Below are positions 1 to 46,248 of a stretch of 46,248 nucleotides of DNA, in pieces. Position numbers and translations under genes: made by a program. Position 1 is the stretch's first letter; every line of letters starts with the position of its first letter. The notes under the pieces are model-generated. The model had not been told where the DNA came from and searched no databases. It saw only the letters and a program-made list of their open reading frames with translations. Location of the stretch: IMG/VR virus record IMGVR_UViG_3300032163_000001, positions 1 to 46,248 of that record. One strand, given 5' to 3'. This DNA comes from a virus.

Positions 1-240
1 GGTCCTACCGGATATACTGGCGCTGACTCTAGCGTAACTGGTCCAACCGGTCCTACCGGATATACTGGCGCTGACTCTAGCGTAACTGGTCCAACCGGTC
101 CTACCGGATATACTGGCGCTGCTAGTTTAGTTACTGGTCCAACAGGTCCTACCGGTTATACCGGAGCTGACTCCGAAGTTACTGGACCAACAGGTCCTAC
201 CGGTTATACCGGAGCTGACTCCGAAGTTACTGGACCAACA
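1..240 (+). repeat. Five near-perfect 48-bp tandem repeats (16-aa units) inside the collagen-like CDS
   Basis: ggtcctaccggatatactggcgctgactctagcgtaactggtccaacc recurs at 1, 49, 97, 145 and 193 with few substitutions. The repeats are coding, not a CRISPR array (no spacers). Confidence 0.8.
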
Positions 241-450
241 GGTCCTACTGGAGCTACAGGTGCAGATAGCACCGTTACAGGTCCAACCGGTCCAACTGGA
301 TGGACTGGTCCTGGAGGAGAAGAAGGAGGTCCAACTGGTCCCACCGGAGCTACAGGTGCAGATAGTACTGTTACTGGTCCGACAGGTCCAACAGGTTATA
401 CCGGAGCTGCTGGTACAGGTGACTCAGGAGTACTAGTTTGGATATTATAA
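1..450 (+). CDS. C-terminal part of a collagen-like (Gly-Pro-Thr-Gly triplet) repeat protein, 5' partial; probable tail fibre
   Basis: Frame 1 is open from base 1 to TAA at 448-450. Translation is [16 protein letters not shown] units, i.e. collagen-like G-X-Y triplets. The start lies outside the window. Confidence 0.7.
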
Positions 451-470
451 AAGTTTACTAAGGAGAAAAA

Positions 471-794
471 ATGGCACTAGATATTAAAAATATTGCAGAA
501 GGACAACTTCCAAGTTCTACTGGAGACTTATATACAGTTTCTGCATCTACTAAAACGATTATAAAATCGATTACTCTTGTGAATACAAATACGATAATTG
601 AGACTATTAATCTATACCTCTTAAAATCTGGGAGTTCTGCACGAAGGATAATTCCAAAAGATATGCAGTTAGGTGTAGGTTATAGTCTTATTTTTGATGA
701 TGTTTTGACTCTTGGAACGGGAGATAAAATTCAGGGTGATACTACAACAGGGTCAAAAGTAGATTATACCATCTCTGGAACGGAGGAAACTTAA
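471..794 (+). CDS. hypothetical protein (107 aa) between the two collagen-like genes
   Basis: ATG preceded by AAGGAG. The stop overlaps the next start (TAATG). Confidence 0.5.
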
Positions 795-1735
795 TGAAAG
801 TATTTGATAGGGATGGAAGAGTTCTAACTAATCCAACTACAACTGGTCCTACCGGAGCTGCTAGCACTGTTACTGGTCCAACAGGTCCTTCTGTTACTGG
901 TCCTACCGGAGCTGCTAGTACTGTAACTGGACCTACAGGTCCTACCGGACCAACTGGAGCTGATTCTGAAGTTACTGGTCCAACTGGTCCTTCTGTTACT
1001 GGTCCAACCGGACCAACTGGTGCTGACTCTAGTGTAACTGGTCCAACTGGAGCTTCTATTACAGGTCCAACTGGAGCTGCTAGCACTGTAACTGGTCCAA
1101 CTGGAGCTTCTATTACAGGTCCAACTGGTGCTGACTCTAGTGTAACTGGTCCAACTGGAGCTTCTATTACAGGTCCTACTGGAGCTGCTAGCACTGTTAC
1201 TGGTCCTACTGGTCCAAGTGTTACAGGTCCAACTGGAGCTGCTAGCACTGTTACTGGTCCTACTGGTCCAAGTGTTACTGGTCCAACTGGTCCAAGTGTT
1301 ACAGGTCCTACTGGTCCTACTGGTCCTACAATAACACTCACTGAGACTATGACCAGTGATACTACTGCCACTGGTATAATTGTAAGTAAGACAGCTGGTG
1401 AGAGTGTGGCTTTTGGTGACACTGTATATTTTAAGTCTGATGGAAAGGCTTGGAAAACAAATGCAGCAACAGCAACCTTATTCCCAGCTCAGGCTATGGC
1501 AATAGCCACAATTACTACAGGTAATACAGGAAACTTTTTATTATATGGAACAGCAAGAAAAGATGCGTGGAACTGGACAATAGGTGGTATTATTTATTTA
1601 GATTCATCGGCGGGAGGAATGACTCAAACTCCACCTTCTACAACTGACTATTGTGTTCAAGTTTTAGGAGTATGCCATCCAAATGCAGATACAGTGTTTT
1701 TTAACCCAGATCAAAACTATATTACTCATACATAG
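794..1735 (+). CDS. collagen-like repeat protein with a C-terminal globular domain (BclA-like or phage fibre-like)
   Basis: About 170 aa of (V/I)TGPTG(A/P)(A/S)S(T/E) triplet repeats, followed by about 130 aa of non-repetitive C-terminus. GGAGGA ribosome-binding site. Confidence 0.7.
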
Positions 1736-1744
1736 GAGAATTAA

Positions 1745-2935
1745 ATGGCAGTTTTTAAACCAGGTCAAAATAATGATGATTGCCTAACATATAATTCAAT
1801 CATAAACCTTAACGCTTTCTATCTTGGAAATATTGGCTACTCATGTGATTCAGGAGTCCGATTTTCAAACGTTACTATTCCAAAAGGAGCCACGATATTA
1901 TCCGCAAAAGTTACGTTTCAATCGGCGGGCAATTACGCCACTACGGTTTGCAACGACCGAATCAAAGGAGAAGACGTTGATGACCCAGCGGTCTTTTCAA
2001 CTTATGCTAACTATGCGGGAAGAGCGAGAACAGACCACCTTGTGGATTGGAACGCTGTACCTGCAATGGCTACGGACACTGATTACGATAGTCCAGATCT
2101 TACAGATATTATTCAACACATTGTGAATAGAGCTGGATGGGCAAGTGGACAACATTTGGTTTTATTTTTTGCAGATAATGTAAGTGACATTGCGTACAGA
2201 ATACTTAAAGATTATGATGTAAGCACAACCCTATGTGCCAGATTAACGGTAACTTGGTCTTGGACTCCGACTTCACCATTAACTATTCAACCGGCTGATG
2301 CAGATGCTTATTTATTTCAACAAACTCCTGATACTAATTATGGAACTAACGCTGAGATAGCTGTGTTAGATTATAATACCCTTATGAGTCATTCATTACT
2401 CAGATTTGATTTTTCTACTTTACCAGTTGGAGCAATCATAACAGCCGCTGAATTAGATTTATATTATTATATGTTGGAAGCAGGTGATCCTGTTGGAAGA
2501 ACATATTGGGCTCATGAGTTAACCCAACCTGCATGGACTGAACTTGGTACAACCTGGAATAAATATGATGGAACTAACGCTTGGGCAATCGCTGGTGGTG
2601 ACTATATAACAACCAATGGAGCTTCTGTGGTAATGCCAGCATCTTTTGGATGGGTAAGTTGGAATGTATTAAACTTGGTTAAACATTTTCAATCTGTCCA
2701 TAGTAGTATTGCCAATTTTCTAATAAAAGACGGAACCGAAGAGAATAGTCAAACGGGAGCAGGTTTTGCCAGCAGAAATTATGCAACTGATTATACATTA
2801 AGACCCAAGTTAAAAATTACATATACTACAGGCCCAGCCGGCATTAAAACCATTAATGGAATAGCAATTACTAGCGTGAAAACAATTAACGGTATTGCAA
2901 TCGGATCAGTTAAATCTTGGAATGGATTGAGCTAA
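1745..2935 (+). CDS. hypothetical protein, possible fibre or receptor-binding component
   Basis: 396-aa ORF with a ribosome-binding site. The C-terminus carries two tandem KTINGIAI(T/G)SVK units. It sits next to the fibre genes. Confidence 0.45.
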   Translation: MAVFKPGQNNDDCLTYNSIINLNAFYLGNIGYSCDSGVRFSNVTIPKGATILSAKVTFQSAGNYATTVCNDRIKGEDVDDPAVFSTYANYAGRARTDHLVDWNAVPAMATDTDYDSPDLTDIIQHIVNRAGWASGQHLVLFFADNVSDIAYRILKDYDVSTTLCARLTVTWSWTPTSPLTIQPADADAYLFQQTPDTNYGTNAEIAVLDYNTLMSHSLLRFDFSTLPVGAIITAAELDLYYYMLEAGDPVGRTYWAHELTQPAWTELGTTWNKYDGTNAWAIAGGDYITTNGASVVMPASFGWVSWNVLNLVKHFQSVHSSIANFLIKDGTEENSQTGAGFASRNYATDYTLRPKLKITYTTGPAGIKTINGIAITSVKTINGIAIGSVKSWNGLS

Positions 2936-3040
2936 ACTATCTAAATAGGAGGTAAATATCAAGAATGAGAAAGTTCAGCTTTTTAAGTTTTGGAACAAAT
3001 ATAAGAGGCGAAAAATTAGACAGGTAAGAGGCAAAGAAAT

Positions 3041-3433
3041 ATGAGTACTTATCCATATACAACAAATACTAAAACAGTTTACTTTCCAAATGATACGTCA
3101 GGACAAACAGGTTCGTATGCAAGAGTCCTCCAACTTTCTACTGGGTATCTGTTAGACAATGCTGATGGAATATTCAAAGCTTCTCCTGGTGATCATGAAA
3201 TTCCTTTGGTCGAAGGACAACCTTTTATCTACCATTTTTCTGAAAGTAGGCATGTTTGGGATGATGGTGAGTATCAAGCGTATGCTTATGATAATACAGA
3301 CAAACTTTTTAGTGTAGCTCAATTTTCTATATATGACGATAGAGAAGTTATCATGTCGAATATAGAATATGAAATACGTCATATAAGTTCTACGATTGAA
3401 GACTTTCCTATTCCGGTTTATACTATACCTTAA
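3041..3433 (+). CDS. hypothetical protein
   Basis: 130-aa ORF with a ribosome-binding site. Confidence 0.45.
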   Translation: MSTYPYTTNTKTVYFPNDTSGQTGSYARVLQLSTGYLLDNADGIFKASPGDHEIPLVEGQPFIYHFSESRHVWDDGEYQAYAYDNTDKLFSVAQFSIYDDREVIMSNIEYEIRHISSTIEDFPIPVYTIP

Positions 3434-3615
3434 TAGTTACTTTTTTCTGAACTTTTTTGTTAAGTTTTCTAGAGAAGACTAGAAAGAAACTCTATAAACA
3501 GGAAAGGAACTTTTTAGGATCTAGTTGTTTTCTGAAGAGAAAGAAAGAAATGATAAAGAATCATCTATGTATTAAGTGAACAAATCTTTACTAATGGATT
3601 CTAGAAAAGAGAAAA

Positions 3616-4077
3616 ATGAATTATATTGGATTAGACATATCGTTTACTGGAACTGGGTTAATAGTAATTGACGAAAGTTCTAGTATTTTATATGAAGAAT
3701 TGATATCATCGAATTCAGAAGAGAATATTGAATGTAGAATTATAGATATAACTGATCGAGTTTTCTCAAAAATTGAAAAATATAAAAGCTCTAAAATTTG
3801 TATAGAAGGGTTGTCATTTTCATCAAGAGGACAATCTACTTTAGATTTAGCTGGTTTACATTTCTATGTAAGAACGACTCTATTTAGAGATGATTATATT
3901 TTTTATATTATTCCTCCCACTACGTTGAAAAAGTTTGTAACTGGCACAGGACGCTGTCAGAAAAACTTAATGTTATTAAAATGTTATAAGAAATTTGGAA
4001 TAGAATTTGATAACGATAATTTATGTGATGCTTATTGTTTAGCTCGATATGGACTAGAAAATTACAAAGGGAAATAA
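3616..4077 (+). CDS. RuvC-like Holliday junction resolvase
   Basis: N-terminal YIGLDISFTGTGLIVID matches the RuvC/YqgF motif I (hhGhDxG...G.hh.D). C-terminal CDAYCLARYG resembles the RuvC terminal DAADALAIA motif. Confidence 0.55.
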   Translation: MNYIGLDISFTGTGLIVIDESSSILYEELISSNSEENIECRIIDITDRVFSKIEKYKSSKICIEGLSFSSRGQSTLDLAGLHFYVRTTLFRDDYIFYIIPPTTLKKFVTGTGRCQKNLMLLKCYKKFGIEFDNDNLCDAYCLARYGLENYKGK

Positions 4078-4079
4078 TT

Positions 4080-4553
4080 ATGAAAAAAGTTACTGTAAGT
4101 AAATTAATAGAAAAATACATTGGAAAAGTTTTTGAAGATCTGGAACAAAAATATCCAGGTTTATATCCAGATTTATATACAGGAAATATTGAGAAACAAA
4201 CACTACAAAATGACTATTTTAGACAGGTTTTATTCACTACTAAAAATCTTCAATTGGTTGTGATGTGTTTACAACCAGGAGAAGAAATTGGAGATGAAGT
4301 TCATCAAAACGTAGATCAGTTTTTTAGAATTGAGGAAGGTGAAGCAAAATTTATTTTTAATGAGAAGAGTGAATATATTGGACGTGATGGAGATGCAGTT
4401 ATAGTCCCACAAGGAACCTTCCATAACGTGATTAATATTGGGAAGAATCAATTGAGATTATATACTCTTTATTCCCCACCAAATCATCCTAAAGGTACAA
4501 TTCATAAGACTAAATCTGAAGCTGAACAAGCTGAAAAGACCAACACTGTTTAA
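4080..4553 (+). CDS. cupin-fold protein
   Basis: G(x)5HxH-like segment (GEEIGDEVHQNVDQFFRIEEGE...GDAVIVPQGTFHNVIN) typical of a cupin barrel. The ATG at 4080 with an AAGGG ribosome-binding site is preferred over the track start at 4035. Confidence 0.45.
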   Translation: MKKVTVSKLIEKYIGKVFEDLEQKYPGLYPDLYTGNIEKQTLQNDYFRQVLFTTKNLQLVVMCLQPGEEIGDEVHQNVDQFFRIEEGEAKFIFNEKSEYIGRDGDAVIVPQGTFHNVINIGKNQLRLYTLYSPPNHPKGTIHKTKSEAEQAEKTNTV

Positions 4554-4595
4554 GAATTATAAGTATCCTTTCTAAAAATTTAACAGAGGTTATGT

Positions 4596-6809
4596 ATGGA
4601 AATTGCAAGTAGATTTATTTTAATTGAACATCTTGCTAAAAGAAGTGGACGGCATTTTGATCTTCGCTTCCGAAAGCCAAATTCTAAAGATTGGGATAGT
4701 TTTGCTACGAAAAAAGAAATGCCTCCCACAAAGAAAATTATGCTTATAAGAACAACGATCCATACAGAAGAAGAAGCTTTATTCGTTGGAAGAATTCCAG
4801 AAGGTTATGGTGCGGGAATTTTGAAAAAGGTTGACGAAGGTGAATGTATAATCAAGAAGTACAAAAGTTACCATATTTTAGCAGAGTTTAAAGGAAAGAA
4901 ACTTAATGGAATTTATCATTTCTTTCAACCAAAAGGTATAGAAGAGAAGTTTGGAAAGAACTCGTATTTATTTTTTAAAGGGAGAGAAGAAGAAATGCAA
5001 GAAAAAGTTAAACTCTCTGAAAATGCTCTTTCCGTAGCGAAGAGCAGATATTTCATGGATAATGAAGATTGGGAAAGTTTTTCTCAAAGGGTCGCTGACC
5101 CAATAGCAGATGTAGAAAAAGAAAAAGAAAAATATAGAGAAAAATTTTCTGAGATGATTTATCGCATGAATTTCTTAGGTGGTGGTAGAATTCTGAGAAA
5201 TTCTGGAAGAGCAAAAGGAACATTACTTAATTGTTATCATTTACCGTGTGGAGATTCAATTGAAGAGATTGGTGAGTTTATTAAAGATTCTTTAATTTTA
5301 TGGGCTGAAGGCGGAGGAGTTGGTTGTACTTTTTCTACCCTTAGACCACACGGGAGTCCAATTAAAGGAAAAGGGGGATATTCATCAGGAGCAGTTAGTT
5401 TTATACAAGCAATAGATTCAGTATCTAAAGTAATAGAAAGTGGGGGGTCGAGGAGAGCTGCAGCACTTGCTTCTTTAAATATTTCACATCCGGATATATT
5501 TGATTTTATTGATGCAAAGTTAGTTGATGGAAGAATTTCTAGTTTTAATATTTCTGTAGAAGTTAATAATGATTTTTTAGATGCTGTATCTGAAGATAAA
5601 GATTGGAATCTAGAATTCGGTGGAAAGTTTTATAAGACAGTTAAAGCTAGAGAGATTTGGGATAAAATTATATTGAATATGATTGAACATGCTGAACCAG
5701 GAATATTGAATATGGATAACTTAACAGAGAATAATTCTTGGTATTTTGATCCAGTAACTGGAGTTAACCCGTGTGGTGAAGCTATATTAGCTCCATATGA
5801 ATCATGTGATCTTGGTTCTTTAGTCCTTTCTAATTTCGTGGATAAAGATGGAAATACTGATTGGAATAAATTAAAAGAAACAATATTTTTGGGTGTTAGA
5901 TTTTTAGATAATGTTCTTGATGTTAATAAGTTTACTATTGAAAAGATAAATGAGAAAAGTAAGAATGGTAGAAGAATTGGTCTTGGAGTTATGGGTTTAG
6001 CAGAATATTTATTTAAGAAAAAAGTAAGGTATGGTTCTGAAGAATCATTAAAGTATATAGAAGAGACAATGGCATTTATTAGAGATAACTGTTATTTAGC
6101 ATCAGTTGAGTTAGCTAAAGAAAAAGGATCTTTTCTAAAATTTGATAAAGATAAATATCTACAATCTTCCTTCGTAAAAACCCTTCCTGATTTTATCCAA
6201 AGCAAAATCTATAGAAATGGGATAAGGAATGTGACATTACTCGCTATAGCGCCAACGGGTACGATCTCTTTACTTCCAGAAGTTACAAGTTCTATTGAAC
6301 CATTGTTTGCAAAGTCGTTTATTCGGAGAGATCGAGCTGGAAATAGAATATATATTCACCCTCTTTATGAGAGACTAATTTTAGAAGGAAAAGGAAGAAT
6401 TCCTGAATGGTTTGTAGACACTTATGATTTGAAGCCGGAAGACCATTTTGCAGTTCAAAGAGTAGTTCAAAAATTTGTTGATGGAGCAACGAGTAAAACT
6501 ATAAATCTTCCAAAGGGAATAACTAAAGAGGAACTTAGTAGTCTTCTTTTAGATAATCTTAAATACTTAAAAGGCGTTACAGTTTACGTTGATGGAAGCA
6601 GGTCTGGGCAGATTTTAAATCGTATGTCAGAGGGACAAGTTCTTTCTTACTTAAAAAAGAATGGCAAGATAATTTCACATTCTTTAGAAGAAAGAGATAC
6701 TGAATGTATACCCTGTTCTAGAGGAAGAGAAACTAAAACTTTAGATTTTAAAGATATAAAGGAAAAAGTTTTGAAAGATATTATTTTTAAACGAGGACTA
6801 GAAAAATGA
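4596..6809 (+). CDS. ribonucleotide reductase catalytic subunit (class II-like) with an additional roughly 130-aa N-terminal domain
   Basis: RNR catalytic-core motifs are present: LNCYHLPCGDSIEE, GGGVGCTFSTLRPHGSPI, VNPCGEAIL (NxCGE thiyl-radical site). There is a C-terminal CxxC and no nrdB-like gene nearby. The N-terminal 130 aa (RHFDLRF...IPEGYGAGIL) are not part of a normal RNR. Confidence 0.75.
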   Translation: MEIASRFILIEHLAKRSGRHFDLRFRKPNSKDWDSFATKKEMPPTKKIMLIRTTIHTEEEALFVGRIPEGYGAGILKKVDEGECIIKKYKSYHILAEFKGKKLNGIYHFFQPKGIEEKFGKNSYLFFKGREEEMQEKVKLSENALSVAKSRYFMDNEDWESFSQRVADPIADVEKEKEKYREKFSEMIYRMNFLGGGRILRNSGRAKGTLLNCYHLPCGDSIEEIGEFIKDSLILWAEGGGVGCTFSTLRPHGSPIKGKGGYSSGAVSFIQAIDSVSKVIESGGSRRAAALASLNISHPDIFDFIDAKLVDGRISSFNISVEVNNDFLDAVSEDKDWNLEFGGKFYKTVKAREIWDKIILNMIEHAEPGILNMDNLTENNSWYFDPVTGVNPCGEAILAPYESCDLGSLVLSNFVDKDGNTDWNKLKETIFLGVRFLDNVLDVNKFTIEKINEKSKNGRRIGLGVMGLAEYLFKKKVRYGSEESLKYIEETMAFIRDNCYLASVELAKEKGSFLKFDKDKYLQSSFVKTLPDFIQSKIYRNGIRNVTLLAIAPTGTISLLPEVTSSIEPLFAKSFIRRDRAGNRIYIHPLYERLILEGKGRIPEWFVDTYDLKPEDHFAVQRVVQKFVDGATSKTINLPKGITKEELSSLLLDNLKYLKGVTVYVDGSRSGQILNRMSEGQVLSYLKKNGKIISHSLEERDTECIPCSRGRETKTLDFKDIKEKVLKDIIFKRGLEK

Positions 6810-7510
6810 AATGTGTATATTGTCAAAGAAGTAAAGCAAAATATAAGTTAAAGAATGGAAAATGGTGTTGTTGTAGACACCATAATCAGTGTCCAGCTAG
6901 TAAAGAAATTTTAAGTAACAGTAACAAAGGTAAGAAACATTTGTGGAGTGAGCAAGGAAGAATAAATTTTGCTGAACTAACGAAGATCAGAGTTCCATGG
7001 AATAAAGGAAAAAATTTATCTCAAGAACATTTGGAACACTTATCGAAGAGCCATTTAGGGCAAGTTGCTTGGAATAAAGGAAAGATCGGGGTATACTCTA
7101 AAGAAGTAATAGAAAGTATAAGTGAAAAAGTAAAAGAACTCTGGAAAAATCCAGAATTTGTTAAAAAAATTTATAAATCTCTAGCTCATGGAATGAACAA
7201 GGAAGAAAGTAAAATAAATGAAATTACAGAGAATTTAGATTATAAATATACTGGAGATTTTTCATTTATGATTGGTGGAAAAAGTCCAGACTTTACCAAT
7301 TTTGAGAAAAAGAAAGTAATTGAATTCTTTGGTTCCTGGTATCATGGAGAAGAATACAGGAGAAGAATATATAATGATTTTAAGTCAAATAAAGACCATG
7401 AAATAGAACGAATAGAACACTTTAAAAAATATGGTTTTGATTGTTTAATAATTTGGGGAGACGAACTTAAAAGTAAAGATCTATTAGTACAAAAGATAAA
7501 AAATTTTTAG
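6806..7510 (+). CDS. homing endonuclease-like protein: N-terminal Cys zinc finger, NUMOD3-like repeats, C-terminal PD-(D/E)XK-like domain
   Basis: CVYCQ...GKWCCCRHHNQC cysteine cluster. Repeated WNKGK/SxEHxxK motifs. C-terminal PDFTNF...EFFGSWYHG. The ATGA overlaps the RNR stop. Confidence 0.5.
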   Translation: MKCVYCQRSKAKYKLKNGKWCCCRHHNQCPASKEILSNSNKGKKHLWSEQGRINFAELTKIRVPWNKGKNLSQEHLEHLSKSHLGQVAWNKGKIGVYSKEVIESISEKVKELWKNPEFVKKIYKSLAHGMNKEESKINEITENLDYKYTGDFSFMIGGKSPDFTNFEKKKVIEFFGSWYHGEEYRRRIYNDFKSNKDHEIERIEHFKKYGFDCLIIWGDELKSKDLLVQKIKNF

Positions 7511-7523
7511 GAGGAAATTAAAA

Positions 7524-7709
7524 ATGTTACTACTTAAAGAAAATGAAATATGTCCAAAAAAAGATGTTTGTATGTTTGCAGAAGTTGGAGGAGAAAAGTG
7601 TTATGGGACATGTTTTCGTAATAGTCTATTTGCATGTGATTTAGATTTTTCTGACGAACCCAGTGATATTTCATTTGAGCAGTTACAGGTTTGTAGTCTT
7701 CAAATTTAG
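7524..7709 (+). CDS. small Cys-rich hypothetical protein
   Basis: 61 aa with several Cys residues and an AGGAGG ribosome-binding site. Confidence 0.35.
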   Translation: MLLLKENEICPKKDVCMFAEVGGEKCYGTCFRNSLFACDLDFSDEPSDISFEQLQVCSLQI

Positions 7710-7718
7710 GAGCTAAAA

Positions 7719-8117
7719 ATGAAACTAGATAATGAACGAACAGAACTCTTACTGAAAGAGTATGATGAGCAACGAATGGCTCTAAAGAATATGATTAGTG
7801 ATCTTGAGAAAATAAAAGTGAAATTAGATATATTGTTTCCCGAAAGACTTGATGCAAGGTATATAAGACTTTTTGAAGAGAGAATGAAGTCTATATCAGC
7901 TTTATTTCAAATACTTCTTGAGGTTAGAAAAGAGATCTTAAAGAGTGTTAGAGATGAAATTGAGATTAGGAGAAAAGTAGACATTGAAAAAGAACTAGAA
8001 GATTCTCTAGAAAATATTAGAGACCTCGCGAAGAAAGTAGAAAAGTTCCAGAGGGATGAAAAATTACTACTAGAAGAACAAAATAATAGTGAAAAACCAT
8101 TGGAGGTAAGTTCATGA
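7719..8117 (+). CDS. coiled-coil hypothetical protein
   Basis: 132 aa rich in E/K/L heptads with a ribosome-binding site. Confidence 0.4.
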   Translation: MKLDNERTELLLKEYDEQRMALKNMISDLEKIKVKLDILFPERLDARYIRLFEERMKSISALFQILLEVRKEILKSVRDEIEIRRKVDIEKELEDSLENIRDLAKKVEKFQRDEKLLLEEQNNSEKPLEVSS

Positions 8118-9301
8118 CTAATGAAATAGAGAATGATGAACAAGAGAGTCAAGTAAAAGATGATGTGAAAGAAATTTTGGAATCTACAAAAATAGATAAA
8201 AATCGGTTAAGTAATATAGAACCAGTTGATGTAGAAGCAATAAGTAAAGATGATCAAAAAATACAACAACTCTATTCTGAATTCTCTTCGTTTTTAGAAA
8301 CAAGTGCTGACATTATATCTGACAGTGGTGTTAAAACTGTTATCCCAACTGGGATCGATTTATTAGATGCGATCTTAGGTGGAGGTTTAGCTTGTGGTAC
8401 AATGTGTATAATTGTAGGACCTCCTGGTGGTGGTAAAACTATGTTAGCTGCACAAATAGGAGGTTCGATTCAAGTAGAATTTCCAGGGTCTATAGTTGCA
8501 TATTTAGATTCAGAAGAAGCTATTACAACTACTAGATTGTATAACCTTGGTGTAAAAAGACCGAAAATAAAACCATATTCAGATGTTACAGTAGAAAAAG
8601 TATTTAAATTTTTAGAAGGACTTTGTTTATTTAAAGAACAGAAAAAAATAATAGATATACCTTCAATTGTTGTCTGGGATTCGATTGCTAATACTTTGTC
8701 TCAAAAAGAACGAGAAGCTGATGATATTAATAGTGTTATAGGATATAAAGCAAGAATGTTGTCAATTCTAGTTCCAAAGTATGTATCTAAACTTTCGAAA
8801 TATAACATATGTTTAGTAGCTGTGAATCAATTGAGAGATTTGATCCAAATAGGAAATTTTACTCCTGCTAAAGAAATGAAGTTTATGCCTACAGGTAAGG
8901 AAATGCCAGGTGGTAATATCTTGAAATTTAATGCGTTTCAACTCATATATATGAAAATAAATTCTATTTTAGATTCAAAAAAAGAAGGATTTAGCGGAGT
9001 AGTTGTAGAACTAAAGTGTGTAAAAAATAAGTTATTCAGTCCGAATATTCCTATTCAACTTGTTGGCAACTTCTTAATTGGTTTTAGTAATTTTTGGAGT
9101 AACTATAAATTTCTTGTGGAGAATAAAAGACTAAGTAGTGGCGCATGGAACTATCTTATTACTCTCCCAAGTAAAAAGTTTAGAACTCTTGATGCTGAGA
9201 ATTTGTATAAAGATGATCAAGTGTTTAAGCAAACTTTTGATGAAGTTGTAAAAGACACTATACAAAAAGAAATAGTCGATAAGAACGTTGTCCCAGTATA
9301 A
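8114..9301 (+). CDS. RecA/UvsX-family recombinase
   Basis: TGIDLLDAILGGGLACGTMCIIVGPPGGGKTMLAAQ aligns to the RecA Walker A region (TGSLSLDIALGAGGLP.G.IVEIYGPESSGKT). VAYLDSEEA and SIVVWDSIAN match the RecA downstream motifs. Confidence 0.7.
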   Translation: MTNEIENDEQESQVKDDVKEILESTKIDKNRLSNIEPVDVEAISKDDQKIQQLYSEFSSFLETSADIISDSGVKTVIPTGIDLLDAILGGGLACGTMCIIVGPPGGGKTMLAAQIGGSIQVEFPGSIVAYLDSEEAITTTRLYNLGVKRPKIKPYSDVTVEKVFKFLEGLCLFKEQKKIIDIPSIVVWDSIANTLSQKEREADDINSVIGYKARMLSILVPKYVSKLSKYNICLVAVNQLRDLIQIGNFTPAKEMKFMPTGKEMPGGNILKFNAFQLIYMKINSILDSKKEGFSGVVVELKCVKNKLFSPNIPIQLVGNFLIGFSNFWSNYKFLVENKRLSSGAWNYLITLPSKKFRTLDAENLYKDDQVFKQTFDEVVKDTIQKEIVDKNVVPV

Positions 9302-9369
9302 CATTCCTTTAGTTTTTCTAGAACAAATATTTAAATAAAGTTACAGTCTGAAGGAAGGGAGATGTAATT

Positions 9370-9696
9370 ATGAGCTCGAACATTTCTGAATTACTAAAAG
9401 ATTATGTTGAACAATCGGTGCGGAATTTAGTTGACAAACCTGAGGAAGTTAAAATATCTTGTACAGTTTCAACTAAACTTGTAATCATTCAAATTGAAAC
9501 AGCTGCAAATGATAGAGGAAAGATTATTGGAAAAGGTGGAAGAATTATTGATGCTTTAAAAATTATAGTTTCGGCTATGAAAAATGCCCGGTTCCCAAAC
9601 GACCCAAAGAAAGTTGCTTTAGAGATCATAGAGGACGAAAATCCAAATTTAAGTTATCTGGAGGGACGAGGAGGTAATAGAAATGAAGTTAAGTAA
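9370..9696 (+). CDS. KH-domain nucleic-acid-binding protein
   Basis: GKIIGKGGRIIDALKII GxxG loop, characteristic of a KH domain. Confidence 0.5.
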   Translation: MSSNISELLKDYVEQSVRNLVDKPEEVKISCTVSTKLVIIQIETAANDRGKIIGKGGRIIDALKIIVSAMKNARFPNDPKKVALEIIEDENPNLSYLEGRGGNRNEVK

Positions 9697-10246
9697 AGAA
9701 GTTAAAATTAAATTGCTTGAGAATTTCTATGGGTTAGACCATATCTTTTTTGGTAAACCAGTTAAAAAGGTTGAGGTATGTTGCCCAGTTTTAGTTACTG
9801 AATATTTATCGGTTAAAGGTGCTTTGCTCTCAACTTTGATAGAAATATATAGACTTATAGAATATTCTCCTAAAGAAATGAAACAGAAGATTACTACAAA
9901 ACAGTTGGTAGGAAAATCTTCTAAAGTTGCAGAATGGTGTAAATCGGCAGCTAAGAATTTGATGTCTAAAAAGAGAATGCGAAAGTATGTGAAAGAACAA
10001 GTCATCAAAGAAATAGAAAGTGATCCAAGAAAGAAAAAAGATATTGTAAAGATAACGGAAGTTAAAATCAAAGAGAAGGCTTTATCTTTGGCTGTTGATA
10101 ATATGCTTATCGCAAGAACTTTAGTTGAATCTAAACAACTCCAGAAATTAAACGATTGGAAAGGAAGAATACTGGAGGACGCATATAAAATTCTTCGAGA
10201 TAATTTAGTTGAATGTGTGATATCTATAACTGAAAATGGAGAATGA
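9683..10246 (+). CDS. hypothetical protein
   Basis: 187-aa ORF with a GAGGAGG ribosome-binding site. Confidence 0.4.
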   Translation: MKLSKEVKIKLLENFYGLDHIFFGKPVKKVEVCCPVLVTEYLSVKGALLSTLIEIYRLIEYSPKEMKQKITTKQLVGKSSKVAEWCKSAAKNLMSKKRMRKYVKEQVIKEIESDPRKKKDIVKITEVKIKEKALSLAVDNMLIARTLVESKQLQKLNDWKGRILEDAYKILRDNLVECVISITENGE

Positions 10247-11150
10247 ACTTAACCAATTAATATCTTTTTTAAAAGAAAATTCTAGAGAACAAAAGTCTGG
10301 AATTTTTAAAACTCCTGGTACACAGAAAAGCGTTAAAAAACCAGAAGTTGATATAAAGTCTTTAATACAAGATCTACAAACTAATATTCATTCTGATGTT
10401 CCAGCAAAAACTAAGACCTCTAAAGGATTCAATATTCAAAAGTTTGAATTCTTAATGAGGTCTAAGCTTATCGATGAATATAAAAGGATTCAGAGTTTTG
10501 ATAGACCATATATTTCTGTTACAGAACTTTGTTCTTGTCTAAGGAAGTGTTATTACGAAAGAAAAAGATATCAAGTAGATATTAATGAATTATTTCGTTT
10601 CTCTTACTTAGCTCTTCTAAAAGAAGTTGGAACTTTTGTACATAAGTTTATACAATCTATTTATGGGTTTACTGAGTCTGAAAAAACAATCATTAGTGAG
10701 AAATTTAAAGTTAAAGGTAGATTAGATTCAATTGAAGAAAATATTTTAGTAGAATTTAAAACTGTAGATCCTTCTGATTTTAAAGATACTTATTCTATTG
10801 GGGATTATCATCAATCTTTGATATATTCTTATATATTGAATACTGAGTATAATTATAACATTGAAGGGATTACGTTAGTTTATATTCTGAGGAATTTCAA
10901 AAAAGTTGTTCCTTTTGACTTAGAGGTGGATTCTAAACTAGCTAAGTCATATTTAGAGAGATCTCCGCTTCTTCTGAGAAGTATAGAGAAAAATGAAGTG
11001 ATTGATCCAATCGGAGGGACCATAGAACAATGTAATTATTGTCTTTATAAAAAGTACTGTGAAAAAGATAAGAAGAACATTGTAACATTATTTACTCCTT
11101 TATCTAATGTAAAGAACGAAGCAGATGATAAAACTGTTGTTTTATTATAG
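10236..11150 (+). CDS. Cas4-like PD-(D/E)XK exonuclease with a 4-Cys (Fe-S) signature
   Basis: One N-terminal Cys region (TELCSCLRKCYY). GRLDS...ILVEFKT (D...ExK). YHQSLIYSY (QxxxY). C-terminal CNYCLYKKYC triad. This is the Cas4/RecB-nuclease/AddB pattern. Confidence 0.6.
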   Translation: MENELNQLISFLKENSREQKSGIFKTPGTQKSVKKPEVDIKSLIQDLQTNIHSDVPAKTKTSKGFNIQKFEFLMRSKLIDEYKRIQSFDRPYISVTELCSCLRKCYYERKRYQVDINELFRFSYLALLKEVGTFVHKFIQSIYGFTESEKTIISEKFKVKGRLDSIEENILVEFKTVDPSDFKDTYSIGDYHQSLIYSYILNTEYNYNIEGITLVYILRNFKKVVPFDLEVDSKLAKSYLERSPLLLRSIEKNEVIDPIGGTIEQCNYCLYKKYCEKDKKNIVTLFTPLSNVKNEADDKTVVLL

Positions 11151-11172
11151 TTAATTTTGGAGGAACCAAGTT

Positions 11173-12192
11173 ATGATAGTAATGTACCCTATGTTAGTAT
11201 CTACTACTCTTTCTACAGATACACTTCCAGCAATAACGAAAGTTCTAGAAAAGTTTATTTTACTATATAGAATGGATGAGTTTATAGAACGATTTAAAAG
11301 AGCTGATTTCTTAAAAGCAGCTGCTCAAACAGCAGCTAAGTTAATAGGTCAAAAAGATTATAAAGATCAAATTTCAAATATTTTAGCTGAACAAGAAAGT
11401 GAAGAAAATATATATGGAGGAACAAAAAAGCTCCCAAAAGAAAGAGAAAGAGAAAAGAGACCTTATGATCCTCTTGAAAATTTTAAAGTACAAAATGTTG
11501 ATATTCGTTCACCATCAAGAGAGTCACTAAGTCTTGAACCAACATGGCTTAAAATACAACACCCTAAATGGGGAGATACAGTAGTTGGTGTAAAAGCACT
11601 ACCCTTTCCTGTTTCTTCAGAATATAATTTAATGTATTATCTTACGCAAGATATGACTGCTAATATGCTAACATCTTATGTAAAAGGAAAAATAAGGACA
11701 TGGGGAAGATCTTTTTGGTCTATAATCAGAGGAGCACATATTCCAATTGTAAGTAAGCTTTTAACTAAGACTTTAACGGGTGATCCCTTAAAAGATATTC
11801 TTTATGGAGAAACTTTATTTAGACATAATATATTCTGTATGGTTAACTATAATGATACAGTTACTAGTGGATTACTAAAAGATCCTAAAATTTTAAGAAA
11901 AATGTATGGTATGGGATGGAATTCTTTAATTTTTTCAGACGACATTAATAGAAAATCTATTTTCTGTATGAAAGAATTTGAAGGTTTGTGTTCTACTATC
12001 CCTTATCAAATTATGGGTGCTAGTTTTGGATCAGATTATAGTAAAGTATTTCAATCAATGGAAGAAGTAAGAAAGGCATCAGCATCATTCTTTTCTTTGA
12101 AGAGTCCTAAAGGTTTGTTTGTAGAAGGTTTTACAAACATAGATAATTACTTAAAAAAGTTGTTTGAGGAGAAAGATGGAAGAAGTAAATAA
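11173..12192 (+). CDS. hypothetical protein
   Basis: 339-aa ORF with a GGAGGA ribosome-binding site. Confidence 0.45.
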   Translation: MIVMYPMLVSTTLSTDTLPAITKVLEKFILLYRMDEFIERFKRADFLKAAAQTAAKLIGQKDYKDQISNILAEQESEENIYGGTKKLPKEREREKRPYDPLENFKVQNVDIRSPSRESLSLEPTWLKIQHPKWGDTVVGVKALPFPVSSEYNLMYYLTQDMTANMLTSYVKGKIRTWGRSFWSIIRGAHIPIVSKLLTKTLTGDPLKDILYGETLFRHNIFCMVNYNDTVTSGLLKDPKILRKMYGMGWNSLIFSDDINRKSIFCMKEFEGLCSTIPYQIMGASFGSDYSKVFQSMEEVRKASASFFSLKSPKGLFVEGFTNIDNYLKKLFEEKDGRSK

Positions 12193-12853
12193 CATTAGTG
12201 AGATAACTAATATTAATGAAATAATAGAAAGTCCTACTAACTTCCAAATCCATAGTGATGTAAAGAATCTAGAACTTTATACTGAAGATTATCCCTTTAA
12301 ACTTTCTCTTAGAATTAAGAACTTTACAGACGAATCTAGCTATGTAAGGTTTGTTAGAAATTGTGAGAAGTTATTTAGAACCTGTTTAGAATATAGATTA
12401 TGGAAGAACTATATAACAGATGTTTTGAGATTTAATACATGTATGATTACTAATGAAAAAATGGATGAGGTCAACATTGAAATTCACCACCATGTTCCAT
12501 CGTTGTTTATTTTAATGAAAACTTTAGTTAATGAATGTATAGATACCACTTCACCTTTTTCAACATTTGATATTTGTCTTAAAGCTATAGAAGTACATTT
12601 TTCTAATAAAATTGGATTTATTCCTTTACTTAGTAGTATACATGAAAAGTTTACCAATGGATATTTAGATATTCCAATTGAACTTATAAAAGGTAACTAT
12701 AAAGAATTTTTGAGTTCGTATGCTAAATTTATATCTGAGGAAGATATGGATGTAATTAATAAACGATTAGCTACTAATTTTCAGAACTATAATGCAACTA
12801 ACTGGAAAAAAGATGAATACCCTGGAATTGAAAATGCTAGAACGAATTTGTAA
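12176..12853 (+). CDS. hypothetical protein
   Basis: ORF with a GAGGAG ribosome-binding site before the ATG at 12176. The track start at 12164 is also possible. Confidence 0.4.
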   Translation: MEEVNNISEITNINEIIESPTNFQIHSDVKNLELYTEDYPFKLSLRIKNFTDESSYVRFVRNCEKLFRTCLEYRLWKNYITDVLRFNTCMITNEKMDEVNIEIHHHVPSLFILMKTLVNECIDTTSPFSTFDICLKAIEVHFSNKIGFIPLLSSIHEKFTNGYLDIPIELIKGNYKEFLSSYAKFISEEDMDVINKRLATNFQNYNATNWKKDEYPGIENARTNL

Positions 12854-13508
12854 TTATGGGTGTGGACAAGTAGCTAAATACCAATTTAAGAATGGTAAAT
12901 GGTGCTGCAGTCAGAAGTGGCAGTTTTGTGAAGGGATAAAAAAGAAAATAAGTGAGAAAAATACTGGAAAAGTTCGAACTTTAGAAGCTAGAAAAAAATT
13001 ATCTCAAAGTCACTTAAGTCAAAAGTCACGTAAAAAAGGTAAAACTTACGAGCAATTTTATGGAGTAGAGAAAGCAAAAGAAGTTAAAAAGAAGTCAAGT
13101 GAAAGTCATAAAGGAAAACCCGTAAATTTATCTGAAGATGGAAGAAAAAGAAAAATAGATTGGATGAAAAATGGAGGTTCTGTTTATATAAATTCGTTCA
13201 ATAAAAATCCATCAAGTCAAGAGATTGATCTTAGGAAAATAGTTTTAGAACTATATGTAACTGCCAAACCCCAGTACAAAGTTCTAAACTATTCTATAGA
13301 TATAGCTTTAGTTGAGTATAAAATATCTATTGAGTATGATGGTTGGTATCATTTTGATTGTCAAGAACATGTAGATTATCACAAAAAGAGACAAGAAGAA
13401 ATTGAAGGAGAAGGTTGGAAGTTCTTAAGATATAACATTTTTCAACCATTTCCAATAAAAGAACAAGTTGAAAGAGATATACAGAGGTTAAAATGTCAGT
13501 TACAATAG
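12813..13508 (+). CDS. homing endonuclease-like protein, paralogue of 6806-7510
   Basis: Same architecture as 6806-7510: CNYGCG...GKWCCSQKWQFC, KKLSQSHLSQ NUMOD3-like motif, C-terminal IEYDGWYHF. The start is ambiguous between 12792, 12813 and 12834. Confidence 0.5.
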   Translation: MNTLELKMLERICNYGCGQVAKYQFKNGKWCCSQKWQFCEGIKKKISEKNTGKVRTLEARKKLSQSHLSQKSRKKGKTYEQFYGVEKAKEVKKKSSESHKGKPVNLSEDGRKRKIDWMKNGGSVYINSFNKNPSSQEIDLRKIVLELYVTAKPQYKVLNYSIDIALVEYKISIEYDGWYHFDCQEHVDYHKKRQEEIEGEGWKFLRYNIFQPFPIKEQVERDIQRLKCQLQ

Positions 13509-13885
13509 ACCAAGAAAGTAGACAACGAATTCGCGTGCCATTCGATATTGATAATATGTGTAATCGTTATAAGACAGATTCAGAAATTTATGTTTTTCCG
13601 TCGTTTAGTTTATGGACAATCCAAAAGAACTTGTTTTATTTACTAAGGAATTCTGTCCTTGTAGAATTTGATCCTAAGTATAAGTATCGTCCAGATTATA
13701 TGTCCTATGATGAGTATGGTACAGTGTCTTTATCTTACTTACTTATGTATATTAATTCTGTTGATTGTATAGAAGATTTTGACCTAAATTCTGTAATTAT
13801 TCCAAGCTTGTCTTCTATCGTTGATATTTGTAAAGATAAATTTCCTAAACTAGATGTGATTAATCTAGGAGGAGTTAATTTCTAA
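13493..13885 (+). CDS. hypothetical protein
   Basis: 130-aa ORF that overlaps the upstream stop. Confidence 0.4.
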   Translation: MSVTIDQESRQRIRVPFDIDNMCNRYKTDSEIYVFPSFSLWTIQKNLFYLLRNSVLVEFDPKYKYRPDYMSYDEYGTVSLSYLLMYINSVDCIEDFDLNSVIIPSLSSIVDICKDKFPKLDVINLGGVNF

Positions 13886-14779
13886 ATGAATGTTGTTAAA
13901 GATCAATTTCAATTATTAAAAGATACGCCCAATATTTTGAACTTACCTGCAGCAGATTTAAAGAGTATTTTAGTACCAAGAGGGTCTAACCAAGTTTATG
14001 CTGTTTTAAAATTACAAGAGAGAAGAATCAAGCATTTTACAAAAGATACTATTTTTACTGTAATAAGTGAGCCAAGAACTAGAGAAAAAATTCATGTGGT
14101 TGTTTACCCAGAATATATTTTACCGGTATCATATAATAAACCAACTAGAGGAATTGTAATTAATTTAGCAGCGTTTCAGGTGGATGATATATCTAGAGTA
14201 AGTCCTATAAATATATATGCGTGTTTGATTTATGGACTAACTTTTTCTAAGTTAGTTTTGTCAAAAGCAGATGCTAGTCAAGTTTCTTCAGCTGTTGTTA
14301 ATTATTTACTAAGCGTTTTTATCAGACTATTTGGAAAGAAATATGGACTACTAGGAATTTATTCAAGAGAGATAAATAAATTAAAATTCTTAATTTCATG
14401 CTACGTGTTAGTTTCGTTTTTTGGAACAGATGTAAAAAGGACATATTTACTATCTTCTTCGTCTTCATTTTTTGATTATAAACCTATAGAGAGTGAGTTG
14501 GATGAGTTTGACTTCTCTAACATAGAAGATTTTATTAGATCACTATCACATTTTAAAGTTATGCCTGGAATTAATAAATATTCTTTTCTGCAAAGATTCT
14601 TAAATATTTTTGATATTAATTTTATACCTGGGTTAGAAGATGTTTCAAGATTTGTTGCTTCTTTGATTACAGCTAGTTTTAAAGGATCTGATGTAATACC
14701 AACTCGAATTTCACATTATAATGAAGATGAATATAGTAAAATCCTTAGATTTGGATACGTAATTTTTAAAGGAAGTTAA
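13886..14779 (+). CDS. hypothetical protein (possible virion component)
   Basis: 297-aa ORF with an AGGAGG ribosome-binding site, directly upstream of the baseplate-like gene. Confidence 0.4.
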   Translation: MNVVKDQFQLLKDTPNILNLPAADLKSILVPRGSNQVYAVLKLQERRIKHFTKDTIFTVISEPRTREKIHVVVYPEYILPVSYNKPTRGIVINLAAFQVDDISRVSPINIYACLIYGLTFSKLVLSKADASQVSSAVVNYLLSVFIRLFGKKYGLLGIYSREINKLKFLISCYVLVSFFGTDVKRTYLLSSSSSFFDYKPIESELDEFDFSNIEDFIRSLSHFKVMPGINKYSFLQRFLNIFDINFIPGLEDVSRFVASLITASFKGSDVIPTRISHYNEDEYSKILRFGYVIFKGS

Positions 14780-14782
14780 AAC

Positions 14783-15646
14783 ATGGATGAGACTGGACGA
14801 GTTCTTGGTATCTATAGAGCAAAAGTTGTTGATAATAAAGATCCTGAGAAATTTGGAAGAGTTAAGGTTTGGATTCCAGCTTTGATGCAGAGTGTAGATG
14901 AGAATAAAGGATTATGGGCTAGAGCTGCTAATAATCCGGTTGGCGGAAGAAACGAGAAAGAGGGAGAGGATAGTTATTATTATGGAACTTGTTATATACC
15001 AAGAAAGAATAGTTATGTACTAGTTTTTTTCGAAGGTGGAAATATTAACCGACCCTATTACTTTGCTTCCTTAGAACTAGAAAGTGCTAAAGTTCTTCCT
15101 GAAAATCAATTAGGAACAAACTACGAAGATAAGTGGACTATTTTTAAATCTCATGCAGGAAGATGTATTGTCATATCAGATGATCCCGACGATGCTAGAA
15201 CTGAAATCACTGGAAAGAAAAGGCAACTCACAGGAGGACCGTCAGGAGATACTGGCTCAGTTTATACTATAGATACAAATCAAAGTACAATATTGATAGA
15301 TGAAAGACCAGGAAAAGAGAAAATTTTAATTAAAACTCATAAAGGAGATTTTATAAATATCAATGTAGAAGAAAGAAGTTTGAGTATGCAATTTTTTGGA
15401 AATATCGATATTCGTTCTAAAGGATCTATCTCAATCCAAGCAGATGGTAGTTTAAATATAATAGGAGCTAAGTCTACGAATGTAGAAACCCCTGGAGGTT
15501 TTAATCTAAGAGGTGGAAGGAAAGCGATGATAACTGCTAGTGAAATCCATAATAGAGGAATTCATCATAGGGCTTGGGGTACAATTGTACTTGCCCAACC
15601 AGCAGGTAAGACAGAGAAAGCAGATACTAAAGGAGACCGAGAGTAA
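14783..15646 (+). CDS. baseplate spike/hub protein, gpV (Mu gp45)-like
   Basis: N-terminal IYRAKVVDNKDPEKFGRVKVWIPAL resembles the Phage_base_V signature (G.V..V.DP....RVRV..P). Confidence 0.45.
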   Translation: MDETGRVLGIYRAKVVDNKDPEKFGRVKVWIPALMQSVDENKGLWARAANNPVGGRNEKEGEDSYYYGTCYIPRKNSYVLVFFEGGNINRPYYFASLELESAKVLPENQLGTNYEDKWTIFKSHAGRCIVISDDPDDARTEITGKKRQLTGGPSGDTGSVYTIDTNQSTILIDERPGKEKILIKTHKGDFININVEERSLSMQFFGNIDIRSKGSISIQADGSLNIIGAKSTNVETPGGFNLRGGRKAMITASEIHNRGIHHRAWGTIVLAQPAGKTEKADTKGDRE

Positions 15647-16365
15647 TGGGATTAATTAGATCATCAATATGTGACGCAATTTCAAGTCAATTAGAAGACT
15701 TAATTCAAGAAGTTGAGAACTTTAGATATATAGCACAAAGTCAAATAGACACTGTTACAAACTCACTTATTGAACTTAGAGATGCTGCAGCTTTTTCTAC
15801 GATAGAAGAAATACAACAAGCATTTTTTGATGTTCAAAATGCTCTTCAATTTATTATCCCACCAGTTGATATGTTTGATGAAATTATAGCAATAATTGAA
15901 TCATGCAGTTTTCTTAGAGCTGATTCTTTCTTTGCGAATCCAGCAATTTTAGCTTCATTTATACTTGACCAGTTAAAAAATCGTTGTATGGAAATGCTTT
16001 TTGATGTTTCGGATTTACCCGAAATACTCTTGAGTAGATTCTTAGCTGATATTGGTAACCTACTCCCATCGATGGGAGTTGATGTAGCTATTGTTAGAGC
16101 TAGACTCCTCATAGAATGTTTAACTAATGTTTGTGGAATAAATTCTACTTCATCTTTGTATAGATTAGTTTCTGTAGTACATTCAACACATGTTACCTAT
16201 ACCGGAATATTCAATCCAACTGCTTTGATGGAGTCTGTAGAAATAGAACCAACAGTTATAGGACATGTAAATTCGTCTGTAGCTATTGTTAATAATATTT
16301 ATACGTCAGTTGAAAATAATTGTAATCTAGCAATCGATTCTTTTAAAGAAAGATTTCCTACCTAA
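15646..16365 (+). CDS. hypothetical protein
   Basis: 239-aa ORF whose ATG overlaps the upstream stop. Confidence 0.4.
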   Translation: MGLIRSSICDAISSQLEDLIQEVENFRYIAQSQIDTVTNSLIELRDAAAFSTIEEIQQAFFDVQNALQFIIPPVDMFDEIIAIIESCSFLRADSFFANPAILASFILDQLKNRCMEMLFDVSDLPEILLSRFLADIGNLLPSMGVDVAIVRARLLIECLTNVCGINSTSSLYRLVSVVHSTHVTYTGIFNPTALMESVEIEPTVIGHVNSSVAIVNNIYTSVENNCNLAIDSFKERFPT

Positions 16366-16461
16366 TTTCCTACCGTTCAGTTCGATTCCATGATAGTAAT
16401 TGCAGCTCTATATATTACAATAACATAAAGAGAAAGATAACTTTAACTAAGGAGGTAAATC

Positions 16462-17913
16462 GTGATTAAATTTGAACAACTGGGACAAAAGTCGTGGAAG
16501 TTGTGTAATGATGATCAGTGTATAGAAACGCTTGAACTTTCTTCTTCCTCCATCACTAACAAGTTCTCTATTGTTACTTCATTTATTGAGAATGTTTCTA
16601 AAAGTGTTGGAGATGAATTTGACCAGTGGCTAGTTCAATTTTTGAATGTATATAAGATGGCGGATGAGAAGAGATTTTTAGTGGTAGAAGAAAATATACC
16701 TCAGATGAAAAAATTTGTTGACTCTTATATAGATTCTAAAAATGTAAATTTTAGCCAGTTTGTTGATATGAGTAAGGCGAAAAAAACTAGCATCTTGTTT
16801 TATCCAGAAGAAATAGAAAAGATTATTAGATCGTCAAGTTATCTAAAAGTATATTCGTTAGTTTCGAATTCTGAAGGACTTAAATTAGATAGTAGATTGC
16901 ATAAAAAAGTTTATAATAAGTTAGTTTCTGATCTTCTTGAAGCAGACACTGTTTTTAAAGTGTTTAACATTGTTAAAACTAAAACTTTTAGATACAATAT
17001 TTCTGATAAGTATATGTGGGATTATATTAAAATGATACAGTGTAAGTCAATAGACATATATGCTGTAGAGATTTTTAATTTTATAATGAGCAGTATCTTT
17101 ACTTTATGTGATGAAAATAGAAACCCAATTTCTTATTTTATTAGTGTAGTTGATGAATCTGTGAAATGGTTTTTGAGATCAGTATACAAAGGATCTATTA
17201 TTTATGATGATTCAGTGGCTACAGAAGATATTCAAGCGATTCATATAGATAATTTAAGAACGTATACATACAATGATACTATTGGAAGACTAGAAAAAAT
17301 CGCACATGGGAAAATTCATAATGATTTAGAGAGATCAGTTATCTCTACATTTTCTGAAGATAAAGTTGATAAAATCATTCTGGATTTTGAGAAGAGAGTT
17401 TCTAGTGTAGAACATATTTCTCCACTATGTGAATGTTTAACTTTTCCGATTTTATCAATTGTTGCGGGTGTGCCATACGAGCACTTTAAAACTCTAACAC
17501 CAGATCATTGTATTGTTCTTTCAGTTTATCTTCAGTCATTATTGAAGAAAGTTTTTAATGAAGAGTATGAAAGTTTGTTTGATATGTTGAGTTATTTTCC
17601 TGAGAAAGCGTCTGTTGTACATACGACATATAAAATGAAATTATCGAATTTGAAAGATCAATTTCTACCACAGATGAATACTTGTAAATTCTTGAAGTTT
17701 AATGATAAAGTTTATTTACATGAGATTCTATCTTATTTTGTTGGCAGGATTGCTAGAGTAGATTTTATAGATGCTGTTACAGGAAAAGGTTTGGGCGGAA
17801 TTCCTCTTAGTAAAATTGAATCTGATATGATTAAGTTTTACTCTTTGTTCTTCAGTGGAAAATTCGAGAAAGAATTCGAAGAAGTAAAAGTGCTTTTGAA
17901 TAGTGATTTTTGA
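16462..17913 (+). CDS. hypothetical protein immediately upstream of the RNAP genes
   Basis: 483-aa ORF with a GTG start and a perfect AAGGAGG ribosome-binding site. Its stop overlaps the beta-prime reading frame. Confidence 0.45.
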   Translation: MIKFEQLGQKSWKLCNDDQCIETLELSSSSITNKFSIVTSFIENVSKSVGDEFDQWLVQFLNVYKMADEKRFLVVEENIPQMKKFVDSYIDSKNVNFSQFVDMSKAKKTSILFYPEEIEKIIRSSSYLKVYSLVSNSEGLKLDSRLHKKVYNKLVSDLLEADTVFKVFNIVKTKTFRYNISDKYMWDYIKMIQCKSIDIYAVEIFNFIMSSIFTLCDENRNPISYFISVVDESVKWFLRSVYKGSIIYDDSVATEDIQAIHIDNLRTYTYNDTIGRLEKIAHGKIHNDLERSVISTFSEDKVDKIILDFEKRVSSVEHISPLCECLTFPILSIVAGVPYEHFKTLTPDHCIVLSVYLQSLLKKVFNEEYESLFDMLSYFPEKASVVHTTYKMKLSNLKDQFLPQMNTCKFLKFNDKVYLHEILSYFVGRIARVDFIDAVTGKGLGGIPLSKIESDMIKFYSLFFSGKFEKEFEEVKVLLNSDF

Positions 17914-17944
17914 GAACAAATATAAAACTACAAAAGGGATAATA

Positions 17945-20900
17945 ATGTTAAAATTCTTAGATGTAGAAAAATTCTCAAGAAATCTTTTAGCCGTAACTAA
18001 TACAGAAATGTTTACAAGAACTGGCGAGCCGCATACACAGGGACTATTCTCCGAAGCTATTTTTGGATCTATTGGAAGTTTAGATAGGAGACAAAGGTAT
18101 TCTTACATTGATTTAAATATAAAGATAATTCATCCAGAGGCCTATAGAATCCTGATACAATTAGATAGGAAAGTAGAGAAATTCTTTTCCACAGAAAGTT
18201 TGTTCTCTTCAGATAAATCAGGAAAGTTAATTGAGTCTGAAGATGGAATAACTGGCATCTCTGAATTTATTAAGATATTTCCAAAGATTTCTTTTAGAGG
18301 TGAGACTTCGGAAAGAGAGAGACTTATTAAAGTGCTTAAAGAGTCATATACCTCTAATACGTTGTTTGTTTCAAAACTCCCTGTGATACCTCCAGATCTT
18401 AGGCCAGCATATACTGACGCTAAAGGTACTAGAATAATTGATCCTTTGAACGATTTTTATATTAGAATTTTAAGAAGATCTTTTCAAGTTAGAAGTGCTG
18501 GACCAACTGGAATATTTTCTGATCTTATAAGATATGGTTTACAAAAGTCTATTAATGATTGTGATACTTTTGTTAGGACGAAAATTGGAAAGAAAGGTGG
18601 AGTAGTTAGAGATCAATTACTATCTAAAAGAGTAGATTTTTCTGGAAGAGCTGTTATTACACCAAATCCAAACTTAGCAGTTAATCAAATTGGAGTGCCA
18701 TTAAAATTAGCAGTTAGTTTATTTGAGCCATTTTTACTACACGTTTTGTTATATTCAAATAAAATAAATAAGGAAGAACTAGAAAAAGAAATAGAAAACT
18801 TTTTACATACGAGTTTATCAGTAGACTCTGTGAAAAATGTAATGAAGTCGATTAAAGCTGGTCATGAGATTCCATCTAACCTTTATGAAATCTTTTTTAA
18901 TGCTGCTGAAATGGCTATAGCTGGACGTGTTGTTCTAGCAAAAAGAGATCCAGATTTACATCCTGAGTCTATTAGATCATTCTACCCAGTTTTAACAAGA
19001 GGAAACACTTTAGAAATATGTACGTTACAAGTTGGTGGATTTAATGCAGATTTCGATGGTGATGCTATGGGAGTTTTTCATCCACTAACTAATGAAGCAC
19101 AAGGAGAAGCGAAAGAAAAGATGATGAGACCCCAAACTGGGGTAACTTATAATTCTATAGCTTTTGAACTATCGAGAGAAATGTGTGTAGGTTTGTATTT
19201 ACTAACTAAAAGTGTTCGACCCAAGAATTCTCCTATTCATGTTTCTGAAGAAGATCTAGAAAAAGCTACAGATCCTTATATAGCAGTAGTTTATAGAAAT
19301 AAGAATACTACAATGGGAAAAGCTATTGTAAATAGTTGTTTTCCAGAAGCATTTCCATTTATAGATACTTTACTAACTAGAAAAGTAGCTAATGAGTTAA
19401 TAAATTCAGTTCTAGAAAAACATGGAAATAAACAAGGAGAACAAACAGCATCAAAACTCTCTAAAGTAGGATTTAAATTTGCTACTATAATTTCTCCTAC
19501 GTTGAAATTGTCTGATCTAGAAGTTCCAGATGAGATATATAAATTAAAGGAAAAAATGAAAGGAGTTTCAATTGAACAGGCAAATGTGTTGTTAGAAAGA
19601 ATGAGAAAGATAATGGTAGTTTATTTAAAAGATACAGGATTATATAATTTAGTAGAATCTGGTTCTACTAGAGGTTGGGATCAACCAATGCAAATTCTTG
19701 TAGCAAAAGGAATTATTGCTGATCCAAAAGGTAACCTTTTAGAACCAGTGAAAAGTTCATTATCTGATGGACTTACAACTACAGAATTTTTTAGAGCGGC
19801 TGCTGGTTCTAGGAAAGGAATTATTGATAGGGTTATAAATACTTCAGATACAGGATACTTATCTAGAAAGTTAGCTTATTTTTTAAGTCCAGTAGAAATT
19901 GATCCTTTTGTAAAAGATTGTAGAACTAAAAAGACTTTGTCGTTAAAAATAGATGAAGATTTATCTAGAAGACTACATGGAAGATTTATTGAATATGGTG
20001 GAAAACTTGTAGAATTTGATCCAAATCTATTTAGGACTGGTTCGCAGATAGACTTAAGGACTCCAATATATTGTAAGAGTCCAAGAATTTGTCATATATG
20101 TTATGGGAAATTAGTAGAAAGGCATAAAACTCCTTATGTTGGAATACTAGCAGCACAAATTATTGGAGAAAGAGGAACTCAAATTATCATGAGATCTTTT
20201 CATCTAGGAGTTGCTAAAATAGTTGAGAGAAGTATACTTAAAGAAATTGCAGAAAATGAGCCAATGATATCTCTAGATAAACTATCGTCTTATTTAGTCC
20301 AAAGAGATAATAGATTAACAGCTTTAAAGAACTGTAAAGTGATAATTGATATGAATGATTATGATGTTGGTGATAGTATGGTGGTGGAAGAAGATTCTAT
20401 ACAAGTTAAAAGCTTACTAAGTCAAATTGAGTTTGATGATGTAATTTTTTATTTGATTTTAGATTTTCCATGTAACTTGTATGTAGAGAAGAAAGTTGAA
20501 GAAGGTAAAGAGAGAATTGAATTGTTTTATAAAGAGGGTTCTACAATACTAGACGTGCCAACAGAAGTTACAGAAATGAAACAACAAGTTAACTATGTGG
20601 AAAGACTTATTGGTGGAAAAGAAGTGTTTAAAGACGTTGAACATTTATATCGAAAACTATATAAAGTTTACGCGCCTCTGTCTCCAATGGATTCAGTACA
20701 TTTAGAAATTGTAATATCACAGTGTTTAAGATACAGATTAAATCCTGCTTTACCTGCACGATTAGGGAAGACGTGGGATCCAGTATTGATTAATATAAAG
20801 AAGACAATATTTTCTAGCGGATTCATGCAGGGTTTGGCTTTCGAGAACGTGAACGAAGCTATCAAGGTAGGGTTAATTTCTGAGGAAGAGATTCCACCAT

Positions 20901-20947
20901 CAATTATTGAGAAACTAATGACAACTCCGCTTGTGGGAGCTAAATAA
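17945..20947 (+). CDS. multisubunit RNA polymerase beta-prime-like subunit (unsplit)
   Basis: GLFSEAIFGS matches ERDGLFCARIFGP. VSKLPVIPPDLRP matches LPVLPPDLRP. RVDFSGRAVITP matches RVDYSGRSVI. The catalytic NADFDGDAM motif is present. AAAGSRKGIIDRVINTSDTGYLSRKL is bridge-helix-like. AAQIIGERGTQIIMRSFH is trigger-loop-like. The ATG at 17945 (AAGGG ribosome-binding site) is preferred over the GTG at 17903. Confidence 0.85.
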   Translation: MLKFLDVEKFSRNLLAVTNTEMFTRTGEPHTQGLFSEAIFGSIGSLDRRQRYSYIDLNIKIIHPEAYRILIQLDRKVEKFFSTESLFSSDKSGKLIESEDGITGISEFIKIFPKISFRGETSERERLIKVLKESYTSNTLFVSKLPVIPPDLRPAYTDAKGTRIIDPLNDFYIRILRRSFQVRSAGPTGIFSDLIRYGLQKSINDCDTFVRTKIGKKGGVVRDQLLSKRVDFSGRAVITPNPNLAVNQIGVPLKLAVSLFEPFLLHVLLYSNKINKEELEKEIENFLHTSLSVDSVKNVMKSIKAGHEIPSNLYEIFFNAAEMAIAGRVVLAKRDPDLHPESIRSFYPVLTRGNTLEICTLQVGGFNADFDGDAMGVFHPLTNEAQGEAKEKMMRPQTGVTYNSIAFELSREMCVGLYLLTKSVRPKNSPIHVSEEDLEKATDPYIAVVYRNKNTTMGKAIVNSCFPEAFPFIDTLLTRKVANELINSVLEKHGNKQGEQTASKLSKVGFKFATIISPTLKLSDLEVPDEIYKLKEKMKGVSIEQANVLLERMRKIMVVYLKDTGLYNLVESGSTRGWDQPMQILVAKGIIADPKGNLLEPVKSSLSDGLTTTEFFRAAAGSRKGIIDRVINTSDTGYLSRKLAYFLSPVEIDPFVKDCRTKKTLSLKIDEDLSRRLHGRFIEYGGKLVEFDPNLFRTGSQIDLRTPIYCKSPRICHICYGKLVERHKTPYVGILAAQIIGERGTQIIMRSFHLGVAKIVERSILKEIAENEPMISLDKLSSYLVQRDNRLTALKNCKVIIDMNDYDVGDSMVVEEDSIQVKSLLSQIEFDDVIFYLILDFPCNLYVEKKVEEGKERIELFYKEGSTILDVPTEVTEMKQQVNYVERLIGGKEVFKDVEHLYRKLYKVYAPLSPMDSVHLEIVISQCLRYRLNPALPARLGKTWDPVLINIKKTIFSSGFMQGLAFENVNEAIKVGLISEEEIPPSIIEKLMTTPLVGAK

Positions 20948-21552
20948 TGATTATCTATAAAGCTGAGAATAAAGTTAATGGTAAGGTTTATATTGGTCAA
21001 ACTATTAAGAACATTGATAAAAGAATTTCTGAACATTTAAAATCTGAATATAGTTGTGGTATTGTTTTTCGAAATGCTCTTAAAAAATATGGAATTCAGT
21101 CTTTTGAAATTTCTATTATAGATAAAGGAGAATCTAGAGAAGAACTTAATGAGAAAGAAAAATATTGGATTAAGTTTTATAATTGTAAAGTCCCAGATGG
21201 TTATAATTTGACCAATGGAGGAAATGGAATTATTGGATATATCTTTACTCCAGAGGTTAGAAAGAAAATTGGTGATTCTATTAGAGGAAAGAAAAATCCA
21301 ATTCATTCAGAATGGATGAAAAAGAATAATCCAAATAAGAAACTAGAAGTTAGAGAAAAAATGGGTAGTCCTGGAAAAAGTAATGGAAGATTTGGTAAGC
21401 ACTGGTCCGAAGAAGAAAGAAAGATGATTAGTGAAAAGACAAAACAAGGTATGAAAAATTCAAGAGCTGCGGAGAAAATAAGTAAAAAATGTAAAGGAAG
21501 AATTCCTTGGAATAAGAAACTAATAGAGGCTAACAATGGCAATAAGGTTTGA
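20947..21552 (+). CDS. GIY-YIG homing endonuclease (copy 1)
   Basis: IYKAENKVNGKVYIGQT (GIY...YIG), KYG, EKYWIKFYN...GYNLTNGG. It overlaps both the beta-prime stop (TAATG) and the beta start. Confidence 0.7.
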   Translation: MIIYKAENKVNGKVYIGQTIKNIDKRISEHLKSEYSCGIVFRNALKKYGIQSFEISIIDKGESREELNEKEKYWIKFYNCKVPDGYNLTNGGNGIIGYIFTPEVRKKIGDSIRGKKNPIHSEWMKKNNPNKKLEVREKMGSPGKSNGRFGKHWSEEERKMISEKTKQGMKNSRAAEKISKKCKGRIPWNKKLIEANNGNKV

Positions 21553-24500
21553 AAAATTTCGACTTAATACACAAACTACTGACTCATTACGTTTCGTCTT
21601 AACAGATCAGAATATAGATCGTCCATACGCACTCGTCTACTTCTCTGAAAACTCTACTTTTATTGAAGACTATCCAAAGCTAAATCTTAGACCAGTAGAT
21701 TTTAGAATTGTCCTTGTCCCCTGGTCTATTCTTCCGAAATCTTCATTAACTAAAGATATGAGAGATGAGTATAAGAAACTTGGTTTACTTGCATATTCTA
21801 GTCGATTAAAAAATATGCCAAAAAGAAGAAATATTATAATTGATATTTCTGAATATATCGCAGCGATTGATAAATATCTAAAACCCATTAATTATAGACT
21901 GCGGGCTGGAAGGTATATTATTAGTCTTTTAAAATCAGTAGCTTTTAACTGGTCTAAGGATTATGAACTAGTTTTTGTTTACTCTATAGATATCAACAAA
22001 CCTATCTTTAAAATTATTGATAGAAGAGTATTTCCGATTGTTCGAAATGTAAGAGATGAAGAGTTTCCATTTAAACATTTTATTTTATCTACTATTGGTG
22101 CATCAAGTGTAAGATATCGTCTTTTGATGAAAAATGGAAGTTTCAATTACGCATTTTTGTGGCAGTATATAAAAGCTATTACACAATCTCATAGACCTGA
22201 GATAGAAGACCATGAAACAGTTGATATTCCGAAAGTTGATAAAGACGATGATCCAGAAATAGAGTCAGCTTCACAAGATATAGTAAAACATGTAGAACCA
22301 CATGTTGACAAAAAAAATGTTCAAAAATTCAAATCTTCTATTTCTTCTTTTTTAAAGAAAGATAATAAATCACTGGATAGAGTTATTTCTAAAGAAGTTA
22401 CTCCAGAAGAAAAACAAAAGATTGCTATCGCTTCAATCCTATATAAAAGTACAGGAGACTTACAGAGAGCTAAAAGTATAGCGAAATATATTCCAACAAA
22501 AGATGTTCTTAAAGCTTTGGTAAATGTTGATAAGAAGTATGCAGATGAACTTTTACCGCGAGTTCCAACTCTTTCTACATCAGAACACCCTATAGTTAAA
22601 CTTGTTGATATTCCAGAAATTGTAGAGAAAAAAGTTCCTACTCATATTATAAGTAAGAGACAAATAGATTTTCATGAAAACTTGAAGAAAGATGTTATTT
22701 CTTCGTTCTCTACTCTTGCTAAGAAGAAAGAAGGAGCAGTAAGACTTGAGAAACTTGAAATAGAAGATAAACCAGAGAAAAGGGGAGAAGTAGAGAAGAC
22801 TGATTTAGCAACTCTAAAAGTTGTTCTAAAAGACGAATTTGGGAATGTACATAAAATTGTAATTGACATTCCTAAGATAGATCAATTTGGAACGTTTAGA
22901 GTTAATGGAATAAGACAGTGCCTTTTAAACCAAATAATTTTTTGTCCAATTACGTTTCCAAAAAGGTATGATTCAAGGTTTGAAAGTTTTTACTCACAGT
23001 TTCATATTAAAAGTAAAAGAGTTAGAGAACCATACTATTTAGAAATCTATATGGGTGGAAATATTATTCCATTACTAATTTGTTTAGGTTATGGTTTTGG
23101 ATTTGATAACGTTCTAAAAGACTATGGAATTTCTTACAAAGTTGTAGATAAAAAATCTAAGGAAGAATTTTCTAGTAAAGTAAACGAAGACAAATATATT
23201 ATATTTGAAAAGGTTGATAATGAACTTAAACAAGAATTATGTACTTCTTTTATCAAGGCAAAAGTTTGGAAATATAAAATTGATAAAGAATTTCCTAGTA
23301 GAGAATACTTCAATGATTTAATCATTAAACTAACAGGAAGAATAAATTCTACATATATGATTCAAACTAACATAGAAAATATTATAGATCCAGTAACTAA
23401 ACAAGTTTTATTGAATAAAGGTCAACCAGTAACACTAGATCAAGTTATGAGATATATGGCTTCTAAAGTAGTTACTGGTTATATAGAAGATTTGAATGAC
23501 CTTTCTTCAAGAAGAATAAGAAGTTCTGAAGTTTTAGTTCATTTACTTCAGGAACAAATAGAAGCTGCTTATACTGTTTATAGATCTCAAATTCTTTCTG
23601 GAAATAAGAGCGCTAAACTAGAGATTTCTCCAATTGCACTTATGAAAAAATTTAAACAACAAGAAATAGTTGTTAATATGGAATACTCGAATCCACTAGA
23701 AGAACTAGCTACTTTAACTAAAATTAGTCCAATAGGAAAATCAATAAGCGGTATACCAGGGAGAGAATCTGTACAAGTTAGTGCTAGAGATATTAACGAT
23801 TCGTTTTTTGGTAACATAGATCCTTTAGATACACCTGAAGGGGAAATGGTTGGGATAGTGCAGTATCTTACAGTTGATGCTAATATAACTACAAGTAGAG
23901 GTTTGTTTTTTAAGAAGTCTCTGGATGATAAAGAAAAGTCTGGAATACTTTCAACATCTAGTTCAATGATTCCATTTATTGAAAGAAATGATGGTGCTAG
24001 AGTTTTGATGGCTGATGGTCACTCAAAACAAGCTTTGCCTTTAAAGAACCCGGAATCTCCAATAGTACAATCAGGTTATGAATCAGTTCTCACAAGGTCT
24101 TTATCTGACAACTTTTTAAAACCATCTCCGTGTGATGGAGTTGTCCAGAATATTACAAATGATAGTATTACGATAGAATGTAAAGATGGAGAAAAAGAAA
24201 GTGTTGATATTACACCAAGGTATCTAAGATCTGGAACTGGGAAAGATACTTTAAGTGTTTTTAATGTTAAAGTTGAAAAGAATCAGAAAGTTAGAAAAAA
24301 TCAAATACTTGCAGAAGGTGCGTGTATTTCTAATGGTATGATTTCTTTAGGAAGAACTTTGTGTGTTGCGATAATGAATTATAAAGGATATAATTTTGAA
24401 GATGGAATAGTAGTTAGTGAAAAACTGATAAGTGAAGAAAAATTGACATCTCTGCATGGAGAAGAGATTGATGTATGGGTTTCTGAGAAAGATAGAATTT

Positions 24501-25690
24501 TGTTTGTAAATTCAATTGGGACTGTTACTGAAAGAGGAGATGCTCTTTTAAGAAAGACTAGAGGTGAGATAGAAGAACTTCTTGGTTATACTGAAGAAGT
24601 TGAAGATGAATCAGTTTATATATCAGGCCGAGAATTTATGAAGAAAAGTCCAGGTGGTGTAATTGTAGATATTGAAGTATTTACGAATGTTAAATCAGAA
24701 AGATTTCCATTACTTAAAGATTTAATTGAAAGAACTTCTAGAAAATATAGAAAACCTTCTGCTGATCCATTTACAATTAAAGGAGAAAGGATAAATGGAG
24801 TTTTAGTTCGATTTAGAGTAGAGCAAGAACTAAAGATAACTCTAGGAGATAAGATTTGTAATAGATATGGAAATAAAGGAATTATTTCTTTAATAGAAAA
24901 ATCTGAGTATATGCCTAGAACTCCATGGGGAGAAGAGGTTGATATTATATTGAACCCTCTTGGTTTAGTAAGTAGGATGAATATTGGTCAGTTATTTGAA
25001 ATATATTGTGGACTTATCTCTAAAGCTTTAGCTATAAAAATTGTAGAAAGTAATGACCAAAATAGAGCTGTAGAAGGTTTAAGAAGAACTCTCCCACTTC
25101 TAGATGGAACAACTAAAAAAATATATAGTAGTAGTTTAATACAAAGTATATCTAGACTTACAAAAGCAGATTTTTCTAGACTTATAGATAGTATTACGAA
25201 AACGAAGTTCTTTCCAATTATAATACCTCCATTTCAATCACCTAAACTACAAGATATTAAGAAATGCTTAAAAGCTTTGGGTTTAGATGATGGATATCAT
25301 TTGACATTACCAGAGTTCGCGACTAAAACTTCTGAGAAAGTCCCAGTGGGGTATATGTATATTTACAAGTTAGAACATCTTGGAGAGTTAAAGATTTACG
25401 GTCGTTCTACAGGGATTGTTTCTGGCAAAGTTATGCAACCTGTTTCTGGAAGAAGGTTAGAAGGAGGACAAAAGATAGGAGAAAATGATACCTATTCATT
25501 ATTCTCATATAATTGTCCAATTTTGTTAAGTGAACTCTTTGGGCCATTGTCGGATGATCATACTACAAAGAATGAGATCATTTCTGATATAATTCATACT
25601 GGTGGAGCTAAGTATAGAGAAGCGAAAGTTTCGCCGGTTAAAGATCTCTTGAACGCCTATCTCGTATCTCTTATGTTAGCTCCGAAGTGA
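21536..25690 (+). CDS. multisubunit RNA polymerase beta-like subunit with a roughly 440-aa N-terminal extension
   Basis: QFGTFRVNGIRQ matches GTFVINGTERV. DPLDTPEGEMVG matches PIETPEGPNIG. RNDGARVLMADGHSKQA matches ANDANRALMGANMQRQA. GDKICNRYGNKGIISLI...VDIILNPLGLVSRMNIGQLFE matches GDKMAGRHGNKGVIS...VDIVLNPLGVPSRMNIGQ. Confidence 0.85.
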   Translation: MAIRFEKFRLNTQTTDSLRFVLTDQNIDRPYALVYFSENSTFIEDYPKLNLRPVDFRIVLVPWSILPKSSLTKDMRDEYKKLGLLAYSSRLKNMPKRRNIIIDISEYIAAIDKYLKPINYRLRAGRYIISLLKSVAFNWSKDYELVFVYSIDINKPIFKIIDRRVFPIVRNVRDEEFPFKHFILSTIGASSVRYRLLMKNGSFNYAFLWQYIKAITQSHRPEIEDHETVDIPKVDKDDDPEIESASQDIVKHVEPHVDKKNVQKFKSSISSFLKKDNKSLDRVISKEVTPEEKQKIAIASILYKSTGDLQRAKSIAKYIPTKDVLKALVNVDKKYADELLPRVPTLSTSEHPIVKLVDIPEIVEKKVPTHIISKRQIDFHENLKKDVISSFSTLAKKKEGAVRLEKLEIEDKPEKRGEVEKTDLATLKVVLKDEFGNVHKIVIDIPKIDQFGTFRVNGIRQCLLNQIIFCPITFPKRYDSRFESFYSQFHIKSKRVREPYYLEIYMGGNIIPLLICLGYGFGFDNVLKDYGISYKVVDKKSKEEFSSKVNEDKYIIFEKVDNELKQELCTSFIKAKVWKYKIDKEFPSREYFNDLIIKLTGRINSTYMIQTNIENIIDPVTKQVLLNKGQPVTLDQVMRYMASKVVTGYIEDLNDLSSRRIRSSEVLVHLLQEQIEAAYTVYRSQILSGNKSAKLEISPIALMKKFKQQEIVVNMEYSNPLEELATLTKISPIGKSISGIPGRESVQVSARDINDSFFGNIDPLDTPEGEMVGIVQYLTVDANITTSRGLFFKKSLDDKEKSGILSTSSSMIPFIERNDGARVLMADGHSKQALPLKNPESPIVQSGYESVLTRSLSDNFLKPSPCDGVVQNITNDSITIECKDGEKESVDITPRYLRSGTGKDTLSVFNVKVEKNQKVRKNQILAEGACISNGMISLGRTLCVAIMNYKGYNFEDGIVVSEKLISEEKLTSLHGEEIDVWVSEKDRILFVNSIGTVTERGDALLRKTRGEIEELLGYTEEVEDESVYISGREFMKKSPGGVIVDIEVFTNVKSERFPLLKDLIERTSRKYRKPSADPFTIKGERINGVLVRFRVEQELKITLGDKICNRYGNKGIISLIEKSEYMPRTPWGEEVDIILNPLGLVSRMNIGQLFEIYCGLISKALAIKIVESNDQNRAVEGLRRTLPLLDGTTKKIYSSSLIQSISRLTKADFSRLIDSITKTKFFPIIIPPFQSPKLQDIKKCLKALGLDDGYHLTLPEFATKTSEKVPVGYMYIYKLEHLGELKIYGRSTGIVSGKVMQPVSGRRLEGGQKIGENDTYSLFSYNCPILLSELFGPLSDDHTTKNEIISDIIHTGGAKYREAKVSPVKDLLNAYLVSLMLAPK

Positions 25691-25703
25691 TAAGGAAGAA
25701 TAG

Positions 25704-26378
25704 ATGATTATTTATAAAGCTGAGAATAAAGTTAATGGAAAGATTTATGTTGGTGAAACATTACATAAATTAGAAACTAGAATTCATGACCATTTTAGGA
25801 TGGGAGGATCACCCGTTTTCTATAATGCTCTTAAGAAATATGGAATTCAAAATTTTAGTATCTTAGTAATAGATACAGCTAAATCTATAAAAGAACTTAA
25901 TGAAAAAGAGAAGTACTGGATCAAATTCTATAATTGTAAAGTTCCAAATGGATATAATTTGACTGATGGTGGAGATGGAATCACTGGATATATTCATACT
26001 CCGGAAGCAAGAAAGAAGATAAGTGAAAAATTGAAGGGAAGAAAAAGAGAATATATGGTAGGAGATAACAATCCAATGAAAAGACCAGAAGTCAGAAAGA
26101 AAGTTAGTAATTCGCAGAAAGTCTATATGAGTAAACCAGAGGCAAAACAAAAAGTTAGTGAAAAATTAAGAAATAGAAAATTTTTAGATGAACATAAAGA
26201 AAAATTGAGAAGACCTAGATCACAAGAATCAAAGAAAAGAATGAGTGAATCAAGAAGAGGAAAAGTTCCTTGGAATAAAGGTTTAACAAAAGAAACTGAC
26301 GAAAGAGTTAAAAAATATTGTGATTTAAATAAGAACAGATATCAGTTAAATGAAATAAAAATTTTAGCACCAAAATAG
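25704..26378 (+). CDS. GIY-YIG homing endonuclease (copy 2)
   Basis: IYKAENKVNGKIYVGET, KYGIQNF, EKYWIKFYNCKVPNGYNLTDGG. The first 40 nt are nearly identical to copy 1. Confidence 0.7.
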   Translation: MIIYKAENKVNGKIYVGETLHKLETRIHDHFRMGGSPVFYNALKKYGIQNFSILVIDTAKSIKELNEKEKYWIKFYNCKVPNGYNLTDGGDGITGYIHTPEARKKISEKLKGRKREYMVGDNNPMKRPEVRKKVSNSQKVYMSKPEAKQKVSEKLRNRKFLDEHKEKLRRPRSQESKKRMSESRRGKVPWNKGLTKETDERVKKYCDLNKNRYQLNEIKILAPK

Positions 26379-26386
26379 GAGAAACA

Positions 26387-26980
26387 ATGGATCCAGAGAA
26401 AATTCTTTTAGGATCTTCATTTCCATTGTATGAAATCGAAGAGGATTTCGACAGAGACGTTGAGAAAGAAGCGTCTTTAAAATATGATCTTTTGAATATA
26501 GTAAATTCTGTTGGAACTGACGACTTTAAAGATTGTTATTTAATGTCGATCAATTCTATAAAAGATAGTTCAATAGATATTCAACAAGTTTTTTGTAATG
26601 AACTACTGGAAAAAGTTAGAGAAATATATGATTATGAGTTTCCAGTTAAACTAGATTTTAGCGAAAGTACCATCCTAGATTTCTATAAATTTATGGAATT
26701 TGTAGAGTTTGACTACCTTGATTTTTTATCGAAGTTGTGGAGGATTATGAGTCAAGATTTAAAGAGTTTACATGTAGTTGATTTTTGTAGATCTAGCTCT
26801 TTCGAAATAGTTAAGGAGGTTGACGATATAGTAGAAACAAGTTCTTTTCCAAAGTTAGTTTCTATTTTCTGCAGAACATATACAAAAGATAATTTGGTTG
26901 AATTTATTATTAAAAAGACTGTTAGAGATAGAATGTTGATAGTTTTAGAAATCAAGGAAGGAGAAGAGAAAAATGGATAA
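26387..26980 (+). CDS. acidic hypothetical protein
   Basis: 197 aa, Asp/Glu-rich, with a ribosome-binding site. Confidence 0.45.
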   Translation: MDPEKILLGSSFPLYEIEEDFDRDVEKEASLKYDLLNIVNSVGTDDFKDCYLMSINSIKDSSIDIQQVFCNELLEKVREIYDYEFPVKLDFSESTILDFYKFMEFVEFDYLDFLSKLWRIMSQDLKSLHVVDFCRSSSFEIVKEVDDIVETSSFPKLVSIFCRTYTKDNLVEFIIKKTVRDRMLIVLEIKEGEEKNG

Positions 26981-27230
26981 AGGAGAATTCACTGTAACTA
27001 TTAAGAGAGGAAGTATAAATATAAGTACTGATAGAACTGACTTGATTGTGATTGATCAGACTCATGATGGTATAGCATTCAGTTTTAAGTATGGAATTCA
27101 TATTCAAGTAACTGATCAATTTATGCCAACAGAAACGAAAGATCGAATCAAAGCTGCAGACTCTCTTCCAAAAGGAAACATAGTATTTGATCTTAATAAC
27201 TATAATAAACCAGTTCATATAGTACTTTAG
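26973..27230 (+). CDS. hypothetical protein
   Basis: 85-aa ORF with a GAAGGAGAAG ribosome-binding site. Confidence 0.35.
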   Translation: MDKGEFTVTIKRGSINISTDRTDLIVIDQTHDGIAFSFKYGIHIQVTDQFMPTETKDRIKAADSLPKGNIVFDLNNYNKPVHIVL

Positions 27231-27600
27231 TTTTCCGTGAATTTAGGGGTAACTATATATATTAATTACTGGATAGAGGAAATAGTTTTATATTTTTTAA
27301 CGTAACTTTTTCCTTTGTCTATGCCCCTCCTAGTGCGACCAGTAAGATTTAACTTCTACTTTAGTTTTTAGAGAAGTCTTTGATCGAGACTTCTATGCTG
27401 CAGGAGAGATAATATTATTCTCTTGTAGAAGTTGAGTCTTATTGAATCGCAAACTTTAAAAACACTGTTTAAAACATTTTTTGTTATCAATTTTTTGTTA
27501 TTCTTCTCTTTTGTTATTTACGTATATATTACGTTTCTAAAAATCTTAAGTAAGAAAGGAGGTATAAAATGATCTAAAAGGGCTGGAGAAAGGAGGGCGA

Positions 27601-27837
27601 ATGGGGAGTGTAGCGTTTGGTATAGAACAGGATGAAGCTTTGAAAAAGACAAGAAGGAGGATAGTAGATGCGATAAGAAAAACAAAAGATAAAAGTATAA
27701 TTATAGCAGTTGCGAAGTTTCTTGGAGTAGATGATCAAAGTATTCATTTGAGTAAACTAGAAAGAGAACATTTAATAGCGAAACTAGTAATCATAGTTAT
27801 TCAAGGAGGCGTCTTATTTTATTTTAATAGTCTTTGA
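27601..27837 (+). CDS. hypothetical small protein
   Basis: 78 aa with an AAAGGAGGG ribosome-binding site. It lies inside a long, mostly noncoding region. Confidence 0.3.
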   Translation: MGSVAFGIEQDEALKKTRRRIVDAIRKTKDKSIIIAVAKFLGVDDQSIHLSKLEREHLIAKLVIIVIQGGVLFYFNSL

Positions 27838-27901
27838 AATCTTTATATAAGCACAGCTGTAGTTTAGCACTGCTTTTACAAAAGGTTATGCACCGCTAGT
27901 A

Positions 27902-27961
27902 GTCATTAGCACGGCTTAACTTACCTACCTAGAAGTAGGAGGTTAAGCAAGTGCTAATGAC
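27902..27961 (+). terminator. long imperfect hairpin (11+7 bp stem) followed about 20 nt later by a T7 run; terminator-like or regulatory
   Basis: gtcattagcac-g-gcttaac ... gttaagc-aa-gtgctaatgac, then gttttttt at 27981-27988. Confidence 0.3.
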
Positions 27962-28009
27962 CTGAAGTTTGCTTCTTAACGTTTTTTTGTTTCAATTTTG
28001 GGAGGAAGT

Positions 28010-28582
28010 ATGAAAATTATATCAGCTGAAAAACTTATAGAAAAATTAGAATGTGAAGTTTATCCTATTACACTTGTTAAGTTTCTTTTGAATAGGCGAA
28101 GAATTATATCATTTTTCTCTAAAGCTGTGAATGAAGAATTTATATCAAAAAATTTGAGTTTTAAATTAGATACTACTAATTGCGAAGCATGTAAATCTAA
28201 AGATATGTTATGTAGGCAACATACTTCTATTTCTAGAGTTCTTAATTGTTCATCTGTTATACTTGATATAGAGAGTAATATTTATTTGCATAAGAATGAA
28301 ATCTTCAAAGTGATTGGAAAGAATTTAGTTATTGTTTATTGTCCTCACCCCAAACTTATAAAAGGACAATTAACTGATGAGAAAGTTAGAAAAGTTGTTC
28401 CTCTTACAGTTGTTGATGAAAAGCTCAAATTCTCTCCAGAAAATATTAAAGTAGTAAGATCATTTTTAGTTACTGATTTAATGGAACAGTATGTAAAGTG
28501 TTGGTTCAATGATGAGTTTTCTATTATGACAATTCCAGAAGATAAAAGCTCTTCTAACTGGTGTCTTTTAGCGAATAAGTAA
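28010..28582 (+). CDS. hypothetical protein
   Basis: ATG at 28010 with a GGAGGA ribosome-binding site. The track's TTG at 27998 is less likely. Confidence 0.45.
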   Translation: MKIISAEKLIEKLECEVYPITLVKFLLNRRRIISFFSKAVNEEFISKNLSFKLDTTNCEACKSKDMLCRQHTSISRVLNCSSVILDIESNIYLHKNEIFKVIGKNLVIVYCPHPKLIKGQLTDEKVRKVVPLTVVDEKLKFSPENIKVVRSFLVTDLMEQYVKCWFNDEFSIMTIPEDKSSSNWCLLANK

Positions 28583-28609
28583 ACTAATTTTAATGGGAGG
28601 AAAAAGAAA

Positions 28610-29560
28610 ATGGATAAAGAATACGAACAATATGGAGATTTATTTCAAACTTCACACAAAGGTTACAAATCTGTTCCACCAGAAGAGGAATTCTTTAAGT
28701 CAGTTTATATTGGAGGGCAAGATAGAAAGAATCATATCAATATAGTTGAAAAAGCAGGGAAGTTACATATTAGAGGATTTTCTTACAATTTAGATAGAAT
28801 TACAATGTTAATTACACATGTTAAAAACGTACTGGTGAAAACAAGGAGAGATGAGAAAACACAAAGAGATGCTGTAGATTGTTTTTCTTACCAAAGTGAA
28901 GCTCAAAATAATAAGGGAACTTCTGGAAGACAATGTGGAAATAATTCTGCAGAAAGAGCGGCTATGGATTTTTGTAAAGATTGTAGATCTAATTTGGTTG
29001 TATCAGGAATCTATTGTGATGATAGCGGTAAACCTTTTGTCGATGATAGAAACGAATTAGTAAGGATATTTATCAGAGCAAGAGGAATGAAATATACTCC
29101 AGTTAGGGCTCATCTGGATAAACTTGCTACAATGGATATTGATCCTCCATTTTTTACTGATGAAGATCCAAAAGTAAAATCAATGGAAAGAGTTTTAGTA
29201 AATAACAAAAGATTCGTTACAGTTATAACTATTGGAGATGCAGCTACTAAAAGTTATGGAATAAAGAAAGTGTTCCAAATGGATACAGGTCAAAAAGTTC
29301 CAAGAGAAGTTACTCAAGCAGTATTAACTGATGCTAAGGGAAGTGTGAAAGAGTTTAATGAAAAGTTCGATTGGTCAAGGAATAAGACAGCTGTAGGTTA
29401 TTCAGAAGATTCTCAAACTGAAGAGTCTGATACTAAAATTGATGCAACTCAAACGTTTGAAAGTCCTACAGAAAAACCAGCTGAAACGAAACAAACTGAA
29501 CCAGAGAAGTCAAAAACAGAAAGTCACCGAAATGTAAATTTTGAAGATATTAAGTTCTAG
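28610..29560 (+). CDS. hypothetical protein with a Cys cluster and acidic C-terminal tail (speculative gp32-like ssDNA-binding protein)
   Basis: CGNNSAERAAMDFCKDCRSNLVVSGIYCDD cysteine cluster. The 60-aa acidic tail ends NFEDIKF, similar to the SSB acidic-tip logic (DDDIPF). Confidence 0.4.
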   Translation: MDKEYEQYGDLFQTSHKGYKSVPPEEEFFKSVYIGGQDRKNHINIVEKAGKLHIRGFSYNLDRITMLITHVKNVLVKTRRDEKTQRDAVDCFSYQSEAQNNKGTSGRQCGNNSAERAAMDFCKDCRSNLVVSGIYCDDSGKPFVDDRNELVRIFIRARGMKYTPVRAHLDKLATMDIDPPFFTDEDPKVKSMERVLVNNKRFVTVITIGDAATKSYGIKKVFQMDTGQKVPREVTQAVLTDAKGSVKEFNEKFDWSRNKTAVGYSEDSQTEESDTKIDATQTFESPTEKPAETKQTEPEKSKTESHRNVNFEDIKF

Positions 29561-29582
29561 AGGTAGTTAAGTAAGGAGGTTT

Positions 29583-30836
29583 ATGATGGCTAGCGGCTCA
29601 GCTCAGAAAGAGTCTTTTAAAGAACAGAAATATTTCGAAAGGTTAAATATTACATGTACTTCAATTTCTAAAGTTAAACAACTAATTAAAGATAATATAA
29701 AAAATACTATTAATTGTTGGAATAATGGAAGACCTGTTGAAAAACAAACGTTTCATATGATTGGACCAGCTGGAGTAGGGAAGACGAAGATATGTTATCA
29801 AATAGCAGAAGAACTTGGAAAAGAATTGGAAACTGATTTTTCAGTGAAGATGATTAAAGCTCCTGTTCTTTCGAGAGACGATTTTATCATTCCATTTCCA
29901 ATCATAGATAATGGTAATACATCATTTAAAATGTTGTATTCAGATTTCGTTCCTAAAGACCCTGATAGTTATGGATTATTTGTTATTGATGAATGTGGTA
30001 GAGGGGATCATGCTTTACAACAGTTGATGTGGCAAGTACAGAATGAATGTAAAGTTCATTTACTGGATTTCCCTAAAGGATGGTTTGTTATAGCAACAGA
30101 TAATCCAGACGATAGAGAATACAGCATGGATATTATAGAAGATGCAGCAGGACTTAGAAGAATGCTACATGTCTATATATCAGTGTCTTCTAGAGATTTC
30201 CTTTCTTATGCAAAAGAATATGGATTTCATAAATATGTAGTTCAGTTTATAGAAGCTCACCCAGAATTTCTTTACGATTTTGAGTCACAAAAACTTGGAG
30301 CTGTTTATGCAAATCCAGCAAGTTGGGAAAAAGTTTCTACAATTTTATGGTCTTATGATATAAAAGACAAAGTTTTACTACATTTAGAGGACGTAGAAAT
30401 TTTGCTATCTGGTCTTCTTAATACTAGTAAAACAAGACTTTTTGTAGAATTCTTGAAAGCTAAAAAGATTATTAAACCTGATGATATTGTTCATGATTAC
30501 GTGTCTATTAGGTCTGATATTCTAGAACTTGTTGAATCTGGAGATAATGCTTCTCTTTCTGAAATAATGAATTCGTTCTTAACTTATTTGAATGATAATA
30601 AACCTGATAGGGGAAAAGCAGAACTAAAGAATATTGGAGCATTTCTAACAGATATTCCAATAGACACAGCTTCAATTTTAGTATCGTATGTTTATAAGTG
30701 TCCTACAAATTCTCCAGGATACAAATATTTTACAACTTTACATGTTGACCTTATGAAAGTGAATAAAGATTATCAACAGAAGTTTTACAACAATCTTGTA
30801 GATTTGTCGAAAAGGGCTACTGGAGAAAACAAATGA
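29583..30836 (+). CDS. MoxR/McrB-like AAA+ ATPase
   Basis: Walker A GPAGVGKT. Walker B FVIDECGRG, matching the DE-x-x-R pattern of DEINRA in MoxR/McrB. Sensor-1-like ATDNP. It is adjacent to and overlaps the von Willebrand A gene. Confidence 0.6.
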   Translation: MMASGSAQKESFKEQKYFERLNITCTSISKVKQLIKDNIKNTINCWNNGRPVEKQTFHMIGPAGVGKTKICYQIAEELGKELETDFSVKMIKAPVLSRDDFIIPFPIIDNGNTSFKMLYSDFVPKDPDSYGLFVIDECGRGDHALQQLMWQVQNECKVHLLDFPKGWFVIATDNPDDREYSMDIIEDAAGLRRMLHVYISVSSRDFLSYAKEYGFHKYVVQFIEAHPEFLYDFESQKLGAVYANPASWEKVSTILWSYDIKDKVLLHLEDVEILLSGLLNTSKTRLFVEFLKAKKIIKPDDIVHDYVSIRSDILELVESGDNASLSEIMNSFLTYLNDNKPDRGKAELKNIGAFLTDIPIDTASILVSYVYKCPTNSPGYKYFTTLHVDLMKVNKDYQQKFYNNLVDLSKRATGENK

Positions 30837-32095
30837 GTAAAGATTCAGATGAGGTTATGAAAAAAGTTATTGCTGTACTTATGTTAAAAGGATCATATTG
30901 GGGGTTTTTATTTTCTAGAATAAAGAGAGTGGGAAATACATCTTTACCATATTCGATGGGTGTAGCAAGTGATTCAGATAGTACAGTTATTTTGTACTAC
31001 AACCCAGATTTTATTAGTGAAGAAGATTTTAAAGTTCTGGAAAGTTTAGTAGAACATGAAGGAATGCATCTTTTAAATGACCATATTCCAAGAATGTATC
31101 GTTTGTTAGATTCAGAATACGATAAAGAGAAGAGACGATCAGTTCAAGAAATTTTTAATCTAGCAGGCGATTGTGCTGTAAATTCTGTTATAAATATTCC
31201 AAAAATTATTACTTTAAAAGGAAACGATTATACTCTTGTTTTTCCAGAACGATTTAATTTGCCAGATAAACAAAGCGCAGAGTTCTATTTCTTTGAGATA
31301 ATGAAACAGTCGAAGAAGGTATCTGGTAAAAAAGAAATTGGTGTTGTATCTGGTTGTACCAAAAATCATGAGAAATGGACAGATAATAAAGTTTCAGACC
31401 CAGTTTCTTTTTCTAGAAAAGTAGAGGCATTTATTCAAGATATTGCAAAAGAATCTTTTAATGAATGTCAATCTAGAGGAACAGTTCCAGGTTATATTTC
31501 CCAGATGATTCAACAACTATTGGAACCTCCTAAACTTCCTTATTATCAAATAATTAGAAAACTAGTTCGAAGCTCTAGAATCGGTAAATTTAAATCATCT
31601 TCAACAAGAATCAATAGAAAAAGAACATATGTTTTTGTTACTAACCAAAAAAATGTACCTGAAATATCTCCATTTCCAGGTAGAGTAAGAGACTACACAT
31701 TTAAGATTGGAGTGTTAATTGATGTATCTGGAAGCATGAATATAGAAAAAGTATGTGAAGGACTTTCTGGTGTTAGAAATCTTATTGAGAATGATAGAAA
31801 TTGTACAACAATAGTTATTGAAGTAGATACAGTTGTTCAGAAAGAATATCGAGTTAAGAGAATTGATGATATTCAATTTAATATTAAAGGTAGAGGTGGG
31901 ACTATATTATTTCCAGCCCTGCAAAGGTTTAAAGAACTAAAAACAGATGTTGTTTTGGGTTTTACTGATGGATATTGCGAAAATATTAATATGATTGATA
32001 GAAAACTTTTACCAAAGAGAATTATTTGGGTTGTTTTAAGTGGAACAGAAGAGAATTTAGATAAAACAGGGTTTGTAATTAATTTAAAGGGATAA
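30833..32095 (+). CDS. protein with an N-terminal HExxH metallopeptidase-like domain and a C-terminal von Willebrand A domain (DUF2201-like architecture)
   Basis: VEHEGMHLLNDH contains the HExxH motif. LIDVSGSMN is the MIDAS DxSGS motif. Downstream FTDG matches the von Willebrand A TDG. The ATGA overlaps the ATPase stop. Confidence 0.6.
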   Translation: MSKDSDEVMKKVIAVLMLKGSYWGFLFSRIKRVGNTSLPYSMGVASDSDSTVILYYNPDFISEEDFKVLESLVEHEGMHLLNDHIPRMYRLLDSEYDKEKRRSVQEIFNLAGDCAVNSVINIPKIITLKGNDYTLVFPERFNLPDKQSAEFYFFEIMKQSKKVSGKKEIGVVSGCTKNHEKWTDNKVSDPVSFSRKVEAFIQDIAKESFNECQSRGTVPGYISQMIQQLLEPPKLPYYQIIRKLVRSSRIGKFKSSSTRINRKRTYVFVTNQKNVPEISPFPGRVRDYTFKIGVLIDVSGSMNIEKVCEGLSGVRNLIENDRNCTTIVIEVDTVVQKEYRVKRIDDIQFNIKGRGGTILFPALQRFKELKTDVVLGFTDGYCENINMIDRKLLPKRIIWVVLSGTEENLDKTGFVINLKG

Positions 32096-32099
32096 CTAA

Positions 32100-33893
32100 A
32101 TGACTAAAAAAGATTATACTTTTAAAGATATTAAAGTTCTCGATGAAATTTCACATATTCGTTTAAATTGTGGAATGTATATAGGAGAAACATCTAATCC
32201 TGTACATTTAGTAGAAGAAGCTTTAGATAATAGTTTAGATGAATGTTTAGCTGGGTTCGCTAGTATTATTGCAATCAATATTGATACGAAGAATCATGTA
32301 TATAGTGTACTAGATAATGGAAGAGGTATTCCAATAGAAAATGATGTACCAGTAATAATATCTACTAAACTTTTCTCTGGAGCGAAATTTCAAGATAGTA
32401 AAACTGCATATGAAATTGCTTGTGGATTGCATGGTGTAGGATTAGTTGCAGTCAACGCTCTAAGTGATTTTCTTATCATTGAAATCTATAGAGATAAGAA
32501 ACATGCAGTTTATACATTCGATAAAGCAGTTCTCAAAAGTAAGAAGATTGAAGACCATAAAGGAAATATTCCATTTTCTACTAAACTACAATTTAAACCA
32601 GATAAGAAAATATTTGAGAATCTAATTCCAGATGTAGATAGAATTAGAAGAAGACTTTTAGCTGCATCTGTAGAACTAGAAAATTGTACCTTTGTTCTAA
32701 ATGTAGATGACAAGAAAGAAGTTATAAAACTAGATAAGAACAATTACTTTAAAAATGTTTGTTTAAATGAGTCGGATACTGAAATATCTCCTGTTATTAA
32801 TCTAGAGAGTGATAATGATGGAGAAGTTTTAAAAGTTATGTTTTGTTATTCTTTTTCAGGTTCTCCTACTCCAAGAACCTTTTCTTCTATTAACCTTTTA
32901 CCTGTAGAATCTGGGGGAACACATGTTAGCTATTTTATGGATATAGTTAAAGAGCTATTTTCTATCAGAAGTAAAAAAGCGAACGTGAGAATGCAACCAT
33001 CTGATTGCTTCATTGGTTTGAGGAGCTATATTAGTTTATCTCTAAAGAAACCAGAATTTTCTGGACAAACAAAAGATAAGTTAATTAATAGAAAATCTTA
33101 TCTTGATAAATTGTTCTCAAAGTTTAAGGTTTCTTTAGAAACTTATTTCTCTAAGAACCCGGAGCAACTTGAATTTCTTCTCTCTAAGTTTGCGGAATAC
33201 AGAAAGAAACTTGATTCTAAAAAATTAAAATTTAATGGATCAAGGTTCTCTACAAAGTTTACAAAACTTAGAGACTGTTCTTCAAGCAATGGAGAACTAT
33301 ATGTATGTGAAGGAGATTCAGCTGGAGGATCTATTTTAGCTTGCAGAAACCCCCAGGTTCATGCAGTACTTCCTTTAAAAGGGAAGATTCCATCTATTGT
33401 TAATGCGGTAGATATTTTAAAAAATGAAGAGATAGGAGAGTTAATTCAAGCACTAGGGGCGGGTGTTGGTTCTAACTTCGACATTACAAAATTAAAGTAT
33501 GAGAAGATTATTTGTGCAACAGATGCAGATGATGATGGAAAACATATCTTTTGTTTGTTAACTATTATTTTAGCAAATTTAGTACCAGATGTAATTAAAG
33601 ACGGACACTATTATTTAGCACAAACTCCTTTGTATGCAATCAATAAAGGAAAAACATTCCTTCCATTATGGAATGAAGATTCTTTGAAGAAAGCTAAAGA
33701 GAAACAAGAACCAATTACAAGATTTAAAGGTTTAGGTGAACTTAGTCCATGGCAACTTAAGATTAGTCTTTTGGATGAAAAGACAAGACATTTTACAAAA
33801 GTTGTATTTACAAAAGATCTCTCAAAATTAATGAAATTATTTTCTGATGTTCAAACTAAAAGATTATTATTAGAAGGAAAATTTACTATGTGA
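32100..33893 (+). CDS. type II DNA topoisomerase ATPase/Toprim subunit (GyrB or T4 gp39/gp60-like)
   Basis: GHKL motifs EEALDNSLDE and LDNGRGIP. Toprim motifs CEGDSAGGS and PLKGKIPS. KGLGE near the C-terminus. Confidence 0.8.
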   Translation: MTKKDYTFKDIKVLDEISHIRLNCGMYIGETSNPVHLVEEALDNSLDECLAGFASIIAINIDTKNHVYSVLDNGRGIPIENDVPVIISTKLFSGAKFQDSKTAYEIACGLHGVGLVAVNALSDFLIIEIYRDKKHAVYTFDKAVLKSKKIEDHKGNIPFSTKLQFKPDKKIFENLIPDVDRIRRRLLAASVELENCTFVLNVDDKKEVIKLDKNNYFKNVCLNESDTEISPVINLESDNDGEVLKVMFCYSFSGSPTPRTFSSINLLPVESGGTHVSYFMDIVKELFSIRSKKANVRMQPSDCFIGLRSYISLSLKKPEFSGQTKDKLINRKSYLDKLFSKFKVSLETYFSKNPEQLEFLLSKFAEYRKKLDSKKLKFNGSRFSTKFTKLRDCSSSNGELYVCEGDSAGGSILACRNPQVHAVLPLKGKIPSIVNAVDILKNEEIGELIQALGAGVGSNFDITKLKYEKIICATDADDDGKHIFCLLTIILANLVPDVIKDGHYYLAQTPLYAINKGKTFLPLWNEDSLKKAKEKQEPITRFKGLGELSPWQLKISLLDEKTRHFTKVVFTKDLSKLMKLFSDVQTKRLLLEGKFTM

Positions 33894-33910
33894 AAGGAGG
33901 TAAAATTACT

Positions 33911-34471
33911 ATGGAGACAATTAAATTAGGAAACTTTGAAATTGAATCAGGAAAAGTTAGAGTTTCAGATCCATGTTATGATATTGATACTTGGTGTGCT
34001 ACAACTTTAGAAAATGTTAAGAAAGGGAAGTGGCTTGCTCAAGCAGAAATGATAGATGAAGGTTTATGGGGAAAAAGAGTTTCTATTCTACGTTGTTTTC
34101 ATGAATCTCTTACTAATGGAATGATAAATGAAATAGAGCGAGAAATAATATCAGAAAAGATTGGTGTAGATAGTGGTCAAGCAGGAATTTTTGATATTGA
34201 ACATTTTAAGAAAGATTCTGATACTGTTGGTTTTAAAAAACAATATAAAGAAGAATCAATCCGCAAAGATGAACCTTGGTATTCAATGTGTTGTGATGTG
34301 ACTTTAAGTAGGAATGCAGGAGTTGTTCCTTTTGGTGTTGTATCTTCTTCTGGCTTTGGAGATGGATCTTATGTTTGTGAAGTAGGTAGGAAAGATAAAG
34401 ATGATGAAATTTCTTTAATAGAAATCGATTTTGGATTAAATAAAGAAGACGAGGAAGAAGATGGAGAATGA
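33911..34471 (+). CDS. hypothetical protein with an acidic C-terminus
   Basis: ATG at 33911 with an AAAGGAGG ribosome-binding site, preferred over the track start at 33890. Confidence 0.4.
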   Translation: METIKLGNFEIESGKVRVSDPCYDIDTWCATTLENVKKGKWLAQAEMIDEGLWGKRVSILRCFHESLTNGMINEIEREIISEKIGVDSGQAGIFDIEHFKKDSDTVGFKKQYKEESIRKDEPWYSMCCDVTLSRNAGVVPFGVVSSSGFGDGSYVCEVGRKDKDDEISLIEIDFGLNKEDEEEDGE

Positions 34472-34632
34472 AAAAATAGTTACAGTTAAACAAGAAGTTA
34501 AATGCCCATATTGTGGATATATGTGTGATAGAGGAGGAATTTCTTGCGATCATTTAGTATCTATTTCAGATTTAGGTTATGCAATGATTTGGAAGTTTAA
34601 AGAAAAGGAGGAAGACGATAGTGAGTTATAAT
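34462..34632 (+). CDS. small zinc-ribbon protein (56 aa)
   Basis: CPYCGYMCDRGGISCDH. It overlaps the upstream stop and is below the track's length cutoff. Confidence 0.3.
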
Positions 34633-34854
34633 TATCCAAAACCACAAAAGAAACAAGAAAAAGATTTTAACGAACTTGAAGAGCTTGTTGATGATTATAT
34701 GAATGAAATAGAAAAATTAGAACAATTTTCTGGTGATGAAACACGTTATTTTGTAACTGAAAAGTTAGAACATTACATTTTTGAAGCAGCTCTTTACGCA
34801 TTTTATGGAAAAGATGTTTGGAAGTATACTAGCGAAAGGTTAAAAATAAGATGA
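34621..34854 (+). CDS. hypothetical small protein
   Basis: 77 aa; the start codon is ambiguous. Confidence 0.35.
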   Translation: MSYNYPKPQKKQEKDFNELEELVDDYMNEIEKLEQFSGDETRYFVTEKLEHYIFEAALYAFYGKDVWKYTSERLKIR

Positions 34855-35258
34855 AAATTGCTATTGTAGGAGCAGATGGAAAGAAATGGGGAAGTCTTGG
34901 AAAAGTTAGTAAATCTAACTTTCTTATAATTGTTGCTAAACAACTAATTGAGAAAATCTTGAAAGATAATCCTGGTTGCACTTTGGTTTCAGGGGCTTGT
35001 CCAACAGGGGGAGTTGATATCTGGGCGGAAGAAGTAGCAGATAAACTTGGAGTTCCCAAAGAAATCTATCCTCCTCGTATAAACAAATGGGAAGGTTATA
35101 AAGAAAGAGATATCAAAATAGCAAAGGCATGTGATAAACTTGCGTGTATTGAACCCTATAGAAGAAATCATTCTGGCGGAATGTGGACCATGAATTATGC
35201 GAGTAAATTAGGGAAACCAGTCAAGTTATTTGTGATTAAAGAAATGTTAGATAATTAG
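34851..35258 (+). CDS. DprA/Smf-like (SLOG-type Rossmann) protein
   Basis: IAIVGADG...LVSGACPTGGVDIWAEEVADKLG resembles the DprA core (SGlArGIDaaAHrgAL). Confidence 0.35.
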   Translation: MKIAIVGADGKKWGSLGKVSKSNFLIIVAKQLIEKILKDNPGCTLVSGACPTGGVDIWAEEVADKLGVPKEIYPPRINKWEGYKERDIKIAKACDKLACIEPYRRNHSGGMWTMNYASKLGKPVKLFVIKEMLDN

Positions 35259-35271
35259 TGTAGATAAAATT

Positions 35272-35531
35272 CTTAAGTAGATCTAGTTAAGGAGGTAGGC
35301 CTAACAGCAGTCATCCTTTAAAGAGTGACGATAGGTAGTGAAGGGGAGGCACACTTAAACCAATGATCCTGACGAAAAAGAAAACTTGCAACGGGGATTG
35401 AGCAAGTGGATGCCTACGGTATAGCGGCAAAGTTCAGTACGTTCAGATTTGGTCGTCCTCATCCAGGTTTGAACGTGAGTTAGCTGGATGCTCCCGTCTT
35501 AGTCTTTGGCGTAGCAGCACACTTTTCTAGA
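35272..35531 (+). other. GC-rich noncoding island (about 230 nt) closed by a perfect 15-bp inverted repeat; candidate structured RNA or MITE-like element
   Basis: CTTAAGTAGATCTAG at 35272-35286 and its reverse complement at 35517-35531. The interior is visibly GC-richer than the flanks and has no ORF. It contains the internal hairpin CATCCAG...CTGGATG. Confidence 0.35.
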
Positions 35532-35567
35532 TCTACTTAAGTTAAATAAAAAGGAAAGGAGAAAAAC

Positions 35568-36578
35568 ATGATTCAAAATTACATTAATCATATTGTATTT
35601 GTAGTAGATAGAAGTGGTTCAATGCAACAATTAACACAAGATGTTGTAAGAGTATTTGATAGCCAAATTAAATATTTATCTCAACGTTCTCAAGAATTGA
35701 ATCAAGAGACTAGAGTATCTGTTTATTTATTCTCATATTGGAATAGAATAGAATGTCTTGTTTATGATATGGATGTTATGCGTCTTCCAAGTTTAAAAGG
35801 ATATTATGATCCTGATGGACAAACAGCTCTTATTGATGCTACATTAAAAGCTATTAGTGATTTGGGAAAGACTCCAGAACTTTATGGTGATCATGCTTTC
35901 TTAATTTATACTCTTACTGATGGACAAGAAAATAATAGTAGGAATCAATCTCATGTATTATTAACTGCAATAGAAGCACTGCCAGAAAATTGGACTTTAG
36001 CGGTTTTAGTTCCAGATCAACGGGGAGTATTCGAATCTAAGAAGTTTGGTTTTCCAGTCGAAAATATCTCTATATGGGATCCAAGTTCAGTAAAAGGATT
36101 TGAAGAAGCTGGTAGTGTTATTCGCCAAGCAACTGATAACTTCATGAAGGGGAGAGCATCAGGAATTCGGGGAACTAGAAATTTATTTAGACCTGATATA
36201 ACAGCTACTGCCTCGCAAGTAAAGAAGAGTCTTGAAGAACTTAAACTAAATGAATATATTATTTTTAGAGTCAAAAAAGATTCTCCAATAAGAGAATTTG
36301 TGGAATCAGTTATGCGAAAGTATGTGAAAGGTTCAGCCTATTATCAATTAGTAGAGAGGAAGAAACCACATAAAATCCAAAATTATAAGCAAGTTTGCAT
36401 TAGAGATAATAATTCTGGAAAAGTATATACAGGGGATAATGCTAGACTTATATTAGGTTTACCAGATTATCAAGTAGAAGTTAAACCTGGAAACTTTAAG
36501 AATTTTGATGTGTTCGTTCAAAGTACATCTGTAAATCGAAAGTTAACTAAAGGAACAGATTTAATCGTTCTTACATAA
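35568..36578 (+). CDS. von Willebrand factor A domain protein
   Basis: VFVVDRSGSMQQ (MIDAS DxSGS). TALIDAT. YTLTDGQENNS (TDG motif). Confidence 0.6.
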   Translation: MIQNYINHIVFVVDRSGSMQQLTQDVVRVFDSQIKYLSQRSQELNQETRVSVYLFSYWNRIECLVYDMDVMRLPSLKGYYDPDGQTALIDATLKAISDLGKTPELYGDHAFLIYTLTDGQENNSRNQSHVLLTAIEALPENWTLAVLVPDQRGVFESKKFGFPVENISIWDPSSVKGFEEAGSVIRQATDNFMKGRASGIRGTRNLFRPDITATASQVKKSLEELKLNEYIIFRVKKDSPIREFVESVMRKYVKGSAYYQLVERKKPHKIQNYKQVCIRDNNSGKVYTGDNARLILGLPDYQVEVKPGNFKNFDVFVQSTSVNRKLTKGTDLIVLT

Positions 36579-36599
36579 AATTATAGATGGAGAAATAAA

Positions 36600-36893
36600 A
36601 TGTTAAGAGATTGTTCTTACTGCGGAGATAAAGCAGATTGTGTTCTAGTAGAAATGATTTCATGGATATGTCCAAAATGCTTTATTAGATTTTATGAATA
36701 CTGGTCAGAAGGCTCACATCAATTCTTATATCTTTATCTTGGTTTTAAATTACAAGAAACTTGTAAAACAGCAGTTGATACTATAAGTAGTGTGGGAGAA
36801 CAAATCGAGAGAGAAAAAATTATGGCTGTGAAGGAGTGTAGATCAGTTTGGCTTAGTATGCAAAAACCTCTAAGTTTTAAACACAAATATTAA
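36600..36893 (+). CDS. zinc-ribbon hypothetical protein
   Basis: CSYCGDKADC...CPKC. Confidence 0.4.
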   Translation: MLRDCSYCGDKADCVLVEMISWICPKCFIRFYEYWSEGSHQFLYLYLGFKLQETCKTAVDTISSVGEQIEREKIMAVKECRSVWLSMQKPLSFKHKY

Positions 36894-36941
36894 AGGAGAA
36901 AGTGAGAAAGTGAGATTAGAAGTTCATCTGGAGATAATAAA

Positions 36942-37157
36942 ATGAATAAATTTTATATTGAAGTTGGAGATAGAGTAAAGAGGAAGGATTGGTCCTGTGA
37001 TAGTGAAGTATCTAAAATCGAACCAAACCTAAATACTTTTTGGTTACGTACATCTGATGGAAAAGATGAATTTTCATATCAATTAGTAGGAGATGATTGG
37101 ATAGTATACAGGAAAAGAGAGAAGATAGTATGGGAGAGAGTAGATGAAACTACTTAA
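36942..37157 (+). CDS. hypothetical protein
   Basis: 71 aa with a GGAGA ribosome-binding site. Confidence 0.4.
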   Translation: MNKFYIEVGDRVKRKDWSCDSEVSKIEPNLNTFWLRTSDGKDEFSYQLVGDDWIVYRKREKIVWERVDETT

Positions 37158-37230
37158 AAATACTATAACTGATTATTGTAGAAGATGGAAAAAGAATATC
37201 TAAGATTTAAAATAGAAAGGAGAAAGGATC

Positions 37231-37761
37231 ATGAAAATTATTGAAGCAATGAAGAAAGTTAAAGACTTACAAAGGAAGGCAGCAGATTTAAGAGACAAAG
37301 TTAAACAATATTGTGTAGATTATGAACACGAAACTCCAACTTATGCTGACCAAAGAGATCGAATCAAATCGTGGTTAGATGCGCATCGAGATATTTTACA
37401 GGAAGTTGAGAGCTTAAAACTAAAGATTCAGAAGACTAATATTCAAACTTTAGTTCCAATCACTATTGACGAAAAGGTCGTAAATAAAACTATTGCAGCA
37501 TGGATTATAAGGAGGGGACAAGGTAAGAATATAAAAGGATTAGCACATGAAGATCTTGATATGTGGAATATGTTAACTGATAGAGGATTGAAAGAAGATA
37601 AGTTGATAACTTCTGCAGGGGGAATTCTTGAGAAGAAGATTAGGAGATATTATGATCCTGCTCAGAGAGACCGAATGAAGGAAATTTATATGTCTGAACC
37701 TCAACTTATAGATTCAGTTCTTGAGGTTACAAATGCTAGGGTTGATTTAGTAGAAGAATAA
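37231..37761 (+). CDS. hypothetical protein
   Basis: 176 aa with an AAAGGAGAAAGG ribosome-binding site. Confidence 0.45.
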   Translation: MKIIEAMKKVKDLQRKAADLRDKVKQYCVDYEHETPTYADQRDRIKSWLDAHRDILQEVESLKLKIQKTNIQTLVPITIDEKVVNKTIAAWIIRRGQGKNIKGLAHEDLDMWNMLTDRGLKEDKLITSAGGILEKKIRRYYDPAQRDRMKEIYMSEPQLIDSVLEVTNARVDLVEE

Positions 37762-37768
37762 TAATATG

Positions 37769-37881
37769 GGGTGAGATAGAAACCGTTTACATCCTAGAAA
37801 AATAACTCTGAGGAGTCCGGCAGATTGCAAAATCAATAAGTCCGTTGTATGTCTCTAGCGATAACTAAGTCTATCTCACCC
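37769..37881 (+). other. about 90-nt noncoding segment closed by a 12-bp inverted repeat; candidate small structured RNA or miniature inverted-repeat element
   Basis: GGGTGAGATAGA at 37769-37780 and TCTATCTCACCC at 37870-37881. Confidence 0.3.
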
Positions 37882-37902
37882 TTATTAAAAAAGGAGAAAT
37901 AA

Positions 37903-38055
37903 ATGGCTGAAATTACTAACAAACAATTTGCAGAGAATAATGAAGAGTTTCGAAAATCTTGTGAAGCTCTAGGAATTAAGCCTACAATTCGTCAAGCATC
38001 TAAATGGAGGATGAAAAAAGGGAAGGCTTGGAAAGAGAGGCCAACGGGGGAATGA
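37903..38055 (+). CDS. hypothetical small protein (50 aa)
   Basis: AAAGGAGAAAT ribosome-binding site. Its stop overlaps the next start as ATGA. It is below the track's length cutoff. Confidence 0.35.
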   Translation: MAEITNKQFAENNEEFRKSCEALGIKPTIRQASKWRMKKGKAWKERPTGE

Positions 38056-38243
38056 ATCAAACAGTTAAAAAAGTTATGGCGATTTGGAATCAATTTTGTA
38101 TTGAGAATGGAGGGAGGGATGAACTAAACGCAAATATTTTGTGGAAGTGGCCAGAGTATCTTTCAAAAGAGATGTATGGAATAGGATGTTTTGAGGAAGC
38201 TATAAAAATTGTTTTAGAAAATAAATTAGTTGAAGTTATGTAA
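38052..38243 (+). CDS. hypothetical small protein
   Basis: Internal ATG at 38052 with a GGGGGA ribosome-binding site, preferred over the track start at 38004, which overlaps the upstream gene. Confidence 0.4.
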   Translation: MNQTVKKVMAIWNQFCIENGGRDELNANILWKWPEYLSKEMYGIGCFEEAIKIVLENKLVEVM

Positions 38244-38254
38244 AAGAGGTAAAC

Positions 38255-38467
38255 ATGGGAGAGTCTTTTAAATTGAAAGTTGAGCAAGCTCGTGAATGTT
38301 GGGATGGGTTAGATCTACTTTCAAGGAAAAAAATGTTTGATAATATGTTTGGAGATGATGGATATCCTTTTCAGGTTTTATATGAGGATTGGGAAGATCT
38401 AATTAGAGGATATGATAAACGTAAGAAATGGTTTAAAAGTTTTGTAGAAAATTTAAATAGTTTTTAA
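38255..38467 (+). CDS. hypothetical small protein
   Basis: 70 aa with an AAGAGG ribosome-binding site. Confidence 0.4.
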   Translation: MGESFKLKVEQARECWDGLDLLSRKKMFDNMFGDDGYPFQVLYEDWEDLIRGYDKRKKWFKSFVENLNSF

Positions 38468-38679
38468 CTAGATAATGCCCTATGTACAGAGATAGTCAGT
38501 AATGACTCTTATTCTTCAAAGAAGGATAAGGAAAATCTTGAAAAAGAAAGCGTATGCCTGAGACGAAATGATGGCTTAGTAAATGGTATATAACCAATGG
38601 TCTTGAAAAACCATTATACTTTCTCTATGGTTGGTGGATTGGTGGGAAACTGCTGAAATGAAGCCAACTATAGACGCAC

Positions 38680-38775
38680 TTAAAGGCTAAAGGTGCAAGT
38701 CTAAAGGGTGAAAGGCTTAGGTGTCGAAAGGATGATGGTGAATGGTTAAAGGATGAGACTCGAAGGGTGATACCA
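38680..38775 (+). repeat. iteron-like array: seven copies of (T/G)AAAGG spaced 8-20 bp apart in a 420-bp noncoding region
   Basis: taaaggctaaaggtgcaagtctaaagggtgaaaggcttaggtgtcgaaaggatgatggtgaatggttaaaggatgagactcgaaggg. Confidence 0.35.
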
Positions 38776-38886
38776 GAGAGAACGTCCTTGGGTAAGTTGT
38801 GTTTCTTTCTTTTCCTTAGGAACTTCCAGGGCTTCCTGTATGGGAGGGCACAATTTCTTTTTTTAAAAAGAGAAAGGAGATAAATT

Positions 38887-39345
38887 ATGGAGAAAAAGTG
38901 GGCTTCAATTTACATATGGAGAGGTGTGATGGTTGGTAGAATAGTGAAAGAAGAAAGTAAAAAATATTATGTCGAATTCCATCCAAATGAGAGAGAAGAA
39001 AATTTAACAATTATTACTCCTAAAAGTATAGATCCCCAATTAGTAAATGTATTTGAAAGACTATCTGATGCTATTAAAGATGCAGATAGCTATTCTAACA
39101 AAGTACGTGAACCCAGGCCACTCTGGGATATGTTATCTCACGCTTTGATATGTTATCGAGATGAAATGACACCAAAAGAAATATCAGAATTAAAAAAGAT
39201 GTTAAGAGATAGAGGTGAAGAACTACCAGTTAATATAATCATAATGGGTGAAGATTATTCATATCAATGGGATGAGATTGTAGTTGAAAAACAAGAATTA
39301 AAAGAGAGCATCGATATTCTAATAAGTAAAGGAATAGAGTTATAA
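38887..39345 (+). CDS. hypothetical protein
   Basis: 152 aa with an AAAGGAGA ribosome-binding site. Confidence 0.45.
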   Translation: MEKKWASIYIWRGVMVGRIVKEESKKYYVEFHPNEREENLTIITPKSIDPQLVNVFERLSDAIKDADSYSNKVREPRPLWDMLSHALICYRDEMTPKEISELKKMLRDRGEELPVNIIIMGEDYSYQWDEIVVEKQELKESIDILISKGIEL

Positions 39346-39360
39346 GAACGGAGATGAAAA

Positions 39361-39546
39361 ATGATTTATATTGAACGTGCGAAGTCAGGTTCATCAATAT
39401 GTAAAAAATGTAATGAAGCAATTCAAATAAATAGACCTAGAATAAGATTAAAACTAACTTATATGTGGGGTTTTAGTTTCTGCAGTAAATGTATAGATGA
39501 TTTAATTGCTGAGTGGGAAAACTTTAAGCAAAGAGAATTTTCATAG
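39361..39546 (+). CDS. zinc-ribbon small protein
   Basis: CKKCNEAI...CSKCIDDL. Confidence 0.4.
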   Translation: MIYIERAKSGSSICKKCNEAIQINRPRIRLKLTYMWGFSFCSKCIDDLIAEWENFKQREFS

Positions 39547-39566
39547 AAGAAAAAGGAGGTGAAAAT

Positions 39567-40649
39567 TTGCCAAAGAGATTAGTTAATAAAAAATTTCTGC
39601 AGGAACAAGCTATTAAATTATATACGGAAGAATTTCTTAGTTTAAATCAAGTAGCAGAAGTTCTTAATATTAGTCAAAGACAAGTTTTTAGATTCGTAAA
39701 AGGTAAAACTAGAAGTATAGTAGAATCTAGAAGGATAACTTCAAAAGTCAAAAATTTAGATTTCTTTGATAATATAGATTCAGAAGAAAAAGCATATTTT
39801 CTTGGACTTATATATTCAGATGGTTGCTTACATGAAAATCGTGGAGTTACTATATCATTAGAAATAACGGATAAACATTTAATAGAGAAATTTTCTTCAA
39901 TTTTTAACTCAAATATCACATATGAAACAACAAGTAATGGATCAATCCATTGTCAAACTAGTATTTGGTCAGTCTACATAACTAGATCATTAGAAAAAGT
40001 AGGAATATATCCAAGGAAAAGTTCTTTGAAGGATGTAGATATTCTTAATAATTTACCAAAACATTTACTTAGACATTTTATTAGAGGTTTTTTAGATGGA
40101 GATGGATGTATATATGAAAGTAGAAAAGATACATATGGAGTTACTTTGAGTGGAAATAACGAAAATTTTATATTTAAATTAGCTGAAGAGATTAAAGATA
40201 ACTGTGATTTTAACTACCTTAGAATTTCAAAGAATTGTAAATGCAATTGTAGATCAATTACAATTCATGGAAATCTTAAATCGAAAGTTTTTCTTGACTG
40301 GTTATACAAAGATTCTAGTATATTCATGTACAGAAAAAAAGCTATTTATGAAAAAATAGTAGTCCAAGTAAATAACAAGAAATTTACTGGAGTTAGGTTC
40401 GATAAAAGAAATGGAAAATTTCGAGCTGTATTAGGTTACGAAGGGAAAAGAACATATTCAAAGTTTTGTATAAGTGAACAACAAGCTGCTGAACTCTATG
40501 ATAAAATGGCTACTAAACAAAATTATGAAAGATATCAACTAAATTTTCCAGAAAGATATGAGGAGTACTTAAAGAAAATAATACCAATATACTCCAAGGA
40601 GAAGGGAGGTCCCCATGCCACTCTGGAAATGCACCAAGTGTCACCATGA
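39567..40649 (+). CDS. LAGLIDADG homing endonuclease with an N-terminal HTH and a C-terminal AP2-like DNA-binding domain
   Basis: Two LAGLIDADG-type motifs, YFLGLIYSDGCL and FIRGFLDGDGCI. N-terminal LNQVAEVLNISQRQVFRFV is HTH-like. C-terminal GVRFDKRNGKFRAVLGYEGKRTYSKFCISEQQAAELYDK follows the AP2 pattern. TTG start with an AAGGAGG ribosome-binding site. Confidence 0.65.
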   Translation: MPKRLVNKKFLQEQAIKLYTEEFLSLNQVAEVLNISQRQVFRFVKGKTRSIVESRRITSKVKNLDFFDNIDSEEKAYFLGLIYSDGCLHENRGVTISLEITDKHLIEKFSSIFNSNITYETTSNGSIHCQTSIWSVYITRSLEKVGIYPRKSSLKDVDILNNLPKHLLRHFIRGFLDGDGCIYESRKDTYGVTLSGNNENFIFKLAEEIKDNCDFNYLRISKNCKCNCRSITIHGNLKSKVFLDWLYKDSSIFMYRKKAIYEKIVVQVNNKKFTGVRFDKRNGKFRAVLGYEGKRTYSKFCISEQQAAELYDKMATKQNYERYQLNFPERYEEYLKKIIPIYSKEKGGPHATLEMHQVSP

Positions 40650-40785
40650 GTGGGAAGGTTCCCATAAAGTGTGTGATTGGTGCAGCTCAGAAGGTTATAT
40701 TCTTGAAGAAGAAACTGCACTAGAAAAATCAATGAAAGAATTTGATTCTATTTTAAAGAGGTTGAAAAATGGCAAAAATAAGTGA
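40615..40785 (+). CDS. small zinc-ribbon protein (56 aa)
   Basis: MPLWKCTKCHHEWEGSHKVCDWC. GGGAGG ribosome-binding site. It overlaps the end of the LAGLIDADG gene in another frame. Confidence 0.3.
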   Translation: MPLWKCTKCHHEWEGSHKVCDWCSSEGYILEEETALEKSMKEFDSILKRLKNGKNK

Positions 40786-40969
40786 AGGTTTAAACTCTTA
40801 TAGTTATGAAGATGATCGAGTTAAACATACTGTAATAAAAAGAGAAGATGGTTCTAAATATGTTGAGCTCTATGATAAAAAACACCAAAATTATTGTTTC
40901 TTAGAAGAAAATGAACTTTCTCGAATTGACAGGATGTTTAGAAAACTAAAGTTAAGAGAAATAGGTTGA
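40769..40969 (+). CDS. hypothetical small protein
   Basis: 66-aa ORF. Confidence 0.35.
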   Translation: MAKISEGLNSYSYEDDRVKHTVIKREDGSKYVELYDKKHQNYCFLEENELSRIDRMFRKLKLREIG

Positions 40970-40987
40970 GTTAAAGAGGAGAAAATT

Positions 40988-41323
40988 ATGGAATTACTTG
41001 ATAAATATTTTGAGATTCAAAAACAGATCTATAACTATTTTGGATATGTGGAAGATTGGGTAATTATTCCTTTAGAAAACTCTACAGAAATGTTTTGGAT
41101 TTTAGATGAAGTTTCTGGATTTGTTCGATTTTCAGAAACAGAAGATAAGTTATTTTCAGATGGTGATTATTATAACAACTATATTTATACACAACGATTT
41201 TTACCAAGATGGGTTTATCCAGCGAAAGATTATACTATGATTTGTGTCGATACTCGTACTGATGGAAATAAGTTTCTTCAAGTATTTGATAATAGTAAGA
41301 AGAGGAATTTTAGAGGAAAATAA
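40988..41323 (+). CDS. hypothetical protein
   Basis: 111 aa with an AGAGGAGA ribosome-binding site. Confidence 0.45.
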   Translation: MELLDKYFEIQKQIYNYFGYVEDWVIIPLENSTEMFWILDEVSGFVRFSETEDKLFSDGDYYNNYIYTQRFLPRWVYPAKDYTMICVDTRTDGNKFLQVFDNSKKRNFRGK

Positions 41324-41324
41324 G

Positions 41325-41648
41325 ATGGGACTTATAAGTTCAAAAATTGAGCATACTGGTCACAAAGGATCTGGTAGAAAAAGTGGTTTTTGGGGCCGGA
41401 GGGCAGAAGCTAAATATAACTCCAAACGTAAACGAAGGTTGATGGATAAAGAATTAGTTAAGGAGAGTGAAATGGTTGCTTATACAGATGATGTTATGGC
41501 GAAACTTATTGTTGATGATATTGTTGATGATATTTCTGATAGAAGGGGCTTAAAAAGTGAGTGGTATGCAATAGACGAAGATATTCAAAAAGAAATTAAA
41601 GATACTTGGAAAAATATAGTGTTACAATATATTAAGAGGAGGAAGTAA
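41325..41648 (+). CDS. hypothetical protein
   Basis: ATG at 41325 immediately after the upstream stop. The track's longer 41244 start overlaps the previous gene. Confidence 0.4.
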   Translation: MGLISSKIEHTGHKGSGRKSGFWGRRAEAKYNSKRKRRLMDKELVKESEMVAYTDDVMAKLIVDDIVDDISDRRGLKSEWYAIDEDIQKEIKDTWKNIVLQYIKRRK

Positions 41649-41650
41649 TT

Positions 41651-41851
41651 ATGGAGAAGCATGAAGAACTTTTGAAATTTTACAGAGTTTATATAGATGA
41701 TTGTATTGAGAACACTACTGAAAAAGATCCAATTTATCCCATGTCTTTTGTTAAATGGGTAGGTATAGTTTATATTCCGTTGAAAGACAGTATGAAGAAA
41801 CTTTTGAAGAAAGAGGGTTTGGTTATAAAGCAATCGGAAGGAGGAGAATAA
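41651..41851 (+). CDS. hypothetical small protein
   Basis: AGGAGGAAG ribosome-binding site. Confidence 0.4.
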   Translation: MEKHEELLKFYRVYIDDCIENTTEKDPIYPMSFVKWVGIVYIPLKDSMKKLLKKEGLVIKQSEGGE

Positions 41852-42135
41852 TGAAAGGAAGTCATATGAAAAAAGTTTTATGTTTGCTTTTATTTGGTTT
41901 GATGATTGTATTTTTGTCTGGTTGTGGAAGTCCTAAAGTTATAGATGGAAAAGAATATGCTACATATGGACTTCTTAATGAACCTTCTATGAAGAATGAC
42001 AAAATTGAATATCGAACTATTATTGGGAATGTTGTTTGGGGAGTTGTTCTTTGTGAAACAATAATAGCTCCTGTATATTTCTTTGGATTTGATCTATATG
42101 AACCTGTTGGAAAGAAGGGTGAGGTAATGAAGTAA
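41851..42135 (+). CDS. lipoprotein (signal peptidase II substrate)
   Basis: MKGSHMKKVLCLLLFGLMIVFLSGCGSPK, i.e. an n-region, a hydrophobic core and an L-S-G-C lipobox. GGAGGAG ribosome-binding site. Confidence 0.6.
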   Translation: MKGSHMKKVLCLLLFGLMIVFLSGCGSPKVIDGKEYATYGLLNEPSMKNDKIEYRTIIGNVVWGVVLCETIIAPVYFFGFDLYEPVGKKGEVMK

Positions 42136-42155
42136 TTGATAAGGAGGAGAATAAA

Positions 42156-42446
42156 GTGAATAAAGGAGAACGAATAACTTTTGATATTCCAGGAGTTACG
42201 ACTTTTGTAATAGAATTATATGATGGTTCAAATGCATCAAAGTCTCACCCTCTAATGGTGTGGGCTGGAGGTTGCGGAATTGGGTATGCTTCTGATGTTC
42301 AAGATGCTTATCGAATTGTTACAGAATATGCTGAGAAGACATTATTGGATAGGAAAAAGAAATTAGCAGATGAGTTGTGTAAAATTGATGCAATGCTTAA
42401 TAAAACAGCACTACCAGATTGGATTCAATTGTTTAGGAAAGGATAG
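42156..42446 (+). CDS. hypothetical protein
   Basis: GTG start with an AGGAGGAG ribosome-binding site. Confidence 0.4.
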   Translation: MNKGERITFDIPGVTTFVIELYDGSNASKSHPLMVWAGGCGIGYASDVQDAYRIVTEYAEKTLLDRKKKLADELCKIDAMLNKTALPDWIQLFRKG

Positions 42447-42456
42447 GAGAGATAGA

Positions 42457-42636
42457 ATGCGAAAAAAATATTACGCAGTAGTGGCAGCAGGGATTGTCAG
42501 AATGCAGAAAGCTAAAGATGAAGATGAAGCTTCAAGATTGGCTTTTGGAATGGTGAGTTCTGGAATTAAGGCGATAGAATTAAGTACGAATAAAGTTGAA
42601 GCTTATAAAAAGCTAGATGAAATGGGGTTAAACTAA
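42457..42636 (+). CDS. hypothetical small protein
   Basis: ATG at 42457 with a GGAGAG ribosome-binding site, preferred over the overlapping 42370 start. Confidence 0.3.
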   Translation: MRKKYYAVVAAGIVRMQKAKDEDEASRLAFGMVSSGIKAIELSTNKVEAYKKLDEMGLN

Positions 42637-42947
42637 TGGATGAAATAAGACATTCTTTGTTAGAAAGGTTTCATAAAGATCCAATCCTTAAAGAAGCAGA
42701 TCCTAAAGCAATAACATCATTTGTTGTAAAGATTTTGAATCTTTTAAGAGAAGGACATACAGTAAATAATATCAGTTTTTATTGGACAAGAGGTATACGA
42801 TATAAACCAGGATCATCTCCGAATTTAAGAGCTACAATGGATATTGATGGAAAATCTAATAGATTTTGGTTCAATCCAGATTTGTATCATGCTAGATGGC
42901 ATAATACTAGTAAAGAAAACAAACGAAAAAACAAAGAGGAAAAATAA
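42636..42947 (+). CDS. hypothetical protein
   Basis: 103-aa ORF with start/stop overlap. Confidence 0.4.
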   Translation: MDEIRHSLLERFHKDPILKEADPKAITSFVVKILNLLREGHTVNNISFYWTRGIRYKPGSSPNLRATMDIDGKSNRFWFNPDLYHARWHNTSKENKRKNKEEK

Positions 42948-44249
42948 ATGGATAATCTTATTCCAGAATTATATAGGGATTATGGACTCTACGTCAATTA
43001 TTTTAGAGCTTTTCCACTGAGTGTTGATGGATTAAAACCAGTAGAAAGACGAATCTTGCTATCTACATATGAAATAGCAAAAGATAAATTTGTTAAATCT
43101 GCTAGAATTGATGGACATTGTTTAGGTCATTATCATCCACATTCTTCTTCTTATTCAACAATAGTTCAGTTAGTGAATCAAGGTTTTTTAGATGGGCAAG
43201 GTAACTGGGGAATGGATTCTGGAGTTGAACCTAATCCAGCTGCTGCAATGAGATATACTGAATGTCGACTTTCTAAGTTCATTAATGATTTAACATTTAA
43301 ATTGATAGATTATGTTCCAGTTCAACCTAGTGAATTAGACGACGAACCAGTATATCTTCCGACTATGTTCCCACTGTGTTTATTAGGTAACAGTTATAGT
43401 GTAGGAATAGGCTTTGGTTTTAAAACTTTAATTCCATGTTATAAAGTTGAAGACTTAAAAGAAAGACTTCTATTCTTATTAGGAAAAACAAAGAAGAAAC
43501 CTACTATAAAACCAATATCAGATTGTGGGATTTTATCTGGAGAACAAGATCTAGAAACTTTATTAACAACTGGAAAAGCAACAATTCAAACTAGAGGAGT
43601 GATTGAAATTGACTATAGACAATGTAAAGTTACTGTTAAGTCTTGGCCTTTTGTTAGACGATTTGAATCTATCCTTTCTAAATTTTCTAAAGAACTTGAA
43701 AACCAAGATGTTGGATTTACTGATCTTTCTACGGATAAAACTAAGATTGTATTTGAAGTTTTAAAACAAAGAAGCAGAGATGAAATATTCAAATCTTTTG
43801 TTAAGAAGTTACAGAGCGCACTAACAGGGGCAGTGTCGTTCGAAATAACTGTTGTGGATGTAAGTAGACAAAGAATTAGAACTATGTCTGTAGATCAAAT
43901 GCTATTAGAAACGTATAAAATGTTTTTAAAAACAAATGAAGTAATGCTGAAATCAACTATTTCAAAGATAGATGAACATATCACAGAAAATAAAATACTA
44001 CAAAAGGTGATTCCATCATTGAAAAAACATATGGGAAGAGAAAGTAACATTAGTAATACAATTGAAGAAATTAGTAAAGAAACACATGTAGCTGGAGAAA
44101 TAATTGCTAAGTTATTTAACAAGTATAGGATAAACAAGTTACTAACAGTGTCTTTGGATACAGCAGATTTAGAGAGGGATAAGTTAGTATATGTTAAGAA
44201 CTTAGGAAATATTGATGAGTTTGTTGTAAATCAATACGAGAAGTTGTAG
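42948..44249 (+). CDS. type II DNA topoisomerase breakage-reunion subunit (GyrA N-terminal domain or T4 gp52-like)
   Basis: RAFPLSVDGLKPVERRIL matches the GyrA motif RALPDVRDGLKPVHRRVL. AAMRYTECRL matches AAMRYTEARL, which holds the catalytic Tyr. Confidence 0.75.
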   Translation: MDNLIPELYRDYGLYVNYFRAFPLSVDGLKPVERRILLSTYEIAKDKFVKSARIDGHCLGHYHPHSSSYSTIVQLVNQGFLDGQGNWGMDSGVEPNPAAAMRYTECRLSKFINDLTFKLIDYVPVQPSELDDEPVYLPTMFPLCLLGNSYSVGIGFGFKTLIPCYKVEDLKERLLFLLGKTKKKPTIKPISDCGILSGEQDLETLLTTGKATIQTRGVIEIDYRQCKVTVKSWPFVRRFESILSKFSKELENQDVGFTDLSTDKTKIVFEVLKQRSRDEIFKSFVKKLQSALTGAVSFEITVVDVSRQRIRTMSVDQMLLETYKMFLKTNEVMLKSTISKIDEHITENKILQKVIPSLKKHMGRESNISNTIEEISKETHVAGEIIAKLFNKYRINKLLTVSLDTADLERDKLVYVKNLGNIDEFVVNQYEKL

Positions 44250-44258
44250 GAGATAATT

Positions 44259-44480
44259 ATGAGACAGCTAATAACAAGACTTACTGCTAGACAAATAGTT
44301 GCTGAACTTTGCGAGACAGGGAATTTACTTAGGTTTATAGATAGATGTATGAGTGAAGCGAGTTGGTATGGAATGTATTCTTATTATAATCGATCGTTAT
44401 TTCAAGGTTTTATAAAAGAAGCACTAGAAGAAAGGGGGTTAACTCATGTTTCTAGTAGAGAAAACATTTTAGAGTTTTAA
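44259..44480 (+). CDS. hypothetical small protein; its 3' end contains copy 1 of a 46-bp direct repeat
   Basis: 73 aa with a GTAGGAGA ribosome-binding site. Confidence 0.4.
   Translation: MRQLITRLTARQIVAELCETGNLLRFIDRCMSEASWYGMYSYYNRSLFQGFIKEALEERGLTHVSSRENILEF
44424..44469 (+). repeat. direct repeat copy 1 (46 bp, 3 mismatches) of the QueD gene start region
   Basis: ctagaagaaagggggttaactcatgtt is identical at 44424-44450 and 44756-44782, with similarity continuing about 19 nt further. Confidence 0.7.
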
Positions 44481-44495
44481 TAAAAAGGGGTTAAT

Positions 44496-44756
44496 ATGGA
44501 AAAAGAATTATGTCCTTATTGTAGAAAAGAGCTTAGATTTACTGTAGAAAACTGGTCAAAAACATTTATGATAGTTGATAATAAAACTATAAAAGATATC
44601 ACAAGTTATTATTCTGATATGTCAGTATTTTTTATATGTGATAATTCTTTGTGTTCTAGAAAAGGGACTTATGTTGAAAAAGAGTTACTATCTAAAAAGT
44701 GCGATGATACTATAATGGAAATAGTAGAACTTCTTAATGACACTGTATTATTTTAA
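44496..44756 (+). CDS. zinc-ribbon small protein located between the direct repeats
   Basis: CPYCRKEL...CDNSLCSRKG. Confidence 0.4.
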   Translation: MEKELCPYCRKELRFTVENWSKTFMIVDNKTIKDITSYYSDMSVFFICDNSLCSRKGTYVEKELLSKKCDDTIMEIVELLNDTVLF

Positions 44757-44801
44757 CTAGAAGAAAGGGGGTTAACTCATGTTCCTAATAGAGAAGACAT
44801 T
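44756..44801 (+). repeat. direct repeat copy 2, carrying the ribosome-binding site and start of the QueD-like gene
   Basis: See copy 1. Confidence 0.7.
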
Positions 44802-45189
44802 TAGAATTGCGATGGGTCATAGACTTAGTCAACATCAGGGTTTGTGTAAAAATTTTCATGGGCATAACTTTGTTATAAAAGTTGGTGTCTCTAGAAAAGA
44901 TTTAAATTCTGGGGGTATGATAGTCGATTTTTCAGATTTGAAAGATGTTGTAAATATGGTGCTTAAACCATTCGATCATGCTATGGTAATAAATGGAAAT
45001 GAAAATATGGAAATAAGAGAAAAATTTCGTGATTTTAAACTACTTATGATTGATGGAGAACCTACAGCAGAAAATCTATCTAAGTTTTTCTATGATGCAA
45101 TTCGAGCAGTTCTTTCTGAAAGACTAGATTTAGAATATGTTGACGTTTGGGAAAATGAAGATTCTATGGCGATGTATACGCCAGATTAA
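44779..45189 (+). CDS. queD: 6-carboxy-5,6,7,8-tetrahydropterin synthase (QueD/PTPS family)
   Basis: FRIAMGHRLSQHQGLCKNFHGHNF contains the CxxxHGH zinc motif. GMIVDFSDLK and FDHAMVIN match the PTPS DF and DH..LN motifs. Confidence 0.7.
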   Translation: MFLIEKTFRIAMGHRLSQHQGLCKNFHGHNFVIKVGVSRKDLNSGGMIVDFSDLKDVVNMVLKPFDHAMVINGNENMEIREKFRDFKLLMIDGEPTAENLSKFFYDAIRAVLSERLDLEYVDVWENEDSMAMYTPD

Positions 45190-45202
45190 AAGGACTAAAA
45201 AT

Positions 45203-45433
45203 ATGAGATGGAAAAATGGGGGTAGTAGAAGGAAGTTTGGTGTTAAAGAAAAGTTTGCATGGTTACCAATATTATGTAAAGGATTTGGAGGAATCAGAGT
45301 GTGGGTATGGTTAGAAAAAATCTATGTAAGAATGTGGGTAAGGTGCGGTAGTTATACTATAAGTTACTATACTCCAGAAAGAATGCTTGAAAATAAAGTG
45401 AGAGAAGAAGAAGTTGAAGGGGTGATAAAATGA
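45203..45433 (+). CDS. hypothetical small basic Trp-rich protein
   Basis: ATG at 45203 with an AAAGGA ribosome-binding site. The track start at 45137 overlaps queD. Confidence 0.3.
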   Translation: MRWKNGGSRRKFGVKEKFAWLPILCKGFGGIRVWVWLEKIYVRMWVRCGSYTISYYTPERMLENKVREEEVEGVIK

Positions 45434-45636
45434 AAGAGCACAAAATAAAAGTTCGAAAAGACTATCCAATGTGTGGTGGTATGATTATTCCAGAAGGAAC
45501 TATTTTGAAGTTGATAGATGTAAGTAAACCTTCAGCTGAAGTTTATGTTGATAAAGAAGGAAATGAATTTACATTTGATACTAGTGAAATTTTGTTTTCT
45601 GGATGCTTTTGTAACACAGATGAGGAGTTTAAATAA
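45430..45636 (+). CDS. hypothetical small protein
   Basis: 68-aa ORF whose ATGA overlaps the upstream stop. Confidence 0.35.
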   Translation: MKEHKIKVRKDYPMCGGMIIPEGTILKLIDVSKPSAEVYVDKEGNEFTFDTSEILFSGCFCNTDEEFK

Positions 45637-45662
45637 ATGTAAGTTTGTAAGGAGTGTGATAT

Positions 45663-45920
45663 ATGAATATTATAAAAAGTCTCTGTAACTTATTTAGAAA
45701 GAAAGATGGGATATGGATTAATGGATTACAACGTGTAACTAAAGAAGAACTAAAAGATCCTTTAGTCAAGTCTTTTTATGAAGATAAAGAGTGTCCAGAT
45801 TGTAAAAATAAAGAGTTCTTAGAAGGGCCACACGGGGGAGCTTGTATTAATATCAAATGTTCGTCTTGTGGTTCTAAATTTAATATTTGTCCAGAGATTG
45901 GTCTTATTGAGAGGATCTAG
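45663..45920 (+). CDS. zinc-ribbon small protein
   Basis: CPDCKNKEF...CINIKCSSCGSKF. AAGGAG ribosome-binding site. Confidence 0.4.
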   Translation: MNIIKSLCNLFRKKDGIWINGLQRVTKEELKDPLVKSFYEDKECPDCKNKEFLEGPHGGACINIKCSSCGSKFNICPEIGLIERI

Positions 45921-45923
45921 AAA

Positions 45924-46248
45924 ATGTATGACTTTAAACTAACGTCAGGAATATGCATTCCAAAAGAATGTGGTAGTCAGTCGTTCTATTCATCTATAAA
46001 AGAACACCTAATAAGGAGGATGAAAGACTATCAAACTTCTGCTTATAGTTTTTATATTTTTTATATTGAGGGAGACAGAATTTTAAAAGTTCCAAGATTC
46101 TTTCCTATTCAACAATATGTTTCTTGTAGTATAGTAGATAATATTTCCGATGGTCAAGATATTTCAATTAATCACAATATACAATTAAGAGATGATCTAC
46201 AAAAAGATATCGTTAGATATATGTTGAGTAATGATAAAGGCATTATTC
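45924..46248 (+). CDS. 3'-truncated ORF, possibly the N-terminus of an SF2 (UvsW-like) helicase
   Basis: IQLRDDLQKDIVRYMLSNDKGII precedes the point where a Walker A would be expected. It runs off the window end. Confidence 0.3.
   Translation, partial: MYDFKLTSGICIPKECGSQSFYSSIKEHLIRRMKDYQTSAYSFYIFYIEGDRILKVPRFFPIQQYVSCSIVDNISDGQDISINHNIQLRDDLQKDIVRYMLSNDKGII

Follow-up and report, generated by a model that had tools for sequence, protein, structure and literature searches.

Locus Organization

The DNA analyzed here, a window of 46,248 nt (positions 1 to 46,248 of the IMG/VR virus record IMGVR_UViG_3300032163_000001), carries one gene in which a predicted LigD-type 3′-phosphoesterase (PE) domain precedes a class II ribonucleotide reductase (RNR), NrdJ (Table 1). 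The first-pass annotation had reported that the reductase frame stays open for 399 nt upstream of the catalytic core, and these nucleotides indeed form part of an uninterrupted ORF, the stop codon of which overlaps the start codon of the following ORF (ATGA, 6806–6809). The Cupin_2 gene upstream was not found between RuvC and PE in the relatives compared. Scans of the PE-NrdJ protein and of window ORFs recognized neither a ligase or LigD polymerase domain nor Ku, and PE, the cupin and the neighboring ORFs were all without a match to PADLOC defense models. Current annotation pipelines label proteins of this type only as "ribonucleoside-diphosphate reductase alpha chain."

Table 1. Features of the PE-NrdJ locus, in window coordinates
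Feature	Position	Strand	Remarks
RuvC-like resolvase	3616..4077	+	Pfam RuvC; conserved neighbor upstream of PE in the phage group
Cupin_2 gene	4080..4553	+	Inserted between RuvC and PE-NrdJ
Shine-Dalgarno (SD)-like site and start of long product	4585..4598	+	AGAGG, 4585–4589; ATG, 4596–4598
PE-NrdJ fusion ORF	4596..6809	+	737 aa plus stop; single unbroken 737-codon frame
Predicted PE domain	4596..4994	+	Residues 1–133 (133 codons); beta-barrel core, residues 3–128
PE active-site motif H12-x7-H20-F-D22-L-R24	4629..4667	+	From alignments; invariant across the clade
PE residues H56 and E60	4761..4775	+	H56 = PaeLigD His84; E60 at the canonical Tyr88 position
Candidate internal translation-initiation signal	4977..4997	+	AAAGGGAGAG, 4977–4986; GGAG, 4981–4984; 10-nt spacer; ATG, 4995–4997 (M134)
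Predicted NrdJ core	4995..6809	+	Class II (adenosylcobalamin) ribonucleoside-diphosphate reductase; residues 134–737
Presumed RNR catalytic residues	5232..5819	+	Cys213, 5232–5234; N391-P-C393-G-E395, 5766–5780; Cys404, 5805–5807
C-terminal pair C704-I-P-C707	6705..6716	+	In low-confidence tail of the model
RecA/UvsX-like recombinase	8114..9301	+	Conserved neighbor downstream of RNR

The join recurs across samples and assemblies. An identical 737-aa protein is recorded from a 185,628-bp contig (P0179), and six further full-length fused proteins (63–72% identical) were obtained from different samples with different assemblers. Altogether, the frame stays open in twelve distinct fused sequences drawn from various samples (seven are full-length 90% clusters), and the junction is in frame in all 11 genes for which its DNA was read, despite differing nucleotides. 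Related short contigs are imperfect (L003 is chimeric, L002 carries an in-frame TGA, and L028 and L087 have breaks in the RNR frame), which might suggest that two separate genes have been artificially joined here as well, through a frameshift or the loss of a stop codon, but the independent fused contigs effectively refute such an artifact, and we regard its probability as negligible. The genuine fusion that had been proposed from this sequence is thereby corroborated.

The N-Terminal Domain

HMM searches, profile comparison with the PDB and the predicted fold together identify residues 1–133 as a LigD-type PE domain, predicted to be Mn-dependent and of minimal, archaeal size. Residues 1–133 alone match Pfam PF13298 (LigD_N) at 38.1 bits (E 1.8e-9) and the full protein does so at 33.8 bits, both above the gathering cutoff of 31.1 bits. 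Against the PDB, phmmer matches the PE part to 3p4h (E 6e-9), and a profile built from 40 clade members retrieves every solved PE structure (E 1e-39 to 3e-28). An AlphaFold (AF2) model of the domain is confident (pLDDT 91.4, pTM 0.85); Foldseek finds only seven significant PDB matches for it, every one a PE structure, with 3p43 at TM 0.81/0.86 and rmsd 1.7 Å. The annotation's suggestion of an N-terminal PE of about 130 aa is thus upheld, albeit for a domain without the canonical Tyr and Gln (below), and the motifs on which it rested align with Pseudomonas aeruginosa LigD: RHFDLRF (residues 19–25) with HYDFRLE, SFA with SWAV, and IPEGYGAG with IPQGHYGAG.

The model shares an eight-stranded beta-barrel fold with the archaeal stand-alone PEs of Candidatus Korarchaeum cryptofilum (3P4H) and Methanosarcina barkeri (3P43) and with P. 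aeruginosa LigD PE (3N9B/2LJ6), superposing on known PE structures at TM 0.8 and rmsd 1.7–2.5 Å. Like the archaeal enzymes, it is of minimal size and lacks the bacterial N-peptide, and like known PEs generally it has the His-His-Asp triad, the Arg and His ligands, and the Ser and YGAG motifs. It differs from these PEs in being phage-encoded, unlinked to Ku, ligase or polymerase, and covalently attached to an RNR. A bacterial LigD enzyme of nonhomologous end joining was considered and rejected: the bacterial LigD PE equivalog model, NCBIfam TIGR02777, scores 36.2 bits, far under its cutoff of 144, and the scanned ORFs hold neither a ligase or polymerase domain nor a nearby Ku.

Active-Site Residues

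The residues essential for PE activity are retained, while two other canonical positions are replaced. H12, H20 and D22 correspond to PaeLigD His42, His48 and Asp50, which bind Mn, and are invariant in a 40-sequence alignment; R24 and H56 correspond to Arg52 and His84, which bind phosphate (PMC3082917, PMC8656161). Alanine mutants of these five residues abolish activity in three characterized PEs (PMC3082917), and all five show little or no variation among the phage genes, whether fused or unfused. Conversely, E60 stands at the position of Tyr88 and I10 at that of Gln40. Most of the approximately 50 closest relatives have E, D, Q or N at the Tyr88 position, whereas more distant PE domains, ligase-linked ones included, have Tyr (Trp in some stand-alone forms); likewise, the Gln40 position is hydrophobic in the phage clade and Gln in more distant domains. 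In PaeLigD, Tyr88 positions water for the 3′-monoesterase step and Gln40 is structural (PMC3082917, PMC8656161), and Tyr-to-Ala mutants of characterized PEs keep about 20% of diesterase activity, with the monoesterase step worse affected (PMC3082917). Since both residues are replaced and such mutants are impaired, activity or substrate may differ from that of LigD PE, and the Tyr-to-Glu change probably shifts the diesterase/monoesterase balance.

From the kept metal triad together with R24 and H56, the domain is most likely an active 3′-end-healing phosphoesterase acting on phage DNA ends. A catalytically inactive domain that plays a structural or regulatory part at the N terminus of RNR would accord with the missing Tyr and Gln. 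Regulatory ATP-cones are usually attached at the RNR N terminus, the very place that this domain occupies in a reductase for which a Pfam scan finds no ATP-cone. The near-invariance of the five essential residues argues against inactivity, however, and the Tyr-to-Glu state is common to stand-alone PE genes and therefore is not an adaptation to RNR. We consider an inactive module very unlikely.

The Reductase Half

Residues 134–737 have the features of a complete class II NrdJ, predicted to be B12-dependent. They pass the NCBIfam model TIGR02504 (NrdJ_Z) at 497.7 bits (cutoff 399.95), while the class I NrdA/E model (269 against 341) and the RTPR model (82 against 340) both fail; Pfam RNR lgN and lgC both match, as does Thermotoga maritima NrdJ (1xjk, E 6e-83). 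Cys213, NPCGE and Cys404 align with conserved T. maritima NrdJ positions, and we take them to be the catalytic residues, with the NPCGE Cys393 as the thiyl-radical cysteine and the others as the redox-active pair; C704 and C707 are presumably the redox shuttle. No NrdB-like small-subunit ORF was recognized among the scanned ORFs of the 46-kb window, part of a contig of 185 kb. The protein resembles the NrdJs of T. maritima (1XJE/1XJK) and of Roseobacter N4-like and Pseudomonas phages in NPCGE, both active-site cysteines, the C-terminal CxxC and the absence of an ATP-cone, and differs from them in the 133-aa enzyme domain ahead of the normal N terminus. The full-length AF2 model has two confident domains with a low-confidence stretch between, predicting a flexible linker some 12 residues long.

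Relatives and Origin of the Fusion

PE belongs to a replication/recombination module, conserved in gene order across a sizable group of large uncultured phages (with contigs of 100–312 kb), in which it is usually a separate gene. About 190 metagenomic phage loci hold PE between RuvC and RNR, in the order FEN - RuvC - PE - (small variable genes) - RNR - RecA - KH, and in most relatives PE and RNR are separate genes, with a stand-alone PE of 132–138 aa. RuvC lies upstream in 49/52 evaluable loci. Downstream, an RNR was found in 39 loci (35 NrdJ and 4 NrdD, as NrdD+NrdG), and every locus whose sequence continues downstream for 4.5 kb or more has one. Other neighbors include a phosphoribosyltransferase, a dUTPase and a kinase-like AAA_28 protein.

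The fused PE parts are 59–75% identical to each other; unfused NrdJ relatives are 55–62% identical and start at the junction Met. Fused genes are monophyletic in both the PE tree and the RNR tree, which took in those fused sequences usable for tree building. Because they form one clade for both halves, a single ancestral fusion of neighboring genes is indicated, from which all fused genes descend. Within this clade, dN/dS of the PE part is 0.15–0.32 (rough values, since dS is near saturation), and the fusion is kept under purifying selection in both halves. The PE segment is neither an untranslated leader nor a pseudogene, given its own SD-like site and ATG, its invariant catalytic residues and its dN/dS.

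In other clades, PE is fused to different downstream neighbors: DUF5661, a rubrerythrin-like protein, and an M48 peptidase bearing a hydrophobic stretch that probably spans the membrane. The nearest nonphage PE domains accompany ligases, 2H phosphoesterases and kinases of nucleic-acid end repair. Among these next-nearest relatives, taken from a 1.84-billion-protein library, are multidomain end-healing and -sealing proteins (PE with ATP-dependent ligase, 2H phosphoesterase, NUDIX/kinase or SNF2 helicase), which share the PE domain with the phage protein. Their PE retains Gln and Tyr at the canonical positions, and its partners are nucleic-acid repair modules, not a nucleotide-metabolism enzyme.

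A Conserved Candidate Start Signal at the Junction

The fused genes retain what looks like the start signal of an independent nrdJ. The first-pass annotation placed a reductase start, with its own ribosome-binding site, at an ATG at 4994; M134 and the SD-like AAAGGGAGAG stand, and the ATG itself begins one nucleotide later. In each of the 11 fused genes whose junction was read at the DNA level, GGAG lies 7–10 nt before an in-frame ATG (7 genes) or GTG (4 genes) at the ancestral NrdJ start, six codons ahead of LSENA; unfused NrdJs begin M-x(2-9)-LSENA. Val at this start is encoded by GTG in 4/4 cases, while GTG makes up 10% of the window's Val codons. Within the corresponding codons at the end of PE, GGAG occurs in 6/6 fused genes tabulated compared to 2/79 unfused PE genes, and in both of the latter the next gene begins immediately past the stop. 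A GGAG so placed precedes 51% of real starts in this window compared to 3% of internal in-frame ATG/GTG codons. The surrounding amino acids vary (KGR, RGR, QGR, KGA, KGS) while GGAG stays, even at the cost of rare codons (GGG, 9% of Gly; AGG, 14% of Arg).

Since GGAG with an in-frame ATG or GTG is kept in every one of these genes, two nested products, PE-NrdJ and plain NrdJ, are likely made from one gene, as had been suggested for this locus, although the 11 sequences are phylogenetically related and so are not independent trials. In-frame nested products from an internal SD and start are familiar from phage T7 gene 4A/4B and Escherichia coli infB, which likewise have one ORF, two same-frame starts and a shorter product without the N-terminal domain. 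Nesting in PE-NrdJ differs in that it would have arisen by stop loss between genes and is predicted from sequence conservation.

Conversely, the 737-aa fusion could be the only product, with the junction signal either a decaying relic of the nrdJ start or kept for the protein. Nothing bars read-through from ATG 4596, GGAG falls in codons of a conserved C-terminal PE motif (FFKG-), and the conserved Met/Val and Gly-Arg/Ala/Ser codons could persist for protein reasons. Moreover, no other signal marks the junction: promoter-like sites (13, compared to 18.6 expected after shuffling), RNA structure (fold z-score −1.06) and internal terminators are not above background. However, synonymous divergence of the fused genes is near saturation, so a relic should have decayed, and the persistence of GGAG through changing amino acids, the rare codons, the invariant GTG and the contrast with unfused PE genes all count against a protein-level explanation. 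We therefore find a single product rather unlikely, while granting it some weight.

Proposed Explanation and Functional Coupling

We propose that PE-NrdJ is a genuine two-domain gene of single origin that yields nested products, with an end-healing PE and a tolerated or mildly useful fusion, and put the probability of this account as a whole at roughly 0.6. Comparison indicates that in the ancestor nrdJ immediately followed PE, the SD of nrdJ lying inside the last PE codons, and that loss of the PE stop codon created the fusion. Initiation at ATG 4596 would now give the 737-aa PE-NrdJ and initiation at the retained GGAG and ATG 4995 the 604-aa NrdJ alone, such that the cell would contain free reductase together with some reductase tagged by PE, and production of free PE would have ceased. 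PE would remove a 3′-phosphate or a 3′-terminal ribonucleoside from phage DNA ends, and the NrdJ half would supply dNDPs.

We interpret the fusion as a joining of neighboring genes that is tolerated or slightly beneficial, and we do not take it to indicate a joint reaction. Functional coupling of PE and NrdJ does not follow from it, since fusions of PE with other downstream genes occur too; the unrelatedness of those partners (M48 peptidase, DUF5661, rubrerythrin-like) suggests that fusion partners follow adjacency rather than chemistry. As a counterpoint, PE adjoins RNR at class II and class III loci alike, so a functional link may exist.

Alternatively, the fusion may be functionally meaningful, with PE either tethering the reductase to 3′ ends, forks or repair sites for a local dNDP/dNTP supply or acting on nucleotides for the RNR pool. 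The nucleotide version would take as substrates 3′-phosphorylated or 2′,3′-cyclic nucleotides from degraded host nucleic acid, with PE feeding or protecting the pool. The invariable placement of PE upstream of RNR, whatever its class, points in this direction, as do the nucleotide-metabolism genes nearby and the retention of the fusion through divergence to about 60% identity. Additionally, the clade-wide active-site change (Tyr to Glu, Gln to hydrophobic) leaves room for a changed substrate, and glutaredoxin on NrdB is a precedent for a functional N-terminal add-on (PMC6187632). Against coupling stand the other fusions of PE, the tendency of phage modules to keep gene order without functional coupling, the short and predictedly flexible linker, and the association of the nearest nonphage PEs with nucleic-acid end repair rather than nucleotide pools. 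We judge a functional fusion to be unlikely. Equally doubtful are its stronger forms, in which PE-NrdJ couples dNTP synthesis to DNA 3′ ends, with internally initiated NrdJ in heterodimers, or the Tyr-to-Glu clade is a nucleotide-salvage enzyme. If the former were true, PE would bind primer termini or breaks and place a B12-dependent reductase at DNA synthesis, and the fusion would be a "Rosetta stone" for that link; if the latter, the PE clade would have switched from DNA ends to 3′-phosphorylated or cyclic nucleotides and would work with either RNR class.

Among RNR add-ons, the ATP-cone and the glutaredoxin plus ATP-cone on Facklamia ignava NrdB (PMC6187632) resemble PE-NrdJ in being extra N-terminal domains acquired by fusion with a neighboring or accessory gene, and, unlike PE, have been shown to act in the regulation or reduction of RNR. 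The PE and NrdJ domains are themselves well known. We know of no role for a nucleic-acid phosphoesterase in RNR chemistry.

Novelty and Implications

Three aspects of the locus appear undescribed: a LigD-type PE that a large phage lineage carries as a fixed core gene, the clade-wide replacement of Tyr and Gln, and the fusion of PE to a class II RNR. The PE segment has no match in 50,697 deposited phages (tblastn) and no matching PHROGs family; among BFVD viral structures there is none at E ≤ 0.001, the top-ranked being a single protein of 827 aa with TMq 0.51. Literature searches for a PE-RNR fusion or a phage PE returned nothing relevant.

The locus offers an unusually clean comparative record of the birth of a fusion gene, by stop loss between tightly packed neighbors. 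Its downstream ribosome-binding site and start codon, retained long after fusion, predict two nested products. For RNR biology, PE would be a new kind of N-terminal add-on, and for DNA repair, the phage genes point to viral use of PE without Ku, ligase or polymerase.

A PE domain fused in frame to a class II ribonucleotide reductase

The window encodes a 737-aa protein in which a LigD-type 3′-phosphoesterase (PE) domain precedes a predicted adenosylcobalamin-dependent ribonucleotide reductase (RNR) of the NrdJ type. The first-pass annotation had read an RNR core with its own start behind a LigD-like segment in one open frame, and had offered either a genuine fusion or two nested products. The frame is open as described and the in-frame ATG exists, but it lies one nucleotide beyond the proposed position 4994. 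A 185,628-bp metagenomic contig carries the very same 737-aa protein (P0179).

Coordinates of features in the window and in related metagenomic loci (L-numbers) and proteins (P-numbers)
Feature	Source	Position	Strand	Remark
PE-NrdJ ORF	window	4596-6809	+	single uninterrupted frame, 737 codons
N-terminal PE part	window	4596-4994	+	exactly 133 codons
Purine-rich AAAGGGAGAG	window	4977-4986	+	GGAG at 4981-4984; spacer to ATG 4995, 10 nt
First codon (Met134) of RNR-like part	window	4995-4997	+	ATG
Cupin_2 gene	window	4080-4553		between RuvC and PE-NrdJ in this window only
RNA polymerase beta/beta′-type ORFs	window	17903-20947, 21536-25690		large; match phage multisubunit PHROGs
Homing-endonuclease-like ORFs (at least five)	window	6806-7510, 12792-13508, 25704-26378, 30833-32095, 39567-40649		NUMOD3, HNH and GIY-YIG types; first overlaps RNR stop (ATGA, 6806-6809)
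Topoisomerase II-like ORFs	window	32100-33893, 42948-44249		dispersed; endonuclease genes in between
PE-M48 peptidase fusions	L004/L005	4007-5272		with hydrophobic, probably membrane-spanning stretch (all)
	L078	6001-7368
	L080	2387-3688
	P0025
PE-DUF5661 fusions	P0016, P0034
PE-rubrerythrin-like fusions	P0030, P0036
PE-PE pairs	L029	6004-6774
	L055	5995-6772
	L058	348-1218
	L069	4422-5213
	L052	1340-2023

By profile and predicted fold, the N-terminal part is a divergent member of the PE superfamily, as first proposed. Pfam LigD_N (PF13298; gathering cutoff 31.1 bits) covers residues 11–109, scoring 38.1 bits on the isolated segment and 33.8 bits within the full protein, and phmmer comparison with PDB sequences returns solely PE proteins: those of Korarchaeum (3p4h, E 6e-9), Methanosarcina (3p43, E 3.6e-7) and Methanocella (5dmp), with P. 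aeruginosa LigD (3n9b/2lj6) reaching no better than about 0.06–0.07. A profile of 40 clade members improves the PE matches to E 1e-39 to 3e-28. Structure prediction, which the first-pass annotation had suggested as a check, gives a confident AlphaFold2 model of residues 1–133 (pLDDT 91.4, pTM 0.85), and all seven significant Foldseek matches in the PDB are PE structures (3p43: TM 0.81/0.86, rmsd 1.7 Å). Judged by the bacterial LigD PE model TIGR02777 (36 bits vs. a cutoff of 144), the domain does not qualify as an equivalog of its bacterial LigD counterpart.

The predicted active site is conserved in part. In an alignment to 2lj6, which bears P. aeruginosa LigD numbering, His42, His48, Asp50, Arg52, Ser61 and His84 are kept (H12, H20, D22, R24, S35 and H56 in the window), whereas Tyr88 and Gln40 are replaced by E60 and I10. 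In characterized PEs, two His and an Asp bind Mn, and an Arg and a His bind the scissile phosphate; alanine mutants of these ligands are inactive in bacterial and archaeal enzymes, and Tyr-to-Ala mutants retain about 20% diesterase activity, the Tyr being more important in the 3′-monoesterase step (PMC3082917, PMC8656161). The window domain thus keeps the catalytically indispensable residues without having the full canonical site.

The 604 C-terminal residues form, by model scores and aligned motifs, a complete class II RNR. They score 497.7 bits against TIGR02504 (NrdJ_Z, cutoff 399.95), and class I and RTPR models stay under their cutoffs. Thermotoga maritima NrdJ is the best solved relative (E 6e-83), with which the NPCGE motif (391–395), C213 and C404 align; a CIPC pair lies in the flexible C-terminal tail. 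Unfused relatives of 570–600 aa are 55–62% identical and begin with M-x(2-9)-LSENA, so placed that their start corresponds to Met134 of the fusion. In the full-length AlphaFold2 model (pLDDT 85.7, pTM 0.75) the same PE barrel and a normal RNR are linked through a low-confidence coil some 12 residues long (129–141).

Many other unfused NrdJ genes of this phage group encode 940–1050 aa. Seven of their proteins (P0190, P0193, P0231, P0247, P0259, P0261 and P0288) carry intein and homing-endonuclease domains (PF14890 with PF14528 or PF13392), and a 979-aa NrdJ (L023, 5089-8028) has some 400 extra aa inserted at the equivalent site. Some close unfused relatives (P0176, P0288; one on a 211-kb contig) bear NCBI labels of Candidatus Aenigmarchaeota/Woesearchaeota MAGs, which reflect either phage contigs binned into DPANN MAGs or a hint of host range.

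Distribution, origin and selection

On comparative grounds the fusion is real and old. Six other full-length clusters at 90% identity (P0180–P0184 and P0013; 713–744 aa, 63–72% identical to the window protein) carry it in frame, as do partial contigs L002, L003, L007, L008 and L028, while L009 ends within PE. These sequences come from differing samples and assemblers (JGI, ENA), and some of the proteins also occur in Logan assemblies. A neighbour-joining tree with about 80 PE domains and a tree of 32 RNR N-terminal regions both gather the fused members in one clade; these trees, which carry no support values, are good but not final evidence for a single origin. Within the fused clade, rough dN/dS estimates (dS about 0.8–1.7 or saturated) are 0.15–0.32 for PE and 0.05–0.28 for RNR, and all fused members keep the PE catalytic residues, which argues that the PE half is under selection as part of the fused gene.

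Some fused contigs have irregularities of their own. L003 (871 bp) looks like a chimeric assembly: its first ~130 bases have a high GC content and no relation to the AT-rich phage sequence beyond, and its 3′ end diverges too. At 1679-1684 of L002, an in-frame TGA replaces a conserved RNR Arg codon (GGGRIL*NSGR vs. GGGRILRNSGR in all relatives) and the frame is normal afterwards, pointing to a sequencing error, a mutation or recoding. In two independent samples (L028/L088, 27-1186; L087, 216-1375, P0014) the fused frame is interrupted some 250 aa in, and an RNR-like ORF picks up again about 160 nt further downstream, suggesting a frameshift, an intron or another insertion in the nrdJ of that phage.

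A probable retained internal start and nested products

Conservation at the junction makes two nested products likely, in line with the second of the options first proposed. All 11 fused genes with DNA read, which are related by descent, have an in-frame ATG (7) or GTG (4) six codons before L(S/N)EN(A/S), with GGAG 7–10 nt upstream. At the same codon positions GGAG occurs in 6/6 fused genes of the comparison vs. 2/79 unfused PE genes, and both of the latter (L016, L040) have a gene beginning right behind the PE stop, so that GGAG there is that gene's ribosome-binding site. In the window, an AGGAG-type core precedes 31/41 genes, and GGAG lies 5–14 nt upstream of 51% of real starts vs. 3% of internal in-frame ATG/GTG codons. 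Selection on the protein might also have preserved these codons, which is the less likely reading: the residues encoded around GGAG vary (KGR, RGR, QGR, KGA, KGS) yet GGAG stays, and the codons used are rare (in the window GGG is 9% of Gly and AGG 14% of Arg codons). The four Val codons at the junction are all GTG, a codon used for 10% of Val in the window. No promoter-like, terminator-like or RNA-structure signal rises above background at the junction.

We infer an ancestral state in which PE lay directly upstream of nrdJ, with the nrdJ SD within the last PE codons. Loss of the intervening stop, with the SD and start kept since, would let one mRNA yield the 737-aa PE-NrdJ and a 604-aa NrdJ. 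T7 gene 4A/4B is the nearest precedent for such nested in-frame products.

A conserved phage gene module

The window derives from a large uncultured phage, encoding topoisomerase II, a baseplate hub, RuvC, RecA/UvsX, a Cas4-like nuclease and many homing-endonuclease-like genes. Given its two large RNA polymerase beta/beta′-type ORFs, this phage probably transcribes with its own RNA polymerase, so sigma-70-type promoter scans are of little use in the window.

PE relatives are mostly stand-alone proteins of 132–138 aa, answering the question of whether relatives have the two parts as separate genes. Exhaustive HMMER comparison with 1.84 billion representatives gave 559 matches (59 at E ≤ 1e-10), and a metagenome scan gave 190 PE loci, 80 of which were fetched and annotated by local BLAST. 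Their order is FEN-like exonuclease, RuvC, PE, a few small variable genes (DUF5661, rubrerythrin-like, phosphoribosyltransferase, M48 peptidase, homing endonucleases), RNR, RecA, (dUTPase) and a KH protein. RuvC is upstream of PE in 49/52 evaluable loci, RNR is downstream in 39 (35 NrdJ, 4 NrdG+NrdD), and an RNR is missing from no PE locus whose downstream sequence extends 4.5 kb or more. The window shows this same arrangement, except that a cupin gene is inserted after RuvC and ahead of PE.

The cupin start is likelier at ATG 4080, since the longer TTG ORF (4035-4553) overlaps RuvC. In its place the closest fused relatives, L089 and L090, have an MTES_1575/DUF559 endonuclease-like gene and L092 an unannotated 236-aa ORF; in others RuvC abuts or overlaps PE. 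Class III RNR (NrdG+NrdD) loci with enough downstream sequence to judge have adjacent PE-PE paralogues, with DUF5661 and then a rubrerythrin-like gene behind them. The PE tree places the two copies in separate sister clades, which makes this an old duplication.

Functional meaning of the fusion

PE is best read as a predicted 3′-end-healing enzyme of the phage replication, recombination and repair module, and its joining to NrdJ as a fusion of neighbours that is tolerated or brings a mild advantage. In the global library, the PE domains next in similarity accompany ATP-dependent ligase, 2H phosphoesterase, NUDIX/kinase or SNF2 helicase domains and keep the canonical Gln and Tyr; nucleic-acid end healing would fit as the ancestral role. 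A real link to nucleotide metabolism or local dNTP supply seems unlikely: PE does sit close to an RNR of either class throughout the phage group and its clade has an altered active site, but in other clades PE is also fused to M48 peptidase, DUF5661 or rubrerythrin-like neighbours. Partners thus follow gene adjacency, which weakens a "Rosetta stone" case for a joint PE-RNR reaction.

In the M48 fusions, which occupy at least two distinct branches of the PE tree, PE is N-terminal to the zinc peptidase, and a second M48 gene follows in L004/L005. Some further PE proteins carry extensions without an assigned family. Several longer PE proteins (P0002, P0015, P0029, P0036) share a conserved acidic linker after an FFKGK motif, roughly M..RVP.G....D.E......L.WS, and their C-terminal parts beyond it are unrelated; the linker might act as a docking peptide or mark a cleavage site.

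Precedents and novelty

Both domains belong to known families, and within the collections searched the PE-NrdJ architecture appears new, as does the fixed presence of a PE gene in a phage lineage; the lineage-wide Tyr-to-Glu and Gln-to-hydrophobic active-site variant also appears new. PE had no tblastn match in 50,697 deposited phage genomes, no matching PHROGs family and no significant structural match in BFVD, and full-text literature yielded no description of a PE-RNR fusion or a phage PE. None of the fused proteins comes from NCBI or UniRef sources, and JGI annotates them as "ribonucleoside-diphosphate reductase alpha chain" and nothing more. Among RNR add-ons, the closest precedents are the ATP-cone and the fusion of glutaredoxin to NrdB (PMC6187632). 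There is as yet no evidence for a new mechanism; the new architecture, built from two known enzyme families, is well supported by comparative data, and its biochemical role is a prediction. PE-NrdJ offers a clean, testable case of fusion-gene birth with an internal start retained; it also adds a new N-terminal module to those known for RNRs and first points to PE enzymes in phages.

Follow-up and report, generated by a model that had tools for sequence, protein, structure and literature searches.

Described phage polymerases and the layout of the locus

Multisubunit RNA polymerases (RNAPs) with unsplit beta and beta' subunits are known from the clade of multisubunit-RNAP-encoding Caudovirales, or mReC (Weinheimer & Aylward 2020, Nat Commun 11:4506; PMC7481178). 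The two subunits were used there as phylogenetic markers, and since the words sigma, alpha and split are absent from the main text of that paper, accessory subunits, promoters, an extension of beta and the loss of the zinc ribbon or rudder apparently go undiscussed in it. The non-virion polymerases of the jumbo phages AR9 (gp105, gp089, gp270, gp154 and gp226; PDB 7S00/7S01) and phiKZ (with gp68; PDB 7OGP) have a beta and a beta' of two polypeptides each, no recognisable alpha or omega, a sigma-like fifth subunit of the gp226/gp68 fold, and polymerase genes that are scattered over the genome. Loss of the rudder is characteristic of both enzymes (PMC9209446). The virion polymerases of such phages contain beta-like chains of the phiKZ gp178 type (KTN4_219, OBP_278, Noxifer gp195) of 1418-1454 aa, whose genes adjoin head-protein and head-protease genes, and the early promoters of AR9 are those read by its virion polymerase. 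Other phage RNAPs packaged in the virion are that of N4 and crAss gp66.

The locus described here occupies positions 16462-27230 of the window, by which we mean the whole 46,248-nucleotide stretch analysed, and lies on the plus strand, to which all coordinates below refer. It encodes a single-chain beta' of about 1000 aa and a single-chain beta of 1384 aa with complete catalytic motifs, in the order AT-rich promoter-like motif, ORF483, beta', homing endonuclease, beta, homing endonuclease, 197-aa gene, 85-aa gene and next motif. Three polymerase genes thus form one operon, in contrast to the scattered genes of AR9 and phiKZ. We consider it likely that these genes are the transcription operon of a T4-like, as yet uncultured mReC phage, encoding an enzyme of ORF483, beta' and beta that is served by motif promoters and is possibly packaged.

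The evidence for placing the phage in the mReC lineage is indirect, namely homologues of the window's beta' and ORF483 with 51-56% identity on contigs that are apparently listed in the mReC paper. The likeness extends to unsplit beta and beta' subunits found by cellular RNAP profile models, and to tailed phages with baseplate and wedge genes on metagenomic contigs of 100-300 kb. No head or terminase gene, and so neither of the mReC markers PF07068 (T4-type major capsid protein) and PF03237 (terminase), lies inside the 46-kb window. The original prediction implied that unsplit phage beta and beta' subunits were new, but these were published in 2020 as mReC, and long single-chain beta' genes of cultured phages, e.g., Rhizobium phage RHph_TM30, are already in GenBank. 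The operon is of a known mReC kind, and what is undescribed is its composition, i.e., the sigma-like subunit, the reduced beta', the beta extension and the motif.

The same gene order is kept in five related loci (L002, L003, L004, L005 and L014), and in the more distant L022 the sigma-like gene still adjoins beta'-beta. All five relatives have a gene of about 150 aa ahead of beta' that the window lacks, so the conserved module is not identical here. The gene that follows beta in all relatives (26387..26980, 197 aa) keeps its syntenic place in L002, L003 and L004 at 28-32% identity; it had no Pfam or PHROG match and is a candidate for a further accessory factor. The operon ends with an 85-aa gene (26973..27230), also without a Pfam match, which tblastn with the 87-aa protein of L004 and the 82-aa protein of L003 recovers at 36-38% identity (E 3e-19 and 4e-16). 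No alpha or omega was detected among the scanned window ORFs, which cover 46 of about 186 kb and include three conserved small genes without a fold assignment; the rest of the contig could still encode alpha- or omega-like proteins, a gp55-type sigma or another polymerase set.

Two GIY-YIG/NUMOD3 homing endonuclease genes are interspersed with the polymerase genes. The first, free-standing and 201 aa long (20947..21552; Pfam GIY-YIG 6e-12, phrog_314 3.5e-34), separates beta' from beta, and the second (25704..26378), a 50%-identical paralogue, follows beta. The first is missing from the beta'-beta site in L003, L004, L005 and L014, and in L002 a different insert, of 368 aa, takes its place; in L003 and L004, neither site carries the endonuclease. 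These two genes are selfish mobile insertions with no role in the enzyme. All plus-strand ORFs of the original prediction were found again in our ORF check, but it had overlooked both endonucleases, taking in the second one unnamed by ending its region at 26378, and its description of beta' and beta as back to back was wrong because of the inserted first one. Nor is the enzyme the product of two genes, as had been proposed, given at least a third component in ORF483 and, in addition, two conserved small genes in the operon.

The catalytic subunits and ORF483

The beta' ORF (17903..20947) spans 1014 aa, and the true start is probably the ATG at 17945 (MLKFLD..., as in relatives), which would give 1000 aa. 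Pfam models Rpb1_2 (1.4e-26) and Rpb1_5 (3.5e-20) both scored above their curated cut-offs, and a phmmer search of PDB retrieved bacterial beta' at 3e-56. Aligning the protein with E. coli RpoC reveals NADFDGD, the bridge and trigger-loop helices and all four cysteines that make up the second zinc site, which bears out the catalytic motifs named beforehand. The predicted lack of the N-terminal zinc-finger cysteines is likewise borne out: a 28-residue gap removes the zinc ribbon (E. coli C70, C72, C85 and C88), and a second gap of 17 residues removes the rudder, both in all five aligned family members. The trigger loop carries an insertion of about 100 aa (residues about 782-890) that is unrelated to E. 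coli SI3. Relatives of this beta' fall into at least 120 clusters at 51-71% identity, all about 1000 aa long.

The beta ORF (21536-25690) has its canonical part in one chain at 22631..25690, as judged from Pfam, PDB and alignment; this part begins with the beta1 lobe, continues with the fork and flap and ends with the C-terminal clamp. Rpb2_6 (2.5e-48) and Rpb2_3 (7e-9) both exceeded their cut-offs, and together with the alignment, in which GNKG, NFED and the fork are all present and E. coli SI2 is absent, they confirm the GNKG, fork and beta1 motifs of the original prediction. Among PDB entries, bacterial beta matched at 4e-71, archaeal subunits at about 1e-21 and the AR9 betaC subunit at 1.6e-19. 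The central claim of a phage-encoded bacterial-type RNAP with unsplit and well-conserved beta' and beta is supported by Pfam and PDB matches and by the E. coli alignments. In contrast to the two-polypeptide subunits of AR9 and phiKZ, each subunit is one chain both here and in L002, L003, L004 and L014; the window subunits are also far closer to bacterial ones (E 1e-56 to 1e-71, versus 1e-19 for AR9 betaC), and the canonical NADFDGD stands where AR9 has DYDGD. The rudderless beta' is shared with the AR9 and phiKZ enzymes, as would be the lack of a recognisable alpha or omega if none is encoded outside the window.

The 483-aa product of ORF483 (16462..17913), which had been put forward as an accessory subunit, proved to be a homologue of the sigma-like AR9 gp226 and phiKZ gp68 by predicted structure and profile alignment, and is thus a putative promoter-specificity subunit. 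The model (pTM 0.52), together with a moderate profile score, shows the gp226/gp68 fold at the level of prediction. With hhalign, residues 81-245 of ORF483 align with residues 98-265 of gp226 (E 1.7e-5, probability 79%), covering the sigma-2-like region, which in gp226 spans residues 184-264 according to the AR9 paper. The uracil-specifying valine V206 of gp226 aligns with tyrosine Y184 of ORF483. A loop at residues 240-263 has a pLDDT below 50, yet Y248, D250, T254 and E255 are invariant in it; the ORF483 family has 535 members. No match to Pfam, including sigma-70 region 2 and region 4, was obtained at E up to 0.01, and no helix-turn-helix sigma-4 domain was detected. ORF483 resembles the bacterial sigma-70 family only at the fold level of sigma-2, and compared with sigma-70 and T4 gp55 it is much larger, with unrelated N- and C-terminal parts. 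The earlier statement that no sigma homologue is visible thus holds for plain sequence searches and fails at the level of fold and profile.

The beta extension and the promoter-like motif

The large N-terminal extension of beta without RNAP homology is real, as had been claimed, but it measures about 365 aa rather than 440 aa, with canonical beta1 beginning near residue 365-380. It opens with an alpha/beta domain (aa 1-218; 21536..22189) bearing invariant YFSENS and YRxR motifs, and the remainder (22190..22630) consists of an acidic low-confidence linker (aa about 219-238), a helical bundle (240-335) and a second low-confidence linker (337-368). A T4-type [LI]xE protease site lies in the linker (IPEIVE, aa about 358-363) and is not conserved in relatives. 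The 218-aa N-domain is rare and had no Pfam or PHROG match; its structure model was built from only 7 sequences, its fold matches are weak, and the fold comparison gave no similarity to the alpha N-terminal domain. T4-like head modules contain free-standing homologues, flanked by the portal and prohead-protease genes, in two clusters on short contigs that are not tied to polymerase-encoding phages, and this setting hints at packaging into the virion. In L021, L022 and L026, a beta that itself bears the domain is immediately preceded by a free-standing copy.

The AR9 beta fragment gp105 (N-terminal, 496 aa) has no such extension, unlike the window beta. Chains of the phiKZ gp178 type have an N-terminal extension of about 500 aa before beta1, align in one piece with window beta residues 503-1169, and are the top Foldseek matches of the beta N-terminal model in BFVD. 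They differ in that they end near GNKG, the C-terminal part being a separate protein, and in that profile comparison aligns only the start of canonical beta1 (E 8e-8), the extensions themselves not being alignable.

The motif CTCTATATATTA (16406..16417) lies 56 nt upstream of the sigma-like gene, and an exact copy of CTATATATATTA (27253..27264) marks where the next transcription unit begins; L002, L003 and L004 have a copy at the corresponding syntenic position. At no more than one mismatch, CTATATATATTA has 11 sites in six related loci (158 kb), ten of which are on the plus strand in intergenic DNA (8% of the sequence) and recur at the same syntenic positions, in line with the conserved intergenic promoter-like motif that had been predicted. 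Its core, ATATATATTA, is the same as the early-promoter consensus annotated in AR9, AAATATATATTAT, which CTATATATATTA as a whole nearly matches. Similar to the window, AR9 has an AT-rich motif of about 12 nt before its sigma-like gene, an early promoter being annotated directly upstream of g226. We would like to note that the motif is AT-rich and of low complexity, that it occurs only twice in the window, and that with two mismatches allowed it is not enriched (19 found versus 18 expected). It includes a -10-like TATATT, no conserved -35 element lies upstream of it, and recognition by the host polymerase is just as possible.

A model of the enzyme and its alternatives

We propose that ORF483, beta' and beta combine into a holoenzyme lacking alpha and omega, which would work like the AR9 and phiKZ non-virion enzymes and relieve the phage of part of its dependence on host transcription. 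The beta' clamp helices and the beta lobe would form the docking site for the sigma-2-like region of ORF483 (about 160-245, with a conserved SDxxMWxYIK helix), the unstructured yet strongly conserved loop 244-263 (YDDSVxTEDI) would reach into the active-site cleft as a sigma-finger, and the C-terminal domain may contact upstream DNA. With less confidence, the beta N-domain may associate with the prohead core and so bring the polymerase into the capsid, in which case the packaged enzyme would be injected and start at CTATATATATTA promoters.

Whether the N-domain serves packaging is where the alternatives diverge. It is plausible, if somewhat doubtful, that the enzyme is purely non-virion, the operon being read early from the AT-rich motif by the host polymerase or another phage factor, the middle or late genes by the phage enzyme from promoters of another kind, and the N-domain being an assembly or dimerisation platform that replaces the alpha dimer rather than a packaging signal. 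A sigma-like subunit is the hallmark of non-virion enzymes, the genes of the AR9 non-virion polymerase are themselves early and driven by such motifs, and TATATT would suit a host -10 element, although its -35 counterpart is not conserved. The N-domain copy beside an N-domain-bearing beta in L021, L022 and L026 suggests a two-copy, alpha-dimer-like arrangement; nevertheless, the homologues between portal and prohead-protease genes are hard to square with an alpha-like role, the AR9 enzyme needs no alpha substitute, and the N-domain fold is unlike that of alpha. We regard it as improbable that the N-domain is instead an enzyme or nucleotide sensor (a degenerate P-loop kinase/NTPase or a CARF/SAVED-like domain) that regulates the polymerase or acts on a host target, the template or the transcript by modifying it. 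The domain has no Walker A motif, with FSENS in the P-loop position, and its few-sequence model and lack of Pfam and PHROG matches also count against this reading.

The locus has virtually no chance of being a bacterial rpoBC operon, whether on a host chromosome or in a fragment flanking a prophage, even though the top PDB sequence matches are bacterial beta and beta'. Identity to the bacterial subunits is only about 25%, and beta' comes before beta, the reverse of the bacterial order. The flanking genes are those of a phage (baseplate, UvsX, Cas4-like nuclease, ribonucleotide reductase and T4-type topoisomerase II), one strand carries all genes, there are no ribosomal-protein, alpha-subunit (rpoA) or tRNA genes within the 46-kb window, and the relatives lie on contigs of 150-310 kb with PAAR, gp5 and amidase as neighbours. 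This phage gene context refutes the host-operon reading, in keeping with the phage origin assumed in the original prediction.

Returning to the phage operon, the boldest form of the packaging model is that a single undivided set merges features of the two split enzymes of jumbo phages, with a gp226/gp68-type subunit and a rudderless beta' as in the non-virion enzyme, a long beta extension as in the virion enzyme, an N-domain that packages the holoenzyme, and an AR9-early-like start at CTATATATATTA. We consider this unlikely. If true, this enzyme would be the closest present-day model of the undivided ancestor from which the phiKZ and AR9 polymerases derive, and its N-domain would represent a new route by which a cellular-type polymerase is targeted into a T4-like head.

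Operon layout, phage context and family

Every long ORF in the 46-kb window is encoded on the + strand, and the window's GC content is about 0.30 except in the first 2 kb, where collagen-like G-X-Y repeats (GPTGYTGAD...) in tail-fibre-like ORFs (1-259 and ORFs to ~2935) account for a locally high GC (0.44 vs 0.30). The polymerase operon begins with the 483-aa ORF483 (16462-17913), followed on the same strand by beta' (17903-20947, 1014 aa; Pfam Rpb1_2 at 1.4e-26 and Rpb1_5 at 3.5e-20), a 201-aa GIY-YIG/NUMOD3 homing endonuclease (20947-21552), beta (21536-25690, 1384 aa; Pfam Rpb2_6 at 2.5e-48 and Rpb2_3 at 7e-9), a second GIY-YIG/NUMOD3 homing endonuclease of 224 aa (25704-26378), and ORFs of 197 aa (26387-26980) and 85 aa (26973-27230), neither with an assigned identity. 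The two endonucleases, 50% identical to each other, flank beta. Both were overlooked in the original prediction, which placed beta' and beta back to back when the gene at 20947-21552 in fact separates them. At least three more endonuclease-like ORFs are present (6806-7510, NUMOD3; 12792-13508, weak HNH; 39567-40649, endonuclease plus HNH), and the window's load of selfish endonucleases is heavy and T4-like.

The possibility that these genes form a bacterial host rpoBC operon was ruled out by their surroundings, i.e., the window encodes a RuvC-like resolvase, a ribonucleotide reductase large subunit, a UvsX-like recombinase, a Cas4-like nuclease, baseplate wedge and gp5-like hub proteins, both T4-type topoisomerase II parts, QueD, and a MoxR-like ATPase with a DUF2201/VWA partner, it contains no ribosomal-protein or rpoA genes, and its beta'-beta order is the inverse of bacterial rpoBC. 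The original assignment to a phage rather than a host chromosome is thus upheld. A tRNA search of the window found none. The interior of the operon shows no enrichment of sigma-70-type promoters or intrinsic terminators, and a terminator search gave no candidate site there on the + strand.

Downstream of the operon, at 29583-32095, a MoxR-like AAA ATPase gene precedes a DUF2201 metallopeptidase/VWA gene, on which the PHROGs label "HNH endonuclease" is an apparent misnomer; the pair is kept in this position in the related loci L004 and L005. The T4-type topoisomerase II genes (gp39-like and gp52-like) lie at 32100-33893 and 42948-44249, and the ~9 kb between them holds small ORFs, endonuclease genes and structured non-coding stretches. 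Three long stretches look structured: 35259-35567, closed by a 15-bp stem (z -2.2); 37762-37902, closed by a 12-nt inverted repeat (GGGTGAGATAGA / TCTATCTCACCC); and 38468-38886 (z -3.85). Rfam gave no match in the window at gathering thresholds and none in 35000-39000 at E up to 1; the three may be undescribed phage RNAs.

A protein search with beta' retrieved at least 120 clusters, all of ~1000 aa and 51-71% identical, on contigs of up to 310 kb; the window itself belongs to a JGI contig of 185,628 bp. Five related metagenomic loci (L002, L003, L004, L005 and L014) have a common order in which baseplate, PAAR or amidase genes precede a ~480-aa ORF, followed by 0-7 small ORFs, beta', beta (1333-1384 aa where intact), a ~200-aa ORF and a ~85-aa ORF. 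Directly upstream of beta', all five carry a gene of ~150-190 aa (L002 9428-10000; L003 9530-9997; L004 9534-9998; L005 4984-5514; L014 9548-10000), for which tblastn at E up to 1e-3 found no homologue anywhere in the window; it may encode a dispensable or relocated accessory factor.

Weinheimer and Aylward (2020, PMC7481178) reported unsplit beta and beta' on 97 Caudovirales contigs from metagenomes, forming the "mReC" clade, and their supplementary list includes contigs of 179636, 149482, 89573 and 20022 bp. Homologues 51-56% identical to the window proteins are carried on contigs of these same four lengths, which indirectly places the window polymerase in the mReC lineage. Among GenBank phages, beta' homologues aligning over most of the window protein occur in Rhizobium phage RHph_TM30 (gp334, a 3384-nt gene), Cobetia phage Carin-5, Vibrio phage 1.031.O and the Fusobacterium JD-Fnp phages, at only ~24-27% identity; megablast of 16000-27000 against GenBank phages gave no match, and an IMG/VR scan with beta' as the single protein gave no relative. 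With a large family already described in mReC and homologues present in GenBank phages, the headline novelty first claimed for unsplit phage beta and beta' fails. What stands of that interpretation is that the phage encodes a multisubunit polymerase whose large subunits are unsplit and which has an accessory subunit; the enzyme now falls in a published lineage and has at least three components.

Catalytic subunits and the sigma-like ORF483

Among PDB sequences, beta' matches bacterial subunits best (3e-56), and beta matches bacterial sequences at 4e-71, archaeal ones at ~1e-21 and the AR9 betaC subunit at 1.6e-19. When five family members were aligned with E. coli RpoC, beta' was seen to conserve NADFDGD, the bridge helix, both trigger-loop helices, the clamp helices, the lid and all four cysteines of the second zinc site. 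A 28-residue deletion takes out the N-terminal zinc ribbon, a 17-residue deletion removes the rudder, and a trigger-loop insertion of ~100 aa replaces E. coli SI3. Beta is colinear with E. coli RpoB from the beta1 lobe to the C-terminal clamp, keeping the fork, NFED and GNKG and lacking SI2. Given these intact motifs and this colinearity, both subunits are complete and unsplit, as had been predicted. From comparison with the relatives, beta' most likely starts at ATG 17945 (MLKFLD...) rather than at GTG 17903.

The rudder gap was seen again in a phmmer alignment of beta' to Thermus aquaticus beta', and the rudderless state of the subunit is well supported. The AR9 structure paper (PMC9209446) names rudder loss as a possible hallmark of jumbo-phage polymerases; the AR9/phiKZ-type enzymes have lost it, and the window beta' is likewise without it.

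Mobile elements have entered the beta' gene in some relatives. In locus L021 (1688-5373), Zn-ribbon and Pyr_excise genes have inserted into beta' after the trigger loop and divide it into parts of 776 and 220 aa, a natural example of mobile genes possibly generating split polymerase subunits. A 1389-aa beta' homologue (P0111) carries an intein domain (PF14890), another mobile element targeting this gene.

Sequence searches with ORF483 gave no match in Pfam, PHROG or PDB. Its conservation equals that of beta' (48-58% identity among 535 homologues, always of ~480 aa), and the homologues are always adjacent to polymerase genes; in the distant relative L022 the homologue has 36% identity and is encoded on the other strand. 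An AlphaFold2 model built from 45 sequences (pLDDT 79.8) had as its best fold match 7s01_A (score 18.8, over 269 residues), identified as AR9 gp226, the sigma-like subunit that gives the AR9 non-virion polymerase its promoter specificity. Second was its phiKZ counterpart gp68 (7ogp_B, 9.1), followed by many sigma-factor sigma-2 domains and T4 gp55 (6-7.5).

Comparison of the ORF483 family profile with one of the gp226 family (AR9, BpSp, LPJP1, Machias, SA1 and phiR1-37) aligned ORF483 81-245 to gp226 98-265 with a probability of 79% and an E-value of 1.7e-5, a span that takes in the sigma-2-like region of gp226 (184-264 per the AR9 paper). A motif common to both proteins, SDxx(M/I)WxY(I/L)K, covers the "2.1bis" helix of gp226. 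The uracil-specifying V206 of AR9 gp226 aligns with Y184 in ORF483. Residues 240-263 of ORF483 are predicted to be disordered, yet Y248, D250, T254 and E255 are invariant, and this loop is positioned where gp226 carries a sigma-finger-like element. The reading of ORF483 as a predicted sigma-like subunit homologous to gp226 and gp68 is well supported by the model and the profile alignment. We found no paper in the literature linking mReC polymerases with gp226 or gp68.

The N-terminal extension of beta

In the window protein, beta1 proper begins near residue 365-380. In a structure model built from 7 sequences (6 from a word-indexed protein search), the sequence before it consists of an alpha/beta domain (residues 1-218, hereafter the N-domain) and a helical bundle (240-335), each followed by a low-confidence linker, the first of which is acidic. 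The extension is present in all relatives, at a lower conservation of 32-43% identity. An exhaustive phmmer search with residues 1-218 against 1.84 billion representative proteins returned only 65 hits, the domain being always N-terminal, and three contexts were distinguished: fused to beta, as in the window; as a free-standing paralogue just upstream of a domain-bearing beta (L021, L022 and L026); and as a free-standing protein of 207-210 aa inside T4-like head modules (E 1e-17 to 5e-12). The head-module homologues have the motifs YFSENS and YRxRxG in common with the N-domain, and in L020, L023 and L024 they stand in the order Portal_T4, a 161-200-aa ORF, the N-domain homologue, a Peptidase_S77 prohead protease, two small ORFs and the Gp23 capsid gene. 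In T4 this position is occupied by the prohead-core genes 67 and 68; no link of T4 gp67 or gp68 to the N-domain or its head-module homologues could be shown.

Searches of Pfam and PHROGs with the N-domain and these homologues gave no usable match, tblastn of beta residues 1-460 against phages gave none even at E up to 1, and an HMM search for N-domain paralogues, covering every + strand ORF of 60 aa or more in the family loci and the window, matched beta alone. Because free-standing homologues sit within T4-like head modules, this gene neighbourhood is suggestive of packaging into the virion via the N-domain. Jumbo-phage virion beta-like subunits likewise have an N-terminal extension, of ~500 aa, with head-protease genes adjacent. 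Foldseek hinted at homology between the two extensions, but in hhalign only the canonical beta1 aligned. A T4-type [LI]xE protease site in the linker (IPEIVE in the window) is not conserved and was discarded as evidence.

A separate N-domain gene was also considered for L005 and P0246 and rejected: in each of these two independent assemblies, a single beta gene is interrupted by a frameshift in an A9 run where its N-terminal region ends (L005 ~9470; P0246). The frameshift may reflect an error in sequencing; alternatively, slippage, either programmed or during transcription, could yield a free N-terminal fragment.

A candidate promoter motif and the relation to jumbo-phage polymerases

The window's two best matches to CTATATATATTA fall in intergenic DNA on the + strand, one at 16406, which is 56 nt upstream of ORF483, and one at 27253, just past the 85-aa gene. 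Allowing at most one mismatch, 10 of 11 sites in six related loci (158 kb) are + strand and intergenic, intergenic DNA being 8% of the sequence. Since sites recur at matching syntenic positions across the loci, the motif brackets a single unit that runs from the sigma-like gene through beta' and beta to the 197-aa and 85-aa genes. The AR9 early-promoter consensus, as annotated, is AAATATATATTAT, which has the core ATATATATTA in common with the window motif, and one AR9 copy lies directly upstream of g226, as the window motif does of ORF483. In jumbo phages the virion polymerase reads such AT-rich motifs of ~10 nt, centred near -10. CTATATATATTA is of low complexity, and at two mismatches it shows no enrichment in the window (19 sites against an expected 18). 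It stands as a candidate promoter motif. The ~770 nt past the second site (27231-27997) hold only 46- and 78-aa ORFs and GC-rich palindromic segments and may be a leader or non-coding RNA.

The mReC polymerases have been used to argue that phage RNA polymerase arose very early, before bacteria, in an analysis that omitted the split jumbo-phage enzymes as too diverged. The shared sigma-like gp226/gp68 homologue and rudder loss suggest that the unsplit mReC and split jumbo-phage enzymes have a common origin. Unsplit beta and beta' in a phage are not new; to our knowledge, what is new is that the neighbour gene is sigma-like, that beta' is rudderless, that a motif brackets the operon and that the N-domain has relatives in head modules. 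As a compact form of these unusual polymerases with no recognisable alpha or omega, encoded by three better conserved genes, the operon would suit biochemical and structural work. Its candidate motif allows direct tests of phage control over its own transcription, and the N-domain with its head-module relatives provides a route to ask whether a cellular-type polymerase enters a T4-like capsid.

Follow-up and report, generated by a model that had tools for sequence, protein, structure and literature searches.

The seg and mob genes of phage T4 are inserted between genes, often as promoter-less cassettes, and distant cleavage sites and co-conversion have been described for them (PMC2988022). Gp210 of phage PhiPA3 is an intron-encoded HNH endonuclease that targets the virion RNA polymerase gene of PhiKZ (PMC11620839). 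In fungal mitochondria, endonuclease ORFs carry a replacement 3' end of the upstream gene, as described for atp6 of Allomyces and for atp6, atp9, cox2 and nad3 of Glomus; the duplicated gene end lies downstream of the ORF, and most differences between the two ends are synonymous (PMC3630166).

Here, two GIY-YIG genes (copy 1 and copy 2) at the two ends of the RNA polymerase beta gene of an uncultivated large phage were investigated. The window, i.e. the whole stretch of DNA that was analysed, comprises 46,248 nucleotides (IMG/VR record IMGVR_UViG_3300032163_000001, positions 1 to 46,248). The features of the locus are as follows:

17903..20947, + strand: RNA polymerase beta' gene, 1014 aa, intact (Pfam Rpb1 domains 1, 2, 3 and 5; NADFDGD motif in the translation)
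20753..20932, + strand: beta' tail with aberrant synonymous codon usage, last ~60 codons, directly upstream of copy 1 (GC3 0.45-0.50)
20947..21552, + strand: copy 1, GIY-YIG homing endonuclease gene, 201 aa (Pfam GIY-YIG, PHROG 314, I-TevI alignment)
20947..20997, + strand: 5' direct repeat, copy 1 arm (47/51 identical to 25704-25754; exact core of 26 nt)
21536..25690, + strand: RNA polymerase beta gene, 1384 aa, intact, between copy 1 and copy 2 (Pfam Rpb2_6, E 2.5e-48; Rpb2_3)
25673..25690, + strand: end of beta, last five codons and stop (M L A P K *); the last four residues recur at the end of copy 2
25704..26378, + strand: copy 2, GIY-YIG homing endonuclease gene, 224 aa (Pfam GIY-YIG and NUMOD3, PHROG 314, structural model)
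25704..25754, + strand: 5' direct repeat, copy 2 arm (pairs with 20947-20997)
26361..26386, + strand: end of copy 2 (I L A P K *) and 8-nt spacer, possibly what is left of the original 3' end of beta and the spacer between beta and the next gene
26387..26980, + strand: conserved 197-aa gene, directly 3' of beta in relatives (homologue 9-41 nt after beta in L007-L014)

The sequence-only reading of this DNA had placed copy 1 between beta' and beta with start/stop overlaps on both sides and copy 2 directly after beta, and the coordinates bear this out. The ATG of copy 1 has one base in common with the beta' stop codon (TAATG) and its last 17 nt overlap beta, whose ATG is at 21536. Copy 2 starts 13 nt after the beta stop and ends 8 nt before the next gene at 26387. 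At both sites the flanking conserved genes are intact, and each nuclease ORF lies between genes and not within one. Neither reading frame is in frame with the host genes, both copies are co-oriented with beta' and beta, and the spacers that they occupy are very short. The RNA polymerase that the phage itself encodes is of the two-subunit type. A Shine-Dalgarno-like GGGAG motif is located within the last beta' codons upstream of the copy 1 start, and copy 1 is probably translated from it; an AGGAAG motif was observed 7 nt upstream of the copy 2 start. A scan for terminators and for promoters of the sigma-70 type showed no enrichment over shuffles; on this promoter model, which may not fit the phage, copy 1 and copy 2 appear to have no recognisable promoter of their own. 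Many homologues are named group I intron-encoded endonucleases by JGI. This name was rejected here, since no Rfam intron family matched anywhere in the window and every relative has beta' and beta as two distinct genes, each complete.

Both proteins matched the Pfam GIY-YIG domain (copy 1, E 6e-12; copy 2, E 7e-9) and PHROG 314, 'homing endonuclease' (E 3.5e-34 and 1.5e-33, respectively), and they were 50% identical to each other overall (E 3e-60) and 67% in the catalytic domain, as expected from the initial description of the two as paralogous GIY-YIG endonucleases. In copy 1, the catalytic domain spans residues ~1-92 and is followed by a NUMOD3-type C-terminal region. NUMOD3 was matched by two stretches of copy 2 (E 1.8e-8), while the copy 1 match was just below the Pfam cut-off (E 1.4e-3). 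A separate C-terminal DNA-binding module is thus predicted for both copies. Copy 1 aligned to the catalytic domain of I-TevI with an E-value of 5e-7. Residues Y6, Y17, R27, H31, E75 and N90 of I-TevI correspond to Y4, Y15, R26, H30, E71 and N87 of copy 1 and to Y4, Y15, R26, H30, E69 and N85 of copy 2. The GIY and YIG motifs take the form IIY (Y4) and VYIG or IYVG (Y15). The catalytic arginine and glutamate, whose absence would have spoken against the endonuclease assignment, are therefore present in both copies, and they align to the positions mutated in 1LN0 (R27A) and 1MK0 (E75A). Across a family alignment of 38 members, Y4, Y15, E69 and N85 were invariant and R26 and H30 were at least 90% conserved. 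Both copies are predicted to be active nucleases.

The AlphaFold model of copy 2 had a pLDDT of 86.6, with values of 88-98 for residues 1-100, and a helical C-terminal region. The best PDB matches of its N-terminal domain were the I-TevI structures 1MK0 and 1LN0 (TM 0.73-0.76, rmsd 2.1-2.3 A). The model, which covers copy 2 only, thus predicts the GIY-YIG alpha/beta fold.

The closest relatives belong to three lineages represented by eight contigs (L007-L014), which are fully syntenic with this locus. Beta and beta' align to their counterparts over the full length, with 62-65% and 70-71% identity, respectively. In these eight contigs the beta'/beta spacer measures 9-62 nt and the beta/next-gene spacer 9-41 nt, and neither contains an insertion. 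Further, none of the 47 non-redundant loci of this large-phage clade carried a related GIY-YIG gene at either junction. The expected relatives without the insertions hence exist, and identical insertions in all relatives, which would have contradicted the sequence-only reading, were not found in them. The two sites appear polymorphic for presence and absence among related genomes that are 62-65% identical or less in beta. As the nearest relatives are no closer than this, the empty sites record gain or loss of the genes after lineages had parted long ago, rather than variation present today in one population. Megablast returned no closely related DNA from cultured phages, whose RNA polymerases are only ~25% identical to the one encoded here. 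An assignment of the clade to the 'moraphage' phages described in 2025 (PMC12619734) was rejected, because those phages have no RNA polymerase genes.

Taken together, copy 1 and copy 2 are very probably free-standing genes for GIY-YIG homing endonucleases from a single large family carried by phages, and they were inserted intergenically around beta. They belong to this family with their catalytic residues intact, they are placed precisely between genes, and they are absent from all known relatives; the absence of a related GIY-YIG gene from the closest relatives and the wider clade is what marks them as inserted. The T4 seg-like signature of intergenic homing that had been proposed for the locus, with paralogous free-standing genes at both ends of beta and relatives devoid of them, was thereby upheld. 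By analogy with the seg genes, homing and the location of the targets would be as follows. In a cell co-infected by a relative that lacks the nuclease gene, the enzyme would cut that relative's DNA at a conserved site within or close to the adjoining polymerase genes. The break would be repaired by recombination with the endonuclease-carrying genome as template, and the rival would thereby receive the endonuclease gene together with polymerase sequence from its flanks. The carrier itself would escape cleavage because its target sequence differs. A RecA/UvsX-like protein of the phage is encoded at 8114-9301.

The flanks of the insertions were inspected in the upstream genes. Beta and copy 2 both end in LAPK*, encoded by different codons, and they are the only pair among 832 pairs of adjacent ORFs, over all loci, to have their last four residues in common. 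The tails of the two proteins aligned weakly (p=0.04). A nucleotide-level test of a duplicated end was not significant (p=0.45), so that the support is that of the positional protein test. The junction between copy 2 and the next gene, TAG|GAGAAACA|ATG, resembles the beta/next-gene junction of the relatives, TAG|GAGTATTAA|ATG. The end of copy 2 and the spacer behind it may possibly be a remnant of the native beta 3' end and its spacer, and the recurrence of LAPK* hints at a co-converted or recoded flank. The idea that copy 1 likewise terminates in a leftover of the beta' 3' end was rejected: the tails do not align (p=0.70) and the beta' tails of the clade are unlike the copy 1 tail. A 10-nt match between the two ends, AGAAACTAAT (p=0.015), is unsupported at the protein level.

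The tail of beta' stands out by its codon usage. By GC3, the top 3 of the 1082 40-codon windows of the whole stretch (mean 0.186, sd 0.07) all lie in it, and for the GC3 excess of the beta' tail this phage ranks 1 of 51 clade members. At codons common to L007 and L009, this phage differs at 16/26 in the beta' tail and at 141/398 in the rest of the gene (p=0.011); unlike the beta' tail, the beta tail showed no significant excess of synonymous differences (p=0.55). Genes with a junction insertion of any kind behind them did not in general have a raised GC3 at their 3' end (Mann-Whitney p=0.39 and 0.52). Best-hit identity did not discriminate between a foreign and a native origin of the beta' or beta tail, as the degree of conservation of the tails is much the same throughout the clade. 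For the beta tail, the similarity to distant relatives is greater than that to close ones, which is explained equally well by a retained ancestral state. We regard the beta' tail as a candidate recoded target or co-conversion tract, at the level of a hint; if recoded, it would offer a concrete guess of where one of the enzymes cuts. An extension of this idea, which we hold to be quite improbable, is that both nuclease genes and beta form one composite selfish cassette, in which each nuclease travels with a recoded or replaced 3' end of its upstream gene (the GC3-rich beta' tail and the LAPK* end of beta) that makes the carrier immune. Cleavage on either side would then drive the whole beta allele into rival phages, and the cassette would correspond, in a phage and at an essential polymerase gene, to the fungal mitochondrial elements that join an endonuclease ORF to a replacement gene end.

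The 5' ends of the copies form direct repeats, as had been noted for their first ~40 nt at a distance of ~4.75 kb. The first 51 nt are identical at 47 positions with an exact run of 26 nt, and the start-to-start spacing is 4757 nt. That the two genes as such are homologous is certain. The further claim of ongoing gene conversion did not hold up. Among identical residues, identical codons were used at 12/14 positions in the first 17 codons and at 54/86 elsewhere (Fisher p=0.13), 54% of the codons would be expected to match from codon bias alone, and an unrelated family member from another genome (L094) has 44/45 of the same 5' bases. As the 5' nucleotide identity does not exceed the amino-acid expectation, there is no evidence for ongoing conversion, and recent conversion of the 5' ends was rejected as well, codon bias explaining most of the likeness. 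The repeat appears to be a by-product of the family-wide motif MIIYKAxNKxNGKIY and an AT-rich codon bias. Loss of beta by recombination between the copies is no more than a theoretical possibility.

Several other explanations of the arrangement were weighed. The metagenomic origin of the assembly and the exact 26-nt repeat could suggest a chimeric contig joined at the common 5' 26-mer, but we give this practically no credence. All four flanks are collinear with the gene order of the relatives (beta', beta, 197-aa gene). Each ORF is complete, and the two diverge from end to end. A wrong join at the repeat would have removed or doubled beta and not yielded the order seen here. That the genes are ancestral to the clade and were deleted from all sampled relatives is very improbable. 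It is true that genes for homing endonucleases are gained, decay and are lost in turn, and that the relatives are only distantly related. However, precise deletion would be needed at both sites in all 47 loci, it would have to leave tidy spacers of ~9-12 nt (up to 62 nt) or start/stop overlaps, and tblastn detected no decayed GIY-YIG remnant at either junction in the relatives.

The origin of the two copies relative to each other is a separate matter. The 185.6-kb source contig encodes four members of the GIY-YIG family, and two of the four bracket the same gene, which is unlikely under random placement and would fit an intragenomic duplication or transposition of one copy across beta. Copy 1, copy 2 and P0002, a homologue at a non-polymerase site of a different phage, also form one small group in 26% of bootstrap replicates. 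We nevertheless consider duplication unlikely and infer independent acquisition: the divergence between the copies is large, copy 2 is closer to P0002 (75% identical) than to copy 1, and copy 1 and copy 2 are sisters in only 9% of 300 replicates of a poorly resolved tree. A further reading, which we regard as rather unlikely, is that the nucleases are kept mainly as weapons that cripple the polymerase genes of co-infecting phages, rather than as purely selfish elements. In the PhiPA3/PhiKZ pair an endonuclease aimed at a large-phage RNA polymerase gene does confer a competitive advantage (PMC11620839); here both genes adjoin polymerase genes, they are intact with conserved catalytic residues, and the genome keeps four such genes. 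Yet such a use is compatible with homing and not an alternative to it, and the family is scattered over many unrelated loci, as selfish elements would be. Close homologues in other phages sit between unrelated conserved genes (DnaB, baseplate and others), and one lies on a contig with SbcCD-like genes further downstream.

Intergenic homing as the preferred reading makes this arrangement a clear but ordinary case of a well-known kind of mobile element, and it leaves the current understanding of homing endonucleases unchanged. It adds a clean instance, computationally well documented, in which genes for free-standing homing endonucleases have settled in the RNA polymerase module of a lineage of uncultivated large phages, and it bears on gene flow and competition among large phages. 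In the clade survey this module was a recurrent landing place for selfish and accessory DNA, with inteins in beta' and beta, DUF7487-type and HNH nuclease ORFs and metabolic 'moron' genes, and with breaks or insertions recurring at beta' residue ~792. Enzymes of the copy 1 and copy 2 type could serve as long-target nucleases.

Of the systems compared, the fungal mitochondrial elements also place an ORF at the 3' end of a conserved gene, and their synonymously diverged ends have a parallel in the LAPK* ends with different codons and the odd synonymous usage of the upstream flanks. The duplicated stretch is at most 5 codons here, on the basis of 1/832 ORF pairs and the weak tail alignment (p=0.04), and the copy 1 junction is without such a remnant. 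PhiPA3 gp210 is likewise a homing-type nuclease tied to the gene for an essential RNA polymerase subunit in a large phage, but it is an HNH nickase encoded in an intron within the gene, in another phage lineage with split polymerase subunits. I-TevI, the endonuclease of the T4 td intron, is the closest solved structure. Its catalytic domain aligns over ~90 residues and is also followed by NUMOD3-type motifs; it differs in being encoded in a group I intron, and its DNA-binding region consists of a zinc finger and a helix-turn-helix instead of a run of NUMOD3-like helices. T4 SegA-SegG, like the two copies, join a GIY-YIG catalytic domain to a separate DNA-binding region. The seg genes also occupy short intergenic sites between conserved genes, often promoter-less within an operon, and relatives are without them; they are expected to cut the neighbouring conserved gene and to be copied together with flanking sequence (PMC2988022), and the same would be expected here. 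The copies nonetheless belong to a different sequence lineage, with a GIY-YIG endonuclease of Bacillus phage Izhevsk as the best cultured-phage match (41%). In contrast to T4, the nucleases are known here from sequence, they are carried by an uncultivated large phage that encodes a multisubunit RNA polymerase of its own, they adjoin the genes for this polymerase, and two paralogues bracket a single gene.

The window was phage-like, with a G+C content of ∼30% and every gene on the + strand. It encoded a baseplate-hub (injector) OB-domain protein (+ strand, Phage_base_V), a RecA/UvsX-like protein, ribonucleotide reductase, topoisomerase II subunits and a multisubunit-type RNA polymerase in two genes, beta' and beta. 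A GIY-YIG ORF was located at each end of the beta gene.

RNA polymerase genes and adjacent ORFs in the window
17903-20947, + strand: beta' gene, 1014 aa, Pfam Rpb1 domains, NADFDGD motif
20947-21552, + strand: copy 1, 201-aa GIY-YIG ORF between beta' and beta
21536-25690, + strand: beta gene, 1384 aa, Rpb2 domains 3 and 6
25704-26378, + strand: copy 2, 224-aa GIY-YIG ORF, starting 13 nt past the beta stop and stopping 8 nt before the next gene
26387-26980, + strand: conserved 197-aa gene

The ATG of copy 1 shares one base with the beta' stop codon (TAATG) and its final 17 nt overlap the beta start. When the junctions were rechecked, the coordinates and overlaps given for both ORFs in the sequence-only reading were found to be correct. 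The first 2900 nt of the window differed in composition (G+C 0.43-0.46 vs ∼0.30 in the remainder) and may have been acquired recently or form a compositional island; the genes in this part include a Phage_cement_2-like protein (weak match) and a CBM96/disaggregatase-repeat protein.

Both ORFs matched Pfam GIY-YIG (E = 6e-12 for copy 1, 7e-9 for copy 2), followed in each by NUMOD3 motifs, and PHROG 314 'homing endonuclease' (E = 3.5e-34 and 1.5e-33, respectively); the two proteins shared 50% identity (E = 3e-60). Each copy could be aligned with the solved I-TevI catalytic domain over ∼90 residues (E = 5e-7 for copy 1, 4e-4 for copy 2). Residues Y6, Y17, R27, H31, E75 and N90 of I-TevI corresponded to Y4, Y15, R26, H30, E71 and N87 of copy 1 and to Y4, Y15, R26, H30, E69 and N85 of copy 2. 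All the GIY-YIG catalytic positions, a point that the sequence-only reading had left for alignment to decide, are therefore kept in both copies, and they were invariant or at least 90% conserved in a 38-member alignment of the family. The AlphaFold model of copy 2 (mean pLDDT 86.6) had the I-TevI catalytic domain as its sole significant PDB matches (TM 0.73-0.76, rmsd 2.1-2.3 Å). Many homologues bear the automatic name 'group I intron endonuclease'. An Rfam search of the window detected no group I intron and no other Rfam family, so this identity was ruled out and the two copies are free-standing genes, not intron-borne.

To place the two ORFs, the junctions were compared with those of relatives. 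About 75 beta homologues of this phage lineage were present in the protein database (43-65% identity), many on contigs of 150-312 kb. The three closest lineages comprised eight contigs with beta 62-65% identical, and beta' was 70-71% identical in the two of them with a full-length beta'. The closest relatives had the gene order of the window over more than 20 kb. In these relatives the spacer between beta' and beta measures 9-12 nt, with one of 62 nt, and that between beta and the counterpart of the 197-aa gene 9 nt, with one of 41 nt. A beta-profile scan of IMG/VR yielded 47 non-redundant clade loci, none of which (0/47) carried a GIY-YIG gene related to copies 1 and 2 at either junction. As the coding flanks are conserved up to the insertion points (beta' tail ...SIIEKLMTxxLV... 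and beta N-terminus MAIRFE... as in relatives) and the empty spacers of relatives are short, each insertion is a block of ∼0.6-0.7 kb that fits exactly into a spacer no longer than a few dozen bases. That both copies were ancestral and then lost from all relatives is very unlikely, because many exact deletions would have been needed and no decayed GIY-YIG remnants were detected at the junctions of relatives. The expectation that relatives without the insertions exist thus held, and the core reading, homing endonuclease genes inserted on either side of beta, was borne out by the domains, the catalytic residues and the empty sites.

The near-identical 5' ends of the two copies had also been taken as a sign of ongoing gene conversion. 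The repeat itself stood (47 of the opening 51 nt identical, including a 26-nt exact run, at a spacing of 4757 nt); the conversion did not. The repeat codes for MIIYKAENKVNGK[VI]Y, the GIY motif region, which is nearly invariant across the whole family. At residues common to both copies, identical codons were used at 12/14 positions in the first 17 codons vs 54/86 in the rest (Fisher p = 0.13), and codon bias of the genome alone predicted 54%. A 26-mer scan of metagenome contigs gave one match, a family member in unrelated context (contig L094), whose opening 45 nt were identical to copy 2 at 44/45 positions. Exchange between the copies was rejected as the cause of the repeat, given that codon identity was not significantly higher there and that L094 carries the same opening. 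Because of the near-invariant motif, the codon bias and the L094 match, the repeat is a family trait and gives no evidence that exchange between the copies is ongoing. Catalytic-domain identity was 67% between the two copies and 75% between copy 2 and P0002, a protein from a non-polymerase site of another phage; of 300 bootstrap replicates, 9% had the two copies as sisters and 46% grouped copy 2 with P0002. By these comparisons the copies do not clearly appear to be each other's closest relatives, and independent acquisition is favoured. Recombination between the repeats, which would delete beta and leave a dead genome, is a formal possibility only.

With copy 1 as the query, 1386 homologues were recovered. 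The 185.6 kb source contig carries four family members, two in the window and two elsewhere (P0004 and P0019); in the alignment P0004 has no R-x3-H stretch, and it falls with P0020 into a different subfamily. The nearest homologues in other phages sit between unrelated genes, one of them near a phosphatase-like gene, and often close to other nuclease-type ORFs; their contigs also carry glycosyltransferase, SbcCD-like, DnaB-like and baseplate genes. The best cultured-phage match was the GIY-YIG endonuclease of Bacillus phage Izhevsk (41%), and hundreds of hits are annotated as Seg-like or I-TevI-like. Spread in this way, the family acts like a mobile element: its distribution is as described for the T4 seg and mob genes, which are intergenic, often promoter-less cassettes within existing operons (PMC2988022). 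The L094 member (2071-2150, Ga0315295_10174454) follows unrelated small phage ORFs. L094 and the endonuclease-less relative L008 come from one metagenome (3300032156), so the family and a naive target lineage co-occur in one sample.

T4 seg and mob endonucleases cleave in the neighbouring conserved gene of relatives lacking the endonuclease, and flanking sequence is co-converted (PMC2988022). Directly upstream of copy 1, the final ∼60 codons of beta' (20753-20932) had a GC3 of 0.45-0.50; the window mean was 0.186 (sd 0.07, 1082 windows of 40 codons), and the three highest values were those of this tail. Its excess over the gene average (0.25) ranked 1/51 among clade members, the next being 0.13, and the anomaly is specific to the window genome. 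For the conserved core GFxQGLAFENVN, the codons common to the closest relatives are GGT TTA GCT TTT GAR AAT GTW AAY, and those of the window GGT TTG GCT TTC GAG AAC GTG AAC; in the 20825-20845 region the window reads GGTTTGGCTTTCGAGAACGTG vs GGTTTAGCTTTTGARAATGT in relatives. At conserved residues where relatives L007 and L009 agree on the codon, the window differed at 16/26 in the tail vs 141/398 elsewhere in beta' (p = 0.011). Upstream of copy 2, the 3' end of the beta gene had a GC3 excess of 0.16 (rank 1/54), and the codon-difference test there was not significant (p = 0.55). The downstream flanks were unremarkable (ranks 5/47 and 4/34), the endonuclease genes themselves had an ordinary GC3 of 0.19, and no comparable effect was found at loci with other kinds of insertion. 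The beta' tail could be the target of the enzyme, synonymously recoded and thereby protecting the carrier; a co-converted tract that evolved together with the endonuclease gene and a repair-associated bias are other possible readings. Nearly all codons in the genome end in A or T, so almost any synonymous change raises GC3. The recoded tail is a candidate target, and we count it as a lead, not a finding.

At the other insertion, beta ends in ...MLAPK* and copy 2 in ...ILAPK*, with different codons. Among all loci examined this was the only one of 832 pairs of adjacent ORFs to share the last four residues. The junction past copy 2, TAG GAGAAACA ATG, resembles the beta/next-gene junction of relatives, TAG GAGTATTAA ATG. 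The shared ending is reminiscent of fungal mitochondrial endonuclease ORFs, which supply the gene upstream of them with a replacement 3' end, its native end coming to lie beyond the ORF (PMC3630166). The duplicated stretch is five codons long; the protein alignment of the tails gave p = 0.04, the nucleotide alignment of the two ends was not significant, and nothing comparable was found at the copy 1 junction. A replacement gene end is thus a thin lead, not a finding.

Across the clade, the polymerase module is a landing zone for insertions.

Insertions in the polymerase module of relatives
L003 9662-10000 and L004 9648-10001: cupin-domain gene, 112-117 aa (Cupin_2, E = 1e-11), beta'/beta spacer of two distant relatives
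L001 9270-9321, L002 3012-4147, L015, L019, L021, L025, L027, L029, L037, L049 and L063: beta' breaks
L002 beta', residue ∼764: in-frame LAGLIDADG intein, ∼378 aa
L002 9032-10720, L033 8701-9687 and L020 2863-3933: DUF7487 (Pfam) ORFs at or inside polymerase genes

The beta'/beta junction was empty in ∼38/47 loci; the others hold a cupin gene, an M48 peptidase with a staphylococcal-type nuclease, an SNF2 helicase or a weak HNH ORF. In ∼12 loci the beta/next-gene junction contained DUF7487-type nuclease-like ORFs, an ORF with four NUMOD3 motifs, or NAPRTase, NUDIX or SUKH genes. The spacers therefore take accessory genes besides nucleases. The beta' gene was interrupted at residue ∼792 (window protein numbering) in eleven clade loci surveyed: two were split into two ORFs, eight had unknown-function ORFs or other DNA in between, and one had the intein. 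One beta homologue contained a LAGLIDADG domain. DUF7487 may mark another homing-type nuclease family. The DUF7487 ORF of L020 lies at beta' residue ∼386, and one of the DUF7487 ORFs combines this domain with an MTES_1575 nuclease domain plus a C2H2 zinc finger.

Two further homing-endonuclease-like genes were present in the window.

6806-7510, + strand: 234-aa ORF overlapping the stop of the ribonucleotide reductase large-subunit gene (ATGA)
39567-40649, + strand: 360-aa ORF, LAGLIDADG_3 and AP2 domains, PHROG 4645 'endonuclease' (E = 6e-53)

The first has a Cys-rich N-terminus and two WNKGK NUMOD3-like motifs (Pfam NUMOD3, E = 1.5e-3), and matched no PHROG. By eye, its C-terminal stretch IEFFGSWYHGEE... 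resembles the DUF559/MTES_1575 nuclease domain found beside NUMOD3 in ORFs of loci L005 and L006, and the ORF is probably a third free-standing homing endonuclease gene of the window. The second is located in the region between both topoisomerase II subunit genes and brings the homing-endonuclease-like genes of the window to four. The large subunit of ribonucleotide reductase itself (4596-6809, + strand) shows an unusual N-terminal fusion, as its residues 11-109 matched a LigD 3'-phosphoesterase domain (E = 4e-8).

The comparison adds a clean set of empty sites for copies 1 and 2, a view in which the polymerase module is a hot spot for insertions, and a testable candidate target in the recoded beta' tail. 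The genes are of a kind already known. All the defining features of the T4 seg type that are open to computation were found in both copies, which match these free-standing GIY-YIG homing endonucleases in anatomy and in predicted mechanism, cleavage and homing. PhiPA3 gp210 is likewise associated with the RNA polymerase genes of a large phage, but it is an intron-borne HNH nickase (PMC11620839) and belongs to another lineage.

Follow-up and report, generated by a model that had tools for sequence, protein, structure and literature searches.

Why would a phage encode, among its replication and transcription genes, a MoxR-like AAA+ ATPase joined to a protein that combines a metallopeptidase-like and a von Willebrand A (VWA) domain, and when during infection would the two act? 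The question is raised by a 46,248-nt stretch of viral DNA (hereafter the window; IMG/VR record IMGVR_UViG_3300032163_000001, positions 1 to 46,248), which carries three plus-strand open reading frames at 28610-29560 (316 aa), 29583-30836 (417 aa) and 30833-32095 (420 aa). A ribonucleotide reductase (RNR), UvsX, two multisubunit RNA polymerase (RNAP) genes and a split topoisomerase II surround them, in agreement with the replication region in which the preliminary description had placed the module. The window also contains a baseplate-spike-like gene (14783-15646) and encodes a CBM96 protein. The phage belongs to a large uncultured clade, whose contigs reach about 280-310 kb. The features of the locus are the following; invariance in the clade was counted over 30 relatives in both the ATPase and the DUF2201 alignments.

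27850..27965, plus strand: predicted RNA hairpin followed by a U-rich tract (MFE -51.3 kcal/mol, z = -4.7 vs shuffles)
27998..28582, plus strand: conserved Cys/His-rich protein of ~190 aa, whose gene in relatives always immediately precedes that of the 316-aa protein
28610..29560, plus strand: 316-aa protein with a globular core (~25-258), a disordered acidic linker (260-310) and the C-terminal tip SF(D/E)D(I/V)xF
29583..30836, plus strand: MoxR-class (AAA_5-type) AAA+ ATPase, 417 aa, as predicted, with an AAA+ core (about 55-200), a lid and a long helical C-terminal domain
29763..29786, plus strand: Walker A GPAGVGKT, residues 61-68 (G64, G66, K67 and T68 invariant in the clade)
29988..30002, plus strand: Walker B with its arginine, D136-E137-C-G-R140 (D136, E137 and R140 invariant in the clade)
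30102..30161, plus strand: stretch from sensor-1 N174 (DNP) to the (A/P)-L-x-x-R box, with N174 and R193 unchanged in every alignment
30833..32095, plus strand: 420-aa protein with DUF2201_N (zincin-like metallopeptidase, ~11-251) and DUF2201 (VWA-like, ~294-403), from Pfam, PHROG and hhalign
31055..31084, plus strand: predicted metal-binding/catalytic motif HExxH-x4-H (H75, E76, H79, H84), invariant in the clade
31721..31735, plus strand: MIDAS motif DxSGS (D297, S299, G300, S301), with D297, S299 and S301 invariant in the clade and G300 nearly so
31901..31969, plus strand: remaining MIDAS ligands, T357 (GRGGT) to D379 (FTDG), both invariant
32100..33893, plus strand: large (GyrB-like) subunit of topoisomerase II (Pfam DNA_gyraseB, Toprim and HATPase_c; phrog_543, 8.6e-116)

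The 417-aa protein, whose gene is preceded by an AAGGAGG ribosome-binding site, has no Pfam AAA_5 match of its own and a weak one to PF00004 (17.8 bits, gathering threshold 21.2). AAA_5 is matched by 22 of 30 clade ATPases (E < 0.1), by the homologue g028 of phage AR9 (30.3 bits, cut-off 22) and by 61 of 67 distant HMMER-significant relatives, among which AAA_3 was found in 21 and bpMoxR in eight. With a profile that included cultured-phage homologues, the entire AAA+ core aligned to McrB (E = 1.4e-11) and a match to the MoxR-like protein 2r44 was obtained at 1.9e-4; CbbQ and NorQ belong to the top structural matches. The Walker A residues G64, G66 and K67 are invariant in six phage lineages and in the 67 distant relatives; E137 of Walker B is invariant across the same number of phage lineages and nearly so in the distant set. 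R193 is a candidate arginine finger, the corresponding box of the AR9 homologue reading ALRDRF. The MoxR class is defined by an insert in helix 2 of the AAA+ core (PMC7159879), accompanied by a beta-hairpin ahead of the sensor-1 strand. In the AF2 model, a beta-hairpin (105-109 / 112-116) lies between a short helix (93-96) and strand 130-136, with a pLDDT of about 50-57 at residues 98-117, and short strands stand just ahead of strand 166-173; the segment around residues 98-117 is the most conserved part of the protein. Judged by its sequence, the ATPase is a member of the MoxR/AAA_5 clade of AAA+ proteins.

Its partner exceeds the gathering thresholds of both Pfam families, PF13203 DUF2201_N (43.0 bits vs 23.2; 5.7e-11) and PF09967 DUF2201 (33.0 vs 26.4; 7.3e-08), and falls into phrog_1314 (1.6e-47). 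Both domains were matched in all 30 clade members, and VWA_2 was also matched in 23 of these 30 proteins. The HExxH-x4-H motif together with R87, D113 and N117 (window numbering) is invariant in the clade and across seven phage lineages; the whole DxSGS motif of the MIDAS does not vary across phage lineages either, and the HExxH/MIDAS residues are likewise unchanged in the homologues of N4, AR9, PA5oct, Moorella, Alteromonas and rV5-like phages. This invariance of HExxH-x4-H and of A-x-D-x3-N, from N4 to the clade, argues for a retained catalytic zinc site. Sequence searches found no solved structure for the DUF2201 family. The ATGA overlap that joins the ATPase stop to the DUF2201 start, with GGAG 9 nt upstream, indicates that the two genes are translationally coupled.

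The reading of the preliminary description, in which an ATPase with a MoxR/McrB-type Walker A and a DE..R Walker B overlaps by ATGA with a DUF2201-type protein bearing HExxH and MIDAS motifs, is supported: the Walker motifs are present and invariant in the 30 relatives, the overlap is real, and the two DUF2201 domains score above curated thresholds with their motifs intact. The profile searches it had proposed recovered DUF2201_N and DUF2201 in the window protein, and AAA_5 in relatives of the ATPase, not in the window ATPase itself. It had named a clamp loader, a terminase or packaging ATPase and a broken MIDAS or HExxH as results that would speak against it, and none of these was found; a terminase or packaging ATPase is ruled out by full-core matches to McrB and AAA_5. 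Some database annotations nevertheless assign the ATPase to replication, as a clamp loader or an accessory factor of DNA polymerase, and label its neighbour an HNH endonuclease, homologues being named 'DNA polymerase III delta prime subunit', 'replication factor protein' or 'HNH endonuclease', and weak NCBIfam RFC matches exist. For a clamp loader of the RFC, gp44 or DNA polymerase III delta' type, these matches give 15-24 bits at most against cut-offs of 280-588 and are confined to the P-loop (residues 33-89), whereas the full core goes to McrB and AAA_5; phrog_11838 scores only 0.004. No HNH Pfam match was obtained in the window protein, in 30 clade members or in the homologues from N4 (gp25), AR9 (g029), PA5oct and Moorella. 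The 'HNH' protein scores instead as DUF2201_N plus DUF2201 (293 and 158 bits for N4 gp25). The profile comparisons thus already refute this reading, to which we assign almost no probability, and 'HNH endonuclease' is a mis-annotation of DUF2201 proteins that has propagated in PHROGs and RefSeq phage records.

How far does the transcription unit extend beyond the pair? From the ~190-aa gene through topoisomerase II, successive genes are separated by 27, 22, -4 and 4 nt, the topoisomerase II gene beginning 4 nt past the DUF2201 stop, and these gaps show no enrichment of predicted promoters or terminators. The upstream hairpin is a candidate terminator or 5' boundary of the module's transcription unit. 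The first gene of the series likely starts at ATG 28010, after GGGAGG. Its product is kept in 37 related loci (mean identity 51%) with C58, C61, C68, H71, C111, H113 and C164 invariant; it has no match in Pfam, PHROG or PDB and no similarity to T4 gp59. The 316-aa protein has no match in Pfam, PHROG or NCBIfam, none in PDB by sequence, and an hhalign probability of 0.2% with T4 gp32. The Cys cluster and the acidic tail ending NFEDIKF that had been described for it are confirmed: C91, C109, C122 and C125 are invariant within the core, residues 260-313 have pLDDT <50, and the C-terminal tip is conserved, its last F being found in 31 of 32 homologues. This architecture suggests a zinc-containing single-stranded-DNA-binding protein. 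The proposal that its gene shares an operon with the pair holds in part. It is probably co-transcribed with the pair in the window, but in relatives it is often parted from the pair by inserted genes, up to 1.6 kb, and it looks like a DNA-binding replication protein; this suggests a syntenic, co-oriented neighbour, not a third subunit of the machine.

The gene neighbourhood, whose conservation had been put forward as a check, is fixed in 42 clade loci in the order RNAP subunit, 194-aa protein, 316-aa protein, ATPase, DUF2201 and topoisomerase II, the last lying downstream of the pair in every one. In 37 of 40 related loci the ATPase gene directly precedes DUF2201, at a distance of <130 nt. Mean identities of relatives to the window are 53.5% for the ATPase, 46% for DUF2201, 57% and 52% for topoisomerase II and 50% for RNAP; the pair is conserved as strongly as topoisomerase II and RNA polymerase are. 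Adjacency of the two genes was also observed in AR9, N4, Alteromonas N4-like, Moorella, rV5-like and Staphylococcus jumbo phages and in Firmicutes and Verrucomicrobia assemblies, and it is conserved in >40 loci and seven lineages. In some cellular genomes the pair sits among housekeeping genes, which bears out the expected partnership of DUF2201 proteins with MoxR ATPases in cells.

The pair is not new in phages: it is represented by N4 gp24/gp25, by AR9 g028/g029 and in the jumbo phages of Iyer et al. 2021, and the novelty implied by the preliminary description was therefore overstated. In N4 (Schitoviridae), gp24 (AAA ATPase) and gp25 (vWFA protein) form a two-gene module in the same order as in the window, among transcription, nucleotide-metabolism and replication genes, and are two of the 14 N4-like core genes (PMC4193335). 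Hhalign probabilities against the window proteins are 95.8% (ATPase) and 98.1% (DUF2201), and gp25 matches DUF2201_N and DUF2201 strongly, with HExxH and MIDAS intact. However, identity to the window is only about 20-23%, the proteins of N4 fall short of the window pair in length (352 and 380 aa), and their genes lie 167 nt apart instead of overlapping, in the 70-kb genome of a podovirus that has single-subunit RNA polymerases. AR9 is a jumbo phage with multisubunit RNA polymerases, in which the pair lies near gyrase B. Homology of g028 to the window ATPase is full-length and extends through the helical C-terminal domain (hhalign 98.4% over 337 columns), and g029 shows 27% tblastn identity over 92% of the query; the AR9 genes do not overlap and their flanking genes differ. 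Timing has been measured in AR9: g028 has a mapped early transcription start site, and g028/g029 RNA rises from 88/77 at 5 min to 464/595 at 20 min (PMC5312081 supplements). Neither g028 nor g029 is among the 43 virion proteins of AR9, all of which are products of late genes except g084 and g215. Finally, Iyer et al. 2021 (PMC7824862) described a MoxR AAA+ and metallopeptidase-vWA chaperone-cochaperone pair in 'group 2.2' jumbo phages, with the same architecture as the window pair. They proposed a role in virion assembly and proteolytic processing, whereas the context of the window and the AR9 timing point to an early or middle role.

Other MoxR-VWA systems provide a frame for function. RavA-ViaA, CbbQ-CbbO, NorQ-NorD and CoxD-CoxE share the AAA_5/MoxR-type core and a genetically linked VWA/MIDAS partner, and McrB resembles the window ATPase family by its sequence-profile match. 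In contrast to the window protein, the cellular VWA partners are devoid of a DUF2201_N zincin domain, and the helical C-terminal domain of the window ATPase (about 230-417) is family-specific, with no counterpart in the matches. Acidianus two-tailed virus (ATV), compared by description, has a viral MoxR-VWA pair with chaperone function (p618 and p892); its VWA protein p892 lacks a peptidase domain (PMC7824862), and this pair of an archaeal virus acts on extracellular tail development. FtsH-type AAA+ metalloproteases, of the classical AAA clade, unite an AAA+ motor and an HExxH zinc peptidase in one membrane-anchored polypeptide. We use FtsH as a functional analogy only and claim no homology; in the window the two activities would be carried by two soluble proteins bridged by a VWA adaptor.

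On these grounds we are confident of the identity of the module itself, and we regard it as fairly probable that the ATPase and the DUF2201 protein form a translationally coupled counterpart of the N4 and AR9 pairs that acts as a split AAA+ metalloprotease or maturase at early or mid-infection. A plausible mechanism, which we hold about as readily as we doubt it, has three steps. By analogy with the general behaviour of MoxR-VWA pairs, the MIDAS metal site of the VWA domain would grip a specific client by one of its acidic side chains or carboxylates. The ATPase, which presumably forms a hexameric ring, would then bind the VWA cofactor and remodel or partly unfold the client by ATP hydrolysis, and the HExxH domain, given its invariant catalytic residues, would cleave it. 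The whole would be an adaptor-guided machine whose client may be a host or a phage protein. Expression of the module most likely coincides with that of the replication and transcription genes, and normal growth probably depends on it; both points are supported by the gene context, by conservation like that of topoisomerase II and RNAP, by its place among the N4-like core genes and by the early transcription seen in AR9, and we consider early or middle timing reasonably likely.

Three other functions have to be weighed against a split metalloprotease or maturase of early or mid-infection. The published proposal, drawn from the ATV analogy (PMC7824862), is a chaperone and protease that folds, assembles and processes structural proteins late. 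The AR9 transcripts are still high at 20 and 40 min, the window contains a baseplate-spike-like gene, and in PA5oct the ATPase homologue EST35_0335 is annotated with an ESI-MS/MS note, meaning that it was detected in a purified phage preparation; however, the PA5oct study calls seven MS-detected proteins virion-unrelated enzymes, and the DUF2201 partner has no MS note. The neighbours of the pair in N4, Alteromonas, Moorella and AR9 phages, as in the 42 clade loci, are transcription and replication genes and not morphogenesis modules. Together with this context, the early promoter, 5-min transcripts and absence from virions in AR9 weigh against virion assembly, which we consider unlikely.

Early expression in AR9 would suit a protease of host takeover or counter-defence, destroying a host defence factor, nucleoid protein or RNA polymerase factor early in infection. 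The peptidase motif is intact, the MIDAS domain is adaptor-like and, among phages, the pair occurs only in large virulent ones that remodel their host. Counter-defence genes are typically accessory and fast-evolving, unlike a pair conserved like topoisomerase II and RNAP, fixed in position and core in N4-like phages of very different hosts. PADLOC gave no significant match on the module (best AbiO, E = 0.0014, in the P-loop region), and the occurrence of the pair among housekeeping genes of cellular genomes means that a purely anti-host role is not required; we find such a role improbable. A metal-centre or cofactor maturase like CoxD/CoxE, NorQ/NorD or CbbQ/CbbO would activate a phage metalloenzyme, for instance RNR, the Zn-containing 316-aa protein or RNA polymerase, without proteolysis. 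Several characterised MoxR-VWA pairs do serve metal-centre assembly or enzyme activation (PMC7159879; PMC3893208), CbbQ and NorQ rank among the structural matches, and the window encodes RNR and Cys-rich neighbours. The invariance of HExxH-x4-H and A-x-D-x3-N speaks against this possibility, as does the finding that no single metalloenzyme consistently accompanies the pair in the lineages examined, and we hold it to be quite improbable.

The pair is a widespread and conserved phage gene module: besides being core in N4-like phages, it is carried by AR9/PBS1, PA5oct, rV5-like phages and Staphylococcus and Vibrio jumbo phages, and the ATPase family by itself, clustered at 50% identity, numbers >5,000 representatives. 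The window extends this list by a large uncultured clade whose members keep the pair, equally constrained, in a fixed place between an SSB-like gene and topoisomerase II. Read alongside the AR9 timing data already published, the clade context moves the likely role away from virion assembly and towards the replication and transcription phase, and N4 and AR9 offer tractable models for the module. More speculatively, and with rather low probability, the module may be an essential early or middle split AAA+ metalloprotease, not a virion chaperone, acting on the replisome, the transcription complex or a host DNA-bound protein, perhaps through binding of the MIDAS to the SSB-like acidic tip. If true, such a protease of the DNA machinery would be one conserved druggable activity common to N4-like, AR9-like, other jumbo and rV5-like phages and to the uncultured clade.

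The preliminary description had placed three open reading frames on the plus strand, namely a MoxR-like AAA+ ATPase gene, a partner gene combining an HExxH motif with a MIDAS-containing von Willebrand A (VWA) domain, and an upstream gene possibly in the same operon. All three were found where it had placed them, and the ATPase stop codon does overlap the start of the partner gene (caaATGAgt, with GGAG upstream). They lie among the following features of the window, which also encodes a ribonucleotide reductase and a recombinase of the UvsX type:

1745–2935, ORF with a CBM96/disaggregatase-repeat domain
14783–15646, baseplate-spike-like ORF with a Phage_base_V (baseplate spike OB) domain
17903–20947, plus strand, multisubunit RNA-polymerase gene 1 (1014 aa)
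21536–25690, plus strand, multisubunit RNA-polymerase gene 2 (1384 aa; a homologue has Rpb2-type domains)
25704–26378, plus strand, GIY-YIG + NUMOD3 homing endonuclease, between the large RNA-polymerase subunit gene and hyp197
27850–27965, plus strand, long RNA hairpin, nearly perfect, with a U-rich tract behind it (MFE -51.3 kcal/mol, z -4.7)
27998–28582, plus strand, ~190-aa Cys/His protein with invariant C58, C61, C68, H71, C111, H113 and C164
28610–29560, plus strand, upstream protein (316 aa)
29583–30836, plus strand, ATPase (417 aa)
30833–32095, plus strand, DUF2201 protein (420 aa)
32100–33893 and 42948–44249, split topoisomerase II, large and small subunit
33890–34471, plus strand, DUF4241 protein, with a 4-nt overlap with the topoisomerase gene end
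35568–36578, plus strand, second VWA protein, standalone (336 aa), its MIDAS intact (DRSGS at residues 14–18, T86, D118)
39567–40649, plus strand, endonuclease with a C-terminal HNH region (phrog_4645 / phrog_99), between the topoisomerase II large and small genes

The partner protein matches both DUF2201_N (putative metallopeptidase) and DUF2201 (VWA-like) above the Pfam curated cut-offs, as do all sampled members (30/30) of the clade of related uncultured large phages, 23 of the 30 also matching VWA_2. In the clade alignment the HExxH (H75, E76, H79) and MIDAS (D297, S299, S301, T357, D379) residues are intact and invariant, together with H84, R87, D113 and N117, and this invariance holds after addition of the N4 gp25, AR9 g029, PA5oct, Moorella, Alteromonas and rV5-like homologues. 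Neither single-sequence nor profile searches retrieved a solved structure with a sequence relationship to this protein, and no record of its exact sequence was found. A link of the zincin domain to SprT/WLM DNA-protein-crosslink proteases, considered because the DUF2201 gene adjoins topoisomerase II, is without support; the sole secondary zincin family in these proteins is a weak Peptidase_M48 match in 6/30 members.

PHROGs names phrog_1314 "HNH endonuclease", many RefSeq labels for DUF2201 homologues read alike, and "HNH endonuclease" or "homing endonuclease" is put in these resources on the DUF2201 proteins of N4 (gp25), AR9, PBS1, PA5oct, and Vibrio and Acinetobacter phages; for one ATPase homologue the label is "ribosomal protein uS19". 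No HNH domain was detected in the DUF2201 proteins of the window, the clade or the phage homologues, and the "HNH endonuclease" label is therefore wrong. The HNH/homing endonuclease and uS19 labels are propagated mis-annotations.

Single-sequence searches with the ATPase matched the P-loop only, the window protein itself does not reach the AAA_5 Pfam threshold, and PDB searches with the single sequence or the clade profile gave only P-loop-level Clp matches. Its placement in the MoxR/AAA_5 clade is supported by membership in phrog_1297 (4e-31) and by homology of the clade profile to AR9 g028 (337 columns, hhalign 98.4%) and N4 gp24 (279 columns, hhalign 95.8%). Further support comes from the PDB matches of a profile built from six phage lineages, which retrieved McrB over 190 residues (1.4e-11) and the MoxR-like 2r44, its Clp matches being mostly limited to the region around the P-loop, and from distant relatives. 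The AR9 g028, N4-like, Moorella and PA5oct ATPases pass the AAA_5 threshold, and an exhaustive search gave 5,129 cluster representatives at E <= 1e-3, the full-length distant relatives matching AAA_5 (61/67), AAA_3 (21/67) and bpMoxR (8/67). Clamp-loader, terminase and packaging-ATPase readings are excluded, the McrB and AAA_5 matches covering the core. In all alignments, Walker A, Walker B, sensor-1 N174 and the (A/P)LxxR-box residue R193 show no or almost no variation. A helix-2 insert is the clade-defining MoxR feature (PMC7159879), and the corresponding region was modelled, at low confidence, as a beta-hairpin (105–116). None of the proteins examined had a meaningful match to a defence system in PADLOC.

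Conservation of the gene neighbourhood, proposed earlier as a check, is evident in related phages both as an order kept in 42 loci and as adjacency of the pair in several lineages. The 42 loci share the order RNA polymerase subunit, hyp197, hyp194 (the ~190-aa protein), 316-aa gene, ATPase, DUF2201, topoisomerase II large and small, with variable gaps at three joints (316-aa/ATPase, DUF2201/topoisomerase II large, and large/small). The ATPase and DUF2201 genes are less than 130 nt apart in 37/40 loci; in the three exceptions (L012, L044, L047) the DUF2201 match starts later, and in L044 and L047 it lies ~700–800 nt further downstream after the ATPase gene. Four DUF2201 proteins (P0123, P0125, P0168, P0202) are ~490–506 aa long, with the window protein matched over ~58–61% of its length. 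These longer proteins, the partial match and the late match start in L044 and L047 suggest that an N-terminal segment was inserted or replaced in a DUF2201 sub-lineage including these two loci. Identity to the window averages 53.5% for the ATPase and 46% for DUF2201, near the values for the topoisomerase subunits (57% and 52%) and RNA polymerase (50%), so that the pair is as constrained as core enzymes. The pair is also adjacent in AR9 (g028/g029), N4 (gp24/gp25), an Alteromonas N4-like phage, Moorella phage MTATph1, rV5-like phages and Staphylococcus jumbo phages, while in PA5oct a homing endonuclease and small genes stand between the two. In the few cellular assemblies sampled, the pair lies among housekeeping genes, e.g. 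by NFACT/RqcH in a Lachnospiraceae MAG; this context is thinly sampled, since the scan with a three-sequence DUF2201 alignment gave 10 loci, several of them phage-like.

N4 gp24 and gp25 have been described since 2009 as "putative ATPase, AAA superfamily" and "vWFA superfamily" of unknown function (PMC2784036), and are two of the 14 core genes of N4-like phages (PMC4193335). No functional work on a phage member of the pair emerged from the literature searches, and the pair goes unmentioned in a 2026 review of jumbo phages. The preliminary observation is thus confirmed and its interpretation supported: the pair belongs, as a new and divergent member, to a phage module that is known but functionally uncharacterised.

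Upstream of the pair, the 32 homologues of the 316-aa protein have in common a globular core and a variable, disordered acidic linker, four invariant cysteines (C-x17-C-x12-C-x2-C) and a conserved SF(D/E)D(I/V)xF tip (FDDIPF in some relatives). This protein is probably an SSB; homology to T4 gp32 was rejected at the sequence level, and no PDB match was found. In relatives, the gene for the ~190-aa protein always directly precedes the SSB-like gene. Searches with its product gave no family, fold or PDB match, and homology to T4 gp59 was rejected by comparison.

Along ~28010–34471 the genes are separated by gaps of 27, 22, -4, 4 and -4 nt, the topoisomerase gene starting 4 nt past the DUF2201 stop, and an AAGGAGG ribosome-binding site precedes the ATPase gene. 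A consensus scan of 26900–36000 found no enrichment of sigma-70-type promoters or intrinsic terminators, both being fewer than in shuffled sequence. The hairpin at 27850–27965 sits just before the array in a 770-nt poorly coding stretch (27230–27998); it matches no Rfam family and could be a terminator or a regulatory element. Given the short gaps, the few promoters and terminators within and the preceding hairpin, co-transcription of the array is plausible.

The source is an uncultured, jumbo-type virulent phage. Proteins identical to those of the window occur on a 185.6-kb metagenomic contig, with relatives on metagenomic contigs, from IMG/VR and elsewhere, that reach ~280–310 kb, and megablast of 24 kb of the window found no nucleotide match among cultured phages. 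Some related proteins (P0039, P0213, P0225, P0257) and an N4-like contig (L051) are filed under MAG titles such as Thorarchaeota, Heimdallarchaeaceae, Thermoplasmata, Izimaplasma or "archaeon"; these are most likely mis-binned phage contigs and no guide to the host. GC content is ~31%, with 44% in the first 2 kb, and the whole window contains no Rfam families and no tRNAs. The beta/beta' genes are split in phiKZ/AR9-type phages, and the two RNA-polymerase genes here appear less fragmented. The CBM96 and Phage_base_V ORFs indicate that structural/host-interaction genes are interleaved with replication genes.

The GIY-YIG gene is a recent mobile insertion, as its flanking genes, those for the RNA-polymerase large subunit and hyp197, adjoin each other in relatives. 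The distance between the topoisomerase II subunit genes differs widely across relatives, which suggests a hotspot for insertions. The DUF4241 gene is accessory, as it was not found in the flanks of related loci, and so here is the standalone VWA gene, which none of the 42 loci has within its 8-kb flanks. The latter's product (phrog_26613, 1.6e-105) shares 50% identity with Mycobacterium phage Myrna gp18 and Phabba and ~38% with Streptomyces phages, a striking reach across hosts.

Following established MoxR–VWA behaviour (summarised in PMC7159879), the MIDAS site would bind a client through an extended acidic peptide, the AAA+ ring would do mechanical work on it, and the HExxH domain, whose motif is invariant, would then cleave it. 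A non-proteolytic metal-centre maturase is also possible, but would leave the invariant peptidase motif unexplained.

As to timing, an early transcription start has been mapped for AR9 g028. RNA of g028/g029 stands at 88/77 after 5 min, 464/595 after 20 min and 378/465 after 40 min (PMC5312081 supplements), and AR9 virion proteins are all late genes, save g084 and g215. The pair's neighbours in every lineage inspected are genes for transcription, nucleotide metabolism and replication. The early start, the late virion set and this context favour an early or middle role, and make less likely the virion assembly with proteolytic processing that Iyer et al. proposed by analogy with ATV p618/p892 (PMC7824862). 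Mass spectrometry of purified PA5oct phage did detect the ATPase, although its authors count some of the proteins detected among virion-unrelated enzymes. Counter-defence agrees with early timing, yet is hard to square with how strongly the pair is conserved, with its fixed position and with its occurrence in cellular genomes. An early "ATPase (ORF169)" of Staphylococcus phage SA1 was left out of the evidence, since no connection to the MoxR homologue could be made.

Our analysis mainly adds the tie of this pair to N4 gp24/gp25 and AR9 g028/g029, a large uncultured clade with fixed synteny and high constraint, a corrected "HNH endonuclease" label, a probable SSB identity for the upstream gene, and an argument for an early or middle role of the pair over a morphogenetic one.

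Follow-up and report, generated by a model that had tools for sequence, protein, structure and literature searches.

A GC-rich island without apparent coding capacity, bounded by a long inverted repeat, lies between two phage genes at positions 35259-35567 of the 46,248-nucleotide stretch of viral DNA analysed here (the window), and the question is whether it acts as RNA or as DNA. The preliminary description of the locus had offered three explanations: a structured noncoding RNA closed by a long helix, a MITE-like mobile element, or a protein-binding site such as an origin or packaging site. The island takes up the entire intergenic gap between a weakly SLOG/YspA-like ORF (34851-35258) and an ORF for a vWA-like phage protein (35568-36578), and the genes around it are all on the + strand. 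The composition and the repeat proved to be as described: the 240-nt interior (35287-35526) has a GC content of 47.1% compared to 31.8% for the window, which places it in the top 1.7% of all 240-nt segments, and the island is bounded by an inverted repeat of 15 perfectly matched bp, whose left arm, CTTAAGTAGATCTAG, occupies 35272-35286 and whose right arm, the exact reverse complement, occupies 35527-35541. Via a U.U/U.U internal loop, the arms continue to pair inward up to a total of 20 nt with 90% complementarity (35272-35291 / 35522-35541). This is the sole perfect non-overlapping 15-mer inverted repeat with arms at most 500 nt apart in the 46-kb window; at least one comparable repeat occurred in 19 of 300 mononucleotide shuffles of the window. 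The reported lack of an ORF held for the + strand, where no ORF of at least 30 aa was found in 35259-35567 (two short ORFs are present on the - strand), and the reported internal hairpins are there, e.g. 35439-35452 / 35463-35476. A search of the window for further copies of the repeat arm returned nothing beyond chance-level matches with 2-3 mismatches. Since no sigma-70-like promoter or intrinsic terminator was found flanking the island, the element at 35272-35541 is probably co-transcribed with the neighbouring + strand genes. The phage itself is uncultured and of low GC content, and encodes multisubunit RNA polymerase beta/beta'-like proteins, a split topoisomerase II, RNR and UvsX; blastn of the 5-kb flank against phage records gave no match, and there is no sequenced close relative. 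The only stretch of the window that is GC-richer than the island interior is a collagen-repeat coding region at its 5' end.

The covariance-model scan proposed in the preliminary description was negative: at gathering score, none of the 4227 families of Rfam 15, including rRNA, GOLLD, ROOL, HEARO and group I/II introns, matched the window, and ARAGORN found neither tRNA nor tmRNA in its 46 kb. By these two scans, tRNA, tmRNA, RNase P, 6S, SRP, introns, GOLLD and ROOL were excluded. The one informative result of a permissive Rfam scan was a weak match (E = 0.059) between 35287-35358 and the archaeal LSU rRNA model at 1178-1235, which is the region of the GTPase-associated centre (GAC), i.e. helices 42-44 or the uL11/thiostrepton domain. 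A blastn search against 50,697 phage records returned only one segment, the 37 nt at 35291-35327, in pf16 and Astolliot, two phages of Pseudomonas in which it lies in an unannotated gap of a tRNA gene cluster. In E-value Rfam scans of these copies, pf16 matched the GAC region of LSU rRNA with E = 2.8e-4 and Astolliot positions 1081-1156 of the bacterial LSU model with E = 2.4e-4. Both copies matched the GAC region only, and inserts mimicking other parts of rRNA, e.g. the sarcin-ricin loop, were rejected on this basis.

Comparison of the window, Astolliot and pf16 loci revealed two common modules, about 110-180 nt apart, which are enclosed by a complementary helix of phage-specific sequence. 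The 5' module, GGAGGUAGGCCUAACAGCAGUCAUCCUUUAAAGAGU, corresponds to E. coli 23S rRNA 1055-1090 and comprises the junction and helix 43 with its 1067 loop; the 3' module, UUUG-GCGUAGCAGCACAC, corresponds to 1091-1104, which form the hairpin of helix 44 including the 1095 loop. Thus, the inverted repeat is the helix-42-like closing stem of a structured RNA whose ends rebuild the GAC of 23S rRNA, and the island is much more than a palindrome pair. This copy of a ribosomal domain in RNA had been missed by the preliminary description. The AGGAGG-like sequence noticed after the left arm does exist, as GGAGGU at 35291-35296; it is not a ribosome-binding site but the equivalent of 23S rRNA 1055-1060 at the base of helix 43. 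The element does not belong to a complete LSU rRNA gene: it lies between two protein genes, and the window has no rRNA at gathering score. On the ribosome, the GAC binds uL11 and thiopeptides and contacts EF-G, EF-Tu-tRNA and RelA-tRNA. We are almost certain that the window element is a structured RNA, homologous to the GAC and a member of the family described below, for which we use the name split-GAC RNA. Its parts are as follows (nucleotides of 23S rRNA in E. coli numbering):

35272-35541, + strand: whole RNA element, 270 nt, the only locus in the window found by covariance model R1
35272-35291, + strand: 5' strand of the helix-42-like closing helix; 15 perfect bp, U.U/U.U loop and 3 bp (AAG/CUU) abutting the core
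35292-35326, + strand: 5' module of the GAC core, equivalent to E. coli 23S rRNA 1056-1090; local match to LSU rRNA models
35293-35317, + strand: helix 43 hairpin, GGCUUAGAAGCAGCC, present, with the A1067 loop on the A1057-U1081 / N1058-N1080 / G1059-C1079 stem
35303, + strand: A1067 in the 1067 loop of helix 43, within the 5' module
35318/35322 and 35324, + strand: U1082-A1086 and A1088, respectively, of the UUUAAAGAGU junction, within the 5' module
35327-35508, + strand: variable insert, 182 nt, splitting helix 44 between 1090 and 1091
35327-35329 / 35502-35504, + strand: closing stem of the insert, 3 bp (trinucleotides GAC and GUC), with family-wide covariation
35439-35476, + strand: hairpin of 14 bp within the insert
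35505-35508, + strand: family-specific UUUG tail at the 3' end of the insert
35509-35521, + strand: 3' module of the GAC core, equivalent to 1091-1103, with the helix 44 hairpin GCGUAGCAGCACA; A1095 is 35513
35522-35541, + strand: 3' strand of the closing helix, pairing with 35272-35291

All elements of the split-GAC family are thus present at 35272-35541: the closing helix, both modules, the stem-closed insert, the UUUG/A tail and the U1090-A1101 pair. The closing duplex of the window copy has a predicted stability of -23.6 kcal/mol and is one of the longest in the family, ranking 8th in stability among 91, and its helix 43 deviates from the family at 1065 (C), 1068 (A), 1069 (C) and by a G1063.U1075 pair. 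The insert is unique in sequence among the 91 and, folded alone, no more stable than shuffles (z = -0.2). MFE folding of the whole element gave a z-score of only about -2 on either strand and did not recover the GAC, which is expected since this domain is driven by tertiary structure. No second family copy was found in the window with model R1, which was built on the trimmed core and used for this search only; it does not span long inserts, reports the two halves separately and closes the 5' half on a fortuitous nearby 'CAC + complement'.

In order to delimit the family, IMG/VR was scanned with patterns for the two modules. The 5' module pattern retrieved at least 120 loci and the 3' module pattern 71 loci, about 28 of which have a 5' module upstream. 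Among the 129 5'-module sites listed, about 110 are followed by a helix-44-like module at a distance of 27-445 nt, and none has a gap of 0. Since a gap of 0 between the modules indicates true 23S rRNA, family members can be told apart by their insert; short-record matches and the GenBank record Pd_22F (Paenibacillus), a true 23S stretch with gap 0, were rejected as members in this way. After dereplication, at least 92 distinct elements were obtained, every one with an insert of at least 27 nt (range 27-445, median 158 nt). With a 40-nt consensus query, the element was found in at least 20 cultured phages, always unannotated. These include Cronobacter GAP32, Pectobacterium CBB, Serratia BF and Aeromonas 4_4572, seven Erwinia phages (six pEa_SNUABM isolates and Kaldavass), Yersinia fHe-Yen9-03 and fHe-Yen9-04, Xanthomonas XacN1, XbC2 and XaC1, and Pseudomonas pf16, Astolliot, Milchi and UNO-G1W1. 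The hosts span Gammaproteobacteria to Clostridia and Bacteroidota. A family-specific 18-mer, searched in 185,579 species-representative prokaryotic genomes, occurred at 44 sites, 15 of which are real copies, mostly on MAG contigs or in a prophage; the copy of Flintibacter muris is identical to an IMG/VR contig. The family is therefore essentially phage-borne. Other phages had also been proposed as a place to look for the terminal repeats: homologues of the element were indeed found there, but their arms are unrelated in sequence to each other while remaining complementary.

The genomic context of the element turned out to be characteristic. According to ARAGORN, a tRNA gene is located at most 100 nt away in 42 of the 92 copies and at most 1 kb away in 62, and in all of these 62 the element and the tRNA are co-oriented, the tRNAs being upstream as often as downstream. 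An Rfam gathering scan of the cultured-phage loci returned tRNAs only. There is no conserved protein neighbour, the largest cluster consisting of 5 related loci. The location in tRNA arrays is typical of split-GAC RNA, not universal: the window copy is atypical in that it has no tRNA in 46 kb, is followed by a protein gene after 26 nt and has deviating nucleotides at 1068, 1069 and 1075. A longer closing helix in copies without a nearby tRNA, as a substitute processing site for RNase III, was not apparent (difference not significant, p = 0.18). A 29-mer of the window's own variant had 0 matches in metagenome contigs, whereas its G.U variant had two viral matches, one of them in a locus (L228) with an insert unrelated to that of the window. 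The downstream vWA gene has one viral relative, with 59% identity, at a locus (L183) without the element upstream, and the element is thus not tied to this gene. No description of such an RNA was found in the literature outside subscription-only titles, nor in Weinberg et al. 2017. Since there is neither an Rfam 15 model nor a description that we could find, we rate split-GAC RNA as a large undescribed phage-specific family and a new kind of phage RNA.

The structural constraint on the family was assessed with a core alignment of 91 distinct members and 96 columns, each row comprising both modules, 12 nt of flank at either end and, from the insert, its first 10 and its last 14 nt. Under the GAC secondary structure, 85.9% of the cells are paired compared to 65.4% in shuffles, none of 500 of which reached the observed value, and the covariation score is 0.545 compared to 0.162. 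When the partners were slid by 1-3 columns, the covariation score fell to 0.105-0.192 and the pairing to 35-54%. Compensatory changes occur at all 12 pairs of the closing helix, and the duplexes formed by the flanks have a mean of -13.3 kcal/mol for cognate and -5.1 kcal/mol for non-cognate arms. Within the core, pair 1058-1080 is U-A in 44 members, G-C in 29, A-U in 12 and C-G in 4, and pair 1082-1086 is U-A in 53 and C-G in 34. In the insert stem, 100, 99 and 92% of the members are paired at the first three pairs, with 3-6 pair types, and the stem positions of helix 43 are 100% paired across the 91 homologues. RNAalifold returned the same helices without a given structure. In these helices, G.U occurs 53 times and A.C 27 times (p = 0.005), an excess which fits selection on the RNA of the + strand.

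Positions U1060, A1070, C1072, A1073, A1077, A1088, G1091-C1100, C1092-G1099 and A1095 are invariant, G1071 is 99% and A1067 80% conserved, with the reservation that the invariance within 1070-1103 is partly imposed by the patterns of the homologue search. The same picture is seen in the parts that the search left unconstrained (1054-1069, the closing helix and the insert stem), as positions 1057, 1059, 1060 and 1062-1064 are 100% conserved in the 91 homologues. We take the invariant positions to be the tertiary and ligand contacts of the GAC in the uL11-RNA crystal structures of 1999. A divergent tandem copy in Astolliot has U1072 with U1092-A1099 in place of C1072 with C1092-G1099, presumably the classic base-triple covariation of this domain, which was reportedly described by Conn, Gutell and Draper in 1998.

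Other features are derived with respect to rRNA: the insertion point 1090/1091, the UUUG/A tail, the U1090-A1101 pair, which stands in place of the A-U or U.U of rRNA, and the relaxed positions 1096 and 1097. The helix 44 hairpin itself, with G1091-C1100, C1092-G1099 and A1095, is invariant, and the 5' strand of the helix is interrupted by the insert of 27-445 nt ending in UUUG. The three U of this tail are 93-99% conserved and the fourth position is G in 81% and A in 19%, the tail being unconstrained in the matches to the 5' module pattern and fixed in the 3' module pattern. The inserts, on the other hand, fall into 62 unrelated sequence clusters among the 91 members, and only one subfamily of 19 members has a common insert hairpin, CACCCC-N6-GGUAAGG. 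These results show that split-GAC is a strand-specific, structurally constrained RNA gene, carried by phages and usually located among tRNA genes, the conserved part of which is the GAC domain.

As to the function, we propose, with a probability of roughly 0.6 and judging from the mimicry of rRNA, that the window element is a stable trans-acting RNA of the split-GAC family which serves as a decoy or sponge for ligands of the GAC. The RNA would be released from a polycistronic transcript by cleavage, in most phages through the enzymes that process the neighbouring tRNAs; for the window copy, cleavage of the 20-bp stem by RNase III is possible. Once freed, it would fold as a ribosome-free GAC and titrate whatever recognises that site on the ribosome, most probably uL11, perhaps together with the uL10/bL12 stalk. 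The outcome might be that (a) uL11 and the stalk are titrated and RelA activation is depressed, (b) translational GTPases are captured or (c) GAC-directed toxins such as Tre23-type ADP-ribosyltransferases or nucleases are absorbed. The binding of uL11 by such a decoy, as the actual mechanism, seems to us slightly better than an even bet on the strength of the resemblance.

Three lines of evidence suggest that the partner is encoded by the host and universally conserved, or else is a molecule directed against such a component: the conserved surface is exactly the uL11/factor site, no partner gene of the phage accompanies the element, and the host range is wide. Isolated GAC (thiostrepton-domain) oligonucleotides are said to bind EF-G (Munishkin and Wool, 1997). 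Phage tRNAs are thought to counter anticodon nucleases, and the absorption of toxins would be a parallel to this. In RelA complexes, A1067 contacts the elbow of the A/R-tRNA, and A1067 and the thiostrepton loop are used (PMC5829649), while Tre23 ADP-ribosylates helix 44 at 1095-1098 (PMC8661411). In addition, this part of the ribosome is a documented target of phage proteins: those with an L7/L12 domain become incorporated into ribosomes (bioRxiv 10.1101/174177). Three observations sit less well with a decoy: uL11 is abundant and mostly ribosome-bound, so that a sponge would need tRNA-like expression levels; the hypervariability of the insert is not explained by a simple decoy; and the window copy is atypical in the respects given above. 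Tentatively, and with more doubt than confidence, the decoy may be pictured as an off-ribosome RNP, in which phages of many lineages would combine a tRNA-co-expressed copy of the stalk base with host uL11, possibly also uL10/bL12, and intercept molecules aimed at the GAC. The RNP might thus intercept translational GTPases, stringent signalling via RelA, or toxins with which defence systems or competitors cleave or modify helices 43-44, and the hypervariable insert might act as a lineage-specific adaptor.

In the main alternative to the decoy, the core would be a mere chassis, i.e. a very stable, uL11-coated folding platform that protects the RNA and defines its ends, and the function would reside in the insert, which might be an aptamer, an antisense segment or a decoy with lineage-specific targets. 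The inserts are indeed the fast-evolving part, all of them exit the core at the identical point via a covarying stem, and the insert hairpin of the 19-member subfamily is conserved. We nevertheless consider this unlikely, as some inserts have just 27-45 nt, the window insert alone is no more stable than shuffles and the factor-contact loops, needless for a chassis, are kept (A1095 invariant, A1067 80%). A cis-acting leader, which would bind uL11 and regulate the translation or stability of the vWA-like gene at 35568-36578, is suggested by the common strand, the distance of 26 nt to the downstream start codon and the lack of a promoter or terminator in between. It is improbable, since neither the start codon nor the Shine-Dalgarno sequence (about 35553-35560) is part of the structure, the 59%-identical vWA homologue of another phage lacks the element and family members adjoin tRNA or unrelated genes, with no conserved downstream gene.

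That the element is a functionless, decaying fragment of host 23S rRNA acquired by a phage has in its favour that the core is clearly homologous to 23S rRNA and that true rRNA sequence exists in some phage records, e.g. Pd_22F. Against it stand more than 90 diverse copies sharing derived features (the insertion point, the UUUG tail, U1090-A1101 and a private closing helix with compensating changes), which exclude recent independent captures. The copies of enterobacterial and Pseudomonas phages have GAGU at 1087-1090 and G-C at 1058-1080, whereas their hosts have GAAA and U-A at these positions; this difference reflects purifying selection rather than decay and makes a relic very improbable. 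Hardly credible is an element acting as DNA, whether a MITE-like transposon with TIRs or a protein-binding palindrome at an origin or packaging site, even though a perfect 15-bp inverted repeat around a compositionally distinct island is what had suggested it. The MITE option fails because the window holds a single copy, neither a transposase nor a target-site duplication is present and the arms of the homologues differ in sequence yet stay complementary; the origin or packaging site finds no support either, given the common strand with nearby tRNA genes (62/62) and the excess of G.U over A.C. Of the options of the preliminary description, the structured RNA with a long closing helix is the one backed by the family-wide covariation.

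If the identification is correct, annotation has missed a widespread class of noncoding RNA in well-known cultured jumbo and T4-like phages (GAP32, CBB, XacN1, Serratia BF, pf16 and Astolliot), and a covariance model of the family would clear hundreds of unexplained gaps of 150-500 nt in phage annotations. Should the interception of GAC-aimed molecules by an RNP be true as well, this would be the first case of a virus mimicking a domain of rRNA, and a counterpart, in the form of an RNA, to tRNA-based anti-defence. The family bears on the extra stable RNAs within phage tRNA arrays, on the manipulation by phages of uL11 and the stalk, the stringent response and factor recruitment by means of RNA besides proteins, and on the question whether defence or competition systems attacking the GAC are common enough to select decoys. 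Its naturally occurring variants of the GAC, in which an insertion is tolerated at one site, may also be useful for RNA structural biology and for uL11- or thiostrepton-binding tags.

Compared to the GAC of 23S rRNA (E. coli 1051-1108, helices 42-44), the hairpins of helices 43 and 44 and the junction of split-GAC RNA are near-identical in sequence, pair 1058-1080 and the tertiary pair 1082-1086 vary in a compensating manner, the tertiary nucleotides are invariant and one paralogue has a UUA triple. In contrast to the ribosomal domain, split-GAC is a free-standing phage gene of about 130-550 nt with a helix 44 split by insert and UUUG, U-A at 1090-1101, a private closing helix and relaxed 1096/1097. 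The leaders of r-protein mRNAs (the rplJ L10 leader, RF00557, and those of L1, L20 and S15) are likewise extra-ribosomal RNAs that copy the rRNA binding site of a ribosomal protein and thereby capture it, as we presume for split-GAC. The L10 leader mimics a neighbouring part of the same stalk-base region. These leaders, however, act in cis within the 5' UTRs of r-protein operons, are encoded by the host and resemble the rRNA only loosely, whereas split-GAC RNA is phage-encoded, mostly found in tRNA arrays, almost identical to the rRNA site and without a match in Rfam; in the window, the downstream gene is vWA-like, the Shine-Dalgarno sequence lies outside the structure and no Rfam leader matches.

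Decoy RNAs are known from other systems, and 6S RNA mimics open promoter DNA. The RNA pseudo-ToxI of phage PhiTE is a mimic of ToxI (PMC3475682). Split-GAC RNA would resemble both in being a stable RNA that titrates a protein of the cell or of a defence system by mimicry of its natural nucleic-acid ligand, but the mimicked object and the partner are different and its role as a decoy is conjectured from the likeness. GOLLD and ROOL are large structured RNAs of unknown function, often borne by phages or prophages and adjoining tRNA genes. Split-GAC RNA has the same tRNA-adjacent genomic habit; it does not match them in sequence or structure (Rfam gathering scan negative), is much smaller and has a ribosomal domain as its core.

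Upstream of its canonical split-GAC RNA, Pseudomonas phage Astolliot (locus L001) carries a divergent second copy, and several further GAC-related features were found in the window and in other collected loci.

L001, about 1160-1480: divergent second split-GAC copy, in tandem with and directly upstream of the canonical copy
Window, 35346-35356: GGCACACUUAA, within the split-GAC insert
L180 (Paenibacillus phage Pd_22F, MZ092003.1), 2366-2437: genuine 23S rRNA GAC, uninterrupted (gap 0)
L002, 1620-1650, and L001, 1606-1640, also L181 and L038: example loci of the insert hairpin CACCCC-N6-GGUAAGG

The divergent Astolliot copy, which is followed downstream by a tRNA-Met, has U1072 together with U1092-A1099 in place of the canonical C1072 and C1092-G1099, and position 1095 is a C. 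The exchange at 1072 and 1092-1099 is a covariation of the base-triple type. The existence of this copy therefore means that there are split-GAC paralogues outside the reach of the search patterns used.

In the window, model R1, our covariance model of the trimmed core, gave a weak second match at 32421-32514 (18.3 bits, E about 0.02), located within the GyrB-like ORF. This stretch was rejected as a second split-GAC copy and is regarded as a chance match, because the invariant core nucleotides are missing from the R1 alignment. The GAC of Pd_22F adjoins a serine recombinase in surroundings with almost no annotated CDS, and the presence of this rRNA sequence in a phage record is probably explained by rRNA DNA of the host or by a chimeric assembly.

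The element GGCACACUUAA repeats the ending of the 3' module (GCACAC) and continues with the complement of the 5' UUAAG, and it could close a compact GAC of alternative form that has no helix 44. The Rfam LSU model and model R1 both take it up in their alignments, and pf16 has a comparable 'CACC + complement' nearby. The element may be due to chance, a relic of a duplication or part of an alternative conformer.

The hairpin CACCCC-N6-GGUAAGG is conserved in one insert subfamily of 19 loci, lies 5' of the insert-closing stem and is absent from the split-GAC copy of the window. Its third stem pair covaries within the subfamily, and its tetraloop is variable (GAGA, UAAC or GAAA).

Protein-coding features of the window were as follows.

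1-520: tandem repeats coding for collagen-like G-X-Y triplets
17903-25690: two adjoining long ORFs (1014 and 1384 aa) with domain matches to multisubunit RNA polymerase Rpb1/beta' and Rpb2/beta
39567-40649 and 42948-44249: ORF matching endonuclease and HNH families (phrog_4645, phrog_99)

The collagen-like repeats, where the GC content of the window is highest (55%), belong to a gene that runs off its 5' end and probably encodes a tail-fibre-like protein. The domain matches suggest that the phage has an RNA polymerase of its own, beta'/beta-like and largely unsplit, so that scanning this genome for host sigma-70 promoters may not be informative. The endonuclease/HNH ORF, which also has a faint LAGLIDADG match, lies in the interval from the GyrB-like gene (32100-33893) to the topoisomerase II large-subunit-like gene, and seems to be a homing endonuclease that has inserted into the replication module.

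Follow-up and report, generated by a model that had tools for sequence, protein, structure and literature searches.

Several phages that carry 7-deazaguanines in their DNA encode a QueD protein. The QueD of the Enterobacteria phage 9g, the Streptococcus phage Dp-1 and the Pseudomonas phage NP1 belongs to the T-fold family and carries the CxxxHGH motif together with the zinc and catalytic residues (PMC6884629; loci L080 and L081), and in phages of this type queD lies within ~5 kb of folE, queE, queC and dpdA. Large Campylobacter phages, by contrast, scatter their deazaguanine genes; the DNA of CP220 (Eucampyvirinae) is modified with dADG, its group encodes DpdA3, and vB_CjeM_WX1 is a relative of CP220 (PMC10516641). 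The Cellulophaga phage phiST encodes DpdL, a small T-fold protein of the QueD family and proposed CDG decarboxylase in which LxxxHRHxF replaces CxxxHGH (PMC10516641). The protein described here shares the family and motif of the 9g, Dp-1 and NP1 proteins, to which it is 27–28% identical, but its gene is a solitary one, flanked by those for a topoisomerase subunit and a helicase. It resembles the QueD of the Campylobacter phage (L127) in coming from a large genome with queD apart from other pathway genes, and DpdL in being a small phage-encoded T-fold protein, although it reads CKNFHGHNF at the motif, unlike DpdL.

Tailed phages gain genes in mosaic fashion by illegitimate recombination at gene boundaries, and the genes so gained are known as morons. 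The addition described below is of this kind in that a single gene was added between two genes of an operon-like array and has a ribosome-binding site of its own, an atypical base composition and no homologues; it differs in that the insertion lies inside the overlap of two genes, both of which could be kept only through a 47-nt duplication. In the PeSL shuffling and mini-circles of T4-type phages, near-identical phages differ by small orphan genes gained and lost in variable stretches between core replication genes (PMC2839356, PMC4122927). Our locus shares these features, as well as flanking direct repeats of expression signals by which recombination can loop a gene out or in. A PeSL repeat, however, joins a strong early promoter to a terminator stem-loop and occurs in many dispersed copies, whereas here a single gene junction, with its coding overlap, Shine-Dalgarno and start codon, was duplicated locally; there is no excess of promoters or terminators, and just two repeat copies occur in 46 kb.

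The DNA analysed, hereafter the window, is a 46-kb stretch (46,248 nt) of a 185.6-kb contig from a metagenome assembly and belongs to a large uncultivated phage. Its features of interest are listed in the table. Taken together, the results make it likely that the locus is a variable stretch within the DNA-replication module of this phage, where a 286-bp segment would have been inserted into the geneX/queD overlap with duplication of the junction, next to a QueD predicted to be active. As phage gene gain goes, the locus is ordinary, a well-documented case of a known kind.

Table. Coordinates of features at the queD locus, numbered along the window
Feature	Position	Strand	Basis or remark
Topoisomerase II/IV subunit A-like gene	42948..44249	+	Pfam DNA_topoisoIV, E=1.9e-48
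geneX, 73-aa small protein	44259..44480	+	homologues in relatives
Direct repeat copy 1	44423..44469	+	geneX 3' coding sequence, relic queD ribosome-binding site, first 8 queD codons
queD stub ORF: ATG, MFLVEKTF, stop	44446..44472	+	read from sequence
286-bp inserted segment	44470..44755	+	alignment and blastn against relatives
ZnR1, 86-aa orphan ORF, CxxC...CxxxxC	44496..44756	+	own Shine-Dalgarno AAGGGG
Direct repeat copy 2	44756..44802	+	functional queD ribosome-binding site, first 8 codons
queD, PTPS-I / 6-carboxytetrahydropterin synthase-type, 136 aa	44779..45189	+	Pfam PF01242
Small gene g76	45203..45433	+	variable stretch, queD to helicase
Small gene g68	45430..45636	+	variable stretch, queD to helicase
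ZnR2, 85-aa zinc-ribbon-like protein	45663..45920	+	homologues 5' of helicase in relatives
ResIII/DEAD helicase N-terminus, cut by window end	45924..46248	+	homologous to 474-aa helicase of L016

The surroundings of queD are well conserved. A topoisomerase subunit A gene is found directly 5' of queD or geneX in every related locus and serves as the upstream anchor, the helicase being the conserved downstream anchor. The gene order in the clade is GyrB-like, topoisomerase subunit A, queD, helicase, SbcD, SbcC and a radical-SAM enzyme. As to cultured relatives, the best topoisomerase-subunit match among GenBank phages is only 31% identical and no nucleotide match was found. Viral and metagenome scans with QueD returned only relatives of at most 54% identity.

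A direct repeat at the queD start, put at 46 bp in the original prediction, proved to be real and 47 nt long. Its copies are identical at 44 of 47 positions and lie 333 nt apart, bracketing 286 bp; a 24-nt core was detected at these two sites alone in the window, even when up to 3 mismatches were tolerated (expected number from 100 shuffles, 0). Copy 1 was said to encode the C-terminus of the preceding small protein plus a MFLVEKTF stub, and both can indeed be read in the sequence. The last three codons of geneX and its stop (LEF, then stop) are supplied by the insert, and the stop codon of ZnR1 spans the boundary between insert and copy 2. The outcome is a geneX with a slightly altered C-terminus and stop, a queD that keeps its ribosome-binding site and start, and an 8-codon queD stub left behind.

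The repeats had also been taken to flank an inserted cassette, a reading that could be checked by looking for insert polymorphism among relatives. Such polymorphism was found, and the empty sites in the closest relatives bear the reading out: by alignment and blastn, five close-relative loci (L128/L129, L016 and L017/L018) are without the insert, the 333 bp being absent and geneX overlapping queD. In the closest relatives, geneX ends inside queD with an overlap of 26–50 nt, and the queD Shine-Dalgarno lies within the geneX coding sequence. On parsimony, this overlap of geneX and queD, which the closest relatives have retained, is the ancestral state. Homologues of geneX, which has no Pfam or PHROG match, were detected in 13 relatives (including L016-19, L022-24, L065, L082, L086 and L128/L129), and in all 13 geneX abuts or overlaps the queD start with no gene between. 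Moreover, geneX of L128 ends in HVPNREDI followed by a stop, exactly the product that the window would yield if the 333 bp were removed.

Identity to L128, the closest relative, rises from 86.5% to 99.1% across the insert (86–94% in the left block, 99% in the right), with mismatches at 57/691 nt on the left and 15/1486 nt on the right (Fisher p=5e-17). Given this step at the insert, the repeat also marks a recombination breakpoint. Copy 1 matches the single-copy junction of L128 at 43 of 47 positions and copy 2 at 46 of 47; at all three sites where the copies differ, copy 2 is the same as L128 and copy 1 is not. Among the relatives, an analogous 21-nt junction repeat flanks a 76-aa gene specific to L128, a gene for a CCA-adding-type tRNA nucleotidyltransferase is inserted directly after queD in L128, and in L014 the site of the insert holds an HNH domain fused to QueD.

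We propose that related phages infecting the same cell recombined, illegitimately or unequally, and so produced the duplication; alternatively, a looped-out circle could have integrated at the conserved junction. Only events that duplicate the overlap would preserve both genes. A homologous exchange with its crossover at the conserved junction may have followed or occurred simultaneously, and recombination between the two copies would remove the inserted gene precisely. It should be noted that no donor of the inserted segment was identified, so that parsimony is the basis for both the direction and the mechanism proposed. Likewise, with only three differences between the copies, a duplication in situ followed by exchange is indistinguishable from a one-step unequal crossover.

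Could the insert instead be a mobile element, transposon-like or of the homing type, whose own machinery made a 47-bp target-site duplication? A single-gene insert flanked by direct repeats has this appearance, several homing endonuclease genes are carried by the phage in the window, and the HNH fusion in L014 occupies the same site. We nevertheless regard this as very unlikely, since by Pfam and PHROG the inserted ORF has no nuclease (HNH, GIY-YIG, LAGLIDADG and similar), transposase or integrase signature, no inverted repeats occur in 44000-45400, and searches of the window and of the databases turned up no second copy. A duplication of 47 bp, moreover, far exceeds those usually made by transposases.

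It is also highly improbable that the ZnR1-bearing arrangement is the ancestral one and that relatives lost the gene through recombination between the repeats. Recombination of the 47-nt copies would give exactly the junction of L128, and a deletion of such a kind best accounts for the absence of ZnR2 in L016. However, empty sites are found at all sampled depths, from 99% to ~50% QueD identity (13 loci), no ZnR1 homologue was detected anywhere searched, and the stub, being a partial copy of queD, must come from a duplication. An assembly artefact, in which the contig would fuse two co-occurring strains at the conserved junction, is barely credible. The sequence does come from a metagenome assembly, and a fusion of strains could give the identity step that falls exactly at the repeat. 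Such a fusion, however, makes no imperfect 47-nt duplication around a unique 286-bp segment that holds an intact ORF and a Shine-Dalgarno, and entries from JGI, Logan and ENA contain the identical QueD and ZnR1 proteins.

The locus offers a clean natural example of a gene added between overlapping genes with neither damaged, the overlap having been duplicated while near-identical relatives keep the empty site. Because a duplication is needed in an overlap, the footprint, including the stub ORF, is unusually clear; and since both the stub and the empty site are preserved, the insertion event is datable and can be tested by read mapping.

The inserted segment has a GC content of 25.2%, which places it in the lowest 1.5% of 286-nt windows, and has no paralogue in the window. 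Its single ORF, ZnR1, has four cysteines (Cys6/9/48/53), and a stop-free run as long as that of ZnR1 was obtained in 17 of 2000 shuffles of the segment. No Pfam or PHROG match was found for it. Among 5.8e9 proteins its sole match was itself, and a full HMMER scan of 1.84e9 representatives gave one marginal partial match. A single-sequence AlphaFold model was of low confidence (pLDDT 61). ZnR1 is a predicted orphan gene, the single ORF of a compositionally atypical insert. Two other origins of the segment were considered and rejected. The first, that ZnR1 diverged from a tandem duplicate of the 5' part of queD, was dropped, given that local scores are within the shuffle range for nucleotide and protein (reached by 48/500 and 216/2000 shuffles, respectively). 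The same holds for an RNA element or regulatory cassette, for which Rfam returned nothing relevant, terminator-like sites numbered 0 and promoter-like sites were at background level (16 vs 12.6 +/- 4).

As for QueD, its predicted identity as a QueD-type (PTPS-I) protein stood up to closer examination, all catalytic and zinc residues and the CKNFHGH motif being present. The protein matches Pfam PTPS PF01242 (E=6.2e-31, residues 4-134, profile positions 2-119 of 121) and PHROG 2389 (E=9e-26); against NCBIfam TIGR03367 it scores 86.6 bits, the equivalog cut-off being 89.25 and the score of the L015 homologue 97.6. Known signatures are CxxxHGH for PTPS-I, ExxHGH for PTPS-III and CxxxxxHGH for PTPS-II (PMC5041015). 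Here the motif is C23-K-N-F-H27-G-H29, the residue after the cysteine being Lys and not Glu. H14, C23, H27, H29, D66, H67, E98 and E125 are conserved in at least 95% of 46 clade homologues, and the zinc ligands (three His), the catalytic Asp-His and the Glu residues align with those of the solved CPH4 synthases 7v0f and 4ntm. Judging from these conserved residues, QueD is probably an active CPH4 synthase that would use host-made dihydroneopterin triphosphate. In this clade, queD is strictly conserved, as much as the topoisomerase and the helicase.

The original prediction noted that queD appears alone in the window, and family searches confirmed this: queD is the only recognisable deazaguanine-pathway gene there. 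It also read queD as a sign of 7-deazaguanine DNA modification and expected folE, queE, queC and dpdA nearby, probably downstream; the first claim received no backing from the window or ~190 clade loci, and no such neighbour was detected. FolE, QueC, QueE, QueF, DpdA1/2/3 and DpdL are absent from the 46-kb window, which covers 44 kb upstream of queD, and FolE, QueC, QueE, QueF and DpdA1-3 from the region of about -10 to +32 kb around queD in the ~190 clade loci (2.9 Mb in total, with overlaps). DpdA1/2 seeds and profile and DpdA3 seeds (WX1 and phiST, the latter from record NC_020842) had no match among the 16,127 ORFs of the window and clade loci, nor did Pfam TGT or DUF6610 among the window ORFs; DpdA4 was covered through Pfam, in the window alone. 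The phiST DpdL seed had no match in the window and hit control locus L010 alone. As a control, the same seeds detected full clusters within 5 kb of queD in L010-13 and L072-77. The radical-SAM enzyme of the clade was considered as a QueE and rejected, its best matches being PapB, NirJ, viperin and MoaA-type SPASM proteins, with QueE-like similarity at only E=2e-4. Other proteins from the deazaguanine region of the Campylobacter phage showed no link to this clade, QueD alone being shared.

What might a solitary QueD do? One possibility, which we put forward tentatively, is that it acts as an auxiliary metabolic gene, supplying more CPH4/preQ0 to host QueE, QueC and TGT and hence more tRNA queuosine, which would aid translation of NAU-rich phage genes. 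Such a role in tRNA queuosine has been proposed for phages that have preQ0-pathway proteins but no DpdA (PMC6884629). It fits the tRNA nucleotidyltransferase gene right after queD in L128, and NAU codons make up 80-86% of Asn/Asp/His/Tyr codons in window genes and 16.4% of all codons. However, this bias equals the general AT bias of other codon boxes, no tRNA genes were found in the window, and strict conservation at a fixed position in the replication module, flanked by topoisomerase subunit A and the helicase in all 26 of the loci retrieved without QueD as query, is unusual for a dispensable translation booster in a very diverse clade.

Rather unlikely, in our view, is that QueD belongs to a complete phage system for 7-deazaguanine DNA modification (FolE, QueE, QueC, DpdA) whose other genes lie elsewhere in a genome of at least 185.6 kb. 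In its favour, QueD has an intact signature and intact catalytic residues, all under strict conservation, and the gene is set among genes of DNA metabolism. Moreover, in vB_CjeM_WX1, QueD is found among unrelated genes with a DpdA3-like gene ~11 kb off, and every virus with 7-deazaguanine synthesis genes in the dataset of that study is reported to encode a DpdA as well (PMC10516641). Yet the phiST seed detects the DpdA3-like gene of the Campylobacter phage and nothing comparable in the window or clade loci. The lack of any pathway partner, DpdA1/2/3 or DpdL in these loci, where seeds that recover full clusters in control loci were used, argues against such a system, as does the SPASM/MoaA-like and not QueE nature of the conserved radical-SAM enzyme.

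More speculative still, and with little probability in our estimation, QueD may be a core gene of the replication module in a clade without FolE, QueE, QueC or any known DpdA, serving an undescribed guanine- or pterin-derived nucleotide or DNA chemistry. One possible partner would then be the co-conserved MoaA-like SPASM radical-SAM enzyme encoded a few kb downstream, suggested by the fact that both families act on GTP-derived substrates. These findings indicate that 7-deazaguanine DNA is poorly predicted by a QueD annotation on its own. Should whole genomes confirm that the partners are missing, this clade would merit a search for transglycosylases of a new family or for another use of CPH4.

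Finally, the stretch between queD and the helicase is itself variable. Both g76 and g68 are present in L016 (the latter with 91% nucleotide identity) and in L128, and both are absent in L017 and L015. ZnR2 is missing from L016 and L017; in L128 an 85-aa gene occupies its position, in a block 99.0% identical to the window at the nucleotide level. ZnR2 as a second insertion, at the helicase start, was considered and dropped, the gene being conserved 5' of the helicase in more distant relatives: homologues with 76–86% identity lie immediately 5' of the helicase in L023 and L082-87. Because ZnR2 is kept there, its absence in L016 is probably a deletion. The ZnR2 segment is flanked by the 7-nt repeat AAATGTA (45635-45641 and 45922-45928).

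A 47-nt direct repeat (44/47 identical, copies 333 nt apart) lies at the start of queD, and its two copies bracket a 286-bp insert. Across the 46-kb window, the 24-nt core of the repeat, GAAGAAAGGGGGTTAACTCATGTT, occurs at two sites only, also when three mismatches are tolerated, the chance expectation being none. The repeat with the start of queD, its alternative reading as the end of the preceding small protein plus a queD stub, and the small zinc-ribbon gene between the copies were thus found as the original prediction had described them.

Coordinates of features in the window and in related loci
Feature	Locus	Coordinates	Description
RNA polymerase beta- and beta'-like proteins	window	17903-20947; 21536-25690	multisubunit type
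Homing endonuclease ORFs	window	39567-40649; two more within 471-42633	
geneX	window	44259-44480	small-protein gene
Repeat copy 1	window	44423-44469	codes C-terminal part of geneX
queD stub	window	44446-44472	ATG-MFLVEKTF-stop, in copy 1, other frame than geneX
Insert	window	44470-44755	taken up almost wholly by ZnR1
ZnR1	window	44496-44756	86 aa; Cys6/Cys9 + Cys48/Cys53; own ribosome-binding site AAGGGG
Repeat copy 2	window	44756-44802	Shine-Dalgarno and first eight codons of queD
queD	window	44779-45189	
Mechanical ORF	window	45137-45433	begins within queD
AAATGTA repeat	window	45635-45641 / 45922-45928	7 nt
Helicase-start stub	window	45637-45642	'ATG TAA'
ZnR2	window	45663-45920	zinc-ribbon-like gene
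Fused queD	L014	11318-12223	
Topoisomerase subunit with intein	L015	7212-9521	
Radical-SAM/SPASM enzyme with WYL_2-like small protein	L015	15422-16813	
21-nt repeat	L128	434-454 / 633-653	
CxxC ORF	L128	452-682	
PolyA_pol+HD gene	L128	1259-2680	
E2/JAB/ThiF trio	L123	9998-14572	
Second beta'/beta-like pair	L107	17259-19913; 20487-22457	
~815-aa protein	L082; L086	384-2828; 1061-3520	

The four-cysteine ORF ZnR1 appears to be an orphan. A stop-free run of its length arose in 17/2000 shuffles of the inserted segment, whose GC content (25.2%) falls within the lowest 1.5% of windows of equal size. No ZnR1 homologue came up among 5.8 billion proteins searched by word index, and HMMER, run in full over 1.84 billion representatives, yielded one marginal partial match and nothing more; no Pfam or PHROG family matched and no paralogue was found in the window. 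Comparison with shuffles rejected the idea that the insert is a diverged queD copy. By tblastx, the N-terminal CxxC part of ZnR1 is weakly similar to a second small-ORF region of the window (37117-37206 vs 44483-44572, 47% over 30 aa, E=0.019), which probably reflects no more than a shared zinc-knuckle motif.

Closer relatives were located by protein searches, on short metagenome contigs. In L128/L129 (the closest), L016 and L017/L018, with queD nucleotide identities to the window of 99.1%, 89.8% and 80.3%, geneX runs directly into queD with overlaps of 26, 50 and 44 nt, respectively, the queD Shine-Dalgarno lies within geneX, and the 333 bp are missing, so that the insert is polymorphic, as had been anticipated. 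The geneX end in L128, ...HVPNREDI*, is the reading obtained from the window once the segment between the repeats is taken out. Moreover, geneX adjoins queD with no intervening gene in 13/13 other geneX-carrying loci. Given these empty sites and the orphan, GC-atypical insert, a gain in the lineage of the window is more parsimonious than repeated loss.

Because geneX and queD overlap, an insertion between them would ruin one of the two unless the overlap were duplicated; the 47-nt repeat corresponds exactly to this overlap plus the ribosome-binding site. A dispersed promoter/terminator cassette does not fit, with two copies in 46 kb and no promoter/terminator excess. Neither a transposase or nuclease in the insert ORF nor inverted repeats around the insert were found. 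Among processes already described, the closest is known from hyperplastic regions of T4-type phages, where orphan genes are shuffled between directly repeated expression signals, looped-out mini-circles included (PMC2839356), and the stretch around queD behaves like such a region. Cassette insertion or duplication-mediated shuffling at the queD start had been suggested: the empty sites bear out the insertion, and we infer the mechanism. Both the repeat and the insertion are real, and a gene gained through duplication of the junction, within a variable stretch prone to recombination, explains them well; events of this kind are known.

The repeat doubles as a recombination breakpoint. Nucleotide identity to L128 is 94.5% in the topoisomerase 3' end and 86.5% in geneX and copy 1, then 99.1% in copy 2 and queD and 99.0% in the next 1053 nt to the window end; mismatches number 57 in 691 nt left of the insert and 15 in 1486 nt right of it (Fisher p=5e-17). 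Where the copies differ (three sites), copy 2 agrees with L128 and L016 at all and copy 1 with L017 at two; these differences are two synonymous and one Val/Ile in the queD frame, and all three alter the amino acid in the geneX frame. This identity step and the variable sites indicate that the two copies now differ in ancestry. Two histories fit: an in-situ duplication could have been followed by homologous exchange with an L128-like phage, the crossover falling in the conserved junction, or one unequal crossover between two diverged phages could itself have made the duplication. An assembly that joined two strains could give a similar identity step, but the duplication itself is beyond its reach.

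The topoisomerase-queD slot is empty in L015, contains geneX in one subclade and an unrelated 216-aa gene in L020, while the L014 QueD carries an HNH/zinc-finger domain fused in frame at its N-terminus. In L128 an extra 76-aa CxxC ORF separates the topoisomerase gene from geneX; a 21-nt repeat (81%) of the stop/ribosome-binding-site/start junction stands on either side of it. Directly 3' of the L128 queD lies a 473-aa CCA-adding-type gene. The queD-helicase slot holds zero to ~10 small genes among loci. In the window, the mechanical ORF there has its backed start at ATG 45203 (76 aa), given a ribosome-binding site and the L016 and L128 homologues. ZnR2 is bracketed by the AAATGTA repeat, which leaves the helicase-start stub; it is absent from L016 and L017, and taking the segment between the repeats out of the window yields the junction seen in L016. 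Since more distant relatives carry ZnR2 homologues (76-86% identity) immediately 5' of the helicase, insertion in the window is disfavoured and the sequences point to a probable microhomology-mediated deletion in L016.

The 136-aa QueD gave a full-length Pfam PTPS match (E=6e-31) and matched PHROG 2389 ('QueD-like'); with NCBIfam TIGR03367 (QueD) it scored 86.6 bits, just below the cut-off of 89.25, and a clade homologue 97.6. The motif CKNFHGH in this protein conforms to CxxxHGH, the signature of PTPS-I/QueD, and fits neither ExxHGH of folate-type PTPS-III nor CxxxxxHGH of PTPS-II (PMC5041015), nor the LxxxHRHxF found in DpdL, a candidate decarboxylase (PMC10516641). H14, C23, H27, H29, D66, H67, E98 and E125 were at least 95% conserved in an alignment of 46 distinct clade homologues, and the conserved residues line up with those of solved CPH4 synthases. 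Given motif, family matches and conserved residues, the protein is accepted, in agreement with the original prediction, as a QueD-type enzyme of predicted activity; it adds a divergent new member to a known family.

All substantial ORFs of the window (46 kb of the 185.6-kb source contig) were scanned with Pfam; matches were to RNA polymerase beta/beta'-like subunits, ribonucleotide reductase, RecA, RuvC, a GyrB-like protein and homing endonucleases, and none was to GTP cyclohydrolase I, QueC, radical-SAM/QueE or TGT/DpdA. Seeds for QueC, QueE, QueF, FolE, DpdA1/2, DpdA3 and DpdL (from Dp-1, NP1, phiST and control metagenome loci) were run against six-frame ORFs of the window and every fetched locus. 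As positive controls, complete clusters were recovered beside distant QueDs (<=33% identity; L010-13, L072-77), and a Campylobacter-phage protein with the phiST DpdA3 seed; no seed matched in the window, nor in any locus whose QueD shares 36% identity or more with the window protein. Two downstream walks (up to 80 contigs per step) brought coverage to ~+32 kb, and every known partner was missing from the ~190 loci of the clade, which add up to 2.9 Mb with overlaps included. queD thus stands alone in the window, as had been noted, and the folE, queE, queC and dpdA expected nearby, probably downstream, did not appear. Similarly, the Campylobacter phage vB_CjeM_WX1 carries QueD among unrelated genes, and its relative CP220 has fully dADG-modified DNA (PMC10516641). 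Given this precedent, the missing partners and the partial coverage of the source contig, 7-deazaguanine DNA modification, to which QueD had been taken to point, is possible but unsupported. For pathway genes without an obvious DpdA, the literature offers a boost to host tRNA queuosine or a still unrecognised transglycosylase (PMC6884629; PMC10516641); the former would fit the phage NAU codon bias (80-86%), but this only mirrors overall AT richness.

Throughout the clade the genes run GyrB-like, topoisomerase A, QueD, helicase, SbcD, SbcC, SPASM radical-SAM, and QueD lies between topoisomerase A and helicase in 26/26 loci retrieved with an unrelated query. Of all the features here, only this strict conservation of a lone queD within the replication module of the clade could open up something new. 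The clade radical-SAM enzyme resembles MoaA/PapB/NirJ types rather than QueE; it has 342 aa, its nearest solved structure is MoaA, and a WYL_2-like small protein follows. This set and a prokaryotic E2/JAB/ThiF(E1) ubiquitin-like trio are both clade-conserved downstream of the helicase. Relatives have a second beta'/beta-like polymerase pair ~17-22 kb downstream of queD, and the two sets recall phiKZ-like jumbo phages; the best GenBank phage match of the topoisomerase subunit is just 31% identical. Selfish elements abound: the window has two GIY-YIG ORFs and a gene for a LAGLIDADG+AP2 endonuclease, and the L015 topoisomerase subunit contains an intein (769 aa vs 433). Upstream of the topoisomerase gene, related contigs encode an ~815-aa protein that matches the major-vault-protein shoulder (PF11978) and, weakly, Vault_3.
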